The notes beneath the pieces were generated by a model. That model worked only from the letters and a program-made list of their open reading frames with translations, made no database searches and had not been told where the DNA came from. Shown in pieces: positions 1 to 64,000 of a stretch of DNA of 64,000 bases. Where the stretch lies: contig JBIQJB010000006.1 in the NCBI GenBank assembly GCA_044507735.1, forward strand, positions 1 to 64,000, written 5' to 3'. How positions within the stretch are numbered: the stretch's first letter is position 1; every line of letters starts with the position of its first letter. Made by a program: the position numbers and the translations under genes. Source of the stretch: Nitrosopumilales archaeon. GTDB lineage: Archaea; Thermoproteota; Nitrososphaeria; Nitrososphaerales; Nitrososphaeraceae.

Positions 1-38
1 CACAAGATTTAAAGGATGGCTGACGGCCTTATCGAACT

Positions 39-326
39 ATGCCGAAGAAAAGGGCGAGCAGAGGCCGATCAAAGGGTGGCAAGGGTAGCTCCGGCGTAGT
101 ACATTGTAGCTCGTGCGGCGCTCTGGTTCCACGTGATAAGGCCAAAAAAGTTACCGGAAGAATAACGCTTGTGGAGCCAACGCTTGCGAAGGAATTGCGA
201 GCAGCTGGCGCATACATTCCAATGTCGACAGATGTCAAATTTTACTGTGTCTCATGTGCAGTCCACAGGGGCGTTGTAAAAGTAAGATCTGAGGTCGATA
301 GGCGAACCGCAGGCAAGCTCAGATAG
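39..326 (+). CDS. rps26e: 30S ribosomal protein S26e
   Basis: MPKKRASRGR N-terminus, CSSC...VPRDKA...YCVSCAVHRGVVKVRS zinc motif typical of S26e; TTTAAA at 8-13, about 30 nt upstream. Confidence 0.96.
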   Translation: MPKKRASRGRSKGGKGSSGVVHCSSCGALVPRDKAKKVTGRITLVEPTLAKELRAAGAYIPMSTDVKFYCVSCAVHRGVVKVRSEVDRRTAGKLR

Positions 327-960
327 AAGACAGCTTTTTGGCAGTTGCGGCTATACGCTGGATTAGCGTAATGCCTGCAACTATCGACACCATTATCACA
401 GCCCAATAAATGCCTCTATAGAGCATCTCTGATTCGGAAGGCATCATGAGGTGAAGAGGAATCATACCAATTATAGCAAGTATGAGCATTCGTTCGGCAC
501 GCTCTCCAATCCCAATACCCTTTAATTCAACTCCTAGTGATTCGGCCCGTGCCCTTGTATAGCTCACAAGAATCGATATCCCCAACGCAACGAGGCACCA
601 GAAAGGCTCCACAAGATTCCCAAAGGCAATACCTGCAAAGATAATGACTTCAGATATCTTATCAAAGGACGAATCCAGGAATGCCCCCTTCTTCGACGCC
701 TGCTTCGTAACTCGCGCCACGCTGCCATCAACGATATCAAAAAAACCGGAGATTAGCAAGAGTACGCTACCTACAACTACTGAAGTATACCAATCAACTT
801 GCAGGAAGTTGGGCGATGCAGAGGCATATACTATTCCTGCCGCTATAGACATCGCCAAGCCAACGCCAGTCCAAAAGTTTGCAGACAAGCCTGTGGAAGC
901 AAAGCTCGTGCCCAGTTTAGTCATTGTAGGCTGGAGAGAATCCCTCAGCTTGTTAAGCAA
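319..960 (-). CDS. CDP-alcohol phosphatidyltransferase (archaetidylinositol-phosphate synthase-like)
   Basis: DxxDGxxAR...GxxxDxxxD motif (DIVDGSVAR...GAFLDSSFD), SYTRARAE, multiple TM helices; TTG at 960 preferred over the ATG at 1023. Confidence 0.9.
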   Translation of the reverse strand: MLNKLRDSLQPTMTKLGTSFASTGLSANFWTGVGLAMSIAAGIVYASASPNFLQVDWYTSVVVGSVLLLISGFFDIVDGSVARVTKQASKKGAFLDSSFDKISEVIIFAGIAFGNLVEPFWCLVALGISILVSYTRARAESLGVELKGIGIGERAERMLILAIIGMIPLHLMMPSESEMLYRGIYWAVIMVSIVAGITLIQRIAATAKKLSSI

Positions 961-1317
961 CGATTTTCCAACAGGAATCTTACATAATAATTTATTCGCA
1001 GCAGAGAGGCGGAGCAACCTCATGAGCTTTTTCGCCCGCCTTCCTTAAGGCGAATTCGAATTCAGAGTCTCTTTCGTCCGTGTACTGCTACTACTTACCC
1101 TGCTCCTGCGGTGCTTCACCTTGGTCCTTCTTCTATCTGTCTCGCATTCGATCTTCTTTTCCATCCGTGCATCATGTCGGTCACAACGTCGTTTCAGTAT
1201 CTGTAATTAGTTGACGGACTTTGAGAAATCTGGCAGAAAAATTCTTACAAACATTATCGCCCGAGCCATCCAACCAAATTCATTAATACCAAATTTTCAA
1301 CGATATAGCGAAACCGC

Positions 1318-2280
1318 GTGCCAGAATGGGACATACGGGCAGTACTAGAAAAACTGGGAGTAGAGTTCCAGGCTGAGGGCAGCAACGCGAAGGTGCAGAG
1401 TGCCGCCCCGATAAATGAGGCTACAGAGAAGGACCTTGCGTTCTGCTGGTACGGGGGCGAAAAGGGTGCGTCTTATATCCAGGATTCAAAGGCCGGCGTA
1501 ATACTATGCAAGAGTGAAATGCAGGGCAGAGTCCATCCTAAAGGTAATAATCAGCTCCTCATATTTACCGAAAATCCTCGGCTTGCGTTCGTACGTACCA
1601 TGAAGGAAATGCATGGTGAAAAAAGGCTAGAGGGCATATCCCCGAAAGCGACAATATCTGACAAAGCAAAGATTGGGTCAGGATGCTATATCGGCGACTA
1701 TGTGGTGATTGGTGACAACTGCATCATTGGCGACAATACGGTTATCTACGACAGAGTATCGCTTGTGCAAAACTGCATCATTGGCAAGAACTGCGTCATC
1801 CAGTCTGGCGCCACATTGGGCTCTGATGGCTTTGCATTTGAACGCCACGACAATGGAGATTTGGAGAAGTTTCCTCACAAAGGATACGTGAAATTAGGTA
1901 ATAATGTCGAGATTTACGCCAATTGCTCCGTGGCGCGTGGATCACTTTCAGACACCATAATTGGCGACGGTACAAAACTCGATGCCTTGGTGCACATAGC
2001 GCACAATGTAGTTGTCGGTAAGAACTGCGAGCTTACCGCAGGCACAATCATTGGAGGGAGCACTACAATAGGCGACACGACTTGGACGGGTCTCAACTCC
2101 ACGCTAAAGAACAAGATCAGGGTAGGGAGCAATGTAATAGTAGCTTCAGGCGCATCTGTCATACATGACGTGCCGGATTGTGATATCGTCGCAGGAGTTC
2201 CTGCAAGGTCAATAAAACATAAGGTGAACACCGACGAGGTGTTTCTTATGGCTGGCCAGAAAAAGGCTTCAGAGGCTTAA
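1318..2280 (+). CDS. LpxD-like hexapeptide-repeat N-acyltransferase
   Basis: N-terminal uridine-binding-like domain (ENPRLAF), left-handed beta-helix repeats, GSDGFAF loop, KLDALVHIAHNV with the LpxD catalytic His, GVPAR end. Confidence 0.88.
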   Translation: MPEWDIRAVLEKLGVEFQAEGSNAKVQSAAPINEATEKDLAFCWYGGEKGASYIQDSKAGVILCKSEMQGRVHPKGNNQLLIFTENPRLAFVRTMKEMHGEKRLEGISPKATISDKAKIGSGCYIGDYVVIGDNCIIGDNTVIYDRVSLVQNCIIGKNCVIQSGATLGSDGFAFERHDNGDLEKFPHKGYVKLGNNVEIYANCSVARGSLSDTIIGDGTKLDALVHIAHNVVVGKNCELTAGTIIGGSTTIGDTTWTGLNSTLKNKIRVGSNVIVASGASVIHDVPDCDIVAGVPARSIKHKVNTDEVFLMAGQKKASEA

Positions 2281-2981
2281 GCGCTCACGGATTCGATTAC
2301 TTCTTTTGGCATGTCTTCTGAAGTAACCTTCGGGATATTTTCCTGGGGAACCTTTAGTAGCTTAAACTCTTTCCCAAAGCAGAGCTTAGCAACTTCAAAA
2401 GCCTCGACCCCCGTGACAGACGTATTGAGCCGGCTCTGGAGAGCTCTGTATTCTGCAAGCCCTCTTATTGCGTTTGATTTCAAGAACATCTTGCTTCTCT
2501 GAGACCAGAAGATGTTGATCAGTTCTATCTTGTCGTCTATGACGTCAGAGATGTCATAGTACACCTGTGGCTTGAAGTCTCGGGTAACGGGGATTTCATA
2601 TGCAAGGATGTTGGGGATGAACCTGCCTGCCTCTATAGTTGCCGCAGCGATCGCCCGGTGGTCATGATGTGTGTCGCCAATCGAATGTGTTAGCACTATG
2701 TCTGGATCGGACTTGTTGATGAAAAACTCGATGTGATTGATGAGGTCGTTGTTGAGAGAAACCTTTGTGTCCTCGAAATTGTCTATCCAAAGCCTTTTTG
2801 CTCCAATGAATTTCGCGGACTGCGTCAGTTCTTTTGTCCTTTCCTCAGGATTACCCGACGCCGCTCCTCTTGTCAGTGTATACATAAAGATGTTGTGACC
2901 CTGCCGGGCTGCCTTTAGCAGCATTCCCCCGCATCCAAGTTCAATGTCATCTGGGTGAGCTCCAATCGCGAGTATGTTCAT
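2277..2981 (-). CDS. PIG-L/LmbE family N-acetylhexosamine deacetylase
   Basis: AHPDDIE and HHDH zinc motifs, EAF C-terminal motif; start taken at MNILAIG. Confidence 0.92.
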   Translation of the reverse strand: MNILAIGAHPDDIELGCGGMLLKAARQGHNIFMYTLTRGAASGNPEERTKELTQSAKFIGAKRLWIDNFEDTKVSLNNDLINHIEFFINKSDPDIVLTHSIGDTHHDHRAIAAATIEAGRFIPNILAYEIPVTRDFKPQVYYDISDVIDDKIELINIFWSQRSKMFLKSNAIRGLAEYRALQSRLNTSVTGVEAFEVAKLCFGKEFKLLKVPQENIPKVTSEDMPKEVIESVSA

Positions 2982-3143
2982 CACGAACTGTGAACAGCAC
3001 ACTTATTTATCAAGTCCTGAGTCAGTCTCTGTCATATAATAATAGATGATTTCTCGCAGGATCTTGTAGGACCAAAGTCCAGAACATTTGTTTGTGGTTG
3101 TCAGGCGATTACTCTTAAATCTATTGAAATCGGTTCCCTCTTA

Positions 3144-3656
3144 TTGAAGATAGTAATAGCAATATTTGCATCCCTACTGTTGGTGATGACGATAATTTTA
3201 TCCGCAACAAGCTTTGCAAGAGCGCAATCGATCCCGCTTCCGCCTCCGTCACCCGAGAGCAGTGGTGAGGAGATAAAAAGAGCAGAGAACGACAGGACAC
3301 CTCCGCAGATAGAGATCCTGACTACAGAGCTCACAGCCGGTAAGAACGTCTTTCGCGTAAGAATAACGGATGATTCTAGCCTGCAGGTTAGGGAAGTGAA
3401 ATACGTCAGCAACGGTCAAATCAAGATCGACGGACTGTTCAGGGACCAAAATAACGTATACAAGGCCTTAGTTGACATACATCCACCGTCAAGAGTCGTA
3501 GTGGTCACAGCCAGCGACGTGAATGGCAACATGGCAACCACATTCAAAGAGTACGATGTCAAGGAGTCAAACGACTTCTTCGCTCAGATAATGAACATGT
3601 TTTCGCAGATTTCACGATACTTCCAGGACTTGTTGGGCACAATCGTTCCTACATAA
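3144..3656 (+). CDS. secreted hypothetical protein with Ig-like beta segment
   Basis: Signal peptide (ARA|Q), Pro-rich linker, DRTPPQI...TASDVNGN pattern common in Ig-like surface domains. Confidence 0.7.
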   Translation: MKIVIAIFASLLLVMTIILSATSFARAQSIPLPPPSPESSGEEIKRAENDRTPPQIEILTTELTAGKNVFRVRITDDSSLQVREVKYVSNGQIKIDGLFRDQNNVYKALVDIHPPSRVVVVTASDVNGNMATTFKEYDVKESNDFFAQIMNMFSQISRYFQDLLGTIVPT

Positions 3657-3804
3657 TATATAGCAGTTGTCAAGTGGCAGCCACTATACAAATTAGTGTA
3701 TTTTTCTATCCGAACTCATTAATACAAAAATCCCGCCTTGGGATACGGCAACATAAAAAATGTCTACCCTAGTGATGCGTAGAGGAAGGTGCGGATGATA
3801 ACAG

Positions 3805-5154
3805 ATGGCCGACAAAGGATGGATTTTGTTCTTTTTTGCCATAATGGCTTTGTGGGCTGTCGTGCTCACGTCAACGCTTTACCCGTACGTATATGGTACT
3901 GAAATTCTTGTTAACCGTGAAATTGATCTCACGTATTTCACATTGCCCATACTTGGGTTCAACTTGATCTATGTATTCATGCTCATCCTCATATTTGCCC
4001 TCTATCTTGGAACGTACGGCAGAGTGAGGAAATACCAGATACGGATGAAAAAGAATGCGACGGAAAGATTCCGGACACAGTCAGAGCTTTGCAGCATAAT
4101 AATTCCGGCAAGAAACGAAGAGAGCGTAATAAAGAGGACAGTCCTCAACTGCCTGCAACAGACATACCAGAACATCGAGGTAATAGTCGTGGCGCATAAC
4201 TGTTCTGACAGAACATTTGAAGAGGCAAAGGTCGAAGATCCTAGGGTCAAGGTTTTCAGGTTAGATACAAAAGAGGCTGGAAAGGGCATCGCTCTGAACT
4301 TTGCGGTATCAAAATCAACTGGCAACTACATACTGGTACTTGACAGTGACGGAATCTTGACCCGCGATTTTATCGAGAACGCTTTACCACTCTTTGATGA
4401 GAACTATGCAGCAGTGCAAGGCAGGTACATTGCAAGCAACAGGAGCTTTAACTTTGTGACTAGGATGCTTGCCCTCGAAGGCGATCTCTGGTCGACACCA
4501 TTCATGACTATAAGAAGTCACTTTGGACGACGCACTCCACTCGGCGGAACCGGATACATCGTGAGGAAAGACATCTTGACAAAGGTAGGCATGTTTGCAA
4601 ACCATTTGGTAGATGACTACGAGCTGACATTCAGGCTATTAAGGAACGGGTACCGTATCGCGTTTGCGCCACTGTCTGTTAATTATGACGAAAAGCCGCC
4701 CACACTCTCCTTTATGCTGAGACAGAGGGCAAGATGGGGCAAGGGCTTCATTGATCTTCTTAGCACACGAGTTGCAGAAGGCCCCGACATTATTGGCCAT
4801 ATTTACTGGCTCAACCCTCTTGCAGCGATCTGCGGGCTTATCATGCTAATGGTGCCGGCTTTTGCAGCCATCCACTACTTGATCTACGATTACTACCCAT
4901 ACACCTACGCATACATACCACTGAGCGTCTGGTTTGCGTTCACTGGAGTTCTGTTTGCCCTTCAGGCTGCAGTTTTGGTAAGGGAGTACGGGCGGCGCGG
5001 ATTGGTGTACGCGGCTCAGATACCGGCGCTTACCCCGTTTTCACACTACTGGTTCGTAAGCTTCATGAAAGCGTTCACGATCAAGTCATGGGCAAATACC
5101 AAGACGATGCACGGCTTCATGAAGGAAGCGAAGATGGTATCGGATGCATCTTGA
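3805..5154 (+). CDS. processive family 2 glycosyltransferase (cellulose synthase-like/PgaC-IcaA type)
   Basis: IIIPARNEE, GKGxALN, DSD, VDD and QRARW (D,D,D,QxxRW) motifs; two N-terminal and several C-terminal TM helices. Confidence 0.92.
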   Translation: MADKGWILFFFAIMALWAVVLTSTLYPYVYGTEILVNREIDLTYFTLPILGFNLIYVFMLILIFALYLGTYGRVRKYQIRMKKNATERFRTQSELCSIIIPARNEESVIKRTVLNCLQQTYQNIEVIVVAHNCSDRTFEEAKVEDPRVKVFRLDTKEAGKGIALNFAVSKSTGNYILVLDSDGILTRDFIENALPLFDENYAAVQGRYIASNRSFNFVTRMLALEGDLWSTPFMTIRSHFGRRTPLGGTGYIVRKDILTKVGMFANHLVDDYELTFRLLRNGYRIAFAPLSVNYDEKPPTLSFMLRQRARWGKGFIDLLSTRVAEGPDIIGHIYWLNPLAAICGLIMLMVPAFAAIHYLIYDYYPYTYAYIPLSVWFAFTGVLFALQAAVLVREYGRRGLVYAAQIPALTPFSHYWFVSFMKAFTIKSWANTKTMHGFMKEAKMVSDAS

Positions 5155-5203
5155 CTCTAACTCCATACCGCAGAAATATAATGAATACACTTAGGAAACT
5201 GGA

Positions 5204-6277
5204 ATGCAGGTAGAAAAGAATGTTGAGATACTAACGATTGCAGGGACTAGGCCCGAAATAATAAAGCTGTCAGAGCTGGTGCGGTTGCTGAACAAGGAAC
5301 GTGGCAGCAAACATGCCTTGTTGTACACAGGTCAGCACTTCTCAGGCAACATGAAAGACATATTCTTTGACGAGTTGGGCATAAAACCTGATTATGATCT
5401 TGGTTGTGACACGTCACAAGTCGATGCACTAAGAGAAAACATGATTCGTTTCATGAAGTCCACAAATCCCGAATATGTTCTGGTATACGGCGACACCAGC
5501 TCCAGCATGGCAGCAGCATTGACTGCAAAGGAAATCGGCAGCAAGCTAGTACATATCGAAGCAGGCATAAGGGACTTTGATTTGAATGTCCCCGAGGAAG
5601 TCATCAGAATACACATTGATGAGATATCAGATTATCTTTTTGCGCCATCCAAGTTATCCCAGACCTTCCTGGAGTATGAAGGAGTGAGAGGAGAGATTCA
5701 TGTAACAGGCAACCTGATAGTCGACGTGTGCAGAAAACTATCAAAAGAGGTCGAGCAATTCAGCAGGCGCGCCGAGCTGCCAAGTGAATTCTTGTTGCTG
5801 ACCATGCACAGGCAGGAAAATGTCGACGACCCGGCGAAGCTGGAGATGCTCAGAAAGCACCTAGAAGAAATAGCAGAATACAAGGTGGTCTTTCCAGTAC
5901 ATCCCCGGACAAGGAATAACCTGCACAAGTATAACATCAGACTGCCAGATAATGTCCTGACCATTGACCCTGTAGGGTATTTGGACTTTCTTTACTTACT
6001 GAAGAAATGTAGGCTTGTGTTGACCGATTCCGGAGGGGTGCAGGAAGAGGCGATCATTTTAGGGAAGCCCTGCATAACCCTTCGCCACAGCTCTGCGAGG
6101 TGGGAGACGATACTTCTCAAGGCCAACAGGCTATTCCCGCTAGACAGAAAGGATTCGCTCAACACCATCGTCAAAGAGATGCTTCCAACAAAGATAACAC
6201 ACAACCCATATGGTGAGAATGTCGCACAAAAAATGTTTGAGCTGATACACAAGACTATCGCGAGCGAAGGATCTTGA
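5204..6277 (+). CDS. wecB: UDP-N-acetylglucosamine 2-epimerase (non-hydrolysing)
   Basis: GTRPEIIK, TGQH, VYGDT, HIEAGIR, HRQEN, TDSGGVQEEA, NPYG motifs. Confidence 0.95.
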   Translation: MQVEKNVEILTIAGTRPEIIKLSELVRLLNKERGSKHALLYTGQHFSGNMKDIFFDELGIKPDYDLGCDTSQVDALRENMIRFMKSTNPEYVLVYGDTSSSMAAALTAKEIGSKLVHIEAGIRDFDLNVPEEVIRIHIDEISDYLFAPSKLSQTFLEYEGVRGEIHVTGNLIVDVCRKLSKEVEQFSRRAELPSEFLLLTMHRQENVDDPAKLEMLRKHLEEIAEYKVVFPVHPRTRNNLHKYNIRLPDNVLTIDPVGYLDFLYLLKKCRLVLTDSGGVQEEAIILGKPCITLRHSSARWETILLKANRLFPLDRKDSLNTIVKEMLPTKITHNPYGENVAQKMFELIHKTIASEGS

Positions 6278-6393
6278 CAGAATTTCTTTTAATATTATTT
6301 TTCTCTAGCACAGACCTACGAATCAGGTTATCCAGTCCAAACAAGTGGAGATACTGCATTAACTGTTAAATAATTTTTTACTATTCCATTACC

Positions 6394-8643
6394 GTGAATC
6401 ATAATTCGATATCCTTGGTGCTAGCCATCAGTCTTCTTGCCACACCATTTTCTATTGCGTTTGCGCAGCAGCAATTGCAGACTCAACTGTTTGGGTGCCA
6501 GCGTTATGGCGACTCGACCCATTGCGATCTTCTCCTGAACGACATGAAAGCCTACCAAACGACAGGCAACTCCACGCTGATACACACCCTCACGACAAGA
6601 GATACTGTCTTTGTAGATGGCAAGATCGGTCAGGCGGTTGAAATGCGCGGGCAATACAGGGAATCGATAGAAGTGATGAACACGCCCGAGCTCAATCCAA
6701 CACAATTTTCTATTTCATTTTGGCTCAAGCCTACGGTAATCGAGCCGTACGGACATGTTGTTTCTCACAGCAACAGGGCCCAGACTGCAGGATGGCAGTT
6801 TGACACTTTCAGCACAAGCGGTCCGGGCGGGACCCCGGTGTCGGTTCTGCGTTTTGGTATTTTCAATTCAAATGGAACGCTCTTTTCACCTGCGGATATT
6901 ATGCTTTCACGTGACAAAATGGTACATGTCACTGGAACATTTGACGGCGAGACTCTCAGGATCTATGAGGACGGAATCCTTGCCGGCGAGACAGAGTTCA
7001 GGGGAAGTTATGCAGCAGAGCCAGGAGTTCCTCTGCGCGTAGGCTCTGCCGCATATTGCTCCTCGTGCAACAGATGGTCGGGGGTATTGGATGACTTGCG
7101 CATGTATAACAGGACCCTGACCGCAGAAGAAGTCGCGCAGCTTGGCAAGATGGGAGATGTTTCTTCAGGCCTGGTTCTTCACTTGAAGTTTGACGGCAAC
7201 ACCCAAGACGCGCTTGGAAGGAATGGAGGCACCAGCACAACAATGCTTGGCAGCATGGCGTTTGCTCCAGACGGCAGGCTATTTTTCACTGAGAAAAATA
7301 CTGGTGCAATAAGGATAATGACACCCGATCATAGAGTCCTTGATGAACCATTTGCACAGGTGCAGGATGTCTTCGTAAGCTGGGAGCAAGGATTGCTTGG
7401 TATTGCAATCGATCCGGACTTTGAGAGTAACCACTATGTCTATGTCTACTATAGCGCCCTGGTCAATACGGAAAATGGCGAGAAGAACAAGGTGGTGAAT
7501 AGAGTTCTCAGGTTCACTGATAGTGACAACATAGGTACTGACATGAAGGTGCTAATGGATAACATCCCGGCGTCACAAGGTTTCCATTCCGGTGGCGCGA
7601 TGGCCTTTGGGCCAGATGGCAAACTGTATATCACAGTGGGAGATGCAACAGAACACATCTTTGCTCAGGACCCGTCCATACCGATCGGCAAAGTGCTACG
7701 AATAAACAAGGACGGTACGATCCCGGAAGACAACCCGTATGCAAACTTGCCGGTGTACACAGTCGGGCACCGTAACATGTATGGCATCGCATTTGACAAC
7801 ACCTCCGGAACAGGCCTTGTCACAGAAAATGGTGACTTCAGGTATGACGAAATAAACATCATCCAGAAAGGTGGAAACTACGGATTCCCAACGCTGCAGC
7901 CGCCGAACCTTCCCCCTGAACGTGGCGATGACGCATCAATCAAACCAATCCGAAGCTACTGGGACACCATAGCACCCACGAACATGATCTATTACACAGG
8001 TGACGCAGTGCCTGAACTTAAGGGCATGTTCCTCTTTGGAACTTTTACAGGCGACATTTATGCCCTGAAGCTAAGCGAGGACAACAAAAGAGTAGTGCAG
8101 GAGATAAAAGTCGATCTTGACCACTTTCCATTCGTCCCGACAGTAGGCATAGCCCAATCGCCTGATGGCAAGATCTACTACGGAGGATACCAGATATATA
8201 CACTTGATTCGATTGGCGAGATGAACCAAATGCTCTTCCCCATCTATATTGAAGCGCCTGATGAAGTCAACGTTGCAGAAGTAGGATTGGATGAGGCCAA
8301 GAAACAAGTGACTATAGACGCGAAAGTCGACGGAACCATTACACCCGACGCTACATTGACTGCAAGAATCCCAAAAGCCCTCATTGATAATGTTGCATCA
8401 GTAGCAAGAAGCGGACAGGGCGGAGGCAACATAGACTTTACGACGGACGATTCAAATGCCAACTTTACCGCAATAACGATCGATCTTGCATCAGCACTTT
8501 CTGACAATGATGACCTAAGATTATCCATTATTGGTACAACGACTGTCGTACCCGAGTTTCCATCTGCGACTGTAATTGTTGCTGTAGCAGTTGCAGCAAC
8601 AATTACAATGACCACATTAAGAATAAGAAAGAAGGGTTTGTAA
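6394..8643 (+). CDS. exported LamG-domain + PQQ-dependent sugar dehydrogenase (GSDH) with PEF-CTERM anchor
   Basis: Signal peptide; LamG-like segment (GKIGQA...FSISFW...LDDLRMYNRTLT); GSDH motifs EQGLLG, HSGG, FGPDGKLY, GHRN, DEIN, NYGFP; C-terminal VPEFP + hydrophobic helix + RIRKK. Confidence 0.88.
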   Translation: MNHNSISLVLAISLLATPFSIAFAQQQLQTQLFGCQRYGDSTHCDLLLNDMKAYQTTGNSTLIHTLTTRDTVFVDGKIGQAVEMRGQYRESIEVMNTPELNPTQFSISFWLKPTVIEPYGHVVSHSNRAQTAGWQFDTFSTSGPGGTPVSVLRFGIFNSNGTLFSPADIMLSRDKMVHVTGTFDGETLRIYEDGILAGETEFRGSYAAEPGVPLRVGSAAYCSSCNRWSGVLDDLRMYNRTLTAEEVAQLGKMGDVSSGLVLHLKFDGNTQDALGRNGGTSTTMLGSMAFAPDGRLFFTEKNTGAIRIMTPDHRVLDEPFAQVQDVFVSWEQGLLGIAIDPDFESNHYVYVYYSALVNTENGEKNKVVNRVLRFTDSDNIGTDMKVLMDNIPASQGFHSGGAMAFGPDGKLYITVGDATEHIFAQDPSIPIGKVLRINKDGTIPEDNPYANLPVYTVGHRNMYGIAFDNTSGTGLVTENGDFRYDEINIIQKGGNYGFPTLQPPNLPPERGDDASIKPIRSYWDTIAPTNMIYYTGDAVPELKGMFLFGTFTGDIYALKLSEDNKRVVQEIKVDLDHFPFVPTVGIAQSPDGKIYYGGYQIYTLDSIGEMNQMLFPIYIEAPDEVNVAEVGLDEAKKQVTIDAKVDGTITPDATLTARIPKALIDNVASVARSGQGGGNIDFTTDDSNANFTAITIDLASALSDNDDLRLSIIGTTTVVPEFPSATVIVAVAVAATITMTTLRIRKKGL

Positions 8644-8651
8644 AAAGAAAT

Positions 8652-10001
8652 CTATTGCGCCGGAACTATGCGATACAGATCACCTGTGTATGTGAGTACG
8701 TACAGATAACCATCTGGCCCAGTTTCTATATCACTTATGGCGCCAAAGCCCGTGCCAAACGTAACTGCGTCTGTTTCGTCGCTGTCGTCTGCCACCAAGT
8801 CTTCAAGTCCGCTGCCTACAAGTGCAAGACCATCCCTTGTTTCGTTGACAGTAAAGTAGTAGAGGTTACCGTTGTTAAAGTCGCCCACAAAGATGTTATA
8901 TGCATATGTTCCACCAAGCTTTGTAGAATTCAAGAATTCAATATCGGTTATGCCATGTGCTTCACTCCAGCTGAATACAGGGTCGGAATAGTGTGATCCT
9001 TCAAATTGAACCAGATCGTCGACGGTCTTCTCACTTCTTTCTATTGGTCCCATTATCTGCTCCCATCCGCTGTTGAGGCCCGGCTTGACCACGTTTATCT
9101 CATCGTAGCCCGTTGGCCCATTTTCCGTGTCCCACAGCACGCCCGTTAACGGATCAAAGTCTATCCCAAAGCTGTTTCGAATTCCGTATGCATAATATTT
9201 TGACATGTTTCCGGGCATCGGGTTATCCGCCGCGGCGTTGCCATTGACGTCAACCCTCAGGATTACAGATGTGTCATCTGGCTCACCAGCACCTGCAAAG
9301 TTCTGGAGGACTCCATTTCTGTTAAGATCGCCGATAACAGCATACAGCATGCCATCAGGTCCAATCGCCAACTTACCTCCGTCATGGTTGGGGCCGGGTT
9401 CTCCAGGAAGATCGAGCAATAGTGTTTCTCCAGTGAGATTGCCATACTTGTCCATATTATACTTGTAAATCCTGTTTCTTACTTCGTCATCAGAAGATTG
9501 GGTACAGTAGAGGAAAATCGTCCTTGTCCCATTCCCATTGTCTTGCACAGCCACACCAAGCATTCCTCGTTCGCTGTCGCTTTCAACAGTAGTCTCCAGC
9601 ACTGGTTCTTCCTGCAGCACGCCATTTGATACAAGGCGTACCATGCCATTTTTCTTTTCAAGGATCAAGATATCGTCAGGGCCGATGAATGTCATGCTAG
9701 TAGGAAGATCTAGCCCTTCGATGACTTTTTCGACCTTTAGTCCCGCATCGGAGATCTCTGGCAGATTCTCACTAGGAAGAACCGTGAACGTACCTTCCGC
9801 ACCGCCATTATTGGCACTACCAATACCATCAGTATTAGTATTGTTGCTCACATTGTTTTGTGCCGGTGCGACTTCGGTGCTGTTCGCGGGTTGTGGAGAA
9901 AAGGTGCCGTTGTTCAGTCTCACATAATTCAGCGAAATGGAAGCACCCACCACAATTGCAACAGCGATCATAGAAAAAACTGTCGCACGCATCCTGTCCA
10001 T
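8652..10001 (-). CDS. membrane-anchored PQQ-dependent sugar dehydrogenase (GSDH family)
   Basis: N-terminal TM/signal, Asn-rich linker, ERGMLG, HDGG, GPDGMLY, YGIRNSFG, TENGP, DEIN, GPDGYLY beta-propeller motifs. Confidence 0.9.
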   Translation of the reverse strand: MDRMRATVFSMIAVAIVVGASISLNYVRLNNGTFSPQPANSTEVAPAQNNVSNNTNTDGIGSANNGGAEGTFTVLPSENLPEISDAGLKVEKVIEGLDLPTSMTFIGPDDILILEKKNGMVRLVSNGVLQEEPVLETTVESDSERGMLGVAVQDNGNGTRTIFLYCTQSSDDEVRNRIYKYNMDKYGNLTGETLLLDLPGEPGPNHDGGKLAIGPDGMLYAVIGDLNRNGVLQNFAGAGEPDDTSVILRVDVNGNAAADNPMPGNMSKYYAYGIRNSFGIDFDPLTGVLWDTENGPTGYDEINVVKPGLNSGWEQIMGPIERSEKTVDDLVQFEGSHYSDPVFSWSEAHGITDIEFLNSTKLGGTYAYNIFVGDFNNGNLYYFTVNETRDGLALVGSGLEDLVADDSDETDAVTFGTGFGAISDIETGPDGYLYVLTYTGDLYRIVPAQ

Positions 10002-10104
10002 TCAGTGTGAATATTCGATTTCTCGTTATTATGTATTCTAGAGAACGATAGGGTAAGCAAAATATTATCCAAACTTCAAAAGAAAATGTATTCGACCTAC
10101 AGTA

Positions 10105-10479
10105 TTGTCTTACATAATACTTATTATGAAAAAATATGGAAGCGGCGTAATAATGACGCTTGATTCTGCCGCATCCTCCGCCAAGGTTGACAGGCAGTCT
10201 TTCTCTCCCTCCCGAGGGAAACGGATAACAATTGATAGCGTGCTTTACGTGCTCAGGATGGCTGATGACCCTGCCGGTGCGACTCTCAACAAGCTAGCCA
10301 GAAAAAGATATGGTAACTACAGGGATGCCTCAACGGTGATAAACAAGCTTGTTCACTGTGGAATGATAATCGAACGCATAACCCGGGATGAGCGCCAGAT
10401 ACCCCGGATTTCTTTTAAGATAACGGAGAAAGGTAAGTCTGCCCTGGATGTGTTTGAAGGTTGGCAGAACAATTACTAG
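10105..10479 (+). CDS. winged helix-turn-helix protein (probable regulator)
   Basis: LVHCGMI...FKITEKGK wing motif of archaeal HTH_45-type proteins; true start may be downstream. Confidence 0.7.
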   Translation: MSYIILIMKKYGSGVIMTLDSAASSAKVDRQSFSPSRGKRITIDSVLYVLRMADDPAGATLNKLARKRYGNYRDASTVINKLVHCGMIIERITRDERQIPRISFKITEKGKSALDVFEGWQNNY

Positions 10480-13079
10480 TCTGACATCGTACCGACAATG
10501 TCGACAGTGTTGCCACCAATGTAGGCAGCTCCGTCATATCGAACTCTACGTGTGTTACTGCCATCGACGACATCATCTGTAGTGCATTCGACATCCACCC
10601 TAGCTGGCCCGCTGTATTCTATGAGTATTTTGTCCCCTGCCTGTAGTGTGTGCGGCGTAGTTAGGTTGAATGTCCTGTCAGCATAGGAAGTCGGAAGCGA
10701 TGTCGCATCGAAAGTTTCGTTAAAGCTCGCAACGATCGCATCTGCAGAATTTCTCACAACTGCCCTTACCATCCCTGATGCAGAACCTGTCTTTCTAAGG
10801 CGCACCGTCCACGTTCTGAGCGACTTTCCGATCAAAACAGATGAAGCCCTGACTTCTTCGCCATACCTAGTGTTTGCGCCTGCATAAAGTGGACCGTTTG
10901 CCCCTCCAGGGCCCGGCACGTTATAGAACACGGCGCCGCTACCACCGTTACCACCTCCACCCATGCCGCCTCCGGACTTCATGACTCCCACCACATCATG
11001 GGTGCTCGCAGTTGCGTATGATGCTCCATCAAATCGAACTCTGCGTGTGTTGGCACCATCTATTTGATCCCTCGTCCACACAGAAAGTTCGATCCTGCCA
11101 GAACCGCCGAATTCTATCAGGATACGATCCCCTGACTGTATGACATACGGGGTAGCCAGCGTAAATGTGTGTTCGACAAAAGTGGTTGGAAGTGCAGACG
11201 CGTCGACGGTTTCGTTGAAAGTCGCCACAATAGCATCATCAGAGACTCTTCTAACGACTGCCCTTACCAGACCAGAAGCCGTCCCCACCCTCCTCAAGTG
11301 TAAACTCCAGCTAGCAAGCGACTTGCCCACTAGGACCGAAGAAGAGTTTGTGGCCTCTTCTCCGTACCGCGTGTTGCCTGTGCCAGAGAGCGGGCCTGTC
11401 GCGTCGCCAGGGTACGGTACATTGTAAAATACCTCGCCGGTGCCTCCGCCGCTTCCGCTGCCTCCACTGCCAGACCCAGGTATCCGGATAATTCGCGCAG
11501 TAGAAGGTATCCCCGTGTCATTCAGAATATGTATGTAGTAATAGCCGGGTGGCGCAAGGTTAGCATTGAGCGGCGCCTCAACAGTCACACTATTCGAAGT
11601 TCTGCTTTGAACATCGAGCATTATACACCTCATGTTGGGATCATAATGGTGCGTCGTGTTGGGCAGCCTTACTAGAGTGGCGCGTGCTATGACTGAAGCG
11701 TTCGGTGTCGGGATTGTAATAGAATTCCCATAGTCTCCTACATCCGGCGACCCCGAGATAGTGGGCCGCGTCGCATCAAAGTAGCTTGGCCTAAAAAATT
11801 CAGTTCTCAGTTCCCAGGTGTTTCTACTAGGTGTGCTTCCGGCAGTCCACACACTGCCGTCTGGTAAGAGCAATGATACCTGATGGTACACGCGCGGAAT
11901 GTTGGCTGTCGACAAGCTCGTCCAGCTTTCAGTCTCTGGATCAAACATCTCGGGAACTAGGCGGGGGTTGCTGTTGCCCTGAGCCGCGCCCCCGAAAACG
12001 ACAACTTTGCCGTCTGGCAGAATGACAGGAGCCAGGTATTTCCGCCCATATTGCAACGAATCAACGGTTCTTATCGAAGGATTGCCCGCGTTAAAATCCA
12101 GAATTTGGCATTCAGTGGTGGCGGGCTCTGCAGACCCTGGAGACCCTCCAACTAGTAGTATTTTCCCCTTTTCAGATGAAGTATTTTCAAGTGGAAGGAG
12201 CACGCTAGTCCCATAGTGTCTTTGGAATGGGGAGCTGAGTCCGAGAGTAGAAAACGCGCCGGTCGAGCGGTTCCACAGCCTAATGTCGTCTAGCATCCCC
12301 GCGACTACAATGTTCCCAGAAGGCATCAGGTGCATCCTGGGGTAGAGAGCAAGGTTTGGCGCGGCGCCGCTGTACGTTTGTTCACCCGCTCCCTCGCACA
12401 TACCCACCGCCGAAGTGCCTACGGTGTACGAGCTGCCGCCGCTTGGAACCTGGCGGATTGTCCACGTTCTTGAAGAAGAATCATAGATTTCAACCAATTT
12501 ATTGTGGTCGCCATACTCATCATAGCCCGCTGTAACCATGACATTACCATCTTGCATTGTTATGCAAGTTGGGTACCATCTGCCGTGCCTCATAGAGGCG
12601 ACTTTGGTAAGCGCTTCTGAAGACCAATCGAACTCGTATGCTGCGTTGAGTCCATGCCATCGACCGTTGCAGTTATCAGCTGCGATGTCATATCGCAAAG
12701 TACCGCCAGCTATCAATATGTTGCCATTTGGCAGATGTGTATGCCCGGCGCAAAATAGATCCTCAGGCATTTCAACATTTGACTCCGATCCGGTGACAGT
12801 ATCAAGAATTCTTGCTTCAAAAGGTCCTGTCTGGTGAGAGGCATGATAGCCAGAACCTGCAAAATAAAATATCTTTCCACTTGGAACCACTGCAGCATGT
12901 ATCGCCACAGTAGAAGTGTTGTTGCCGGAAACCCACGAGCCTGCACTCTGAGCCTCAACGCCTTTCACAACTGCGGCATTCTTGTTATTTAGAAAGCTGA
13001 AACCGGCGAGGCCGCCAAGAAAGAGGGCGCCTGCGCCTGCACCCATCAATTTCAAGAACTCACGCCGAGTTACTGTCAC
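10476..13079 (-). CDS. Tat-exported galactose/glyoxal oxidase-like copper radical oxidase (AA5) with two C-terminal repeat domains
   Basis: TRREFLK Tat motif; DLFCAG (Cys), RWYPT (Tyr), RVYHQ (Tyr/His) and TTHH (His) residues; Kelch repeats; APPGYY early-set domain. Confidence 0.92.
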   Translation of the reverse strand: MTVTRREFLKLMGAGAGALFLGGLAGFSFLNNKNAAVVKGVEAQSAGSWVSGNNTSTVAIHAAVVPSGKIFYFAGSGYHASHQTGPFEARILDTVTGSESNVEMPEDLFCAGHTHLPNGNILIAGGTLRYDIAADNCNGRWHGLNAAYEFDWSSEALTKVASMRHGRWYPTCITMQDGNVMVTAGYDEYGDHNKLVEIYDSSSRTWTIRQVPSGGSSYTVGTSAVGMCEGAGEQTYSGAAPNLALYPRMHLMPSGNIVVAGMLDDIRLWNRSTGAFSTLGLSSPFQRHYGTSVLLPLENTSSEKGKILLVGGSPGSAEPATTECQILDFNAGNPSIRTVDSLQYGRKYLAPVILPDGKVVVFGGAAQGNSNPRLVPEMFDPETESWTSLSTANIPRVYHQVSLLLPDGSVWTAGSTPSRNTWELRTEFFRPSYFDATRPTISGSPDVGDYGNSITIPTPNASVIARATLVRLPNTTHHYDPNMRCIMLDVQSRTSNSVTVEAPLNANLAPPGYYYIHILNDTGIPSTARIIRIPGSGSGGSGSGGGTGEVFYNVPYPGDATGPLSGTGNTRYGEEATNSSSVLVGKSLASWSLHLRRVGTASGLVRAVVRRVSDDAIVATFNETVDASALPTTFVEHTFTLATPYVIQSGDRILIEFGGSGRIELSVWTRDQIDGANTRRVRFDGASYATASTHDVVGVMKSGGGMGGGGNGGSGAVFYNVPGPGGANGPLYAGANTRYGEEVRASSVLIGKSLRTWTVRLRKTGSASGMVRAVVRNSADAIVASFNETFDATSLPTSYADRTFNLTTPHTLQAGDKILIEYSGPARVDVECTTDDVVDGSNTRRVRYDGAAYIGGNTVDIVGTMSD
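10479..11432 (-). repeat. tandem ~150-aa domain duplication at the C-terminus of the oxidase
   Basis: Units ~10980-11432 and ~10479-10931 share FYNVPxPG, NTRYGEE, SSVLxGKSL, SGxVRAVVR, FNETxDAxxLPT, GDxILIE, DGxNTRRVRxDG, DxVGxM; joined by Gly-rich linkers. Confidence 0.9.
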
Positions 13080-13211
13080 AACAATATCGAACGCATTTGG
13101 TATAAAAGAGGTACGAAAACTACTGATCTAGAGTTTGGACCGAGTTCAATTTTTACAATCCGATATTATGTGCGTCAATTTCTATTTTTGACTAACCAAT
13201 AAATACAAAGT

Positions 13212-14432
13212 TTGGAACTGTACATCGCCGTGAAGATCCCTCCAGTCATTCTCTCTATTTCTCTTGTCGCAGTTTTAGCGGGTTGTCTAATCATGGCATC
13301 TCCTTACCCCATCATCGACAGCATTATTCCAAATCAGATCGGCAACGACAATGAAGTTCAAGCGCAGCAGGCGGAAGCACAGACACTCCCGCTTGTAATT
13401 AGAGATCGCTTCACACAAAAACTTATGGCAGGTGATGCCGCTGCCGCGGGATCACGTTTTTTCAAAGTTGACGAAAACTTTGTAGATCCCGAGAACCACT
13501 GCGAATTCTGCACTAGAGTGGAATATACACCAGGATCAAGAGGAATTGCCGGGTTTGCCTATCAAGATTTGACAGGGCTTGACCTTTCGAACGCCAAAAA
13601 GGCGCAATTCTGGGTAATGGGCGAAGAAGGAGATGAGAAAATCAGGTTCAAGCTTGCAGGCAAGGCCCTAGATAGGATCCAAGACAGAGTTCAGCAGAGG
13701 CTTGGACAGTTGTCAGATAGGCTTGCATCAGAGGGGATCTTTACGACAGAGCGTTTTGCGCTGACGACGCAAGAAGTAACCCTTAACGACGTTTGGAAAA
13801 AGTATGAGGTTGATCTGACAGGAGTTGACCTAAGAGGGATCACTCATCCTTTTGCTTTTGAGCTCTCAGGGAATGGAAACGAAAGAGAGGTCATATACAT
13901 CAAAGGCGTTGTGTATGACGACGAGCCTGCTGAAGATCCACTTGCAACAGTTACAGAAGAAGCAGTGGCCGATCCACTAACAGTAGAGGTTATTTCGAAT
14001 GGCACAGAAGGAGTTGCCCCTGCAATCTTTGAATTTGAAGCCCGTATCGCAGGAGGCACAGAACCTTACTCTATCAGTTGGGACTTTGACGATAACAAAC
14101 CTAGCCAAGAAGAAGGTCGAAATACTGTGCATACCTTTGAAGAAGCCGGCGAATACAATGTAACGCTCACAGTTACCGACGCAGGGAGCCAGAAGATGTC
14201 AAACAGCATCGCAATACACGTAGCAGAATCTGAGACGATTGAAGAAGGAGAGGAGACTGCAGAAGGAGGAGCAAATGACGACACTTTTGTAGCTGCAAAC
14301 ACGACAGATGCGGAAGTGAATTCTCTGCCCTCAGAAGAGACCCCTGACGTGCAGAATACCACAGAAGTTGTATCCTCTGAACCAGAAGGTACAGACGTAA
14401 AAGGGCCCGCTGCTAACGAAAACGGTGATTAA
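13212..14432 (+). CDS. membrane-anchored carbohydrate-binding-module-like + PKD domain protein
   Basis: N-terminal TM; DLSNAKKAQFW...TLNDVWKKYEVDL...IYIKGV (CBM11/galactose-binding-like pattern); PKD motif WDFDD...HTFEEAGEYNVTLTVTD; acidic tail. Confidence 0.75.
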   Translation: MELYIAVKIPPVILSISLVAVLAGCLIMASPYPIIDSIIPNQIGNDNEVQAQQAEAQTLPLVIRDRFTQKLMAGDAAAAGSRFFKVDENFVDPENHCEFCTRVEYTPGSRGIAGFAYQDLTGLDLSNAKKAQFWVMGEEGDEKIRFKLAGKALDRIQDRVQQRLGQLSDRLASEGIFTTERFALTTQEVTLNDVWKKYEVDLTGVDLRGITHPFAFELSGNGNEREVIYIKGVVYDDEPAEDPLATVTEEAVADPLTVEVISNGTEGVAPAIFEFEARIAGGTEPYSISWDFDDNKPSQEEGRNTVHTFEEAGEYNVTLTVTDAGSQKMSNSIAIHVAESETIEEGEETAEGGANDDTFVAANTTDAEVNSLPSEETPDVQNTTEVVSSEPEGTDVKGPAANENGD

Positions 14433-14504
14433 AGCGCCCGTGAAAGAGAACAGGGATGCAACTTTTCACTAAATTTTCTTATAATCCAGTACTATACCCC
14501 CATC

Positions 14505-15095
14505 ATGGATCGCAGACAGGAGCTAGTTGATTGCGTCAAGTCCCTATATGCAAGGGGTCTTACTACTTCAGTCTCTGGCAATCACAGCGTCAGGATGGAT
14601 GGCAGTAACAATAGGTGGATGTGGATCACGCCTTCAGGCGTTCCTCGCTACAAGATGCGTCCGGCTGACCTTGTTAAAGTCAATTTGAAGACTGGAAAGG
14701 CACTCGGTAAGATCAAGCCGAGTATAGAGCTTGAGATGCACAGGAGCATCTACAATGTCAGGCCAGACATCAACGCAATCGTACATACACACAGTCCGTT
14801 CACAATTGGAGTTTCGATTTCATCAAAATTCAGACACGTCATAGAAGAAGCGAAGATAGTGGTCGGTGAGCCCAGGATTATTGCAAACAGTCCTTCCGGC
14901 TCAACAAAGCTTGCAGAGGCGGTGTCAGACGAATTCAAAAAAGGCGCGAGGGTAGTGGTGATCAAGAACCATGGAGTTGTCGCAGGAGGCAGCGACATAG
15001 AACACTCCCGCGCAATAGTGGAATCTCTCGAGGAATGGGCAAAGATACTAACTGTCGCTCGGGTGTTTGGCGGCCCGTCGGATTGGCTGGAATGA
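14505..15095 (+). CDS. class II aldolase/adducin family protein (FucA/MtnB-like)
   Basis: SGNHS, ITPSG, KPSIE, HTH and NHG zinc motifs. Confidence 0.9.
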   Translation: MDRRQELVDCVKSLYARGLTTSVSGNHSVRMDGSNNRWMWITPSGVPRYKMRPADLVKVNLKTGKALGKIKPSIELEMHRSIYNVRPDINAIVHTHSPFTIGVSISSKFRHVIEEAKIVVGEPRIIANSPSGSTKLAEAVSDEFKKGARVVVIKNHGVVAGGSDIEHSRAIVESLEEWAKILTVARVFGGPSDWLE

Positions 15096-15105
15096 CTTGC
15101 GTGAA

Positions 15106-15402
15106 CTAGACGCCCAAGATCTGTTTTAAGAGAGCTCGGTAGTCTACCTTTTCCTTCTTACTTCCGGGAGATGGCAGCTCAAAGATGAGCGGAATAGGCC
15201 TCTTTGCACGCAGGCTCGTCAGCTGGTAACGGATCTCTTTGCCGATGTCGTCGCTCAGGAGAACCAGTCCGACTCCACTGTTTTCATCCATCTTATTGAT
15301 TTCGTTAAACGCCTCAGCTGCCGATTCGACTTTGACTCCTTTGACGCCGGCAAGCTGGAAACTCGTAACGAAAACGCGGCTTCCTATAGCGACTATTCGC
15401 AT
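15106..15402 (-). CDS. atpF: A/V-type ATP synthase subunit F
   Basis: IVAIG...FQLAGV...PLIFELP...LKQILGV pattern, 98 aa. Confidence 0.9.
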   Translation of the reverse strand: MRIVAIGSRVFVTSFQLAGVKGVKVESAAEAFNEINKMDENSGVGLVLLSDDIGKEIRYQLTSLRAKRPIPLIFELPSPGSKKEKVDYRALLKQILGV

Positions 15403-15492
15403 TCAGTCCGCCTTTAATTCCAGTCCCTTTTTATTTCTTTAGGAGAATAGGAAACCACTTATACTGTCGCCTGTTAGATTACCGATGAAGAG

Positions 15493-15717
15493 TTGGCAGG
15501 ATCAAAACCGGTAATCCTCATGATAATGATAGCTTCGCTTGCATCTGCAGGCCTTGCAGTATTGTTGGCCCTTGCTGTTGGTGACAGCGAGATGCTCATC
15601 ATTTCTGCCCCGGGCTTTGCTATCGGCGGATTCTTTGCTTTCAAGTATGCCAGATATGACAAGATAAGTGCGCGTGAGGAAGAGCACAGGCGCAATCGAA
15701 GAAAGCACAAGCACTAG
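15493..15717 (+). CDS. small two-TM membrane protein
   Basis: Two hydrophobic segments and a basic tail; TTATA box about 30 nt upstream. Confidence 0.55.
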   Translation: MAGSKPVILMIMIASLASAGLAVLLALAVGDSEMLIISAPGFAIGGFFAFKYARYDKISAREEEHRRNRRKHKH

Positions 15718-16136
15718 CCGCCTGCGACAAGGATATAGATCACCACTGCACCAAGGCACGCGAAAAGAACCATCGTCGCTTTCCACATTCCGAAGGTGGC
15801 TTTATCACTGATGTCCCACATGCCTCCCCTTATGTTGTTCGGGTTGTACCTTCTCTTGATCTCCTCGTAGCTGTAGACGGTTGAAAAGTCTGCAGGCGGA
15901 GTCCACCCCGGAGCACGCTTAGGTGTCCTGTATGCAGTGCCGTCATAGTTCTTCCTAGACTGCTCATTCGATAGTATCTCATAGGCTTCAACTATCTTCA
16001 TGAACTTTTGCCGCGACTCCTCGGAATTGCCGTTCTTGTCTGGGTGGTATTTAAGCGCTAAATGCCGGAAGGACCTTTTTATTTCCTCCGCGCTAGCGGT
16101 TGGGTTGACTTCGAGTATGTCATAGTAGTTCGGCAC
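15714..16136 (-). CDS. J-domain (DnaJ-like) protein with C-terminal TM anchor
   Basis: NYYDILEV...KYHPDKN...EAYEILS; hydrophobic C-terminus; GTG start at 16136 (ORF open to 16157). Confidence 0.9.
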   Translation of the reverse strand: MPNYYDILEVNPTASAEEIKRSFRHLALKYHPDKNGNSEESRQKFMKIVEAYEILSNEQSRKNYDGTAYRTPKRAPGWTPPADFSTVYSYEEIKRRYNPNNIRGGMWDISDKATFGMWKATMVLFACLGAVVIYILVAGG

Positions 16137-16182
16137 GTCATACCAAGGGAAGTACAACTAGATAATTATTTTCTTGGCCAGT

Positions 16183-16617
16183 TCATTGTCTTGCGTGCTC
16201 TGCCCTTTCCTTCAGTGCCTTGTTCATCTCTTCAAAACCTTTCTTGATGTCACTGTCGATGCTGTTTCCAAACAATCCTGCGAGCAGACCATCAAACACC
16301 TCTCTATGTACAAACTTTGATCTCCTCCCCGCTTGCGGCTGCTCAATGCTGAAAATATGCTCCCCATTCAATAACCAGCTCTTACCCACCCATCGGAGCT
16401 CACGCCCGCGCTCCACTCTCGTCACAGTCGGCTCGTACCTTCTTTTCTTGCCTGCGGGTGTCAGTATGTGGATTTCGATCTTGCTACCTTCCTTTGCTTG
16501 GCCAATTATGTTGTTGATGAAAGGGTTCCACTCTTTGTACTTGTCAAAGTCAGCGATGATTGCCCAGACTGTTTCAGGGCTAGCATCGATCTCTATCTCT
16601 GTGCGGAGCTCCTTCAC
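16183..16617 (-). CDS. SRPBCC/polyketide cyclase-like domain protein
   Basis: TEIEIDASPETVW...DFDKYKEWNP...GEHIF...GFEEMNKALKERAE. Confidence 0.88.
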   Translation of the reverse strand: MKELRTEIEIDASPETVWAIIADFDKYKEWNPFINNIIGQAKEGSKIEIHILTPAGKKRRYEPTVTRVERGRELRWVGKSWLLNGEHIFSIEQPQAGRRSKFVHREVFDGLLAGLFGNSIDSDIKKGFEEMNKALKERAEHARQ

Positions 16618-16644
16618 ACAAGCACATTACATTGCATTTTATAA

Positions 16645-17115
16645 TTAGTTTCTGCTCGTGAACTCAATTCTGATTGAATCTCCCTGTCTGAGTGGGATGT
16701 CGAGAAAGCTCCCGTCAGTATGCAGCTCGCCATTGACATAAACTTGAGTATCGTAGTTGCTCAGGTCATTTCCTATCCAATAATACAGAAAATGACCTAG
16801 TGTGAACTCATGTTGTCTGCTATAGCCCACATGGATGACATTCTGCTCAAGAGTGTGGATAGGCCTTATACAGCTGTCTTCGATACCCACACCAGCTGGG
16901 ACTCGTGCTGGAAATCCATCTTCGGTCACAGTGATGGGGACTGAAATCTGATAAGGTTGCTGTTCAGGGTTTTCAATGCATTGATAGATAGGATCTTGTG
17001 AGCGAAAGTAACCTGTTAGAGCCACGGTGCCAAGCCCCGCACCTATGACTATCGCAGCAAGCGTCCCCATTGAAACCAGCAATCTTTTCCGCTTGTCACG
17101 ATCTTCAAACACCAT
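16645..17115 (-). CDS. membrane-anchored hypothetical protein with beta-grasp-like C-terminus
   Basis: Single TM; PIHT...IHV...FTLGHF...VYVNG...DIPLRQGDSIRIEF. Confidence 0.75.
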   Translation of the reverse strand: MVFEDRDKRKRLLVSMGTLAAIVIGAGLGTVALTGYFRSQDPIYQCIENPEQQPYQISVPITVTEDGFPARVPAGVGIEDSCIRPIHTLEQNVIHVGYSRQHEFTLGHFLYYWIGNDLSNYDTQVYVNGELHTDGSFLDIPLRQGDSIRIEFTSRN

Positions 17116-17149
17116 CTGCAGATCAGATCGCGTGGCAGATTAGAGGTAC

Positions 17150-17311
17150 CTAATGTAATGGTACGTACGTTGTCAGCTTCTCTGCATTCTGATAGAATGG
17201 GATTAGCATACCCGCAGGACCAGTTGTAAGCCAGATGAGTACGCCAGGGACCGCAGCGCAGACAAGGATAGTGAGAATAATCAGCCACACGGCTGTCATC
17301 TTTTCAACCAT
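17150..17311 (-). CDS. 53-aa membrane microprotein (not in ORF track)
   Basis: MVEKMTAVWLIILTILVCAAVPGVLIWLTTGPAGMLIPFYQNAEKLTTYVPLH; TTATATAA at 17335-17342; fills the gap with no overlap. Confidence 0.65.
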   Translation of the reverse strand: MVEKMTAVWLIILTILVCAAVPGVLIWLTTGPAGMLIPFYQNAEKLTTYVPLH

Positions 17312-17354
17312 CGATTGAATTCACTAGGATTGCGTTATATAAGTCTTCAAGCGG

Positions 17355-18014
17355 CTATCCAGCCTTGGCTGATGTGGCATTGAGCATTTGTCTCATCCTT
17401 TCCAGCTCCTGCATCAGCTCCTCGTTTTCCTCCTCAAGGACTTTCAACGATGTTATCGCCTCAGCATTCTGCGACCTTAAAAGCTGATAGTCCTTCACGA
17501 GCTTTTCATATGATTGCTTTAGCTTGTCGTCTGACGTAGCGGGCGATGGTTGCAACGTAGATTGGGTTGTTGGCAGCGGCGCACTTTTGACCATAGTTTG
17601 TAAGCGGGCATTTTCAGTTTTCAGCGCTTCTACCGTCTTTGCAGCTTCCGCGGCTTGTGCCTGGAGCATAGATACTTGTGCAGAATATGACTGGACCTGC
17701 GTCTCGAGCTTCGCCGCGTCTTCGAGCATCTTCTGCTTCTCAGCAGAATACCTGCCAACCTCTGCCTTTAGCTGTGCAACAAGCTCCAGATTTGATGGAG
17801 TATCGTCCTTGTTGCTTTCAATCAATTCTAAGAGGATTGCGGGCATCATTTCAGAATTGATGTATGCAAACCTCCCAAAGTCAAGAGATAAGGCCCCTTT
17901 GGATTTCAAATAGCCTTCGATAGATGGGTCGAGTGAAAACGAACTTGCATTGAACGTAAACAATTTTACTTGCGACAATTTACCGCTCTGTTTGTACCGT
18001 TTCCTTAAAAGCAT
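17355..18014 (-). CDS. coiled-coil hypothetical protein
   Basis: Long heptad-rich Q/E/K/L segments; start may be the TTG near 17975. Confidence 0.75.
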   Translation of the reverse strand: MLLRKRYKQSGKLSQVKLFTFNASSFSLDPSIEGYLKSKGALSLDFGRFAYINSEMMPAILLELIESNKDDTPSNLELVAQLKAEVGRYSAEKQKMLEDAAKLETQVQSYSAQVSMLQAQAAEAAKTVEALKTENARLQTMVKSAPLPTTQSTLQPSPATSDDKLKQSYEKLVKDYQLLRSQNAEAITSLKVLEEENEELMQELERMRQMLNATSAKAG

Positions 18015-18206
18015 TAGAACGTAAAATTAATTGATACACGCATCTAAAGATGTAGAAGACGACCGCATGGATTTGGGTATGTTCTTATGTCATAGCTGAA
18101 GCAAAATAACCCCGTGTGTCAAAATTTAACAACAGGATGAGATTCTGCGAAGAGTAGGGAACTAGGCAATACTGTTTAATATCCCGATACCAGCTTAAGA
18201 TTTAGT

Positions 18207-18485
18207 ATGCCAGGTGCCTACGTCATGATAAACACGCTACCAGGAATGGAAAAGCCGGTCTTGGAGGAAATAGCACAGATCCCGGGTGTTGTGTCAGTAG
18301 AAGGCGTTTATGGCGAAATTGACCTCATAGTGCGGCTTGAGGTTCCAATGGGTAACAGCGTCGGCTTTGTAATCGACAAGATAAGAAAGGTGGCTGGGAT
18401 AAAGTCGACCAAGACTATATCCACAATTGATGGCGAGAGAAAGAGTGGCACAGGAATGGACTACCTCGGTCCGCCTTCAGACTAG
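18207..18485 (+). CDS. Lrp/AsnC ligand-binding (RAM) domain protein
   Basis: AYVMIN...VYGEIDLIV...IRKVAGIKSTKT; no HTH; TTTAATA box upstream. Confidence 0.88.
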   Translation: MPGAYVMINTLPGMEKPVLEEIAQIPGVVSVEGVYGEIDLIVRLEVPMGNSVGFVIDKIRKVAGIKSTKTISTIDGERKSGTGMDYLGPPSD

Positions 18486-18497
18486 CCGCCGATGCCA

Positions 18498-18689
18498 CTA
18501 CTGGTAGCCATGAAGCGGCTTATCCTTATGCGCGTTTATTTTTTCTACCAGTTGTTTTTTGTGTTCTGACATGATATGCTTGTTGGCACATCCGTCATGC
18601 ATTATCCCTTTATCGCAAAATTCGCACGCAGTGACAAAATCAACCTCGCCAAAAGCCTTATTGCAATAGCTGCACTTTTCTGCACCCAC
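18498..18689 (-). CDS. small zinc-finger protein (C4HC-H2 pattern)
   Basis: CxxC-x12-CxxC-x5-H-x2-C-x3-H-x4-H; GTG at 18689 with CTTAAA upstream; the longer track ORF overlaps tyrA. Confidence 0.7.
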   Translation of the reverse strand: MGAEKCSYCNKAFGEVDFVTACEFCDKGIMHDGCANKHIMSEHKKQLVEKINAHKDKPLHGYQ

Positions 18690-18775
18690 ATCAAAATCAG
18701 AGAGGGGTTTAAGCCACGAGTCTCGCCACAGAAGCGTCATGTGTGCCATATGAGGTGACGCATGTATTTCACTTT

Positions 18776-19633
18776 TTACATCAGATTTTCCACGATCTCG
18801 TACATTTTGGTGTACGACTGCTGCAGGTCCTGCCACTTTTGCAGTCTTGATTTGACCTTCGATAGATCAGCCTTCAACTTGGTGCTGTCCTTTGAGGAGG
18901 CCATTTTGGATACGGCAGTCGCTTCCTTCAGATATTGTCGGATGAATTTCTTAGCATACGGATTTTCCTGTATCAGCGCTACAACCAGATCGGGTTCGCT
19001 TGTAAGGATGCTTTCTGCAACGAGCGACTGCAGCGCAAACGTAGTGCCAGCCACCTGCTTTAGAGTAGAAACATTTCCGGACGACACTACTTTGGCAAAG
19101 ACGATGTTTACAAAGTATGTTACCCCAAGCACAGTTGCGACAGAGGTGTCATGAGCTCTTGCAGTAGGCAGCACTCTAACTGTGGAATTTTCGAATATCT
19201 CGTGAACCATCCTTATCTCATCATCTTCATTTCTGACCGGCACAAGCAATATCTTCGGTCGCATTTTCTCAGTTGCACCTGGCCCAAACATTGGATGTAT
19301 GCAAAGCGGTCGGACATTGTCAGTAACCCTCTTCAGTGCGCGGAATGTCTGGTGCTTCACAGATGATATTTCAGAAATGACGGCGCCAGCCTTCATGCTT
19401 CTTGCACATTCAGCTATTGTTCTGGGAGCCACCCGTACCGGCACTGAAACGAGAACCAAGTCAGCATCTCTGACGCAGTCGGCGATGCTTCTTGCAATGT
19501 GGACATGATCTGAGGCTTTCAACGATTTCCTATTGACATCAAAAGCCGAAACCTGTACGCCGCGGCGTGCAAAATAGGTGGTGAACCAAGAACCCATCTT
19601 CCCTGCTGCACCAATGATCGCTACTTGCTGCAT
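18776..19633 (-). CDS. tyrA: prephenate/arogenate dehydrogenase
   Basis: IIGAAGKMG Rossmann motif, EISSVK, HPMFGP, HD motif; last gene of the aro cluster. Confidence 0.92.
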   Translation of the reverse strand: MQQVAIIGAAGKMGSWFTTYFARRGVQVSAFDVNRKSLKASDHVHIARSIADCVRDADLVLVSVPVRVAPRTIAECARSMKAGAVISEISSVKHQTFRALKRVTDNVRPLCIHPMFGPGATEKMRPKILLVPVRNEDDEIRMVHEIFENSTVRVLPTARAHDTSVATVLGVTYFVNIVFAKVVSSGNVSTLKQVAGTTFALQSLVAESILTSEPDLVVALIQENPYAKKFIRQYLKEATAVSKMASSKDSTKLKADLSKVKSRLQKWQDLQQSYTKMYEIVENLM

Positions 19634-19634
19634 C

Positions 19635-21017
19635 TCAGGCGTTCTCCCCTATCGTTGACGCCATTATATCTAGCCCTTTCCCAAGAACCTCTTCGGGTTG
19701 GCAGGCGGATATCCTCACGAACTGTCTATAAGAGTCTCCAAATCCGCTACCCGGTGCAATTGCCACCCCTTTTTCCAACAGCCTTTCTACCAGGGAAATG
19801 TCATCTCCCCTTGGCAGCGCGGGGTACACGTACATTGCGCCGTCTGGCTCGACAAATTGAAGTGACATTTGCTTGAGCTTTGAAGACACAAAGTCGAGCC
19901 TCTTTTTCATAGTCCTGACATTTTCTGAAGGATCCTGACCAAGGGCGGCAAGTGCTGCATATTGCACGGGTTCAGCGACGCTGGTTATTCCCACCGCTTG
20001 CACTTTTGCCATCTTGGTAATGATGTCCTTGCCAGCGACAGCATAGCCGACCCGAAAACCAGTCATCGCGTAGCGCTTCGAAAACGAGGACACCAATATG
20101 CTCTTTGCATATCCGTATTCATGTATGCTTGTAAACTTCTTGAAAGTATAGTCGGCATATACTTCGTCGCTTAGCACGTAAAGGTCGTTGTCCTTGGCGA
20201 TGGATACTATTCTCTCCATCGTTCTTTCGTCCAAAACCTTGCCTGTTGGGTTGTTTGGATAGTTGAGCACAATCATCTTGGTGCTCTGGTTTATCACAGC
20301 CTCAAGTTGGCTCAGATCAGGAGTCCATTTGTTCTCAATGGTTGTCCTCAGGGTTCTTGTCCTAGCACCAACAAAGTCCGCACACTCCTTGTATGCAGGC
20401 CAGGCCGGCTCGATGGTGATGAGCTCCTGCCCAGGTTTCAAGAGCGAGGTGATTGCGCTGAAAACAGCAAAGCGGCCACCCGGTGTGACTATTATCTGGT
20501 CTTCTGGAACATATTCTTTCCTAGCTATTGCTTCGCGGAGTTTTGGGACGCCGCGTGTATCGGTATAATGATACTGCTTTTGCCTGAATGAAGCGATAAG
20601 TGACTCGCCGACTGCCTCCGGCGGCGCGTAGTCAGGCTCGCCCACCTCCATGTGGATTATCCTTCTTCCGGATGCTTCAAGCTGCTTGGCTTTCATGAAT
20701 ATTGAAAGGTGCGTCTGCGTCGGCGACTTTTTTTGCTGTCTGTTCTGTGCCTGTAACCTCTCCGATTCTGTCAGCAAGAGATTCAGCAACTGCAGCGCAA
20801 ATTCTCTGCCCATCCCTATCTCGTCTGCAAGCGTTAGTACCATAGTACGTATTTCGCTTTCGACCTTCTCATCTTTGACGTCAATTCCAAGTCTGTCCTT
20901 TATTTCGCCGATCTGTTTTGCCAGTGTCATTCGCTGGTTGACATTACGCATTATCTGGGCCGTTACATCGCGGACCTGATACCGCAGCATTTCCAGATCA
21001 TCGTTTCTGCCCATCAT
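19635..21017 (-). CDS. chorismate mutase (AroQ) - class I/II aminotransferase fusion
   Basis: N-terminal LR...R..LA.QIG.IK...D..E AroQ pattern; GEPD, NYPNNPTG, SDEVY, SFSKRYAMTGFRVG PLP-lysine motif. Confidence 0.9.
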   Translation of the reverse strand: MMGRNDDLEMLRYQVRDVTAQIMRNVNQRMTLAKQIGEIKDRLGIDVKDEKVESEIRTMVLTLADEIGMGREFALQLLNLLLTESERLQAQNRQQKKSPTQTHLSIFMKAKQLEASGRRIIHMEVGEPDYAPPEAVGESLIASFRQKQYHYTDTRGVPKLREAIARKEYVPEDQIIVTPGGRFAVFSAITSLLKPGQELITIEPAWPAYKECADFVGARTRTLRTTIENKWTPDLSQLEAVINQSTKMIVLNYPNNPTGKVLDERTMERIVSIAKDNDLYVLSDEVYADYTFKKFTSIHEYGYAKSILVSSFSKRYAMTGFRVGYAVAGKDIITKMAKVQAVGITSVAEPVQYAALAALGQDPSENVRTMKKRLDFVSSKLKQMSLQFVEPDGAMYVYPALPRGDDISLVERLLEKGVAIAPGSGFGDSYRQFVRISACQPEEVLGKGLDIMASTIGENA

Positions 21018-21027
21018 TATTTCACCG

Positions 21028-22122
21028 TCACTTGAGCACCGGCGGTATCAGGCCAGCCCGAATGGCGTGGTCGGCCAGAACCATAGAAACTATGCACTCG
21101 ACAACGGGCGGTGCTCTTGGGACTACGCATGGGTCATGTCTTCCAGGGACTGAAAGGTTGGTCTGTGATTTCTTTACTATATCGAGAGTTTCCTGTGTTT
21201 TCGCTATGGAAGCTGCTGGTTTGAAGGCGACCCTGATGACAAGTGGCATACCATTTGAAAGGCCGCCAAGTATCCCGCCAGCATTGTTGGTCTTGGTAAC
21301 CACCTTGCCATCCTCTATCGCATAAGCATCGTTATTTTCGGAGCCACGCTTCCTGCTGCCAGCAAAGCCAGACCCGAATTCGACTCCCTTCACTGCAGGT
21401 ATACTAAAGAGCGCCTTTGAAAGATCCGATTCAAGTGATGCAAAAATGGGCTCCCCAAGCCCGACAGGGAGGCTGCTGGTAGTACATTCAACAACACCGC
21501 CAAGTGAGTCTCCATCCTTTCTGGCCTGAAGTATTGCATCCCTCATTCTTTCAGCGGCAACTGGATCGGGGCACCGTACGTCGTTGTCGTATCTTTTGGC
21601 AATGTTGGCCGATGTGATGTTACCTGCCTTGACATTTCCAATTTCGGTAGTGTAAGCCACAGTTTCAATTCCAAGCGTATTTTTCAAAAGCTTGGCCGCC
21701 ACAGCTCCGGCCATTACAAGCGTCGCAGTAAGCCTGCCAGAGAACCTGCCTCCGCCGCGATAATCCACGAAGCCGCCATACTTTACCATGGCGGGATAGT
21801 CAGCGTGACCCGGTCTCGGGATGTTTCTTATTGCTTCATATGCACGTGAGTCAGAATCTTTATTCCATATCAACATACAGATAGGAGCGCCTGTTGTAAA
21901 GCCATTAAAGATACCGGAAATTATCTCGACCTTGTCCTCTTCCTTTCGCTGAGTAGTGACTACTGATTGACCGGGTTTTCTCAAGTCCAATAGACCTTGG
22001 ATGTCTGATTCGCTCAGAGGTAGGCCTGCAGGACAGCCATCGACTACTATGCCAACACACCTTCCATGGCTCTCTCCAAAGCTCATGGCGACAAAACGCT
22101 CGCCTATTATGCTGCCGCCCAT
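21028..22122 (-). CDS. aroC: chorismate synthase
   Basis: FGESHG, RPGHAD, RGGGRFSGR, GDSLGG, GRHDPC; start at MGGSIIG. Confidence 0.97.
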   Translation of the reverse strand: MGGSIIGERFVAMSFGESHGRCVGIVVDGCPAGLPLSESDIQGLLDLRKPGQSVVTTQRKEEDKVEIISGIFNGFTTGAPICMLIWNKDSDSRAYEAIRNIPRPGHADYPAMVKYGGFVDYRGGGRFSGRLTATLVMAGAVAAKLLKNTLGIETVAYTTEIGNVKAGNITSANIAKRYDNDVRCPDPVAAERMRDAILQARKDGDSLGGVVECTTSSLPVGLGEPIFASLESDLSKALFSIPAVKGVEFGSGFAGSRKRGSENNDAYAIEDGKVVTKTNNAGGILGGLSNGMPLVIRVAFKPAASIAKTQETLDIVKKSQTNLSVPGRHDPCVVPRAPPVVECIVSMVLADHAIRAGLIPPVLK

Positions 22123-22180
22123 ATCTCTAGTAGATGCAGGTTTAGTCTGTTCTATATAAAGTGCTTTTGGAGAGTGACCA

Positions 22181-23485
22181 TTATTCCCGGTCTGGAGCAG
22201 AAGAGATCTTTGCCCCAAGCTCCTTCATATCCTGAACGAAATTAGGATACGAAACATCTACAGACTCTGAGCCAGCCACGATCGACTTTTCAGTCATCAT
22301 TGACGCTATGGTAAAAGCCATGAATAACCTGTGATCATTGTAGGCTTCCAATGAAGCACTCCTTAGCGGTTTGGTTGCTGTTATCTTGAGGCCGTCTTGA
22401 AATTCTTTGATGCGCGCGCCAAATTTGACCAATTCTTGTGCGATGTTTGCTACTCTGTCTGTCTCTTTTACTCTTGCATGTGCTACTCCGGTTATTGTGA
22501 CTGGTGTTTTGGCCTTAAGCGCCAATATAGATACGACAGGCAGCAGGTCTGGTGTGTTTCCCAGGTCAAAGTCGCCCCCTTCTAGCTCCTCTGCCCCCTC
22601 TACTACAACTTCGCCTTTGTTCACATCCACCTTTAGGCGGCAGCCCATCTCCTTCAGAATGTCGACTATTTGAGAGTCACCCTGTGGCAGCGAAAAATTG
22701 AGGCCCTTGATCTTCAGCTTGTCTCCAACAAGGGCCCCTGCCGCCATGATCAGGGCCGCCGTTGAAAAGTCGCTCGGTACGTCAAACTTTGCGCTGCGGT
22801 ATTTGGAACCCTTAATTTGATATTCCAGCATGTCAGGACTGTGATCCACCGTCACTCCAAAGTGTTTCATGGTTGCAAGTGTTGCGCTGACATACGGCTT
22901 GGAGACCAGATTGCCCTTGATCTTCATCACAATTTCTGAATCTGCATAAATGCCGGCAATAAGCAACCCCGAAATAAACTGGCTCGAGATGCTCCCGTCC
23001 ACGACTGTAGTGCCTCCCTTGATACCACCGCCTTTCACTACAAGCGGAGGAGTTCCGTTTAATCTAGTAGAGTAGGCCTCTACTCCAAGCTGTCCAAGTG
23101 CATCCAGAATTGGCTGCATCGGCCGTTTGCGCAGGCTCTCGTCACCGGTCAGCACAGTATAGCCCTTCTTCACTAGACCGCACATTGAGGTCAATATCCT
23201 TATTGTTGTCCCAGAATTCTCTGCATTGATCACATTTTCAGGTGGTTCAAAAGAGTTGAGACCCCTAATTTTCACCGTCGTTCCTTCGTGATTTATCTCC
23301 GCACCAAGTGCGCGACAGCCAGCAAGTGTCGCGAGCGTATCTCGGGCCAACAAGGCATTCGTTATTGTGGACGGCTTGCCTTGAGCGAGCGACGCTATCG
23401 CTATCGCTCGGTGGCTGTAGCTCTTGCTTGATGGGCACCTGATGTTTCCAGATATCTTGGACTTTCTGACCACTATGCTAACCAT
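22181..23485 (-). CDS. aroA: 3-phosphoshikimate 1-carboxyvinyltransferase (EPSP synthase)
   Basis: SKSYSHR, NSGTT, RPM, SSQF, RVKETDR, DHR, SYPNF. Confidence 0.97.
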   Translation of the reverse strand: MVSIVVRKSKISGNIRCPSSKSYSHRAIAIASLAQGKPSTITNALLARDTLATLAGCRALGAEINHEGTTVKIRGLNSFEPPENVINAENSGTTIRILTSMCGLVKKGYTVLTGDESLRKRPMQPILDALGQLGVEAYSTRLNGTPPLVVKGGGIKGGTTVVDGSISSQFISGLLIAGIYADSEIVMKIKGNLVSKPYVSATLATMKHFGVTVDHSPDMLEYQIKGSKYRSAKFDVPSDFSTAALIMAAGALVGDKLKIKGLNFSLPQGDSQIVDILKEMGCRLKVDVNKGEVVVEGAEELEGGDFDLGNTPDLLPVVSILALKAKTPVTITGVAHARVKETDRVANIAQELVKFGARIKEFQDGLKITATKPLRSASLEAYNDHRLFMAFTIASMMTEKSIVAGSESVDVSYPNFVQDMKELGAKISSAPDRE

Positions 23486-24338
23486 TCAGGATCTCCACAC
23501 TAGCCTTCTGGTTATTAATTTTAGAAACAAGTATCCTTCCTTCAAACTTTGATAGTGCGGCCTCTATTTCTCTTATTTCGTCTTCGTGGCTCACTGCCGC
23601 TATCGATGGTCCGTTGCCCGACACGCCTGCTGCAAGTGCACCGCTTTCCAACATGGCCATAATCGGCGCATACTTGGAAGATAATGCTGCAGAAGCAAGT
23701 ACTCCATTGAGCTTCATGGCCTTCCAGTACTCTCCTGCTTCAGCTAGTCTGAACGCATCCCTGAAGAGGTCGGAGAGGTTGCTCAGCTTGCGTACGTCGC
23801 CCCTTGGTGTGTTGCGAGGAAGGAAAATGATCGCGTAAAGGTTCTCGGGCGCTTCTTCTCTGCGGATAAGCCGCCTCGCATAGTTATCAGTCACTGTAAA
23901 ACCACCGAAGTAGCAAGCAGTAGCATCGTCGTATGCTCCAGTCACCGTCACCTTCGCATCTAGGGACGCGCGAACCGCAGTGTCAAGCACGGCGAAGTCG
24001 TCGATATCTTCATCTTCCCTTGCAAGCCTGCTGCAAGCTAGCGCCACCGCGTTCGAGACTGCGCTAGAGCTTTTGAGCCCGTAGCCAATGGGTATTTCTG
24101 ACTTTACTCTTATCATGATCTGATTGTTGTCAATTGTTTCGCTTGGCAGGGTGTTACGCACGATGTTATTGATGAGTCGGTCGCCATTCTTTCCTGTCAG
24201 GAACTTGATCCCTTTGCCACGTCCAATCCCCACTTCAGCGGTGACTTTGAGAGAAATTCCTAATGCAGAACCGTTGCCCGTCGCAACAGCGTTTACTATC
24301 GAGATTGCCCCATGCATTGTAGCCTTCGCTTTTCTCAT
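23478..24338 (-). CDS. aroK: archaeal shikimate kinase (GHMP family)
   Basis: GAISIVNA, PIGYGLKSSSA, TGAYDDA, GVSGNGP; start at MRKAKA. Confidence 0.95.
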   Translation of the reverse strand: MRKAKATMHGAISIVNAVATGNGSALGISLKVTAEVGIGRGKGIKFLTGKNGDRLINNIVRNTLPSETIDNNQIMIRVKSEIPIGYGLKSSSAVSNAVALACSRLAREDEDIDDFAVLDTAVRASLDAKVTVTGAYDDATACYFGGFTVTDNYARRLIRREEAPENLYAIIFLPRNTPRGDVRKLSNLSDLFRDAFRLAEAGEYWKAMKLNGVLASAALSSKYAPIMAMLESGALAAGVSGNGPSIAAVSHEDEIREIEAALSKFEGRILVSKINNQKASVEILNG

Positions 24339-25183
24339 ATCGGCTCTCCAAAGACTCCCAGGAGGTGTCTTTTCATAGCCTCTCGCGGGGCCGCCAGCCC
24401 GGTCCATATCTCAAACGCCTTTGCTCCCTGCTCGATTAACATTTCGTATCCATATACAACCGTTGCCTGAGCATATTTGGCGTTTTCGATAAGATCCGTG
24501 ACTATTGGTCTGTATACTATGTCATAGACTATGCTTCCTTTCTTGATATGTTCGTAATCTATTGGACTCGACTCATTGTTCAGACCGATGGTTGTCGCGT
24601 TGACTATTAGGTCGCATTCTGGTGATACATCCTGGACCTGCGCAAATGGCAGAATCTCGCATTTCAGCCCGATATCAGACCCAATCTTGGCAAGTTCACT
24701 CGCCCTCTGCATATTCCGATTTGCGATGATGATTTTGGTAATGTTGGCGCCTTCTTGGGCAAGTGCTGCGACTATTGCGCGAGCTGCACCCCCAGCGCCC
24801 AGGAGCAGTACCTTCATGTTGTGAAAATCCACTTGTCGCCTCCGCAACGGCTCGATAAAGCCGTCGATGTCAGTATTGTATCCCCGAAGTATTCCTTCAA
24901 TGTTGTTGACCGTATTGACCGCAGCTGCCTTCTTTGCAGAAGGATCGAGTTCGTCCAGATACTTCATAACTTCGACCTTGTGCGGTACTGTCACATTGAA
25001 TCCTGAAATGTTTATGCTCCGCAACGATTCAATTGACTCCTTCAATTCGTTTGCTGGCACCCGAAAAGCAATGTAGGTGCAGTCTAGCCCGAGCGCAGCA
25101 AATGCAGCATTCTGCATTCCGGGGGACAGCGAGTGCTGGATCGGGTCACCTATTATACAGTATGTCTTCGTCGAGCCTCGCAT
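24335..25183 (-). CDS. aroE: shikimate dehydrogenase
   Basis: HSLSP, NVTVPHK, AVNT, NTDIDG, GAGGAARA, NAT, GYEMLIEQG; start at MRGSTK. Confidence 0.96.
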   Translation of the reverse strand: MRGSTKTYCIIGDPIQHSLSPGMQNAAFAALGLDCTYIAFRVPANELKESIESLRSINISGFNVTVPHKVEVMKYLDELDPSAKKAAAVNTVNNIEGILRGYNTDIDGFIEPLRRRQVDFHNMKVLLLGAGGAARAIVAALAQEGANITKIIIANRNMQRASELAKIGSDIGLKCEILPFAQVQDVSPECDLIVNATTIGLNNESSPIDYEHIKKGSIVYDIVYRPIVTDLIENAKYAQATVVYGYEMLIEQGAKAFEIWTGLAAPREAMKRHLLGVFGEPI

Positions 25184-25212
25184 TTGCCTAGGCGCGAATA
25201 TCAGCACCTGCC

Positions 25213-25220
25213 ATATATAA
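25213..25220 (-). promoter_or_regulatory. TATA box for aroE
   Basis: TTATATAT on the minus strand, 30-37 nt upstream of the aroE ATG. Confidence 0.6.
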
Positions 25221-25228
25221 CCTCAGAG

Positions 25229-25310
25229 AAAAAGGAGACCAGAAGGGATGTTGCCCCCCGTTCGGAATGGTCTGGTCTACCAAAGGGATATGATGGAAGG
25301 CATACACCCG
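25229..25310 (-). ncRNA. candidate structured small RNA/leader between aroD and aroE
   Basis: TTTTATCT box 30 nt upstream; hairpin GGGUGUAUG/CAUAUCCC; 8-bp stem AGACCAGA/UCUGGUCU; U5 tract. Confidence 0.35.
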
Positions 25311-25362
25311 CTAGTTAATTTGTGCAACATTAGATAAAAGGCTAAAGGGTGTATCCATTAAT

Positions 25363-26043
25363 TTACAATTTCATGCGATCATACAGCTTTCTCATTTGCG
25401 TTACTGTGAGCTGGCCTGGTGCGACCTTCTTTTCCAGGCTTGCATAAGTGAACGGCGCGTTCCCAGCTATGGTGCACATCACTCTAGACAATACGCCCGC
25501 TTCACCCATAGCAAAAAAGATCGGATGGAGCCCAATTGCAGTTTCATAGAGCTCCAACATTCTCAACGAATCATCTATGGCACTTGCAGTCGTCACCACC
25601 TTAACATAATTGCTGTATATCCTCATTTCTGACAGCACGTCTGCAAGTTTCTCATTTGGCGGCGTCTTTTCAAAATCGTGCCAAGAAACGAGCAGAGATG
25701 CTTTTTGGTTCTCAAGGTAGTCAGCCAGCTCATCGTTCTTCTGTATGGTGAGAAGTTCAACATCAAGCAGCATCGGTCTCTGCTCTGCTAACCTATACAG
25801 CCACTTTATTCGGTCCTGCTCGCTACCAGAGAATTTTCCGCCCTGATCGGCGGAGCGCAGCGTAAAGACAGCTTTGCTCTTTATGCCACTTGCAACATCA
25901 ATTGCGGCCTGCAGTTGCTCTGGCTCTAGGAAATCGAAACGGATCTCGACATAGTCGGCTCCAAGCTCAAATGCCCTTGAGGACTGCTCTTGAATTGAGT
26001 TTGTGCTATCTGGTGCAATCGAGACGCAGATCTTGGGTCTCAA
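25363..26043 (-). CDS. aroD: type I 3-dehydroquinate dehydratase
   Basis: EIRFD, FTLR..QGG, DVEL, SWHDF, KVV, AMGEAG..SR, APGQ. Confidence 0.95.
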   Translation of the reverse strand: MRPKICVSIAPDSTNSIQEQSSRAFELGADYVEIRFDFLEPEQLQAAIDVASGIKSKAVFTLRSADQGGKFSGSEQDRIKWLYRLAEQRPMLLDVELLTIQKNDELADYLENQKASLLVSWHDFEKTPPNEKLADVLSEMRIYSNYVKVVTTASAIDDSLRMLELYETAIGLHPIFFAMGEAGVLSRVMCTIAGNAPFTYASLEKKVAPGQLTVTQMRKLYDRMKL

Positions 26044-26093
26044 GATGATATTTCCCGCCGGTGTTCAGGCTCTGCAGTTAAATTAATCTTGTT

Positions 26094-26240
26094 TTATCCA
26101 ACGCCAGCAGGAGGTGAGCTGTTCTTGCTGTGTTCCATGCGCATATGCGATTCAAGAAGTTCGGCTGTGTCAAAAACCCTCCCACAAAGGTTACAGCGGT
26201 GCGTTCTTGGAGCTCTTGAGCCTGTCGCCGCCGTCGACAT
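26094..26240 (-). CDS. 48-aa C2H2 zinc-finger microprotein (not in ORF track)
   Basis: MSTAATGSRAPRTHRCNLCGRVFDTAELLESHMRMEHSKNSSPPAGVG = C-x2-C-x3-F-x8-H-x4-H; GGTGA and TTAATAA upstream. Confidence 0.8.
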   Translation of the reverse strand: MSTAATGSRAPRTHRCNLCGRVFDTAELLESHMRMEHSKNSSPPAGVG

Positions 26241-26389
26241 ATTCACCTTATCTTGGCTGTCACACCTTATTAAGGGTGATTCCGTCTACAATGGTGGAAG
26301 CGCAGGGCTCTGGCACTCCCTGAAAAATTCACGCTCTTGTACAGCATGAGCGGATAGGTGTGTGACTCCAACTTGAGCAAATGGAATTT

Positions 26390-26400
26390 CCCCCCCCCCC
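26390..26400. repeat. C11/G11 homopolymer tract
   Basis: 11 consecutive C on the + strand. Confidence 0.9.
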
Positions 26401-27443
26401 TTCATAGTGTTGTTTATTTTCAGTCAAATCCTTGCATCTGATATATAGCTAGACCGAAGGAGAGGACCTGCGACAACACATCTAGCATGCCAAAAACGGG
26501 ATTTTGACACTCAGATAAAACAGAAGATCATCGGCACCGTCCCGGGCCTACGTCTGGGGAATGCGCTTGGTGCGACAAGCATCAAGTTTCTTTTGAACAG
26601 GATCTTAGAGCTCCTCACGACAACAGAAGCAAAGAACTTCCCACCTAGAGCGTCTGAATAAGAATGGTCCATACCAGACCGTCTGCAAGAGCAAGAGAGA
26701 TTGCCGGCCCTGTGGTGAGAGGAGAATGCCCAATCAGTGGATGGTCCAAGTGCGCATGACTTGACCATAACGCCCGCATGATTGGAACACCGGGACTATT
26801 GAATATGCTACAAAGGCCATAGGCAAGTGTAGTGAATTAATGACTGTAAGGACAAATTTGATGTGTTGAATCACTGGCTGAGCACCAGCGGCAAGTCAAA
26901 GAAGGCAATGTACGACGGCAGAGGAAGAAAAAGCAGTTTCTTTGAATCAAAGTTGTCCAGAAAGTTCCTGAAGGAGATCCTCTTCAGTATAAACCAACAT
27001 CTGTAGGATCATCGCGGCTCCAGGAAAGTTTAGCTCGGACCTACAAGCAGATAGGCGAGAATGGATTCCTTATGGTCGACGAAATACCACCAAAAGAGCA
27101 GACTATAAGGTCAATGAAACAATGATAGTCACTGCTTGCAACGTGTACACAGTGCACGGTGACCGAAGAGAGATGACGCCACAGTAGATGTCATCGTACT
27201 TGCAATTGTCAATACGCTTCCCCGGAAGTGAGGATATCGATCGGAATATGATCACCCGTGTCTATAACTGAAAGTGCTAGCTATCTCTGTAAGTACAGCT
27301 GTTATCTTTCTCATATGGAGATACAAGGTCAATTCACGAAATGCGTGTGAGTGAATCGCACTAGCATCTGTCGCGCTAGATAACAACACCAAGATCTCAC
27401 CTACAGATTATTATAACCCCCTAGCACTCCTTATTGAAGAATA

Positions 27444-27788
27444 ATGCCTTCTCTAGAAGAGCATGTCGCGCGGCTTCAATCACTTGGCTTCGATACGCAG
27501 TTGGTTGAATCGTTTTCAAGTCAATGGAAGCCGCTTGCAGATGACGGTTATGAAATGTATGCAATGTATACCGGCGTCGTCGGATCTGTTCTTGAAGACA
27601 GCAAGGCGTGCGTCATTTGCTCAAGAAATGACGCAGGCTTGAGGTGGGAAAAGGTGGTGACACCGAGTCAAGATAGTGCAGCCATCTATACTGTATGCAA
27701 GGCGTGCGACGAGCAATACGTAGAAGCAGCCATCAGGCAGAAAGCCCTTGGTCGGCTCCTGAGAGAACGCAACACTCGCCCAACATGA
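27444..27788 (+). CDS. hypothetical protein with CxxC...CxxC zinc-binding motif
   Basis: CVIC and CKAC pairs; TTATAA box about 30 nt upstream. Confidence 0.7.
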   Translation: MPSLEEHVARLQSLGFDTQLVESFSSQWKPLADDGYEMYAMYTGVVGSVLEDSKACVICSRNDAGLRWEKVVTPSQDSAAIYTVCKACDEQYVEAAIRQKALGRLLRERNTRPT

Positions 27789-27803
27789 CTACAGCCATCA
27801 TCA

Positions 27804-28214
27804 TCAACCATACTTGGCGTGGAATATCTTAGTTGGCTTTATCTTCAGAAGGACCCTCCTTTCTCCCGGCGCACGGCCCGGATACTTGTCAAGACCCAGG
27901 TACTTTTTTGCCATATTGTCAATGTGTTCTTCGGCACCAATTGTAGTATGTTCGACTACCTTGCCACGTATAGTCACCATGTTATACGGGTTGTTCCGAT
28001 CTACCACACACACTGCAACGCGTGAATCACGCAGAACATTTTCGTATTTTAGTCTGCCAATTGCCGTATTGATTAGAACGTACTCACCATCCGTGTCAAC
28101 CCACACCGGGGTGACTTGCGGAGAACCATCAGACATTATTGTAGCGAGATAGGCAAAATTCTTGTCATGGAGTAGCTGGCTTACAACTTCTGATTTGAGT
28201 GTCTCTTGGCTCAT
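27804..28214 (-). CDS. PPOX-class F420-dependent oxidoreductase
   Basis: LATIMSDGSPQVTPVW...K..N..RD.RV...KKYLG...R.LLKI.P split-barrel motifs. Confidence 0.92.
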   Translation of the reverse strand: MSQETLKSEVVSQLLHDKNFAYLATIMSDGSPQVTPVWVDTDGEYVLINTAIGRLKYENVLRDSRVAVCVVDRNNPYNMVTIRGKVVEHTTIGAEEHIDNMAKKYLGLDKYPGRAPGERRVLLKIKPTKIFHAKYG

Positions 28215-28263
28215 TTTGTCCAGAAAAAAGGAGGGCGAACCATAATAAAAACAGTAGCAGGCA

Positions 28264-29142
28264 CTAGTGCTTCTTGTAATGAGAGGGGATCTTTTTCCAG
28301 TTGGCGATTAGCACCTCGTCACGGATGTGGAGTGGTTCCTTCTCTATTCTTGATCTAGCTAGACTAACATAATCTTTTACAAGGTCTATGCCTATATACC
28401 TGCGGCCAAAGTGGTGTGCCACCTTTGTGGTCTGACCACTGCCATTGAATGGGTCTAGGACAATATCGTTCTCATACGAGTAAAGCTTCATCAGGCGATA
28501 GGGGATCTCTTCAGGGTATGGGCAGGGATGTTCGATGTATCCCGGAGGTACCGGAGCTATGTGCCAGACAGAATTTGCTATTTCCTTTGTCCACTCCTCG
28601 TGTGTCGCCGGCAGTGCGTTGTTCCTTCGTGTCCGACCGATGTTGACATCCCCCTTTCGTAGTATCAGGATGAATTCATGCATGATGTTTGCGCGGTAAT
28701 ATTTCGGGTACGGATTTATGACGAACGATCCATAGCGATTGGTACCGCCTGTCACTTTATGCCAGATTATCTCCTCATGCAGATTCCACTTCCCAAATGG
28801 CTGCACCAGCCTTGACAACAGCATGTGTGGCAGAGGGAGTATTGTGCCATTCACAACCTCATTAGCGATAACGATGCAACAATAACCACCTTCTTTTGTC
28901 ACCCTGTAGACCTTGTTGCCAAAAATATCGGCCATATCATTCAAGTACTCATTTGTATCGAGATTGAGCTTGCCTCTATAATATCCTCCGTTGCCTGATG
29001 CGTGCATGTCATAGTCGATGGCGTTTCGATAGGGTGGCGAAGTTATCGTCAACTGTACAGAATTTTCTGGAAGGCCACGTAGGACGTCCTTGCAATTTCC
29101 GTGAATTATTTGATTTACGATTTCTTCTTCCTGGGCAAGCAT
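28264..29142 (-). CDS. orphan site-specific DNA methyltransferase (N4-C/N6-A, beta class)
   Basis: TSPPY catalytic motif before HPCPYP and LDPFNGSGQT SAM-binding motif; no adjacent endonuclease. Confidence 0.92.
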   Translation of the reverse strand: MLAQEEEIVNQIIHGNCKDVLRGLPENSVQLTITSPPYRNAIDYDMHASGNGGYYRGKLNLDTNEYLNDMADIFGNKVYRVTKEGGYCCIVIANEVVNGTILPLPHMLLSRLVQPFGKWNLHEEIIWHKVTGGTNRYGSFVINPYPKYYRANIMHEFILILRKGDVNIGRTRRNNALPATHEEWTKEIANSVWHIAPVPPGYIEHPCPYPEEIPYRLMKLYSYENDIVLDPFNGSGQTTKVAHHFGRRYIGIDLVKDYVSLARSRIEKEPLHIRDEVLIANWKKIPSHYKKH

Positions 29143-29187
29143 GACTGGATATCGATGGAATGCTTTCCTAGTTCGTCCATATCCGGC

Positions 29188-29201
29188 TTACTTTAAAGTA
29201 A
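29188..29201. promoter_or_regulatory. perfect 14-bp palindrome TTACTTTAAAGTAA containing the likely MTase TATA box
   Basis: Self-complementary sequence with central TTTAAA, about 50 nt upstream of the MTase ATG. Confidence 0.45.
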
Positions 29202-29545
29202 TAAACAAGAGGCTAAAAAGACGCTACATCATCAGCTCGTTTTTCCGAGCTGAATTGAGGCATTGCATAGGGTTTGTTGTACAGGACACATACCGCAAAT
29301 AAATCGGCAGTTGGCGGATGCCATTTCTCTCTTCTGTCACCTCATGAACCAATAATCATATCCGGAGATGCTTCATACTTTAAGGATTAAAGGGGACTAC
29401 TATAGGTACGAAAAAAACTAGCAGGGGCCGGGATATCCACCCATGGCAGAAGTTTGAGTTTCCATGAGAAACTCAAGACCAATTCTCTTGGGACAATGTG
29501 ACGGAATATTCTGCCAACTGCTACCAGAAACGCGGCTGCGTAGGC

Positions 29546-30607
29546 CTATTTTTCGACTATGTATTCGTCCACTTCCATGCCAAAGTGCCGTCCAGACGCA
29601 GGTTTGGCATATCCCAGAACCTCGTCTCCGACCTTAACTTCAGTCACAGATATGAGCTTGCCATCTTTTGTCATCAACCTTATAGTCTCGGCATTCTGCA
29701 GGATCACTGTTCCAGTCTCACCATCAATTTCTGCTCTTAACATCCTCAGCGGCCGAGTCTCGATCTTAGACCGGCCTACAACAGCCTTCCTCGCAGAACC
29801 TTCTCTGTTCACCACCAAGACTTCGCTCCCTGACTCTATTTCTGACAGATAACGGGTCTTGCCGTCAGGCCCTATTGTATAACAATATACTGCACCGGCA
29901 TTCACGCGGAACGGACGGGGAGAAGTAAATGATGAACCGACAGATTCGTTGTGTACCAGAAGCATAAAGTTCGATCTGCTGCCTACCAGCATTCCCTCAC
30001 CCATTCCCATCATCGAGGCAGTGTCAACACAGACCCGCTCACCAGTGCCCACATCCTTCACTTCGGTAATCTTCGCAGGCCTGATAGGGAATCTTGTGCT
30101 GGAGAGTTGCTGTCTTGCCTTGTCCACTTCATCTTCGCTGTTTGTTGACAGTATTACGCCGTCTACGCCAAGCTCTAGCACAGCAAACATAGTTGCAACT
30201 TCCGTTGAGCTCTTTGCGGTCGTGTACACCCTCGTCTTGGACTTGTGGAGCTTTGCAATGATGTTCTCGAGTGGAATAATCTTCCAGTCCGACGCATCGA
30301 CGATGACGAATTCTGCTCCGGACTGTGACGCTTTTTCGATCTCATCGACATCTGCGTTGCTCAGCACCTTCTTGAAGTAGCCGACACTCTTGCCTGATGT
30401 CTTGTGAGTCGTTAGTTGTTCCAAGGTCTTGCAGATGACCATGTCAGCATCTTCTGACTCGTAGATCGTCCGAAAGCCTCTGATGGACTTAGGATCGGCG
30501 TTGATCGTAGTGATCCCCTTTTGCTTAAGTCTCTCCAGAAAGCCGCCGATGGATTTTGAACTCAGCGTCGGTCTGATAATTAGCTCTTTTGGTTTTGCAT
30601 CAGTCAA
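29546..30607 (-). CDS. aroB': 3-dehydroquinate synthase II
   Basis: DWKIIPLEN, LELGVDGV, GERVCVDT, RPFRVNAG, ILQNAETI, RHFG. Confidence 0.96.
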   Translation of the reverse strand: MTDAKPKELIIRPTLSSKSIGGFLERLKQKGITTINADPKSIRGFRTIYESEDADMVICKTLEQLTTHKTSGKSVGYFKKVLSNADVDEIEKASQSGAEFVIVDASDWKIIPLENIIAKLHKSKTRVYTTAKSSTEVATMFAVLELGVDGVILSTNSEDEVDKARQQLSSTRFPIRPAKITEVKDVGTGERVCVDTASMMGMGEGMLVGSRSNFMLLVHNESVGSSFTSPRPFRVNAGAVYCYTIGPDGKTRYLSEIESGSEVLVVNREGSARKAVVGRSKIETRPLRMLRAEIDGETGTVILQNAETIRLMTKDGKLISVTEVKVGDEVLGYAKPASGRHFGMEVDEYIVEK

Positions 30608-31382
30608 GTTCTTTCAGGGCCTCTTTAACTGGTTTGTTGTCAATTATAACCTTCCGCAGCGCACGAACCATCGCCGGCGGGTTCTTATGCTGGAAGATAT
30701 TGCGGCCAAAAGTCACACCTTTTGCTCCAGCCGCCATCGCGCCGGCACACATCTCCAATATTTCGCGGTCGGTGCTGGCCTTAGGTCCACCAGCGATCAC
30801 TATCGGAACAGGGCAACTCTTGACTACCTTTTTAAAAGAGTCGACATCTCCGGTGTACACTGCCTTGACGACATCGGCCCCTGCCTCTGCACCTACCCTA
30901 GCAGCATGAGCCACGACTTCGGGATCGTGTGGGTTCTTGATATTCTCTCCTCGCGGATACATCATTGCGACAAGCGGTACGCTCCATTCTGTGCACTTGT
31001 CTGCAATCATGCCTAGTTTCTGTAGCATTTCAGGTTCTTCTTTTGCGCCGATATTGATGTGCAAAGACACCGCGTCTGCGCCGAGCCTGATCGCTTCTTC
31101 GACGCTGCCCATCAACATCTTTCTGTTGGGTGCGGGTCCAAGCGAAGTGCTGCCGGAAAAGTGCGCAATGAGCCCAACATCTGGCGGCCTTGGCATCGTC
31201 TTGATTATTCCCTTGTTAACAAGAACGCAGGTCAGGCCTGCAGAGGCACACTGGTAAATCATTCCGTGGATGTCCTCTAGTCCTTTGATTGGACCGTTGC
31301 TTATGCCATGATCCATTGGAATGCATAGCATCTTGCCATCCTTCAATATCCTCGAGAGCCTGATGTCCCTGCCAAATACCAT
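30600..31382 (-). CDS. aroA': 2-amino-3,7-dideoxy-D-threo-hept-6-ulosonate synthase
   Basis: PMDHG, GADAVS.HIN.G, MMYPRG, GADVVK, IAGG, GRNIFQ; directly upstream of DHQS II. Confidence 0.93.
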   Translation of the reverse strand: MVFGRDIRLSRILKDGKMLCIPMDHGISNGPIKGLEDIHGMIYQCASAGLTCVLVNKGIIKTMPRPPDVGLIAHFSGSTSLGPAPNRKMLMGSVEEAIRLGADAVSLHINIGAKEEPEMLQKLGMIADKCTEWSVPLVAMMYPRGENIKNPHDPEVVAHAARVGAEAGADVVKAVYTGDVDSFKKVVKSCPVPIVIAGGPKASTDREILEMCAGAMAAGAKGVTFGRNIFQHKNPPAMVRALRKVIIDNKPVKEALKELD

Positions 31383-31740
31383 ATATGTATCAAAAGATTC
31401 TTGCCACCCTACTTATAACTTGTTTTGAACAGTCCGTCTCTAGCACAGGCAGATTTCGTCATCGTGCTCAAGCCTAGCAAGCTGTTTCTATCCCTTTGGC
31501 TGAATGTCTGCGGGACAAAAACCAGTTTGAGTCTCTCGCCCCCTCAATGCTATCGCTGAGTTGCAATATTTATTCTCGCCTCTAGCACCAGATTCACATC
31601 AGAGTCCCATCTTCCACAAGGGCAAGCAGACGACCGCCATCCGACATTAGTCGTATTTCAGGAATGAGACATCATCGGATGCCCAACCACGAATCTATCG
31701 ATATTCTTATATTTACAGTCTTGTAACTAGGTAAGCTGTC

Positions 31741-31947
31741 TTGCTGACAGATCACGAACGTAACCCTTTCTGTTACATCTGTAACCTATTCTTCTCCCCG
31801 GACTATATGCCGATCCATCTCAAGACAGACCACACAAAGGAGGAGCTAGCTTCTCATCTCTTGTTGGCATATTTTGACGAGTGGCTCGACCAGGAAGAAG
31901 CGATTGAGAAGGCAGTCGAATCTACCAGGCGGCACAATAGGCCATAA
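31741..31947 (+). CDS. small C2H2-like zinc-finger protein
   Basis: CYIC-x11-HLKTDH; TTATATTT box about 30 nt upstream. Confidence 0.6.
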   Translation: MLTDHERNPFCYICNLFFSPDYMPIHLKTDHTKEELASHLLLAYFDEWLDQEEAIEKAVESTRRHNRP

Positions 31948-32022
31948 TCTCAAGGTTTTTTACAAGTGCCTTTCATGTATATTATCGTGGGTTATGCTCC
32001 CGACTCGTCAGAATTTGAGAGG

Positions 32023-32301
32023 ATGTCGACCAAAAAGCTGGCGATCCTCTTTGGCCTTGCCTTTTTTGGTGCATTCATGGCAATACAGATGATACAAGGC
32101 TTTCCACTGTTCCAGCTCTTCACAAGACAAACTACCACGTCAGAGGTGCCAGTCAAGTTCAAGCAGGGCGACGTATGCGTTATTGAGCCACCAGACGAGC
32201 AACCCAAAGAGATCCGAGGTTGTACCTATAATGAAGGCGACATCCTGATTGTATCGTATTATGAGGGCTCGACATACGTCGAGTCTCACAGGCTGAAATA
32301 G
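32023..32301 (+). CDS. small membrane-anchored hypothetical protein
   Basis: MSTKK + hydrophobic helix, two Cys in a beta-rich ectodomain. Confidence 0.65.
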   Translation: MSTKKLAILFGLAFFGAFMAIQMIQGFPLFQLFTRQTTTSEVPVKFKQGDVCVIEPPDEQPKEIRGCTYNEGDILIVSYYEGSTYVESHRLK

Positions 32302-33183
32302 TTACTTTACCATTTCAAGAACGGTTTTCAAGTTCTGCTCGTCCCCCCTCCTCTCGTCAATCGGAGTCTCCATGATTACGGGCAATTCTCGAATGGCAGG
32401 ATGATTGAGAAATGCGGACAGCCCTTCTCCCCCTATCATTCCGAGGCCAATATGCTCATGCCTGTCGAGGTTGGAGCCAAGGGGGCCCTTTGAATCATTC
32501 AAGTGGATAAATTTTAGATTCTTGAGCCCAACGATAGCATCGAATCTTTCTAGCGTCCTATCCACCTCTGATTTTTTCCGGAGGTCATATCCTGATGCAA
32601 ACAGATGGCAAGTATCGATGCAGATTCCAAATCGCTTTGGATCGTCTAGACGGTCAAGGATTGTGCGTAGTTCTTCAAATTTGGCGCCGACACTGTTCTT
32701 TTGACCAGCATTGTTCTCTAGTAAGACCATAGGTCCGTCTTCTCCTGCCTTAGCCCGGGCGCTTTCAATTGCCTTTACCAGCTGCTCTATGCCGCTTGCC
32801 TGGCCCTTTCCCAAATGGCTCCCAAGGTGTATAACAAGATAGGGGATGTCGAGCGCGCTGCATCTCTGTAATTCCCCTACCAAGGTATCGACAGACTTCT
32901 TGTAAAACTCGCCATCCGGTCCTGATAGGTTCGGCAGGTACGGCATGTGCACAATAACATTCCGCCTGTCAATACCGCTGGACGCCAGTTTGCTCTTGAA
33001 TAATTGCACGTCACCCGGCGTGAGGGGTTTGGCTACCCAGCCACGAGGGTTTCTGCTAAATATCTGAAAAGCAGTACATCCTATCTTTCTTGCATTATCA
33101 ACAGAATTTGCTATGCCGCCGGCGATCGATACATGGAATCCTATCTTGATACCCATCGTTTGAATAGACAAGACAGATGTCAT
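32302..33183 (-). CDS. nfo: endonuclease IV
   Basis: GFHVS, HMPY, HLGS, ENNAG, DTCH, HLNDSK, DRHEHIG, METP. Confidence 0.96.
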   Translation of the reverse strand: MTSVLSIQTMGIKIGFHVSIAGGIANSVDNARKIGCTAFQIFSRNPRGWVAKPLTPGDVQLFKSKLASSGIDRRNVIVHMPYLPNLSGPDGEFYKKSVDTLVGELQRCSALDIPYLVIHLGSHLGKGQASGIEQLVKAIESARAKAGEDGPMVLLENNAGQKNSVGAKFEELRTILDRLDDPKRFGICIDTCHLFASGYDLRKKSEVDRTLERFDAIVGLKNLKFIHLNDSKGPLGSNLDRHEHIGLGMIGGEGLSAFLNHPAIRELPVIMETPIDERRGDEQNLKTVLEMVK

Positions 33184-33199
33184 TGCATACTTTAAGTTA

Positions 33200-34267
33200 T
33201 TGGGAATGGCGTTTTTATTGCAGTTCCGCTATCATAGCTTGCTTGAAAAATTGTCATCCATAAAGTTGGGCACGGGAGACCTTGCCAAGTATCCATTCTT
33301 GAATGAAGCTGGAGAGTACTTGCGCGAGTCCGGCTTTGGGTGGGACGAGCTTGAACGGCCTGATATGAAGGACATTATTGACAGGGCCGGCGAGCGCGTT
33401 GAGATCGAAGTGAGCGGTAGTGTATATGAAAAGCTTGACAGGTATGAAGTAGAGATCCTAACTTTTCTTGTTTCGCTCATAATGGTCAAGTCAATAAGCC
33501 TAGAACCTGTGCTCAGGAAATTTGCGCTAGCAGAGGCTCGGCGCGCGGAAAAGTTCTTGACAGAGGATTTGAAACGCCAGAACGAAATGCAGAGACAATC
33601 ACTTTTTGCGAAGATCTTTGACGATCTTTTCAAGCTGAAAATCAGTGTTGCTGACGACAGACGGCTCTTTAAGGTTAGAGTGGCAGACTACCTCGCCAGA
33701 TCTTCGCACTTCCACGAACAGGAATGGAAGCTCATAAACAGGTTGGTCGATAGCGGCCATGTTTATCTGGACGCTGATGAGACCGTCAGGCTAGTGAGAA
33801 ACGAACTGTCCGTCCTCATCTACGAAAAAATAAGCGCAATGACGCTTCCAACATTGCCGCAGCCAATCAAGTCAAAAGCTGACGAGCTTCGCGCAAAATT
33901 TGCTCCACGCTACCAATACCGATCCACGACAGTTACCGAATACCCACCATGCGTAAAACATGCGATCGAGGTCATGGCAAGGGGCGAGAACCTCCCGCAT
34001 TCTGCAAGAGTCATGCTTGCGACATACATGCTAGCGATAGGGAAGCCGGTCGATGAAATCGTAATGATGTACGAGAATGCACCTGATTTTAATGAAAAGA
34101 TAACCCGCTACCAAGTTGAACACCTTGCAGGCATGAAGGGCAGTCACACGAAATATTCTGTCCCCTCGTGCGACAAGCTTCGCAATGAAAATCTGTGTTA
34201 CGCGACGGCTGAATGCAATTCAATAACCAATCCAGTTCAGTTCGGAAGGAAGAAGAGGCAACAATGA
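33200..34267 (+). CDS. priL: DNA primase large subunit
   Basis: AKYPF, YPPC, NLPHSAR, PDFNEKITRYQVEH, YSVPSC...C...C Fe-S motif; start may be about 40 nt downstream. Confidence 0.94.
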   Translation: MGMAFLLQFRYHSLLEKLSSIKLGTGDLAKYPFLNEAGEYLRESGFGWDELERPDMKDIIDRAGERVEIEVSGSVYEKLDRYEVEILTFLVSLIMVKSISLEPVLRKFALAEARRAEKFLTEDLKRQNEMQRQSLFAKIFDDLFKLKISVADDRRLFKVRVADYLARSSHFHEQEWKLINRLVDSGHVYLDADETVRLVRNELSVLIYEKISAMTLPTLPQPIKSKADELRAKFAPRYQYRSTTVTEYPPCVKHAIEVMARGENLPHSARVMLATYMLAIGKPVDEIVMMYENAPDFNEKITRYQVEHLAGMKGSHTKYSVPSCDKLRNENLCYATAECNSITNPVQFGRKKRQQ

Positions 34268-35427
34268 CGGAGAACGCCACCATAAAGACGGCCAGTATAA
34301 TCAAGAGCGCGTTTCGAGGATACTACTTTAAGCCAGGCATAGTAGAAGAGCCTGACAAGATGGAGCAAAGGGAGTTTGGCTATATGCAGTTTGGGCAACC
34401 TGGCATGGTCCGGCACCTTTCTTTCAAAAATATGAAAGAGTTGATCGCCACGATAATGAAAGAAGTTCCATCGGACATTTACTGTTCCAATGCCTACTAT
34501 CGCTTTCCATCGTATCCTATGCAGGAAAAACAGTGGCTCGGTGCTGACCTGATATTTGACATTGATGGCAAAGATTTGCATCTGCCCTGTGTTCCTTCTC
34601 ACACTTATCTTTTGTGCGCAACTTGCGGGCGAGCATCTTCGTTTGCGGAGGAAACAAAAGAGCATTATTCTTGCCAGGGGTGTGGCGGCAAGAAAGGAGA
34701 GAGTATATCAATACCATGCAGCAAGTGCGTCGACGGCTCTAAGAAGGAAGTAAAACGCCTGGAAGAATTCCTTACTAGCGATTTTGGCATCCAGCAGAGC
34801 GACATCGATATCTACTTCTCAGGAAATAATGGCTTTCATGTCCATGTGAGCGACAATGCATACGTATCTCTAGATCCTCAAGCGCGCTCTGACCTTGTCG
34901 GATATATAACCGGCTCAGGATTGATGACTGAAAGCATCGGAGTAAGGAAAGGTAACGCTGAGAACCCATTTTTCATAAGATTCCCAAGAGGCGGTCTTGA
35001 CTATGGCTGGAGGAGAAGAATTGCAGACAGGCTAAAGATCAATGGCACATCTGTCACAAGATTGAAGCACTTGGTTGAGCAGAAGGGCGGATACATCGCT
35101 TTCAAAGCCGACCTTGACAATATAGCTCGTGAATTGGGCGTAAGAATTGATCCTCAGGTGACCACAGACGTACATCGCGTATTCAGGATGCCCGGTACTC
35201 TAAATGGTAAGAGTGGGCTTGCAAAGATGAAATGCGCAGACCTTGAATCGTTTGACCCCTTTGTGGATGCGTGCATGATCGGGGATTCGAAGGTAGTGGT
35301 CAAGGTTAAGACTCCTGTCAAACTGAGGTTAAGGGGCAAGTCATTTAGCATTTCAAAGGAATCTGCAGAACTTCCTGCGTATGCGGCCGTTTACCTGATT
35401 TGCAAAGGACTTGCAGAGGCAGCCTAG
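34264..35427 (+). CDS. priS: DNA primase small (catalytic) subunit
   Basis: REFG, LIFDID, FSGNNGFH, IDPQVTTD..R..RMPG..NGK; Cys-rich insert; ATGA overlap with priL. Confidence 0.95.
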   Translation: MTENATIKTASIIKSAFRGYYFKPGIVEEPDKMEQREFGYMQFGQPGMVRHLSFKNMKELIATIMKEVPSDIYCSNAYYRFPSYPMQEKQWLGADLIFDIDGKDLHLPCVPSHTYLLCATCGRASSFAEETKEHYSCQGCGGKKGESISIPCSKCVDGSKKEVKRLEEFLTSDFGIQQSDIDIYFSGNNGFHVHVSDNAYVSLDPQARSDLVGYITGSGLMTESIGVRKGNAENPFFIRFPRGGLDYGWRRRIADRLKINGTSVTRLKHLVEQKGGYIAFKADLDNIARELGVRIDPQVTTDVHRVFRMPGTLNGKSGLAKMKCADLESFDPFVDACMIGDSKVVVKVKTPVKLRLRGKSFSISKESAELPAYAAVYLICKGLAEAA

Positions 35428-35504
35428 TAGCACATTTATCCATCGTGTATACCCAAGGCAAAAGTTCGTACGACCAATATCGCTAATAAACACATTAAAG
35501 GGTC

Positions 35505-38429
35505 TTGGACGTTAGGCATCCTCGCTTGTGGGACAAGTACAGTGAGGATAGGGCACCCCGAACTGACATCGGCAGGATAGTGCGAATAGCGGTATTTGTG
35601 GCAATTGGTGTTATCATATTTGGCGTTGTAGCCAACCAGTCGGTTAACTTCCTCATGAATGTGGAAGAGTTTGGAGAGGTCTTTACAAAGCCACTCTATT
35701 ACTCCATCTTTTCAGGAGTCATTCTATCCTCCATTGCGCTTGTGCGAATTAATTTCAAGGCGCGCCACTCGGTAGTCTGGTACGGAATAAAGAATCTGAT
35801 AAACGTGCTCAGGCGTAGTGACTATGAGTCCCAGAGCGTGGCTACTCGCTACTCCGAATTCCAGATGAGCAATACCAGCTTTGCACTTTGGCAGCTCATG
35901 AAGGTCTTGCTATTTGCTCCGCTCTTTAGCAACATCATGTTCGGCATGGCGGCCGACTACGTGATGCAAGGAAAGGATCTTGGGATTGGATCGCTTGGAA
36001 ACATATTCACCATCCCCTTTGCAGATATCCCAGATGACAGCAGTTATGCGCAGCAGAGTGTGATTCCAATGATCCCGGCGCTCACACTCCTCATCCCGCC
36101 GTTGCTGACTGCGATTGGGGTGCGACTTCTCGTATATGTCGGTATTTCTGGTACTATTGGCATAGTATCCCAGTACGTGCTCGATTCAAAGGAGAGCAAA
36201 CCCCGGTTCCTTTCATACATCTCCGCAATGGAGATCATTGTAGGAGTCTCTATATTTTGGATCGGATTCAACATGTTTTTTTCGGGTGGCATTGACTATA
36301 ATACGAGGTACGCAATCGCAGGCGCTCTCACGCTTGGGGCTGCGCTCATTGTTTTTGGGCTAGTCGACAGGACCCACGCAAAGGTGATAATATATCCCGA
36401 TAAGAAGCGTATGTATGCCCGACTCTTTACAGTTGCCGCAGTAGTAGGGCTGTCAGGCTCGATAATGCTGGTGAACAACAGCATATCGAGTACTACAGGA
36501 ATGAACATCCCTTATGTCGCGCAGCAAATAGAGCTCAACCGTTACATGCACGGCCTAGATCAAATCCAGATTGTTAACCATACTGCTGCTCGACCTTCCA
36601 TTTCGTCCTCAAGCATACAAAACGTAGTTGAGCAAAATAGGGATTTGCTGGGCAACATCCGGCTCTGGGACGAAAAGAATGCAAGAGATAGGCTCGTCCA
36701 AATCCTGGACGAGACGAGCGACTTGAAATACTTTGATTTTGACATTCTGAGATTTGACGGCTCTATGTATTGGATAGGCACAACTTTTCCGTCCATTCCA
36801 GAAGATGTAGGACAGAATGACGCTTGGTTCTACCAACACATGGTATACACACATTCTGAAACTGGGATGAAGATGCTAGCAGCCAACAGTGGTAGCATAG
36901 TTGACGAAAGCGAGTTCTTTCAGCAAAGGAGGATATACTATGGTGAAAGCGGCGATGGTCTTTTTAGCACATACTGGTCAGCATATCCGACGGACAGAAC
37001 GGAGAGCGAAGAGATTGGAGGACACACCTACAACGGCTCCGGAGGTGTGGACATCTCACCACCGTTGAGCTGGATGTTTGAGCCAAACTTCATGGTCTCC
37101 GATCCAAGTACAACTATGCATATCATGAGGTACAAAGAAATACACGATAGGATGGAGCTCCTCTATCCGTATTTCGTCTATGAGTTTGGATTTAGCAGCG
37201 GAGCTACTAATCCGCTTTTGAGAGAAGTAGAGACGTTTGTGGTAACTGACGGAACCAACACCTATTGGCTAATGCCACTCATTGTTGCAATAAACACATC
37301 AAATGTCCCACTTGGTGCTTCCAGTTTCATGCTACAACATGTAGGCTACTCGCTCATTGATGTCTACAGCGGCACAGTTCAGACAATCGTTACGGGAGAT
37401 GACTTTTTTTCAAAAATGTTCCTTGAGCAGTATAGGGATATTGGAGCCACGAACGAGGTTCCTGCATGGCTGACAGACCAGATCCGATATCCTGAAGAAA
37501 TGTTCATGTGGCAGGTGTCAAAATTCAATACATACCATGTGACCGACCCGAGAACTTTTATCGATGGAAACGATGTTTATGAAGTCGGAGCAGGTCAGGG
37601 AAATGAAATGTCCGCTCCCACATATGCTTATTTGAAACCGCCGGGGTTTGAGCGACCAGAATTCGTCGGGATGCAGTTGCTCCAGCTTGAGAACTCAGAA
37701 TCCAACAACATTGCTGGCTACATCATTGTCCAAAACGATTTTGGAAATCTGGGTAAGATGACATTTTACTCAATACCGCCCGATTCGCAAATGAAGCTAC
37801 TGAACAAGATCGGTGCCCAAGACGAGCTGAAAAAGAACCCATCATACAGCGAAGTAAGAGAAGCAAAATTTGCAAATTCTAACCCGACACTTGGTGAAAG
37901 CAACTTCCAGATCATTGGCGATTACGAAGTCTACTTCATACCAATATTTACAGGAACGGGCGGCAAGCAAGTTGGAACAGTAGGCGTGGTAGGAGCGGCT
38001 TCAGACACAGGTACTTACATTGTGGGCTTCGGCGACACTCCTGCACTTGCATTTGAAAACTATTTGCAGAAATTGTCAGGCGTGGTTCCTGCACCAGGTC
38101 AGCAGCCGTCTCCAAGCAACCAAACAACATCGGTTGACACGCAGCTCAGGATACAGAACCTAGAGAAGGTGTTCACAGACGCAGGATTGGAACTTGTCAA
38201 ACCCACATTCGTTGCTGCTCCAGTAGGATTTGAAGAGGCAGAAGCAAAGTACAGAACAGATTCTGAAAGGGCAGTCGCAGAGGATGTGATACGCGACTTC
38301 ATTGCGAATTCGGTGAACCAAGGCGAACGAATATTTGAGTGGCGGGATGGAGCGACAGTCAATTTTGGCGTGCTTCGCACGGTTGATGGAATTGTAGAGA
38401 GCCACTACATTTCAATCGAGGTAGGCTAG
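35505..38429 (+). CDS. UPF0182 family membrane protein
   Basis: Multi-TM N-terminal half; NIRLWD, HMVYTH, RIYYGE, IDVYSG, RYPEEMF, YHVTDP motifs. Confidence 0.88.
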   Translation: MDVRHPRLWDKYSEDRAPRTDIGRIVRIAVFVAIGVIIFGVVANQSVNFLMNVEEFGEVFTKPLYYSIFSGVILSSIALVRINFKARHSVVWYGIKNLINVLRRSDYESQSVATRYSEFQMSNTSFALWQLMKVLLFAPLFSNIMFGMAADYVMQGKDLGIGSLGNIFTIPFADIPDDSSYAQQSVIPMIPALTLLIPPLLTAIGVRLLVYVGISGTIGIVSQYVLDSKESKPRFLSYISAMEIIVGVSIFWIGFNMFFSGGIDYNTRYAIAGALTLGAALIVFGLVDRTHAKVIIYPDKKRMYARLFTVAAVVGLSGSIMLVNNSISSTTGMNIPYVAQQIELNRYMHGLDQIQIVNHTAARPSISSSSIQNVVEQNRDLLGNIRLWDEKNARDRLVQILDETSDLKYFDFDILRFDGSMYWIGTTFPSIPEDVGQNDAWFYQHMVYTHSETGMKMLAANSGSIVDESEFFQQRRIYYGESGDGLFSTYWSAYPTDRTESEEIGGHTYNGSGGVDISPPLSWMFEPNFMVSDPSTTMHIMRYKEIHDRMELLYPYFVYEFGFSSGATNPLLREVETFVVTDGTNTYWLMPLIVAINTSNVPLGASSFMLQHVGYSLIDVYSGTVQTIVTGDDFFSKMFLEQYRDIGATNEVPAWLTDQIRYPEEMFMWQVSKFNTYHVTDPRTFIDGNDVYEVGAGQGNEMSAPTYAYLKPPGFERPEFVGMQLLQLENSESNNIAGYIIVQNDFGNLGKMTFYSIPPDSQMKLLNKIGAQDELKKNPSYSEVREAKFANSNPTLGESNFQIIGDYEVYFIPIFTGTGGKQVGTVGVVGAASDTGTYIVGFGDTPALAFENYLQKLSGVVPAPGQQPSPSNQTTSVDTQLRIQNLEKVFTDAGLELVKPTFVAAPVGFEEAEAKYRTDSERAVAEDVIRDFIANSVNQGERIFEWRDGATVNFGVLRTVDGIVESHYISIEVG

Positions 38430-38435
38430 TAGTAA

Positions 38436-38984
38436 ATGGAAGTGCTAGTTGTAGACAACCTTTCTCCTTTTACACCGGACATTCTTACATGTTTGGGTAA
38501 ACTTGGAGTAAAGTACATGTACAGAAGGTTCTCGGAGCTGACAGACTCCGATGTCGCCGCTTGTGACAAGGTGATACTGTCAGGTAGGCGCAAGAACAAC
38601 AAGGAGATAAATGCAGTGAATTCCAAGATAGTAAGACAATGTCACGGAAGCGGCAAACCATTACTTGGTATCTGCTACGGAGCAGAGATTATCGCGCTGG
38701 CTCTTGGTGGAACTATCCGCAAGATGCCATCCCATGTCCAGGGAATGACTAGAGTATCGGTGTCCGGCCAGAGCCCGCTTACGATGGAAAAGGAGTCAAT
38801 TTTGGCATACGAGAGTCATGGCTACTGTGTAGCAAGACTACCTGTTGGCTTCAAATCGCTTGCAAGTTCACATTTTTGTCAGCATGAGATATTCTCAAGC
38901 GGGAATATTTATGGAACTCAGTTCCACCCAGAAAGGAGCGGAAAGGACGGACTCGAAGTTCTTCAGAATTTTGTAATGATTTGA
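38436..38984 (+). CDS. class I glutamine amidotransferase (GMP synthase A-like)
   Basis: ILSG, PLLGICYG nucleophile, ESH, QFHPE. Confidence 0.9.
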   Translation: MEVLVVDNLSPFTPDILTCLGKLGVKYMYRRFSELTDSDVAACDKVILSGRRKNNKEINAVNSKIVRQCHGSGKPLLGICYGAEIIALALGGTIRKMPSHVQGMTRVSVSGQSPLTMEKESILAYESHGYCVARLPVGFKSLASSHFCQHEIFSSGNIYGTQFHPERSGKDGLEVLQNFVMI

Positions 38985-39019
38985 GAAGAAGGATTTTATT
39001 GGCTGAGTAAGCAACAGGC

Positions 39020-39973
39020 ATGATAACTATAGCCTTGGAATCCCAGCCTGAACATTTTATCAGCCTGCCACTGGTGAGCAAGAACGAAGAGAGTGTCACA
39101 CTGCCACTGGTGATAAATGTTGTAGCAAAGTACTGGGGAGAGGACATCTCCCCGCAGGCCAGCACCATGGATTCAAAAGGGCCGTCAATCATAGACGGAC
39201 TTGCTCTTGTTGAAAGCACAGGATTTGCATCATACATCTACAAGAGCTCAATTAAGGATCTGAAAAAGAGAATCGATCAGGGAATACCACCCATCGTCAT
39301 AATGCCAGGGATTCAGGATATTGTTCAGCACGCGATGGTTGTTTCCGGATATAATGTCGACGAGCGGAGGATCCTCACCTATGTGCCTGAGCCGGACACT
39401 GTGGGGGCGGTGCCTGAGGCAAGATTTGAACAAGACTGGGAGCAGGACGACATGACAGCCATAGTGATTGTGCCGTCGGACATGAAGGACTTGGTTAAGA
39501 ACGACAACCTAATGTTCAAGGAATCGAATAGGTTGTGTTTTGAGGCAGAGGGTCTGCGTCAGCGCGGCAAACCGAATAGTGCCATCGAAAAAATTCAAAG
39601 AGCTACCGAGATTGACCCCGATAACGCGCAGGCATGGTGTCTCCTAGCAGGCATGTTCAACGAAACAAACTCGGATCAGGCGGTGCCATGCTACGAAAGG
39701 GCGATCAAGCTTAATCCAAAATACTATCTAGCCTACAGAGGTCTGGGCAACTATTACCTTAAGAAAGGAGATTATTCGCTTGCAGAAGCATATTACACCA
39801 AGGCCATAGGAATTAATCCTGCAAGGTTCGGCCCAATCTACAAAAACCGAGCAATCGCAAGGATGCAACTTGGAAACAACCCCGGAGCTAAAGAAGACCT
39901 TGCGAAATATCTAGAACAAATGCCAGCAGCCGAGGATAGAAAGAACATAGAAGAGGCCATCACACAGCTCTAA
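39020..39973 (+). CDS. C39 peptidase-like domain + TPR protein
   Basis: IDQGIPPIV...HAMVVSGY...FEQDW C39-like core; C-terminal TPR repeats. Confidence 0.82.
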   Translation: MITIALESQPEHFISLPLVSKNEESVTLPLVINVVAKYWGEDISPQASTMDSKGPSIIDGLALVESTGFASYIYKSSIKDLKKRIDQGIPPIVIMPGIQDIVQHAMVVSGYNVDERRILTYVPEPDTVGAVPEARFEQDWEQDDMTAIVIVPSDMKDLVKNDNLMFKESNRLCFEAEGLRQRGKPNSAIEKIQRATEIDPDNAQAWCLLAGMFNETNSDQAVPCYERAIKLNPKYYLAYRGLGNYYLKKGDYSLAEAYYTKAIGINPARFGPIYKNRAIARMQLGNNPGAKEDLAKYLEQMPAAEDRKNIEEAITQL

Positions 39974-40298
39974 CTTCAGAGTATGTTTCTATTCTGAGAG
40001 GGGCATCAAGCATCTCTTTGATCTTCGGCAGAGCCGACTGCATGTGTGGCATTTTCAGATGATCTTCCAACGACTTAATATCTACCCAGATTTCATCGAT
40101 CATCAATTCGTCCGGAGCGTTTGTTGATCTGTGCATCACATATGCTATGTTACCGGGCTCTTGCCGCGTTGCTCGAATCACTGTCTTCAATAGATCCTCT
40201 AGATCACGGCGCATTCCCGGCTTTGCCTTGAAAAAAGCGAGCACCCGTACTGCCTCGGCAGTTCTGTTTTGGAATTTCTCGATGTCAGTAGTTTCCAT
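39960..40298 (-). CDS. ABM family putative quinol monooxygenase
   Basis: AKPG...TRQEPGNIAY...EIW...HLKMPH. Confidence 0.88.
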   Translation of the reverse strand: METTDIEKFQNRTAEAVRVLAFFKAKPGMRRDLEDLLKTVIRATRQEPGNIAYVMHRSTNAPDELMIDEIWVDIKSLEDHLKMPHMQSALPKIKEMLDAPLRIETYSEVRAV

Positions 40299-40326
40299 TC
40301 TATGACGGATAGAGATTTCTCTATTT

Positions 40327-41454
40327 TTATAGTTGCTGACTAGTGAGCGTTTCGACCACCTGCTTGAACTCCTCAATTGATAGAGGCGGAACACTAGCCA
40401 GCTGTAGATTCTGTTCAACGTGTTCTGTCTTTTTCTGACCTATCAAGGGTGCAACTACGGACGGACTTGACCTAATGACTTGCACGAGCTTGGCAACCGG
40501 ATCTCTCAATCCGCCATAGTCAGGTATCTGCGCACCCAGAAGTTTGCCTTGAAAGAGCGGAATGCTGGTAAACACGCCCACTTTCAATTTCGCAGCCGCT
40601 TCAAGGATTGTCAACTTTTCTTCAGAACCTACTGACTGGTTGTGGAGCAAAAGAGCTTCGCTATATGCGAGGTTGTAGGGAAGCTGGATGAATCGAAATC
40701 CATGATCTTTGCCTCCAACGTTTTCTGCGACCCTGACTGCTTGCTCTAACGAGAGGTATTCTCGATTGTCTGGTGGCACCCTAAAGCATGTCCAAGTGGC
40801 CATTCCATAATATCGGATCTTGTCTTGCTTTCGATATTTCTCATAGACTTCAAAGGCCTTGGCAAGCATCTCCATGAACTGCTGCCTACTCACATCCTGA
40901 TTCCAGCTTTCAAACGCGTTATGGATGTAGACTAGATCAATTGTCGAAAGATGCATGTTCATCAGTGACTTTTCTATGCACTTCGCAAGGTAGTTCGGGT
41001 TCATGACGTTGTATCCGGAGCTGATGTCATCTGCTGTCATTATTTCTGTCTGGATGTACATACGGTGGATGTATTCCATTACGTCAACGTTTGGATAGTC
41101 ACCGTCGTTTGTGATGTAGCCATTTTTTGTCGATATGAATACTTGATCGCGTGAAACCACACCGTCATTCACCAATCGCAGAAGAGCTCGGCCAATGCTC
41201 TTTTCAGACTTCATTGCGCGGTAGTTAATCGCCGTATCAATCACATTGATTGCACCTGACTTGATAGATTGGTACACTGCATTTTCGACTGCCAAGTCGT
41301 CTTCCTGTGTAGGTTGGCCAAGGTAAGTCCCCATCCCTATGCTCGACAAGTAGAGATCGTCGAAAAGTTTGAAGTGGGATTGAGGTCTACCAAGAGATGC
41401 AGCATACTGCATGAATTTCTTGGTGCCTTCAGGCGTAGCATGTCCGGAAATCAT
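40327..41454 (-). CDS. aldo/keto reductase
   Basis: SSIGMGTY, IDTAINY, STKNG, IDLVYIHN, IQLPYN; start at MISGHAT. Confidence 0.92.
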   Translation of the reverse strand: MISGHATPEGTKKFMQYAASLGRPQSHFKLFDDLYLSSIGMGTYLGQPTQEDDLAVENAVYQSIKSGAINVIDTAINYRAMKSEKSIGRALLRLVNDGVVSRDQVFISTKNGYITNDGDYPNVDVMEYIHRMYIQTEIMTADDISSGYNVMNPNYLAKCIEKSLMNMHLSTIDLVYIHNAFESWNQDVSRQQFMEMLAKAFEVYEKYRKQDKIRYYGMATWTCFRVPPDNREYLSLEQAVRVAENVGGKDHGFRFIQLPYNLAYSEALLLHNQSVGSEEKLTILEAAAKLKVGVFTSIPLFQGKLLGAQIPDYGGLRDPVAKLVQVIRSSPSVVAPLIGQKKTEHVEQNLQLASVPPLSIEEFKQVVETLTSQQL

Positions 41455-41580
41455 TTCGTATGATGAAGAAAAGGACGACAATAACAAATGTATCAAAGGT
41501 GGAAAATAATAACGAATCGAATCCAAGCACTCCCTTCAGGGGAGCAAGCCTTATCTTGTGTGGAGTCGAAATAGCGATAG

Positions 41581-42348
41581 ATGGCAGTGCTCGATCCCAA
41601 CGTGCTCAATCCATTCGTACTAGTGAACCCAGCGCTTGCTCCAGCACTTGCAGCCGCGATCACTGCTATTTCGGTATCATTGTCATTAATGATTTCACGC
41701 TATTTCTTCAAATCTTACAAATTTTCTGGTTTTGGCTACCTCCTAGGTCTGCCGGCAGGATTTGCCTTCCTAGCCGCGTCGTTCGTATTTGAAGCGTGCG
41801 GCCTGGCGTTCAAGGCAGATCCACTCCTGTACCCGGCATTCTTTTGGATCCAGATAGCCTTGCAATCAGAAGCATTCGCGCTCATTGCGCTTTCATATTA
41901 CTACAAGAATTCGGATGCAAGCGGATCCGGCAAGAAGGTTCAGCCGAGGGATGTGTTTTTCACCATGCTGCCACTTGCGATGGTCGCGATCCCATTTATA
42001 GTGCCAACACTCTCGCTAGCAACATCTCCATACTTTTACTATGCAGGACTTGCTGATCTCAGCTTCTATATGAGAATATTCAACATGGCAGTAATCGCAT
42101 ACATATTCAAATCCTCCATAGCCTCGCTTGTACGGGCTGCAAACATCAAGATGCTATACGTGCCAGCAGCATTTGCGCTCTTGTTGCTCGAACAATATTC
42201 ACTGATCCTTGCGTACTTTGACAACAGTGTCGTAGCATTCATCGGATCGGCTGCTGCAAGGATGGCGGGACTTGCGCTCTTTGCCTACATCATGCACAGC
42301 GTGACTTCAAGGAGGAAGGTAGAAATTGAGGCAAGAAAAGCGACATAA
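41581..42348 (+). CDS. multi-pass (~7 TM) membrane protein
   Basis: Seven hydrophobic segments; overlaps the downstream wHTH gene. Confidence 0.8.
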   Translation: MAVLDPNVLNPFVLVNPALAPALAAAITAISVSLSLMISRYFFKSYKFSGFGYLLGLPAGFAFLAASFVFEACGLAFKADPLLYPAFFWIQIALQSEAFALIALSYYYKNSDASGSGKKVQPRDVFFTMLPLAMVAIPFIVPTLSLATSPYFYYAGLADLSFYMRIFNMAVIAYIFKSSIASLVRAANIKMLYVPAAFALLLLEQYSLILAYFDNSVVAFIGSAAARMAGLALFAYIMHSVTSRRKVEIEARKAT

Positions 42349-42598
42349 GCTGCAGCTCTTCTACGACATCCTCTGCGCGATCGAAGAAGATATCGCGCAC
42401 AATGAAGTAGCAAGGCCCACACACGTTCAACATTCTACTAGGCTATCTTATGACAAAATGATGAACCACTTTGATGAGCTGGAAGAAAAGGGAATGATCT
42501 ACAGGGTCAGTGGATTAATCGCCATCACTGCCAAAGGGCGAAAGTTCATTGAACATTATGATCAACTGATCAGCCTAATTGAAAGCGCGGGTCTCTAG
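42326..42598 (+). CDS. winged helix-turn-helix protein (HTH_45-like)
   Basis: KRHKLQLFYDIL...PTHV...LSY...LEEKGMI...ITAKGRKF. Confidence 0.85.
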   Translation: MRQEKRHKLQLFYDILCAIEEDIAHNEVARPTHVQHSTRLSYDKMMNHFDELEEKGMIYRVSGLIAITAKGRKFIEHYDQLISLIESAGL

Positions 42599-44262
42599 TA
42601 AGTTTCCTCTTCTATCAGTGGCAGCGTGAACGAAAAAATGGCGCCACCACCACCATCAGAGTTATTTTCGCCCCAAATCGCACCACCATGCGCCTCGATT
42701 ATGTTCTTTGAAATAAAGAGCCCAAGGCCCGTCCCATGGTCCGACTTGCTCGCAAACTTTGAGAAAAGCCGAGGCATTATTTCAGGATCGATGCCCATTC
42801 CGGTATCCCTCACTGTTACCAGGGCATGCGGTCTACTATTACCGCCAAGCTCATACTTCATCCTTTCTGCCCTTATCACTATTTTGCCCTTGCTTGTGAA
42901 TTTGGCTGCATTACTGAGAAGATTGGCGACTACTTCGTATATCCGTGATTTGTCTGCTGCTACCAACAATGGTTCTGGTGCTGTTTCGACTATCAACTGC
43001 ACTCCTGCAGGGATACTGTCCTTTACGTCTCTAGCCACATTTTGGATCTTTACTTTAAGGTCAAACATTTCCAAATTCAGCTTTATAGAACCACATTCTA
43101 TCCTTGTCACCTCCAGAATGTCCGAAGTCAGGCGCTCAAGGCGTCGGGCGTTGCGTACTATGAGCGCCATGTCCTCCTTTGTGACCAAAACGGCGTCGCC
43201 GCCATTAAACTGTGCTTCAATCAATTCTGCCATGCCAAGAATAGGCTGCACAGGTGTTCTGATTTCATGTGCTGCAATGTTTACAAACTCGCTCTGCATT
43301 CGATTGTGCATCTTGATGTTTTCATAGAGTTCTGTCTGCTTCCACAGTATCTCGTAGATCTGATATAGCGAAAGGACAAGCGATTTGCTAGTAGAGTATG
43401 TCGCTTTGCCCATCGCAGAATATGGATCTTCTTTGGCGTCATCCTTTGTTTCCCATACGATCAGTTCCTTTCGGTCAACAATGAGGAGAGACATGCCAGT
43501 CTGGAGGCTCTTGTCAAGATAACTGAACTCAATGGTCGGAGCTTGAGAGCGGATGTCGTTGACAGCTTGCTGGACTTCCGCGTCGTCGGGCACCAGTATT
43601 CTGAGTGTCACCCTATTTGCAACTATCTCCCGGTAAATGTCAATTCTACCCATATTGATCGCTCGCCAAAAGGCGTTGGGAGTCGATAGGATTACAAGCA
43701 CCTCTTCATTGGCCTTCTGCATGAGCTCTGCCCCTAGCGCAAGGGAGCTCTCAGGGTTTTCAATGATCTTGGTAGTAGGTCTTCCCCGACCTTCCTCTAT
43801 TTCAGCGATCCTCGCCATCGCAGGCACAGCCCTGTTCCAAAATGATTCAAAAACATACTCCTGCTGCTCTACCATCTCTTGTACGTTACTGTAAATGAGC
43901 TTGGAGATTGGGTTTGAGAGGCTGAGGGCACCTGTCGCAATATATTCAAACTCGCTCACCCCAAAATTTGCGTTGATCCCATCTAGATGGCAGAGCTCGC
44001 ATAATTCAGCCAAAGCCCTGCTATGAACAAGGTTTTCCGGAGTCACTTCCGTGATAATCCTAATCCGGACGCCTCTTTTCCGTGCGTCAATCAGCCCGTT
44101 TGTATAAACTTCATCCCTCATGATAACAGTAGGAAGGTTCGAATTGGCAAGAATGTCAATTCGCATTCTAGCAGAGTATAGAAAATCCACCACAAGGTTT
44201 GCGGACTTTTTAATGCCCCTTACGATTTCCGCGTCCTTACCGATCGAAGGAGTGTTGTACAA
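42595..44262 (-). CDS. cytoplasmic sensor histidine kinase
   Basis: AAHEIRTP H-box, NLLSNAAKF N-box, DTGMG, GTGLGL; two N-terminal PLD/TrmB-like repeats (RIRIIT...FESFW; LRILV...YEILW); no TM. Confidence 0.93.
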   Translation of the reverse strand: MYNTPSIGKDAEIVRGIKKSANLVVDFLYSARMRIDILANSNLPTVIMRDEVYTNGLIDARKRGVRIRIITEVTPENLVHSRALAELCELCHLDGINANFGVSEFEYIATGALSLSNPISKLIYSNVQEMVEQQEYVFESFWNRAVPAMARIAEIEEGRGRPTTKIIENPESSLALGAELMQKANEEVLVILSTPNAFWRAINMGRIDIYREIVANRVTLRILVPDDAEVQQAVNDIRSQAPTIEFSYLDKSLQTGMSLLIVDRKELIVWETKDDAKEDPYSAMGKATYSTSKSLVLSLYQIYEILWKQTELYENIKMHNRMQSEFVNIAAHEIRTPVQPILGMAELIEAQFNGGDAVLVTKEDMALIVRNARRLERLTSDILEVTRIECGSIKLNLEMFDLKVKIQNVARDVKDSIPAGVQLIVETAPEPLLVAADKSRIYEVVANLLSNAAKFTSKGKIVIRAERMKYELGGNSRPHALVTVRDTGMGIDPEIMPRLFSKFASKSDHGTGLGLFISKNIIEAHGGAIWGENNSDGGGGAIFSFTLPLIEEETY

Positions 44263-44331
44263 CAGTAGCAGACAGGGATGACGTCGTATTAAATACGACA
44301 GTAAAATAATACTAGAACATTGTATTACTTC

Positions 44332-45216
44332 TCAAAAAAGGAGTCCCACCGCTAGCAGGAACCCGGTAATACGCGAGTAAGTCACAGTGGAAGACATTGC
44401 AGGGACCATTTTGTCAGTGTTTTCATGATCCTTTCTCAATAATACTATCGATCTGATTGCAAAAGGGAGGGATGCAAGACTTATCAGTGAATAAAACTTG
44501 GTAAAACCAAAGAGAATTCCCACCACAATCATGGCGTAGACAGCTACAATGAAAAGAGGATATACTGCAGCAGCTGTCCTTTTACCAAGCAGTATTACGA
44601 GAGTCCGCCTCCCTTTTGACCTGTCTGCATCAAAATCAGGAAAGGAGTTGATAAACAGGACAGTTGCGGACAAGATGCCTACAATAGCTCCCACATAGAC
44701 GGCTGCGGGCTCTAGCGAGGGAGTCTGGACATAGAAGGTACCCAGAACGATCATTGCTCCCTTGATAGCGACAAATAGTTCACCTAGACCGGCGTTCACA
44801 ATGCTGGTAGAGTAAAAGTATATTGCGACAACTGCAAAGCCAAGGATCACGGCTATTGTTATGCCCCTTACTGCTACAAAGTAGGCGCCTATTGATGCCC
44901 CGAGAATAAGGAAGATCACGCCCGCAGCATACACTGCCTTTGGAGCAAGCAGGTTTTCAGGAAGCACGCCCGTCCCGCCACTGAACTTTGTACGCGTAGT
45001 TACGCTGTCGATGCCTCGCTTGTAATCCCAGTAGTCGTTTAGCAGATCAACACTTGCATGCAAGAAAATAACGCCAACGTATGTCAGGGCAGCGTAGAAT
45101 GGATCGATCGTCCCTGTTTTCCAGTATGTGATTGCGAGCCCGTTGCTGACTGCGATGATTGACGCAAGAAGGAATCTGATTCGGATCGCGCGCAGCCAGC
45201 TCGATAGCATCATCAA
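44332..45216 (-). CDS. menA: UbiA-family prenyltransferase, MenA-like
   Basis: NDYWDYKRGID and NSFPDFDADRSKGRRTL Asp-rich motifs, GLGE, many TM helices. Confidence 0.85.
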   Translation of the reverse strand: MMMLSSWLRAIRIRFLLASIIAVSNGLAITYWKTGTIDPFYAALTYVGVIFLHASVDLLNDYWDYKRGIDSVTTRTKFSGGTGVLPENLLAPKAVYAAGVIFLILGASIGAYFVAVRGITIAVILGFAVVAIYFYSTSIVNAGLGELFVAIKGAMIVLGTFYVQTPSLEPAAVYVGAIVGILSATVLFINSFPDFDADRSKGRRTLVILLGKRTAAAVYPLFIVAVYAMIVVGILFGFTKFYSLISLASLPFAIRSIVLLRKDHENTDKMVPAMSSTVTYSRITGFLLAVGLLF

Positions 45217-45264
45217 TCAACTATGCAACAATTGAACAGCTTACTATGTTTTTTGAAAAAAAAT

Positions 45265-45666
45265 CTATGGCTCGATAATTCCGGTACTTTCGAGAGGTTT
45301 TCTTCCCATAAAACCCTCGTCCTTCCCATGCCAGAACTTGATCTCATTTTCTCCCATCTTCCAGCAGAGCCATACCTCTTCATCGAATCTCTTTGAGGGA
45401 AAGTCAAGAAGACCCTGCTCTACGTCCTTTATGACGACCCCTGTGGCCTCGAGCTGCTCTATGGCCTTGTAATAATTTGAGACAGCAGCGTTGAGATCCT
45501 GCTTCTTCTTGATAAACTGTTCGAACTGGCCGCCAGACTGTATGATCATTTCGACCTGTTCTTGCAATGCTACTGCTTGCTTCTTATACATCAGGATGTT
45601 TGAAAACAGCCGCCTGATCTCCGGTAGAGCCTTGTTCGCAGTCTGCGGAGTATAGAGCGTAAACAT
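45265..45666 (-). CDS. DUF2203 domain protein
   Basis: GVVIKD...GLLDFP...LCWKMGE..I.FWH...GF.GRKP. Confidence 0.9.
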   Translation of the reverse strand: MFTLYTPQTANKALPEIRRLFSNILMYKKQAVALQEQVEMIIQSGGQFEQFIKKKQDLNAAVSNYYKAIEQLEATGVVIKDVEQGLLDFPSKRFDEEVWLCWKMGENEIKFWHGKDEGFMGRKPLESTGIIEP

Positions 45667-45792
45667 CTGGTCGAACTGCGATTTTGAGATAATTTATGCC
45701 TTTAGCAATGGATCTCATTGTGCGTCCAGAACATCGAGAATGTCCCTGCAGAAGATCTTTTCAGAGATACAATTCAACAGGACACCGCAGTA

Positions 45793-48357
45793 CTAGAGAG
45801 AGCTTATTGTGTAAGAGTTGCTGAAGATCTCCGGGGCCTTGCCATTCTCGCCCTTGAATGCGGCAAGTATCTTCTCATTGTTCAGGTCGACTTGAAGGAT
45901 GAGCTTTGCAATGCCTTTCTTGGTGTAAATAAAATGCTCAAATTCCACAGGAGCCGGTGAGTCCTTAAGAGAATCTGGGATGTTGGGCTCAAGTTCTATC
46001 GTGTTGTTTATCATGTCCACTCTCATACCAAGCATCATTTCCCGAAATGCATATGCATACATGCCTACCGACCACGCTTGCAGTATACATGAATTGAACG
46101 GTTCAGGTCGGTCACCTCGGTAGGTTTCTGCAAACATGCCATTCTCATGTAGAATTCTTTCAGCCATCACTCCTAAATAGCGCAACGCCTGTTCACGTCT
46201 TCCAAACTTCGTTGCACTGGCAGCTGCCCACCCTGTGACAAGCGGCCAAACCGCACCGTCGTGGTACAGCGTCGGATGGTATTTTGGATCGTCACTGCTC
46301 AATGTCCTTACTCCCCAGGGAGTGGTCATGTCTGGCTCCCCTATCCTTGAGAGGACCGAGTCTGCTCTGTTTCGGTCTTTTGCTGCTCCCGACAATAGCA
46401 ACACTAGCGCGTTTGGCCGTATGCTCGGATCTTTGGAGCCATCCTTCCTTATCGTGTCATAGTAAAAGCCAGCGCTGGCGTTCCAATACTCCCGGTCTAT
46501 TGTTTCCCGCAGCTCGACTGCCCTGTCATTCCACCTTTTTTCATTTTGACTGTCTCCAATTATTGCGGCAAGCTCACTTCCAACTACAAGGCTTTCAAAA
46601 AAAAGTGCCTGTATATCGTTTGCACTCTTTCTTCTGTCAATATGGTCCATCCACGTCGAGTCCTGTATCGGGAGCTTTTCTGCTACGCCGCTGAAACCGT
46701 GTTCAATCAATCCGTCACCGTCAATGTCCCTGAGGAATCCATAGTCTATCAGATCCACTATGGATTTCCACCTCTTTTTCAAATATTGGACGTCTCCAGT
46801 GGCGACAACATATTCCTTTATTGCTGAGGGAAAAAGAAATGTCGAGTCTGCAGACCCATATGTAGTAGTGTGAAGGAAAGCTCGCCCGCTAATTATCATT
46901 GGAAGCTCGCCTTTGGTTGCAATCTTGTTTGTGATTCTTGCCTGATGACGGAGGAAATTGTCTATTGTTGTTGCCGCAAAGCAGTAGTCACCCATAGAAA
47001 GATAACCTCTAAGTGCCCACCCTGTATCTCTTGCCCAATAGTTTGGAAAGCGCGGTAAACCCGCGCATATGCCTTCACCCAAACCGTCATACTCCGCCTT
47101 CAAATATCGAAGGCAGGTTTTTGCCTTATTAAAGGCCGCAATTAGTCTCCCCACCTCAATTCTTTGCTTCGACTGAGGTGCACTGGCCGTCAAAGTTGAA
47201 GAAGCATAGTTGGCAAAGCCACTCTCGGTTTCTGACACCAAACGGACGTAGTTGTCTCGCATATGGCGAAACTCCTCAACGCATTTGTCAAGGCCATTAA
47301 AACTGCCCGTGCCCACAAGTGCAAGTTCTACCGACTTGCCGGGCTCGACTTCAAGGTCATATGATAGCTCTAGGTCGTTATCGTAAGAATCGATCGTCAT
47401 TCTACTAGTCTTCAGTGCTTTTGGTGCAACGCCTATCACTCCAGAATATAGTACCCCGGCATCCTTCGTCGCTGTCTGCAGCTGCAGGCAGTTATCCCTT
47501 ACGTTGAATTTTGACACAATATTTTGTGATACAGCGGCTAGGCCGTAGCTGGTGATATTGCCGTCAATCAGAAAATGTATACGAATCTTCCTCCTCTTCT
47601 TCGTCTTTCTGCCAAACACAGTCCTGAAGCCGTCTGATGGCCGCAACTGGAGCACCATAATAAACCCCCTGCTTTCAAATGGGACCAGTAGTTTCCTTCT
47701 TACTTCCAGCCCAGCCACTTCGTGGCGCGTGTAGAGAACGCCGTTTTCATGCCGAGATTCAACTACAAAGTGTGGAAGCCTTTTTCGCACACCATCGTCG
47801 ACTGATATTTCGACAACTATTCTGCCGAAGACCCTAACTGGCGGTACATACAACCCCCCATTGTCGTACCTCACCCCCATCCAGGTCCAGTTGGCAGAGA
47901 GCGCCCCGTTTGAGGAGCAGACAACATAAGCCTTTTTGCCAGATAATGTCAAGGGCGTGGTAAAGTTCTTGAATACCATGCCACCATCCTGATCGAGCGC
48001 AAAAGAGTCAGAGCTTTGAGCGCTTTCTGGAACGAATATTTTCCCACTCCTAAATCCAGGATAATCCCGGAATGTAAATGGAATCATTATCTGCTCAAAG
48101 CCCTCCATCTTGCTCATAATCGCAATCTTGTGTTTCTTTTTCTCATCGAGCCCTCCTTCTTTTATCACAAGGAATCTAGCGCTTTCAAAAGGCTTGAAGG
48201 AAATGGGCCTAGATTCTGACAGAGCTGATGCATTTACAACATCATCATGGGTTGCAACGAAGATCGACTTTTTGGGAATAGGGATCTCATCGACATAAAC
48301 ATCAAGTGAAATGATGTTTCCTCCAAGTGGCACAGGAGGATTTAGTAGTGAGAACAT
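45793..48357 (-). CDS. amylo-alpha-1,6-glucosidase/GH63-like (alpha/alpha)6 glycoside hydrolase
   Basis: AGLPRF..YWARD, ADST.LF, TWMD, WGVRTL, YHDGAVWP, QAWS; frame is open about 49 codons upstream of this ATG. Confidence 0.88.
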   Translation of the reverse strand: MFSLLNPPVPLGGNIISLDVYVDEIPIPKKSIFVATHDDVVNASALSESRPISFKPFESARFLVIKEGGLDEKKKHKIAIMSKMEGFEQIMIPFTFRDYPGFRSGKIFVPESAQSSDSFALDQDGGMVFKNFTTPLTLSGKKAYVVCSSNGALSANWTWMGVRYDNGGLYVPPVRVFGRIVVEISVDDGVRKRLPHFVVESRHENGVLYTRHEVAGLEVRRKLLVPFESRGFIMVLQLRPSDGFRTVFGRKTKKRRKIRIHFLIDGNITSYGLAAVSQNIVSKFNVRDNCLQLQTATKDAGVLYSGVIGVAPKALKTSRMTIDSYDNDLELSYDLEVEPGKSVELALVGTGSFNGLDKCVEEFRHMRDNYVRLVSETESGFANYASSTLTASAPQSKQRIEVGRLIAAFNKAKTCLRYLKAEYDGLGEGICAGLPRFPNYWARDTGWALRGYLSMGDYCFAATTIDNFLRHQARITNKIATKGELPMIISGRAFLHTTTYGSADSTFLFPSAIKEYVVATGDVQYLKKRWKSIVDLIDYGFLRDIDGDGLIEHGFSGVAEKLPIQDSTWMDHIDRRKSANDIQALFFESLVVGSELAAIIGDSQNEKRWNDRAVELRETIDREYWNASAGFYYDTIRKDGSKDPSIRPNALVLLLSGAAKDRNRADSVLSRIGEPDMTTPWGVRTLSSDDPKYHPTLYHDGAVWPLVTGWAAASATKFGRREQALRYLGVMAERILHENGMFAETYRGDRPEPFNSCILQAWSVGMYAYAFREMMLGMRVDMINNTIELEPNIPDSLKDSPAPVEFEHFIYTKKGIAKLILQVDLNNEKILAAFKGENGKAPEIFSNSYTISSL

Positions 48358-48575
48358 GAATCCTTGATGTTTTTCTCCACCTAATACAATTATGACATTT
48401 TGCAGGCTCCCCTTGACATATGAGAGAGCAGTGTGTATGCTGTCAAGAGTACGGGCTATTTCTTGTGCACCTTTTAAATTTGACAGAATAATGACGACCC
48501 CATCTTAAAGATTTTTGTGGTATTACCTCCCATTCCGGACAAAACGATTTATACAATCACCATTTACCATATGCG

Positions 48576-49769
48576 ATGAAACTAGATTTTCCGAGATATA
48601 CTGAGCGGCTTGGTGCTGTCAGCATCCATGCTGTGCAGCGTATTTACGAGCTTGATTCTGGAAAATCAAAGGGATTCCAGTCGTCGCACCAGACCGTCAG
48701 AAAGTTCGATTATGACGAAATTTCGAACATAATGCATGACCTTGCAATTGTCATCCCTATGAAGAATGAAAAGCTAAAGTTGCTTGAAGGCGTGCTCAGC
48801 GGGATACCAAATGAATGTCTTGTAATCATTGTTTCGAACAGTGCCAGAGCTCCTGTGGACAGATTTGCGATGGAAGCTGAGGCAGTAAGGCAGCTTGCCA
48901 GATTCATGGACAAGCGCATCATAATGGTGCACCAGCAGGATTCATGCCTTGCAGAGGTGTTCAAGAAAGTCGGCTACGATTCAATCCTCGATTCTGAAGG
49001 TGGCATAAGGAGCGGCAAGGCAGAGGGTATGGTGATAGGCCTCTTGGCTGCAAAGATGTATCACAAAGACTATGTTGGCTTTATCGATTCGGACAATTAT
49101 GTGCCAGGCGCAGTCAACGAATATGTCAAAATATTTGCTGCAGGCTTTGGTATGGCAACCACGCCTTATTGCAACGTCAGGGTGTCATGGGTTTTCAAGC
49201 CAAAAGTAAGAAACAACGCGCTCCAGTTCTCAAAGTGGGGCAGAGTATCAGAAATAACGAATAGAAACCTCAACGCTCTTCTTGCAAGCATCACAGGATT
49301 TGAAACCGAGGTTATCAAAACTGGCAATGCAGGTGAACATGCACTTTCAATGCCCCTTGCAGAATGCCTTCATTACACCAGTGGCTATTCCATGGAAACG
49401 AGGGAGTTTATCGACATACTGGAAAAATTTGGAGGTCTTATTCCCTCAGATTATCCGCAGATAGTTGACAAGGGTGTAGAGATATTCCAGATAGAGACAC
49501 GGAACCCCCACTTTCATGAAGACAAGGGCATGGCCCACCTAAATGAGATGCTCGAAGCATCTCTTGCGACAATATTTGACAGCAAGATCTGTCCTCCAGA
49601 CTTGAAAGAGTCGCTTCGGGATCAGCTAAAACAAGTGACTAAGAAGAAGTCGGATCATGTCAAGAAATACCATATGCTGGAACCCATCAATACAATCCAC
49701 ATGCCAGAATTTGAGAAAGGGATCAGAGAAAAAACGAACTCGTTTATAAAAATAGGCCGACTAAAGTAG
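48576..49769 (+). CDS. mpgS: mannosyl-3-phosphoglycerate synthase
   Basis: LEGVLSGIP, SGKAEGM, GFIDSDNY.PGAVNEY, WGRVS, GNAGEHA, ETRNPH.HE.KG (GT55). Confidence 0.95.
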   Translation: MKLDFPRYTERLGAVSIHAVQRIYELDSGKSKGFQSSHQTVRKFDYDEISNIMHDLAIVIPMKNEKLKLLEGVLSGIPNECLVIIVSNSARAPVDRFAMEAEAVRQLARFMDKRIIMVHQQDSCLAEVFKKVGYDSILDSEGGIRSGKAEGMVIGLLAAKMYHKDYVGFIDSDNYVPGAVNEYVKIFAAGFGMATTPYCNVRVSWVFKPKVRNNALQFSKWGRVSEITNRNLNALLASITGFETEVIKTGNAGEHALSMPLAECLHYTSGYSMETREFIDILEKFGGLIPSDYPQIVDKGVEIFQIETRNPHFHEDKGMAHLNEMLEASLATIFDSKICPPDLKESLRDQLKQVTKKKSDHVKKYHMLEPINTIHMPEFEKGIREKTNSFIKIGRLK

Positions 49770-50442
49770 TCGTCGTTTGTGCTTCCTTATCCACCTGCCA
49801 GATGACTTGCGATGCACTACGTCCAGACTACCAAGACCGTGGCGACTGAATCTGCATGCTTGACGTACCAAATGGATCGTCCAAGGCTCCGACTCAGTCA
49901 GAGTGAACCGGGGTATGGCTAGTTACACAGCACTTCATAGCCAAGTGGGAATCTCACCACTTCGGCAATTCCGGATTCCGGATGAAGTTCTCGCCAGGTG
50001 CTAGAGCTTGAGAGGAGCATATGTGATCGGGCATAGCACCACATAGACGTCGCACCCCATATCAAGTCCACCTTTGATCCCAGACTAGGTCATATGCAAA
50101 AGTCACTTGCATGTTCACAGAGTCTTCCGGTTGACCTCGCATATCGAGTGGATATCGAATCAGCTGACAGGCCTGTAACTAGAATAGGCAAGAGATCTAT
50201 CGAGAACAAGAAAGGCCAGAAGAAAAAGTCAAGGTGATCATGCAACTTGTTCTGAAGCGACGATCAGAAAGAAAATCATCATTTCTGAATGCTCCAAGTT
50301 TCAAGAACACATGCCAAATCTATGAACTATTGCGTTAAAAACGCGTGTGTTTGAAAAAACACCATTTGCCCATTTCAGATTCATGCAAGAATCACGTTGA
50401 TGAATAATCGCTTAAATATTCTCAAGCATCTTATTTGATTCA

Positions 50443-50817
50443 ATGCGCCTTGTGTTTGTAGTGGGTGCTGCCGTAGGAATCGTAGCTGTAGCCTTACTTG
50501 CAATGCTTGTGTCCGCGCTGCCGACGAAAGATTACGATTTGAGTGTCGATGCTCTCAAGGACGAACAATCACTCTTTACAAATGCTCGCGTTGTGGTAAA
50601 GAACATAGGCAGAATGCCGCTTACAGATGTTCTGGTTGATTATGGAGATGGGTTCAAAGAGCCCACGATTTCGGTGCTCCAGCCCGGTGAGACCTTGAAC
50701 TTTTCGCCGCCAGAAGGCGCGCAGATTGATCGTGTTACAGTCACAGCGGAACCGGGAATAAAGGTAGTGCAATCGTATCGCAGCCCCATAAAGTTGCCTG
50801 GCATGATAGGCTCATGA
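50443..50817 (+). CDS. membrane-anchored Ig/CARDB-like hypothetical protein
   Basis: N-terminal TM; VKNIG..PLTDV...LQPGET pattern. Confidence 0.72.
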   Translation: MRLVFVVGAAVGIVAVALLAMLVSALPTKDYDLSVDALKDEQSLFTNARVVVKNIGRMPLTDVLVDYGDGFKEPTISVLQPGETLNFSPPEGAQIDRVTVTAEPGIKVVQSYRSPIKLPGMIGS

Positions 50818-50849
50818 CGGTGTTTAAATAATCTGCAAAGCAAGAAATC

Positions 50850-51272
50850 TTGTTGGATAGAGACTCCCATTCTGATTCAGAGATAAGAAAGTTCTATGAA
50901 CTGAGAAACATTGCAGTAGTAGGCATGTCCAAGCATGAAGGCAAGGCGGCAAATTACGTGCCCAAGTATCTCATCGATCACGGCTATAACGTGATTCCAG
51001 TAAACCCTACAGCCAATGAAATCATGGGACGCAAATCATATCCTTTAGTGAGCAGCGTTCCAGAGCAGATCGATATTGTTGATATCTTTAGACCATCTGA
51101 GGATGTGCCGGAAGTAGTACAAGATGCGCTAAAAAAGAAAGGAATCAAGGTGATCTGGATGCAGGAGGGCATCTATAGTCCTGAAGCCGAGCGCATGGCA
51201 AGGGAGAATGGAATAGAAGTAGTCTATAACAGGTGCATGCTAGCAGAGCATACCCGGCTCTTTAGGGACTGA
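50850..51272 (+). CDS. CoA-binding protein
   Basis: IAVVGMS, IPVNP, DIVDIFR, WMQEG, NRC. Confidence 0.92.
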   Translation: MLDRDSHSDSEIRKFYELRNIAVVGMSKHEGKAANYVPKYLIDHGYNVIPVNPTANEIMGRKSYPLVSSVPEQIDIVDIFRPSEDVPEVVQDALKKKGIKVIWMQEGIYSPEAERMARENGIEVVYNRCMLAEHTRLFRD

Positions 51273-51306
51273 CTAGGTTAAATTATACAATACATCCGAT
51301 TAAGAA

Positions 51307-51666
51307 ATGATGTCAACAACTATCGAGAAAGTCTTGGAACGCATAAAGCCAATTCTAGAAGAACTGGAGAGCAAGGACCAGATTTCCACCAAGGTTGGAG
51401 TCGACAAGGAATCAGATATGATTAGAATCTACGGGGCTGGCTCTGATTATGTCAAGCGCGCATCTTCGGGACTTGAAGAAATGCTAGAGCTCGCATACAC
51501 AACCGCAGAACATCATCCTTACTGGGCGATTCTGTACCATGCTGCCGAGATATCGAAAGCAGTACTGGAGCGATGGGAATCGGAGCTTACAGCCGACCAG
51601 ATGAGCGAAATTTCATGGCGCTGTGACGAAATCAAGATGGCACTTGACAGGCTTGTGCAAAGGTGA
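51307..51666 (+). CDS. hypothetical protein
   Basis: Clean helical ORF co-oriented with neighbours; AEHHPYW motif. Confidence 0.75.
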   Translation: MMSTTIEKVLERIKPILEELESKDQISTKVGVDKESDMIRIYGAGSDYVKRASSGLEEMLELAYTTAEHHPYWAILYHAAEISKAVLERWESELTADQMSEISWRCDEIKMALDRLVQR

Positions 51667-51892
51667 TTTTAGAAATTCTTATCCGTGAGAGATTCCAAAA
51701 TACTATATGCAAGCCTCAATTGCAAACACGACCAAGAAGCGAGTTAGGTCTGCATTTGTCGGGAACCACGAATTCGTCATTCATGCATCGCTTCTTGGAG
51801 GATTCGTCGGCCTTGTGGGATACCTTGCTGCGATTTGCAACCACATCCACTGACAAGAGTATATAAATAGAATGACAAACAGTGGAAAAGTC

Positions 51893-53107
51893 ATGATAAA
51901 GATCGGGCTGATTGGGAAGACAAATACTGGTAAGACGACGTTTTTTAATTCGGCCACTCTGCTGTCCGCCGAGATATCGAATTACCCTTTTACTACAAAG
52001 CAGCCCGCAGTGGGCAACGCACATGCAATCACTCTGTGCGTCCACAAGGAGTTCAACCTGCAGGACCAGCCGAAAAATTCACGATGTATAGACGGGTGGC
52101 GCTTCATACCTGTAGAGCTCGTCGACCTCCCGGGCCTGATCAAGGGAGCATGGGAGGGCAAGGGGCTTGGCAACCAGTTCCTAACAATAGCAGCTCAGTC
52201 CGACGCATTGCTCCACATTGTTGACGCCTCTGGCAGCATCGATGCATCAGGCAAGATTGCGGAGCCCGGCACTGGCGACCCAGTAGCTGATGTTGCAGAT
52301 ATCGAAGAGGAGCTTGTTATGTGGTACCTTAAGCTGCTGGAGGGGAACCGTGACAAGATATCGCACGCGATCAACGCCGGCACTGAAATAGTTCCTGCGA
52401 TAACCGAAGTGTTCCGCGGCATAGGAGTAAGAGAAGAACACGTCAAAGCCGCTCTTAACCAAAACAATTTAGCCGATGTGTCTTTCGACGACTTTGGTCC
52501 GCAGGAGAGCAAGGACTTTTGCTGGAGCCTAAGGGACATCTCGAAACCTACACTCATTGTAGCAAATAAGGTGGACCTGCCTACAGCCACCGAAAATTTC
52601 AACCGGCTGCGTGAAGAATACAAAGACATGATAGTCGTACCTGCAAGTGCCGATGCCGAACTTACGCTGCGGCGTGCTGAAAGCAGGGGAATAATCAGAT
52701 ACCTCCCCGGTGATGAGCGCTTTGAAATTAATGATCAAACACAGTTGAACGACAAGCAAAAGTGGGCACTCAATTTCATCCGCAAGGACATACTTGGCGA
52801 ATACATGCGCACCGGTGTCCAGTTTGCGATAAACGTCGCGGTCTTTAAGCTGCTGAAGATGAACGCAGTTTATCCTGTCGCGGACGCCCAAAAGTTTTCG
52901 GATAAGCATGGGAACGTTCTGCCCGACGTCTACTTGATGCGAGCCGGATCTACTGTAGAGGATCTTGCCCGCGAAATCCATAGCGATCTTGCAAAGGGTA
53001 TACTTTATGCAATAGATGCCCGCGATGGTCTCCGCCTTCCGACCACCTACCACTTAAAAGATCGGGATGTTTTGTCGATAGTATCCGCAAGAACTAAGAA
53101 AAAGTGA
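51893..53107 (+). CDS. ychF: Obg-family YchF-like ATPase/GTPase with TGS domain
   Basis: GKTNTGKT, YPFTT, DLPG, GLGNQFL, NKVD, TGS tail; start set by TATATAAA at 51860-51867. Confidence 0.92.
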   Translation: MIKIGLIGKTNTGKTTFFNSATLLSAEISNYPFTTKQPAVGNAHAITLCVHKEFNLQDQPKNSRCIDGWRFIPVELVDLPGLIKGAWEGKGLGNQFLTIAAQSDALLHIVDASGSIDASGKIAEPGTGDPVADVADIEEELVMWYLKLLEGNRDKISHAINAGTEIVPAITEVFRGIGVREEHVKAALNQNNLADVSFDDFGPQESKDFCWSLRDISKPTLIVANKVDLPTATENFNRLREEYKDMIVVPASADAELTLRRAESRGIIRYLPGDERFEINDQTQLNDKQKWALNFIRKDILGEYMRTGVQFAINVAVFKLLKMNAVYPVADAQKFSDKHGNVLPDVYLMRAGSTVEDLAREIHSDLAKGILYAIDARDGLRLPTTYHLKDRDVLSIVSARTKKK

Positions 53108-53340
53108 AAAACGGTATGACAGATCTTATGAATGAAATAGAAAAGATATTGCGTAATGATCCTTCAAGAATGTATTCGAGAGAAGAAATTCTGAATCGGC
53201 TAGCTGCAATAAATAAGGATAGAGAGATTGAGCAATTGTTGGCAGAGTTAGAAGTTAAGAGCTCGCTTGCCGAAAACAAGTCTGCTGTATTCGCAAAATG
53301 CAGGGGCGGGACCGTTTACTATAAGTGGAATCAAACATAG
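53104..53340 (+). CDS. small hypothetical protein (winged-helix-like)
   Basis: GTGA overlap with ychF stop; helical then beta-hairpin pattern. Confidence 0.6.
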   Translation: MKNGMTDLMNEIEKILRNDPSRMYSREEILNRLAAINKDREIEQLLAELEVKSSLAENKSAVFAKCRGGTVYYKWNQT

Positions 53341-53609
53341 TCTTTTTCATGCTGAAAGACTGCAATGTTTTTCAGCGATGAATAAATCGAAAGGTAACGC
53401 ATGCCTTTTTCAGTAGTCCTATATGCAATATGCCTCTTATCCTCGTCGGCAAGCTCGATCAGAAGTTTCTTCTCCATGAGGATGTCCAGATATTGTTTTA
53501 ACTGCCCGCTAGTCAAATTTGCGCGGGTAAGGAGCTTTGTCTTTGTAATGCCTCCGTTGGCGGATTCTAAGATGATGGCCATGATGTCGGGCCTGCTCCT
53601 ATTCTTCAC
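53331..53609 (-). CDS. winged helix-turn-helix protein (HTH_45-like)
   Basis: RSRPDIMAIIL...TKTKL...ANL...YL..L...YRTTEKG. Confidence 0.88.
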   Translation of the reverse strand: MKNRSRPDIMAIILESANGGITKTKLLTRANLTSGQLKQYLDILMEKKLLIELADEDKRHIAYRTTEKGMRYLSIYSSLKNIAVFQHEKDYV

Positions 53610-53721
53610 AAATGAGAAAGAGCGCCCCGACTCTATAAATCATAATTGAAGCAAGTTCGCAAACAAGCTGGTAGAATTAGTTTGATCAGTATATTAGTTG
53701 CCGTACGTGCATAGAACGCAA

Positions 53722-54693
53722 ATGCCAAATCCAGATGAGATTCTCATGCTATTTCAGTCAGAATCGGGATACATTTCTGGTCAAGAGCTGGCTAGAAGGG
53801 CAGGGATTTCACGAAGCGCAGTGTGGAAGCAAATTCGCGCGCTCCGCAGGTTTGGCTATTCAGTCGAATCGCGCCACGGGATTGGATATAGGCTTACTGG
53901 CCTGACTGACCTGCCCGTACCTTGGGAGTTGACAAAGATTCTTGATACATCATTTGTTGGCAGGAAGGTTGTTTTCCGTGAAACCGTAGACTCGACGCAA
54001 GACCTAGCACTGTCGCTCGCAGACAAGCCGGACTCTCTGGGTATGGTGGTGATTGCGGAACAGCAGAAAACTGGTAGGGGCAGACATAAGCGAAAGTGGC
54101 TTTCTCCAAAGGGAGGCGTATGGCTCTCTGTAGTGTTAAAGCCGAAAATTCCAATTTCAAGGATGACTCTATTGCCATTTATAGCTGCATTGGCAGTCTG
54201 TGATGCGATAAAGTCTACAGGTCTTGACGCTCGGCTAAAATGGCCAAACGATGTCATGATCTCCGGCAGAAAGGTTGCTGGGATTCTACTTGACGTGAGC
54301 GCAGAGGTAGATGTGATCAACTATGCGGTCATTGGTATAGGAATAAATGCGAACATCGATACTCAAGCGATCTCTGGGCGCCTCGATGGCATAAAGATAA
54401 CATCAATAAGCGATGAGTTGGGTCATCCCATTCGCAGGCTAGAATTGACAAAGGTACTACTGGAAAACTTGGAACACTATTATCTAGAAATGGAGAGGAG
54501 AGGCTCTGATGCAATCATCCAGAAGTGGAAGAGAAACGCTGACATGTTAGGACGCAAAGTCACAGTTATCCAAAACAATAAGAAGACTATTGATGGCATA
54601 GCAGTGGATGTCAAAAATGATGGCTCGCTGATTCTCCGCTCCGAAAGCGGTGACGTTGAGATCACATCCGGCGATATTAGCGTCCGCTACTAG
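53722..54693 (+). CDS. birA: bifunctional biotin-protein ligase/repressor
   Basis: N-terminal HTH (SGQELA...SRSAVWKQI), DSTQ, GRGR, KWPND, KVAGIL, GIGIN. Confidence 0.95.
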   Translation: MPNPDEILMLFQSESGYISGQELARRAGISRSAVWKQIRALRRFGYSVESRHGIGYRLTGLTDLPVPWELTKILDTSFVGRKVVFRETVDSTQDLALSLADKPDSLGMVVIAEQQKTGRGRHKRKWLSPKGGVWLSVVLKPKIPISRMTLLPFIAALAVCDAIKSTGLDARLKWPNDVMISGRKVAGILLDVSAEVDVINYAVIGIGINANIDTQAISGRLDGIKITSISDELGHPIRRLELTKVLLENLEHYYLEMERRGSDAIIQKWKRNADMLGRKVTVIQNNKKTIDGIAVDVKNDGSLILRSESGDVEITSGDISVRY

Positions 54694-56038
54694 GGGTAGG
54701 CGCTCTACACACTATCGCAATGTCATTTACATTGGTACCTGTATAGCCTGTAATTATCAGAGAATGCAGTTTCTTGAGGGCATGGTAACTATCGTGATTG
54801 CGCAGATATTTCTGCAAATCAATTGTCTTGGAAAGAGCAATAGTCCTTGATGAAACAAGGCCTCCAGCGGCGTCAGAGTTACCATCCATCCCATCTGTTC
54901 CCATAAAGGCTGCAGCTGCGCCCTGTCCTGCTCTTGTCAGATATGCTAGTGCTGCCTCTTGGTTCCTCCCGCCGAGGCCACTTGACCTACCTAGTCTTAC
55001 CGTAGTTTCTCCTCCAGCGACAATTGCAAAAGATCCGCTACCAAGATCTGACGCAAGATGCGCCATAAATTTTCCAAACTCAATCGCTTCTCCATCAAAT
55101 TCTGATCCAAGATGCACGGCGCGAATGCCTCTCTTTGCAAGAAAGTTGACTGCTCCCATGCATGCAAGCGCATTATTGCCAATCAAAACATTGTGAACTT
55201 TCAAAAATAATGGATCGTCAGGTTTTGGTGTCTCATCTACTTCGCCTTTTGAGCCTCGTGCGATACGCTCGACTACTGCTTCAGGTTTTCTGATCTTGTA
55301 TTTTTTTAGAATCCGGAGTGCGTCTTTGAATGTAGAGCTATCAGGACAGGTAGGGCCGGAGGAGATGATCCCCAGGTCGTCGCCTACGACATCTGAGATG
55401 ATGAGAGAAACAACAGTGCACGATCTGTCAATGGATCGGAGCAGCTGTCCTCCCTTGACAGCAGACAAATGTTTGCGGACAGAGTTGATCTCATGGATGG
55501 AAGCACCAGAGCGGAGCAGCAAATCCGTGACATTCCTCTTGTTCTCGAGAGTTATGCCTGGAGCAGGGAGGGGCATCAATGCCGATCCGCCTCCCGAAAT
55601 GAGCACAAAGATCAGATCTCCCTTCCGTGCTCTGCTCACAACATCAAGAATCCTCTTGGTACCTTCTATTCCCGACAAGTCTGGTACTGGATGAGAAGCC
55701 AGAGTAACGGAAAGTGAGCCTCTCGACTTTGCATTGGTTCCATAAGGAACTGTAATCGAGCCGGCTACAATTCTCTTGCCCAAAATCGAATAAAGAGCTT
55801 TAGCCATGCCTGCAGCTGCCTTGCCGGCTCCCACAACATAGACTCGGTCAAACTGCGACAGCCGGATATTTTTGCCACTAACATCTGACACCAACAGTTC
55901 TCCTTGGTCGAATCTCAGCGCCCGCTTTACAAGAACTTTGGGCATGACGCTTCTGATAGCGGCCTCAAGAGCAGCGATGACAAGCGATGAAGACTTGTCA
56001 CTGTGAAACCTATTGAGCTCCCGGCGGTTTGCGATCAA
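54677..56038 (-). CDS. glycerate 2-kinase (MOFRL family)
   Basis: GAGKAA, HPVPD, ISGGGSAL, RKHLS.VKGG, SDVVGD, GGETTV, GGRNQE, TGTNVND. Confidence 0.93.
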   Translation of the reverse strand: MIANRRELNRFHSDKSSSLVIAALEAAIRSVMPKVLVKRALRFDQGELLVSDVSGKNIRLSQFDRVYVVGAGKAAAGMAKALYSILGKRIVAGSITVPYGTNAKSRGSLSVTLASHPVPDLSGIEGTKRILDVVSRARKGDLIFVLISGGGSALMPLPAPGITLENKRNVTDLLLRSGASIHEINSVRKHLSAVKGGQLLRSIDRSCTVVSLIISDVVGDDLGIISSGPTCPDSSTFKDALRILKKYKIRKPEAVVERIARGSKGEVDETPKPDDPLFLKVHNVLIGNNALACMGAVNFLAKRGIRAVHLGSEFDGEAIEFGKFMAHLASDLGSGSFAIVAGGETTVRLGRSSGLGGRNQEAALAYLTRAGQGAAAAFMGTDGMDGNSDAAGGLVSSRTIALSKTIDLQKYLRNHDSYHALKKLHSLIITGYTGTNVNDIAIVCRAPTPSSGR

Positions 56039-56060
56039 TTATTTGATTTTGTGTCTGCTA

Positions 56061-56264
56061 CTACTTATTTCTCTTTATTGTATAGAGGCAAAAGTCACAC
56101 TCTTCACAGGCATAGAACAGGTTGTCAAAGCTAGAGCAAAGTTCCATGCTGCCGTGACAGCGTGGGCATTCTATTTCCTGCTCTATGAGATGCACTTGCT
56201 GCTCTTCTTGCGTTTCCGTCCTATTAGCTGCAATTACCTCTTCTGTTTCAAGCTTTGGTTCCAC
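56061..56264 (-). CDS. small zinc-ribbon protein
   Basis: CPRC-x14-CEEC; acidic N-terminus; CTTAA box about 27 nt upstream. Confidence 0.7.
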   Translation of the reverse strand: MEPKLETEEVIAANRTETQEEQQVHLIEQEIECPRCHGSMELCSSFDNLFYACEECDFCLYTIKRNK

Positions 56265-56492
56265 AGTAAAGCTAACCGCCGGTCACTCTTAAGGTATGCA
56301 ATACCCAAAGGGGAGGGGGTATCTGCCCCGGCACTCCTGCAATAAACTCGTAGTAGTGTCTTGTCCGATAAATCTGAACAATCCAATCGATGTTCGAAAA
56401 TACGTCATTGAGGGCGGGATTTGCAAGTTCGGCATGTATTCTTGATATATGGTGCATCAGAAATGATGATTTTTTCGCCATGCGGCAGGCAA

Positions 56493-57929
56493 TTACTCGC
56501 CTTTCATCTGCATACGCGACTTAAAGACAGGCCTTATGCCCAAGGGTGCATAGTTGCCGGTTGAACATGTAAAGCAGAGTTCTTCTTCCGGCATTCCTAT
56601 AGCCCTTGCGAGATTCGCAGTATCGTTGTATAATACATCATCTGCGCCTATGACCTGAGAGACGCGCGCTGCGATTGTAGCATTCGAAGCTTGACTGTCG
56701 CCGTGCTGGTATGCAACAAGCTCCTCCTGCGACGGAAAGTCTATGCCCGCATAGCAGGGATACCTTATAGGCGGATATGTAACCACGAGGCTCACTTTGC
56801 TTGCCCCTACCATCCGCAGAGTCTTGATTATTTCTGCAGAGCTTGTGCCACGTACGATGCTGTCATCCACAACAATCACGTGTTTGCCACCGACCACTTC
56901 GCGTATAGGTATTATCCCCTTGTTTATCTCGACCCTATCGCTCTGGTATGGTTCTATAAAGCTGCGCATTGAGCCTTTTTTGCTGTATCTGTCCTTGAGC
57001 AGGCCTTCTTCAAACGGCAGTCCCAGCTCTTGCGCGTATCCAAGCGCAGCAGGGCGCGCAGAATCTGGTACGGGTACTACAACATCAGCATGTGTTATTG
57101 GGAATTTTTTGGCAAGAAACTGCCCGATCCTCTTCCTTGCCGCGTAAATGTTGACTCCTTCCATAATGCTTGAAGGGTGTGCGAAATAGGTGTATTCGAA
57201 AGCACAATGGGCGTGCGGTTTTTCGTTCGCAAACTGCTGCGAATCGATCCCGCCTTTGCTCATCTTTACTAACTCACCGGGTTCTACGTCTCGAACAAGC
57301 TGCGCCCCAACTGCCGCCAGAGCACATGATTCGGAGGCCACCATGTATGTATTGGTCTCTCGGTGGTGCCCCAAAACCAGAGGTCGAAAGCCCTTTGGAT
57401 CCCTTGCAGCATAGACAGAACCATCATCTGTTAGAAATGTGAAGCAGAAAGAGCCGACCATCTCTCCCCTCAAGATGTGCATCGCTTCGGCCATGTCTTC
57501 CTTGTCAGCAAGGTGCATTACTAGCCGCTGAGCTGCGACAAGCGTGTCGCTCATGGTCTGCGGTGTAAAAGTGCAGCCACCAACCATGCCTGATAGTTCC
57601 TCAACGTTGGCAATGGTACCATTATGAGCGACGCATAGATCCTTTACCTTTAGGGGCTGCGCGTTTTCAAGTGTACTCTTACCAAAGGTGGAATATCTAA
57701 CGTGCCCAATGGCCGCATGAGACTTGTACTTTCTTACGACAGCGGGAAATTCTGGTGCTGCCGAGGAAACTAGCCCAAGCCGCCTAAAAGGAGTCTTGCC
57801 GGGCACCGCAATCCCCCATGACTCCTGCCCTCGGTGCTGCAGAGCGCGCAGAGAATCAATGACAAATGGTATAACGTTGTGCCCGTCAAGTGAAAATATC
57901 CCGACTACGCCACAGTTCTCGTGAACCAA
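56493..57929 (-). CDS. purF: amidophosphoribosyltransferase
   Basis: CGVVG N-terminal nucleophile, QHRGQES, GHVRYST, HNG, PVPDS, VDDSIVRGT, Fe-S cysteines. Confidence 0.97.
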   Translation of the reverse strand: MVHENCGVVGIFSLDGHNVIPFVIDSLRALQHRGQESWGIAVPGKTPFRRLGLVSSAAPEFPAVVRKYKSHAAIGHVRYSTFGKSTLENAQPLKVKDLCVAHNGTIANVEELSGMVGGCTFTPQTMSDTLVAAQRLVMHLADKEDMAEAMHILRGEMVGSFCFTFLTDDGSVYAARDPKGFRPLVLGHHRETNTYMVASESCALAAVGAQLVRDVEPGELVKMSKGGIDSQQFANEKPHAHCAFEYTYFAHPSSIMEGVNIYAARKRIGQFLAKKFPITHADVVVPVPDSARPAALGYAQELGLPFEEGLLKDRYSKKGSMRSFIEPYQSDRVEINKGIIPIREVVGGKHVIVVDDSIVRGTSSAEIIKTLRMVGASKVSLVVTYPPIRYPCYAGIDFPSQEELVAYQHGDSQASNATIAARVSQVIGADDVLYNDTANLARAIGMPEEELCFTCSTGNYAPLGIRPVFKSRMQMKGE

Positions 57930-58000
57930 TCATGCCACCACCAAGAGATACACAGGCAAGCTATACGCTATGCGTTAAAAAACATATCTTATTTTGTCCA

Positions 58001-60178
58001 TCATTGCATCACTCTTTCAAGGGAGAAAAAGCTTGACTGCAACTGCTTCAGGCTGAGCCGGATTATTACCTTCCTTCTCCTTCCCCTAGCGAATTCTACT
58101 GTACGTGCAGCTTGTCCGATTTCTGAAAACACCACACCCGCTGACGATAAGGCTCGGCGAACTTGCTCAGGCTGCTTTGTGCCAATGACATATCGGGAAT
58201 GAGATTCTGAAAACAAGAGGTCGTCTAGTCTGCTGCAAGTATTCGGAATTGCATCAAGGTTCGCTGCAAACCCTGTTCCACCCGCCAGTGCCATCTCTGC
58301 CAATGCGACCGCAAGACCGCCCTTTGAGCAGTCGTGGACGCACGTAACAATCCGTGACTTTATCAGACCGAGCACAACGTTACCATTCTGACCATCAACT
58401 TGCAAGTCGACCTTTGGTGCTGCGCCCCCGGTTATGCCATGTACATATTCATAGTATTCAGACCCGCCCATTTCCGGCGCAGTATTTCCAACCACAAAGA
58501 TCGAGTCGCCGGGTGACAACGAAGGACGCATAATGTGGTTTGAATCTTCGACCAAGCCAAGTGTGCCAATGACAGGCGATGGCTTGATCGGTCCTTTGGC
58601 AGTCTCGTTGTAAAAGCTCACCTTGCCGCCTACCACCGGGATATCCATGAACTTGCAATAATCGACGATCGCTTCTATCGCCTGTGTAAATGTCCAATAG
58701 ATCTCCGGATCCTCAGGGCTTCCAAATTGTAGATGGTCTACTACACCGATCGGCTCCGCACCCGCGCAGATTATATTCCTACGGCCTTCTGAAAGGCATC
58801 CAAGTGTGCCCTGATATGGATCGAGATAACAATGCTTTGAATTTCCATCCAGTTTTATTGCGACAAACTTACCATTGTCAAGCCTCATCACTGCCGCGTC
58901 ACCCATCCCCGGCTTTACAACAGTCCGCACTCCAACTTCATGGTCATATTGCTGATAGACCCAGCGCTTGCTCGCTATTGTCGGGTTCGACATGAGCGAT
59001 AACAACACCTTGCCTAGGTCTGCCGGCTGGCGCGGCTGCTTTATTGATTTTAGTTTATCAAGGTATGCAGGTCTCTTGAGGGCCCTGTTTGCGAGTGGCG
59101 CATGTGCTACAAGATGTGATGGCATGTGAGCCACTACCCTGCCCCCATTCCTGATGACAAGATCATTGTGCTCCTGCACAGTTCCAAGGACAGAATGTCT
59201 AATTTCATACTTCTCTAAAATTGATTCTAACACGGGTAACCGGGCCTTGTCAGTAACATAGAGCATGCGCTCCTGGGACTCAGATATCATTAGCTCGTTT
59301 GGAGTCATGCCACTTTCTCTTGCATGAACCTTTGCCAGCTCGACATCAAAGCCCTTGCCAAGATTGTCTGATGTCTCCGACAGGCAGCACGCCAGACCCC
59401 CACCGCCGAGGTCCTTTATGCCCTTAACGCAGCCACGCTTCACTGCCTCCATCGTGGCTTCGAGCAGTAGTTTTTCAAGGAATGGATCAGGAATTTGAAC
59501 TGCAGACCTATTCTCCGCTTCAAGGGCTTTTGAAGCAAATGACGCGCCATGAATCCCATCTCGCCCAGTCGAGCCGCCAGCAAGCACGATCACATCACCC
59601 ACATCTGCTTGATTCGCCACAACATCCTGCTTCCTACCAAAACCGATCGATGCGACGTCAACAAGGCAATAGTCCTCAAAAGAAGGATCAAACTCTATCT
59701 CTCCGCCAACTGTTGGAATGCCAATGCAGTTACCATAGTCGGCAATCCCTTTTACAACATTCTTGAATAACCACTTCGACTTAGCTGTAGACTTGCTCTT
59801 GCCTCCAGTTATCGGTGCAAACCTGAGAGCGTCGAGCACAGCTATCGGCCGTGTGCCCATTGACATGATATCTCGGATGACTCCTCCAACCCCAGTGGCT
59901 GCGCCTCCGAAAGGCTCTACAGCTGAGGGGTGGTTGTGACTTTCAATATGTACCGTCAGGACATACCCATCACCAACGTCAAGAACTCCTGCGTCATAAC
60001 CTGGGCCCACTACAACGCGCCTACCCCTTGTAGGCAGAAGTCTCAAGTACTTTTTGGAGGACTTGTATGAACAGTGCTCCGACCATTCTGCACCCACGAT
60101 GTCCTGTTCGATCTCGTTTGCTTTCCTCTTCAGGTTTGATTCGAGGTACTCTAGCTCTTGCTTTGTGAGAACACCCAT
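58001..60178 (-). CDS. purL: phosphoribosylformylglycinamidine synthase subunit PurL
   Basis: WSEHCSYKSS, ESHNHPS, GAATGVGG, DLGGGG, SESQERM, GGKVSFYN. Confidence 0.97.
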   Translation of the reverse strand: MGVLTKQELEYLESNLKRKANEIEQDIVGAEWSEHCSYKSSKKYLRLLPTRGRRVVVGPGYDAGVLDVGDGYVLTVHIESHNHPSAVEPFGGAATGVGGVIRDIMSMGTRPIAVLDALRFAPITGGKSKSTAKSKWLFKNVVKGIADYGNCIGIPTVGGEIEFDPSFEDYCLVDVASIGFGRKQDVVANQADVGDVIVLAGGSTGRDGIHGASFASKALEAENRSAVQIPDPFLEKLLLEATMEAVKRGCVKGIKDLGGGGLACCLSETSDNLGKGFDVELAKVHARESGMTPNELMISESQERMLYVTDKARLPVLESILEKYEIRHSVLGTVQEHNDLVIRNGGRVVAHMPSHLVAHAPLANRALKRPAYLDKLKSIKQPRQPADLGKVLLSLMSNPTIASKRWVYQQYDHEVGVRTVVKPGMGDAAVMRLDNGKFVAIKLDGNSKHCYLDPYQGTLGCLSEGRRNIICAGAEPIGVVDHLQFGSPEDPEIYWTFTQAIEAIVDYCKFMDIPVVGGKVSFYNETAKGPIKPSPVIGTLGLVEDSNHIMRPSLSPGDSIFVVGNTAPEMGGSEYYEYVHGITGGAAPKVDLQVDGQNGNVVLGLIKSRIVTCVHDCSKGGLAVALAEMALAGGTGFAANLDAIPNTCSRLDDLLFSESHSRYVIGTKQPEQVRRALSSAGVVFSEIGQAARTVEFARGRRRKVIIRLSLKQLQSSFFSLERVMQ

Positions 60179-60180
60179 GC

Positions 60181-60876
60181 CTACGCTATCGCCTTTTGCT
60201 TCAGGTTTGACACTAGCGATTTGAAAATCATAATTGCGTCATTCTTGGCGCCTTCCACTGCCAAGATGCTTTCACTTGCTCTCTCTGGATGAGGCATCAT
60301 GCCCATAACATTGCCCTCTTCATTGCAGATCGCTGCTATAAGGTCAGACGATCCATTCGGATCGTCATTGAAATACTGTAAAACGATCTGATTCTTTTTC
60401 TTTAATTCCTTCAAAATCTTATTGTCTGCCACATAGCGTCCTTCGCCGTGTGCCACAGGGATCTCAAATGTTTGTTTTGTGGCAAACTGGCTGGTGAAAG
60501 GAGTCTTGTTATTCTTTACTTCTACCTTTGTCCACCGGCACACAAAACGAAGTGAATCGTTCATCATCAGTGCTCCCGGGAGCAGTCCTGACTCGACCAG
60601 AATCTGAAAGCCATTGCATATTCCAAGGACGGGCAGACCATCCCTTGCCATCCTCTTTACCTCCTGCACAATTGGGCTGTGAGCCGCGATAATACCAGCG
60701 CGCAGTCTATCTCCAAATGCAAAGCCTCCTGGAATTATCATTGCATCATAACCGGAGATGCGATCCTTGGTGTGCCAGATAAAGTCTGCTTGCACACCTA
60801 TAACGTTGTTAAGAACATGATGGACGTCGCGGTCGCAGTTGCTGCCGGGGAAAACGGCAATCCCAATCTTTGCCAT
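60181..60876 (-). CDS. purQ: phosphoribosylformylglycinamidine synthase subunit PurQ
   Basis: FPGSNCD, PGGF..GD.LR, GICNGFQ, AHGEG, MMPHPER. Confidence 0.97.
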   Translation of the reverse strand: MAKIGIAVFPGSNCDRDVHHVLNNVIGVQADFIWHTKDRISGYDAMIIPGGFAFGDRLRAGIIAAHSPIVQEVKRMARDGLPVLGICNGFQILVESGLLPGALMMNDSLRFVCRWTKVEVKNNKTPFTSQFATKQTFEIPVAHGEGRYVADNKILKELKKKNQIVLQYFNDDPNGSSDLIAAICNEEGNVMGMMPHPERASESILAVEGAKNDAIMIFKSLVSNLKQKAIA

Positions 60877-61004
60877 TACAGCGAGTGAGACTTGACAGAG
60901 CTTGTATTAATATCTTCAGATCAGCGAATTCCGCACTTGCTGATGGTTGCAGTAGTCCAGGATAGCATTGTTTTTATCCTTGGGTGATTCTGGGAAAATG
61001 GTAT

Positions 61005-61460
61005 ATGGCAGGTGGAGTAGTTCGCGACATCATGACAAAGCAAATCGTCATGATAGATCATGACAAGTCCGCTCTCGAAGCCGCCAAGATAATGTCTGAG
61101 AAGGGCATCAGCTCCGTCTTTGTGGTCAAGGATGGCCAGCCTGTCGGGATAGTGAGCGAGCGCGACTTTATCAAGAAAATATGTGCCAAGGAGCTGCCGG
61201 TCGCTCAGGTAAAGATGGAAGACATCATGTCCAAAATACTAACGACCGCCGACCCCGAGACACCAATCGAAGTAGCCATACAGAGAATGGTAAATCACAA
61301 GATCCGCCGGCTTCCGATAATGGATAATGGCAAGCTGGTCGGAATAATCACTGTGACCGATTTGGCAAAGCACCTGCGAACCACGCTATTGTTAGAAGGC
61401 GCTCTTAGCGACTCTAGCAACCTTGACGATGTTTTCTCAATGCACGACGATAAGCATTAA
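61005..61460 (+). CDS. CBS domain pair protein
   Basis: VRDIMT...GIVSERD...DIMS...IRRLP...GIITVTD. Confidence 0.92.
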   Translation: MAGGVVRDIMTKQIVMIDHDKSALEAAKIMSEKGISSVFVVKDGQPVGIVSERDFIKKICAKELPVAQVKMEDIMSKILTTADPETPIEVAIQRMVNHKIRRLPIMDNGKLVGIITVTDLAKHLRTTLLLEGALSDSSNLDDVFSMHDDKH

Positions 61461-61477
61461 AACCAAAGAATAGGGGG

Positions 61478-61891
61478 TTAGGTCGATTCTGAGGCAGTCT
61501 TTTTGTCCAGCTTTCTCATCCGTGACTCTATCACGAGTACCGCAGCAGTCACACCAATAAAGATGGCCTGCATCGCTTCAACGGCTGCTGCCATTTCGTT
61601 GACTCCGCCGCCCCTTCCAGTTATCGGATTGCCAGGGAACCTCGTAATTATCCAGATCGTCATCAGAACTGCTGTTCCACCAATCCCAATCCCGTACCAG
61701 ACCTTGCCCCATCTCCGGATCATCGGGAGAGCCCAGAACACCTGAGCAGCGCCACCGATGAAGAAGAGAATCGCGCTGTTGGGGTTAAAGTTCAGCATGT
61801 TTGGAGCCAGCACAAGATGCAATATACCCGCTACTACAGTTGCTGCGGCTGCCACGTAGTTGAGCACGACTGTTTTCATACTTTTTCTCAC
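61478..61891 (-). CDS. four-TM membrane protein
   Basis: Four hydrophobic helices, intramembrane His (AGILHL), Q and E residues. Confidence 0.8.
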   Translation of the reverse strand: MRKSMKTVVLNYVAAAATVVAGILHLVLAPNMLNFNPNSAILFFIGGAAQVFWALPMIRRWGKVWYGIGIGGTAVLMTIWIITRFPGNPITGRGGGVNEMAAAVEAMQAIFIGVTAAVLVIESRMRKLDKKTASEST

Positions 61892-61917
61892 TTTTCCTCT
61901 TCCTAGTATATATACAG

Positions 61918-62778
61918 TTAGTAGTCAAAGTTTAGCTCGTGTGTAGAGCCCCTCAGCACTTCCATAGTAGCAATCTTGTCTGTCCCATCGGGGTATGCTA
62001 CGTACACGATGTACTCTCCTGGCGGCACATCAATGTAATACTGGCCGTTGACTGAAACGAATGCACTTGCGGCAAAGTTTGCCCCTTGCTGCACTGCCAG
62101 AACGGTTGTGCCGATTGCAGGCAAGCCCCCAGGTCCGCTTACATACCCATGCAGGACTCCCGGTTCAATGCCAGTGGCAATACTCGAGCTGACATTTGCA
62201 TTGGGCAAGATGCCACCGCTTACTATGAATCCAGCAAGGGCTATTGCGCCTATTATGGCTGCGGCGGTGTACGCAACTATTATCTTGCTACTCTCTTTCT
62301 TCTTCAAGGAAGAAGAAGGCTCTTTGCTACTTTGAGTCCGGTGGATGTTTGACGAGGTCAGCGGAGGGGTGACACCAGTCAGCTCGAATCTATTTTTCTT
62401 ATGTAGTCGATGCTCATGCGAAGCTCCGTAGCTGCCAAGGCCACCAGTATATTCGCCAGTAACCTCGATCACATCCTCCGAATCTGAGATCTCCTTGAGC
62501 ATTTCCAATGTCAGCTTCTGGTTCACTGCATAATGAGTTCCATTGTCATAGACAGCCGGACTCATTCCGGTCTTACTGATTATATAGCTTCGAACCTCTT
62601 CGACATCCAACCCCGGTCTCGTAAATACTTCGACCATGTATATCGGAACGACGTTTGGGTTCTCCATCTGGCGGAGCAACAGGTCATCGATGAGTGCTGG
62701 ATCCACCTTTGGAAGGTGTTGTCGGTACTTTTGCTGCAGTTCTAGGAACCTATCCTTTATTTCTAATACTTCGCTCAT
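61918..62778 (-). CDS. bitopic membrane protein with C-terminal carboxypeptidase-regulatory-like domain
   Basis: Soluble N-domain, central TM, G.LHGYV...GTTV...NGQYYIDVPPGEY transthyretin-like fold. Confidence 0.75.
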   Translation of the reverse strand: MSEVLEIKDRFLELQQKYRQHLPKVDPALIDDLLLRQMENPNVVPIYMVEVFTRPGLDVEEVRSYIISKTGMSPAVYDNGTHYAVNQKLTLEMLKEISDSEDVIEVTGEYTGGLGSYGASHEHRLHKKNRFELTGVTPPLTSSNIHRTQSSKEPSSSLKKKESSKIIVAYTAAAIIGAIALAGFIVSGGILPNANVSSSIATGIEPGVLHGYVSGPGGLPAIGTTVLAVQQGANFAASAFVSVNGQYYIDVPPGEYIVYVAYPDGTDKIATMEVLRGSTHELNFDY

Positions 62779-62955
62779 ATGCCTAATAGTGAGCTAAGTA
62801 GATTGATATTCCCTCCTTAACTCATCAATTCAGTATTTAACACATTTGTTCAACCTTCATAATTGCTGTTTAACCCCTAGGGGCAAATTGCTGAGAGGTT
62901 TTTGCATCAGTCTCGAAAGGCACGATAAAAATTTTAATTATTACGCAAAGAATGT

Positions 62956-63780
62956 TTGTTCATGGAGGAAAATTATAACGATTATTCGCTTGCCACTGAG
63001 TTATTCATGGAGCTTGCCAGTGAAACAAGATTTTCCATACTGGCTTCACTAAGCAAGAAACCATCTAAGCTTAGTTCTTTATCAAGGGAGCTTGGTGTTA
63101 CGGTGCAAGATGTACATCGGAACCTGAACAGGTTGATGCAGGAAGGCCTTGTAAAGAGACTTGATGGCACATTCTACGCCACAGAGTATGCCAGAATAGT
63201 GATGAAACAGATTCCAGATTTAATGGTCATGAAGAAGAATAGAAGGTATTTTGAAGAACATGGCATATCCGCAGTCATTCCAGACAAGTTCCTGCAGAGG
63301 ATCGGCGTGCTGGAGGATTGTAAACCGATAACCAGTGTAACGGCCGTCTTTCAGGGATTGAAGAAGCTTCAATCATCATCGAACAATTCGTTAAGGATAA
63401 TCGTCTCTCAAACTTGGCCTGAAGAAGGAGAGATACTAATCGATAGGGCCAGTCACGGAGTCAAGGTCTATGCGCTGGTCGGCCAAAATACGATATTCCC
63501 AAAGAATGTCGTTGAAAACATTCTGCCAAAAATGAATGAATTGATGGGAAAAGGAATTCTTGAGAGGAGAATGGTTGAGCGAGTTGATGTGGCTCTTTTC
63601 ATAGCAGACGACAAGGCAGCTGCCATAGCATTTGCAAACCAAAAAGGTGAAGTCGACATGAACACCATGTTCATCGGCGAAAGCCCGGCATTCTGTGAAT
63701 GGTGCCTAGACTACTTTGAATATGTGTGGAAAGATTCAAGACCCTTCAATATCAACAAAGTCAAAATCGTAGAATACTAA
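62956..63780 (+). CDS. ArsR-type HTH transcriptional regulator (DUF1724-like C-terminus)
   Basis: ELASETRFSIL...LSSLSREL...VHRNL.RL...GLV; C-terminal WCLDYFEYVW. Confidence 0.88.
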   Translation: MFMEENYNDYSLATELFMELASETRFSILASLSKKPSKLSSLSRELGVTVQDVHRNLNRLMQEGLVKRLDGTFYATEYARIVMKQIPDLMVMKKNRRYFEEHGISAVIPDKFLQRIGVLEDCKPITSVTAVFQGLKKLQSSSNNSLRIIVSQTWPEEGEILIDRASHGVKVYALVGQNTIFPKNVVENILPKMNELMGKGILERRMVERVDVALFIADDKAAAIAFANQKGEVDMNTMFIGESPAFCEWCLDYFEYVWKDSRPFNINKVKIVEY

Positions 63781-63783
63781 CTA

Positions 63784-64000
63784 TTAGACCTTGCCGGTAG
63801 CCTTAATTGTGCAGCTACTCACGATCGGATTGAATATGCGTAGCTCTTCACACAACTTTTTTACCGTTGCTTCGGCTTCTCTCTCTGACTTTGAATTCAC
63901 GATCATCTTGAGCATCTTGGCCGACCTCACCGACAGCACGTTAGAGTAGCCTCCTTTCACCACAAGGTCCCGATGAATCGTTTCGCCTTCTGGGTCATTG
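63784..64000 (-). CDS. purS: phosphoribosylformylglycinamidine synthase subunit PurS (5'-truncated by window; not in ORF track)
   Basis: ...NDPEGETIHRDL...VRSAK...LCEELRIFNPIVS...KV*; DPEG and NP motifs of PurS. Confidence 0.92.
   Translation of the reverse strand, partial: NDPEGETIHRDLVVKGGYSNVLSVRSAKMLKMIVNSKSEREAEATVKKLCEELRIFNPIVSSCTIKATGKV

Follow-up and report, generated by a model that had tools for sequence, protein, structure and literature searches.

A conserved putative surface-glycan gene cluster with an optional copper radical oxidase module in Nitrososphaeraceae

Hyaluronan synthases and the PgaCD/IcaAD systems are built on compact GT2 enzymes with few membrane helices and a QxxRW motif, and PgaD and IcaD are small partner proteins of the synthase. 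Enzymes of the WecB family convert UDP-GlcNAc to UDP-ManNAc. In E. coli, a glycosyltransferase together with WecB yields a ManNAc surface glycan, the N4 glycan receptor (NGR; NfrB-NfrA) (PMC8669472). In Streptomyces, cslA and glxA are coupled in one operon, both genes are needed and the product is cellulose; GlxA is membrane-anchored and carries Domain 2 (residues 143-260), and CslA binding requires GlxA residues 12-261 (PMC11022532). A literature search, with subscription journals mostly outside its coverage, returned no description of the archaeal cluster presented here or of an archaeal AA5 oxidase.

The window, a 64,000-nt stretch of a Nitrososphaeraceae contig (JBIQJB010000006.1), contains ten open reading frames from position 1318 to 14432, all of which were confirmed as real genes at the positions listed in an earlier note on this DNA. 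As that note also stated, they lie between core genes, namely ribosomal S26e and archaetidylinositol-phosphate (AIP) synthase on the left and class II aldolase and ATP synthase subunit F (atpF) on the right. The GC content of the block (0.43-0.54) is similar to that of the remaining window. With strands in the order + - + + + + - + - +, and thus both divergent and convergent neighbours, the block is neither an operon nor one unit; it comprises at least six separately oriented units. A core of six genes, encoding a GT2 synthase, a small secreted Ig-like protein, WecB, a LamG-GSDH protein, an LpxD-like acyltransferase and a PIG-L deacetylase, recurs across Nitrososphaeraceae in shuffled orders. 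Gene order is constant within the genus; in other genera the genes are rearranged yet still clustered, and GH26, beta-helix and 3-keto-disaccharide-hydrolase-like genes are added. At 20 other-genus loci the cluster does not adjoin AIP synthase.

TATA-like words were seen, without a shuffle control, about 27-37 nt 5' of the starts of the PIG-L, Ig, LamG-GSDH and AA5 genes. A single compost RNA run (share 0.20) yielded 10 short contigs (8 shown) that touch the genes for LpxD-like/PIG-L, GT2 and the second GSDH; such polyA-library contigs show neither level nor strand and may be DNA.

The core partner of the GT2 is WecB (5204..6277, + strand), a non-hydrolysing UDP-GlcNAc 2-epimerase. Its identity was confirmed by TIGR00236 (269 bits, cut-off 210), which fits better than the NeuC model (52 bits, cut-off 236). 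The GT2 was found in 66/238 genomes, representing 11 of 18 genera. Among 119 genomes, 33 contain both GT2 and the WecB orthologue, two only GT2, four only WecB and 80 neither; because the genomes are kin, these counts are not independent. The expected co-occurrence of the two genes is borne out by these numbers, and a conserved surface-glycan locus with tightly linked GT2 and WecB is supported.

The membrane GT2 (3805..5154, + strand; PF13641/PF00535) is of the synthase type and carries H131-N-C, D180-x-D182, D270-D271, Q307RARW311 and a C-terminal SW..TK loop. The earlier note had described a processive GT2 with the motif D,D,D,QRARW. The alignment keeps QRARW, DxD, D270/D271, the acidic finger-helix residues and the C-terminal loop, but the first Asp is replaced by His131 in 66/66 rows, giving H,D,D,QRARW. 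Since this His is found in every orthologue, donor binding is non-canonical. Four strong hydrophobic segments are present, and membrane helices flank the catalytic domain on both sides. The structure model (pLDDT 88.7) is nearest to hyaluronan synthases, which hold most of the top ranks, PcManGT and BcsA, with TM-scores of 0.5-0.63, and supports a predicted membrane-embedded, synthase-type fold. PcManGT (6yv7), found at rank 2-3, is a non-processive mannosyltransferase, and the best PDB sequence matches are likewise non-processive GT2 domains. Judged by the family model, the GT2 is not a member of the cellulose synthases (TIGR03030, 48 bits, cut-off 699). It also scores 92 bits against a cut-off of 422 for the poly-GlcNAc synthase model TIGR03937 and 24.6 bits against 409 for PRK14716, which we take to be an NfrB-like model.

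A 170-aa Ig-like protein (3144..3656, + strand), secreted or membrane-anchored, is a candidate accessory subunit of the synthase, as suggested by its gene neighbourhood and a weak complex prediction. The secreted Ig-like protein reported earlier corresponds to a real gene near the GT2 in most loci (within 10.5 kb in 30/35 genus loci and 15/20 other-genus loci, with many contigs truncated), but its Ig assignment is an Atlas lead (0.83) and a Pfam search of the protein gave no match. The predicted GT2-Ig complex scored 0.54 against 0.00 for the best control, which is weak support; in the calibration the mark at ≤0.60 was reached by 18/157 solved complexes and also by both mismatches (2/215) that passed. 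The runs share at least 38% of contacts, and the partner pLDDT is at least 68. In a 638-aa GT2 relative (P0121), the N-terminal extension gave no Pfam match and by eye is not the Ig protein.

The LpxD-like left-handed beta-helix acyltransferase (1318..2280, + strand; PRK00892, 242 bits, cut-off 207) shares with lipid A LpxD the N-terminal UDP-binding domain, the beta-helix, the GFAF motif and the IAHN histidine; His229 is kept in 34/34 sequences. It differs in scoring below the LpxD equivalog cut-off (TIGR01853, 220 bits against 242.5), in its short C-terminus and in its archaeal host, which to our knowledge has no lipid A. The gene occurs in 58/119 genomes, 29 of these without GT2, and is absent from 6/35 GT2 genomes. 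It also stands beside other glycan loci and is a tailoring gene common to several of them. Its stop is overlapped by 4 nt by the gene of a PIG-L/LmbE-family de-N-acetylase (2277..3002, - strand; PF02585). The HPDD (16-19) and HHDH (112-115) motifs of this cytoplasmic enzyme are present in 31/31 sequences, and a search for hydrophobic segments in the protein found none.

Two GSDH-type beta-propellers are encoded in the block. The core gene (6394..8643, + strand) specifies an exported protein with LamG (PF13385, 96-248) and GSDH (PF07995, 287-595) domains, a C-terminal PEF motif and a membrane helix, and lies beside the GT2 in 25/35 genus loci and 12/20 other-genus loci. The second exported propeller (8652..10001, - strand) is found beside the GT2 in 1/20 other-genus loci and between AIP synthase and aldolase/atpF in 5/5 GT2-less genomes examined (L146-L150). 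It is probably a resident of the site and not a member of the glycan cassette. Unrelated inserts, e.g. a histidine kinase with a response regulator, were observed at the site in two of these genomes (L147 and L148).

Both proteins share with soluble PQQ glucose/aldose dehydrogenases (3a9g, 2ism, 2g8s, 1c9u) the six-bladed GSDH fold and the H-x-G-G and RN motifs, including the catalytic His (H398/R460 in the LamG-GSDH and H206/R275 in the other propeller). In the LamG-GSDH family, His398 is conserved in 33/36 and Arg460 in 34/36 sequences. In contrast, the last-blade Arg-x-Arg of the solved enzymes, equivalent to Arg406/Arg408, which hold PQQ, is replaced in both, with VPTVGI and AISDI aligned to RIRDV/RLREV. 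Arg is not among the common residues at these positions in the LamG-GSDH alignment, and the motif is likewise absent from the three further paralogues inspected in this region. As neither GSDH has the RxR found in solved enzymes, the name 'PQQ dehydrogenase' describes no more than their fold, and of the two exported PQQ dehydrogenases described earlier, two exported GSDH folds remain. In the 97%-complete genome, PqqC and PqqE gave no hit over the cut-off, and DyP peroxidase and Mn catalase had none over the cut-off or were not found.

The AA5 copper radical oxidase (10476..13079, - strand) consists of a twin-arginine signal, a catalytic propeller with an E-set domain and two jelly-roll tail repeats (10971-11441 and 10479-10937, - strand). 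Its best PDB match is GlxA (4unm, E 2.8e-55). C110, W168, Y169, Y398, H399 and H477 match the corresponding GlxA residues in the alignment and are retained in 47-49 of 49 sequences, so that the Cys-Tyr cofactor, the Tyr/His/His copper ligands and the Trp beside the Tyr are all present. With a TRREFLK motif at the N-terminus, where no segment exceeds a hydropathy of 1.6, the protein would be Tat-exported, and the assignment as an AA5 oxidase with a Tat-type signal stands. Against the GlxA model NF052501 it scores 267.5 bits (cut-off 800), matching only profile positions 65-144 and 261-645; positions 145-260 (Domain 2) are missing. The tails are 58% alike and have a CBM/lectin-like fold; their best matches are a phage baseplate (Z 13.2), a viral capsid protein (11.8) and the lectin-like domain of Cwp84 (11.7), with CBMs below these at Z 8-9. 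The divergently transcribed partner gene (13212..14432, + strand) encodes an exported protein with an N-terminal galactose-binding-like domain, PKD and an acidic tail, in agreement with the CBM/PKD annotation (Atlas 0.95 to CBM30/galactose-binding-like clusters). Of its homologues in the fetched loci, a biased set picked around AA5 or GT2, 34/35 have an AA5 no more than 3.5 kb away. A small winged-helix regulator (10105..10479, + strand; weak PF14277, below cut-off) accompanies the cassette and AA5 at loci L031, L032, L033, L082, L107 and L115-L117; its true start is probably later, most orthologues having 100-111 aa.

The AA5 gene is found on the opposite strand to the GT2, 5.3 kb away with four genes between. 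It is absent from 13/14 loci spanning the site. In a quick tree of 69 rows (64 archaeal and 5 bacterial, with 5 archaeal fragments <380 aa left out), the GT2-adjacent copies fall within a subclade of 30 rows on a short branch (SH-aLRT 95). The GT2 is present in 19/21 genomes with this subclade, compared with 7/20 for other strong AA5 clades, but the subclade occurs in only 19/66 GT2 genomes. In two other genera (L155 and L170; G204 contig C79), no more than about 10 kb separates AA5 from the GT2, which makes three genera altogether in which it stands beside the GT2, with differing gene orders. Other AA5 clades adjoin PelF-like (Pel-like) loci and a second GT2/PIG-L locus type, and many copies have no glycan gene within the fetched flank. 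Two incomplete genomes (G066 and G074, 72% and 80% complete) carry the AA5 clade, and GT2, WecB and LamG-GSDH were not found there. At five bacterial plasmid AA5 loci, one of them from Streptomyces, an annotated glycosyltransferase or synthase stands beside AA5 in 0/5, and GlxA was sought in the control genomes and not found. A real but optional link between AA5 and GT2 is supported, and the AA5 module appears to be ancestral in the cluster and repeatedly lost.

Compared with CslA-GlxA, the archaeal cluster likewise has a GT2 synthase near an AA5 with the Cys-Tyr cofactor, copper ligands and adjacent Trp. It differs in that GT2 and AA5 are on opposite strands, AA5 is optional, the oxidase has a Tat signal, two jelly-roll tails and no Domain 2, and WecB is a dedicated precursor gene in the cluster. 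Because there is no operon, no GlxA Domain 2 and no AA5 in most GT2 genomes (47/66), the cluster is not a CslA-GlxA system, and the resemblance claimed earlier fails at the level of the system. The dependence of a surface glycan on WecB-made UDP-ManNAc would be shared with NfrB-NfrA (PMC8669472). In contrast to that system, the archaeal GT2 lies outside the glycosyltransferase family model, and the cluster has no outer-membrane export protein and includes its own WecB, acyl-tailoring and redox-fold genes. The compact GT2, the small partner and a de-N-acetylase at the locus recall PgaCD/IcaAD; however, the GT2 is far below the TIGR03937 cut-off and has His where the first Asp would be, the deacetylase belongs to the cytoplasmic PIG-L type instead of the exported CE4 type, and the partner is Ig-like.

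The best explanation, with a probability of roughly 0.55, is that Nitrososphaeraceae have a synthase-dependent system for a surface polysaccharide or exopolysaccharide, in three layers: a core, shared tailoring genes and an optional AA5-CBM module. It is built from gene content, motifs, folds and co-occurrence, from which products, substrates and reactions are proposed. The product is probably an uncharacterised archaeal surface glycan containing ManNAc. WecB would supply UDP-ManNAc from UDP-GlcNAc, as established for its family, and the GT2 would, with somewhat better than even odds, polymerise a ManNAc- or HexNAc-containing chain and move it through its own membrane helices. The chances are about even that the Ig-like protein assists as accessory subunit. 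The surface-anchored LamG-GSDH may bind or modify the chain, its use of PQQ being doubtful. PIG-L and the LpxD-like enzyme, which also serve other glycan loci, may deacylate and reacylate sugar precursors in the cytoplasm; an actual N-acyl swap is suggested only tentatively. With slightly less than an even chance, the Tat-exported AA5, with its lectin-like tails and CBM partner, would convert hydroxyl groups of the completed polymer into aldehydes or acids. The aldehyde-amine cross-linking suggested in the earlier note is likewise a putative step. The second GSDH would be a bystander.

Several points weigh against this reading. The replacement of the first Asp by His implies non-canonical donor binding, PcManGT ranks high in the fold search and the best sequence matches are non-processive; the block has at least six separately oriented units; the AA5 clade is missing from most GT2 genomes and site-spanning loci and present in G066 and G074; the LpxD-like gene and GT2 often occur apart; and the genomes are kin, with a short AA5 branch from a quick tree. 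In one rival reading, the GT2 would be a single-transfer enzyme whose product is an amino sugar on a lipid carrier, either a polyprenyl-phosphate sugar or glycosylated archaetidylinositol; PIG-L and the LpxD-like enzyme would re-acylate it, and it would go into a glycolipid coat or S-layer glycosylation. The fold rank of PcManGT (2-3) speaks for it, eukaryotic PIG-L de-N-acetylates GlcNAc-phosphatidylinositol (Pfam description), and the cluster abuts the AIP synthase gene in the window's genus. Since this adjacency is limited to that genus, the GPI-like link has no more than the rank of a rival; both QRARW and the loop at the C-terminus are of the synthase type, hyaluronan synthases hold most top fold ranks, the 20 other-genus loci are not by AIP synthase, and polymer-acting genes (GH26, beta-helix) join the cluster, leaving this reading quite unlikely.

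A somewhat less unlikely alternative accepts the glycan core and regards AA5, CBM and the GSDHs as unrelated surface enzymes at an insertion hotspot, oxidising external sugars, alcohols or aldehydes for scavenging or detoxification. The unrelated inserts in L147 and L148, the many AA5 copies without a flanking glycan gene and the five bacterial plasmid loci are consistent with it, but it accounts poorly for AA5 beside GT2 in three genera that differ in gene order, for separate AA5 clades by PelF-like and second GT2/PIG-L loci, and for lectin-like tails and a CBM partner that suggest a polymer substrate. The strong form of the earlier note, an archaeal CslA-GlxA analogue with obligate synthase-oxidase partners and three exported oxidoreductases cross-linking a biofilm matrix, is the least probable and is considered very unlikely. 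It draws on the GlxA match with its Trp-Tyr pair, on the nesting of the AA5 subclade in GT2 genomes and on three adjacent exported redox-fold proteins in the window genome. Beyond the missing operon, the frequent absence of AA5 and the low GlxA score without Domain 2, a region within the GlxA residues 12-261 needed for CslA binding (PMC11022532), three oxidoreductases acting on the glycan are not supported, given that the second GSDH persists in GT2-less genomes and that the motif is incomplete in both GSDHs. Biofilm specificity is not supported either: published expression data for a cluster whose annotated gene types match show no change or a slight decrease in biofilm.

The synthase-dependent surface glycan remains the preferred reading. 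A narrower version of it, rather doubtful at present, is a hair-like ManNAc coat made by the His-variant GT2 and its Ig-like subunit, re-acylated by PIG-L and the LpxD-like enzyme, with AA5 clades each tuned to their own polymer (GT2/WecB, Pel-like, second GT2). If such tuning to self-made polymers were true, oxidative maturation of the own polysaccharide would be a general archaeal strategy, independent of Streptomyces. Nitrososphaeraceae are major soil nitrifiers. Cryo-tomography of Nitrosocosmicus revealed filaments of ~30 nm, which have been put forward as an amino-sugar glycocalyx (PMC11559005). The same types of gene seem to be present and expressed in a cultured strain (PMC12448741, supplementary file 3). 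The cluster is a specific, testable candidate pathway for the outer coat of Nitrososphaeraceae, and it points to an unstudied clade of archaeal AA5 oxidases and to archaeal Pel-like loci.

All ten open reading frames that the earlier note had listed are present as described in the window (1318..14432): the LpxD-like, PIG-L, Ig-like, GT2, WecB, LamG-GSDH, second GSDH, wHTH, AA5 (copper radical oxidase) and CBM/PKD genes. They are flanked by S26e and archaetidylinositol-phosphate (AIP) synthase on one side and by class II aldolase and ATP synthase subunit F (atpF) on the other, and their GC content is unremarkable. Strands alternate along the locus, convergent genes overlap by 4 nt (LpxD-like/PIG-L and wHTH/AA5) and divergent pairs are separated by 103-141 nt; the locus is thus a cluster, not an operon. 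In the window genome (97% complete), the LpxD-like, Ig, GT2 orthologue, AA5 and CBM genes occur once each, whereas GSDH has six paralogues. Elsewhere in the window, ORF translations inspected by eye indicate ordinary shikimate/aromatic and purine biosynthesis genes (18776-31382 and 56493-60876) and a glycogen-debranching-like protein adjoining a mannosyl-3-phosphoglycerate-synthase-like gene (45793-49769).

The GT2 protein comprises 449 aa; hydrophobic-segment analysis places two membrane helices near the N-terminus and no fewer than two near the C-terminus. Of the D,D,D,QRARW signature assigned to it previously, the later motifs are found (DxD 180-182, D270-D271, QRARW 307-311, together with a conserved SW..TK loop), whereas the first Asp is His131 in 66/66 aligned rows. 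In the window gene, His131-Asn132 is encoded at 4195-4200. The wider subfamily (relatives P0130-P0190) shows HN or NN where the first DD motif would stand. It shares an SW..TKT.H loop towards the C-terminus, and some members end in a carboxypeptidase-regulatory-like domain. None of the curated GT2 families matched the window protein above its own cut-off. In the fold search, its structure model (pLDDT 88.7) matched hyaluronan synthases, BcsA and PcManGT, the last of these non-processive, at TM-scores around 0.5-0.6. Close homologues are labelled Nitrososphaera sp., and orthologues occur in 66 of 238 Nitrososphaeraceae genomes (including four flagged unpublished: G022, G025, G071 and G072) and 11 of 18 genera. 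An even draw of 401 genomes from the phylum yielded just two orthologue-grade matches, both from Nitrososphaeraceae, followed by a tier of two genomes at 263-270 bits.

Gene order is fixed within the genus (LpxD-like, PIG-L, Ig, GT2, WecB, LamG-GSDH, GSDH). In other genera of the family, the same genes remain grouped in a changed order, with additional GH26, right-handed beta-helix, 3-keto-disaccharide-hydrolase-like and Vgb-like genes. Ig lies within 10.5 kb of GT2 in at least 30 of 35 genus loci and at least 15 of 20 other-genus loci; the corresponding minima are 31 and 14 for WecB, 25 and 12 for LamG-GSDH, 26 and 4 for the LpxD-like gene, 27 and 4 for PIG-L, 16 and 1 for the second GSDH, and 3 and 2 for AA5, all being lower bounds because many contigs end early. 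Among 119 genomes at least 90% complete (one, G186, flagged unpublished), 33 encode both GT2 and an orthologue-tier WecB (330 bits or more, the weaker 36-45% tier excluded), 2 GT2 only, 4 WecB only and 80 neither, in raw counts of genomes that are kin and hence not independent. The same raw tabulation for the LpxD-like gene (29 both, 6 GT2 only, 29 LpxD-like only, 55 neither) marks it as a shared tailoring gene. Complex prediction weakly supports a GT2-Ig pairing (0.54 versus 0.00 for the best control, with 38% or more of the contacts in agreement and a partner pLDDT of 68 or higher), at a level (0.60 or below) where the benchmark passed 18 of 157 solved complexes and both of its passing mismatches (2/215).

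The second GSDH is a bystander at the site: it sits between AIP synthase and the aldolase/atpF flank in five genomes without a GT2 orthologue, three of them closed. In both window GSDHs, the H-x-G-G and RN motifs are conserved, but the RxR that solved PQQ enzymes have in their last blade is missing. Arg406 and Arg408 of such enzymes help to hold PQQ. Both are listed among the conserved pocket residues in PMC1781467. Since RxR is absent and the PqqC and PqqE models score far under cut-off in the window genome, the label of PQQ dehydrogenases given to both proteins is unproven. No PQQ synthesis genes were found in this genome, and the GSDH family of this lineage possibly has a different cofactor or function. 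Its six paralogues there lie on contigs C29, C52, C3, C45 and C40, and 5/5 inspected last blades have no RxR.

Of the 14 genus loci in which a single contig runs from GT2 as far as the atpF flank, the window alone carries AA5, and 11 of the 13 AA5-less loci belong to a single group of close relatives with weak support (0.535). Six further GT2 genomes carry AA5 at the same site (G005, G081, G031, G085, G092 and G013), in four of them on a contig that holds neither GT2 nor WecB; locus L082 retains wHTH and CBM, with AA5 absent. In two other genera, AA5 lies within about 10 kb of GT2 (loci L155 and L170, genome G204). A quick AA5 tree places the window protein inside a 30-row clade (SH-aLRT 95) that includes the GT2-adjacent copies. 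GT2 is present in 19 of the 21 genomes of this clade; the remaining two, in which GT2, WecB and LamG-GSDH were not found, are 72% and 80% complete. The clade itself is present in just 19 of 66 GT2 genomes. AA5-bearing genomes fall on both main branches of the GT2 tree, which fits an ancestral AA5 that was lost repeatedly. In loci fetched around AA5 or GT2, CBM homologues accompany an AA5 in 34 of 35 cases, and for 29 of the 63 AA5 copies a CBM lies no more than 3.5 kb away. In G092, a second AA5 belonging to the window protein's clade lies across S26e (L081:10945-12570), G066 and G074 have several copies each, and the G201 proteins (L200, L201) reach ~1,690 aa with long uncharacterised extensions.

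Further AA5 clades accompany other glycan loci. One (5 rows, support 100) lies beside PelF-type GT4 and spherulin-4 genes, with PelF in the flank of four (NF038011, 137.6 versus a cut-off of 100 for the L132 copy). These Pel-like loci (L039:9529-19451, L040:1055-10123, L037:8116-13218, L132:8886-16424) contain AA5, a 240-aa gene, PelF-type GT4, a 555-aa gene (both unnamed) and spherulin-4 (Pfam); two of the four also hold PIG-L and an LpxD-like gene. A literature search on pel genes in these archaea found no paper. Another clade (4 rows, support 99) adjoins a second GT2/PIG-L locus type. A third glycan locus type (L035, L036, L133, L139, L144) has its own AA5 clade and CBM, a 550-680 aa GT2, PIG-L, NAD-dependent epimerase, polysaccharide deacetylase and PMT-like transferase. 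A distant AA5-like clade (31% identity) lies beside TruD and a Cas4-like nuclease in conserved housekeeping context (L140:8693, L045:9001, L141:9608).

Residues Cys110, Trp168, Tyr169, Tyr398, His399 and His477 of the window AA5 align with the structure of GlxA, the Streptomyces AA5, and each is conserved in 47-49 of 49 rows. GlxA Domain 2 is absent (profile 145-260 unmatched; 267.5 bits versus a cut-off of 800). The protein bears a twin-arginine motif, and its end is formed by two jelly-roll repeats with a lectin/CBM-like fold; the first repeat has no NCBIfam match, and the tail has no Pfam match within the full protein. This ~155-aa tail (10479-11441) is found again in numerous exported proteins from the genus (L017-L022, L126, L138, L143), with 13 matches in genome G009. 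Streptomyces cslA and glxA are reported to be coupled and both required, the product of the complex is cellulose, and CslA is bound by GlxA 12-261, not by the anchor alone (PMC11022532). The window cluster differs in operon structure, co-occurrence and Domain 2 and is therefore not a member of the CslA-GlxA system to which it had been likened, while an oxidase acting on a synthase's product is plausible here. A better precedent for the cluster core is NGR of E. coli, a proposed WecB-dependent ManNAc surface glycan (PMC8669472).

A biofilm role had also been considered. In supplementary file 3 of PMC12448741, the consecutive Nitrosocosmicus genes NFRAN_0782-0790, likened to the window genes by annotation, are all expressed. 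Their annotations are, in order, GT2, hypothetical, glycosyl hydrolase, WecB, Vgb-like, hypothetical, LpxD-like and PQQ-type dehydrogenase, with biofilm log2 fold changes of -0.56, -1.03, -0.09, -0.60, +0.66, +0.71, +0.14 and -0.19. The cluster is not induced in biofilm (-1.03 to +0.71) and, according to the main text, the proposed EPS genes are without differential expression, which speaks against a biofilm-specific role; the pattern suits a constitutive coat. 'Galactose oxidase' has no occurrence in eight files of this source. Filaments of ~30 nm are reported on two Nitrosocosmicus strains and are proposed to be a glycocalyx of amino sugars with undefined composition (PMC11559005). Two further sources, in the parts available, mention GT2/GT4 and EPS genes in general terms only (PMC11131427, PMC11561398).

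Gene content, motifs, folds and linkage are directly established for the cluster. WecB yields UDP-ManNAc; GT2 and the Ig protein would make and export a ManNAc/HexNAc polymer, for which PIG-L and the LpxD-like enzyme may handle acyl tailoring. Alcohols or aldehydes are the substrates that AA5 enzymes oxidise, releasing H2O2, and the AA5-CBM pair may provide an optional oxidation; neither DyP peroxidase nor Mn catalase was found in the window genome, though AA5 would release H2O2. Among the papers listed by literature searches, none described this cluster or an archaeal AA5, and the cluster is rated as a variant form of synthase-dependent exopolysaccharide systems.
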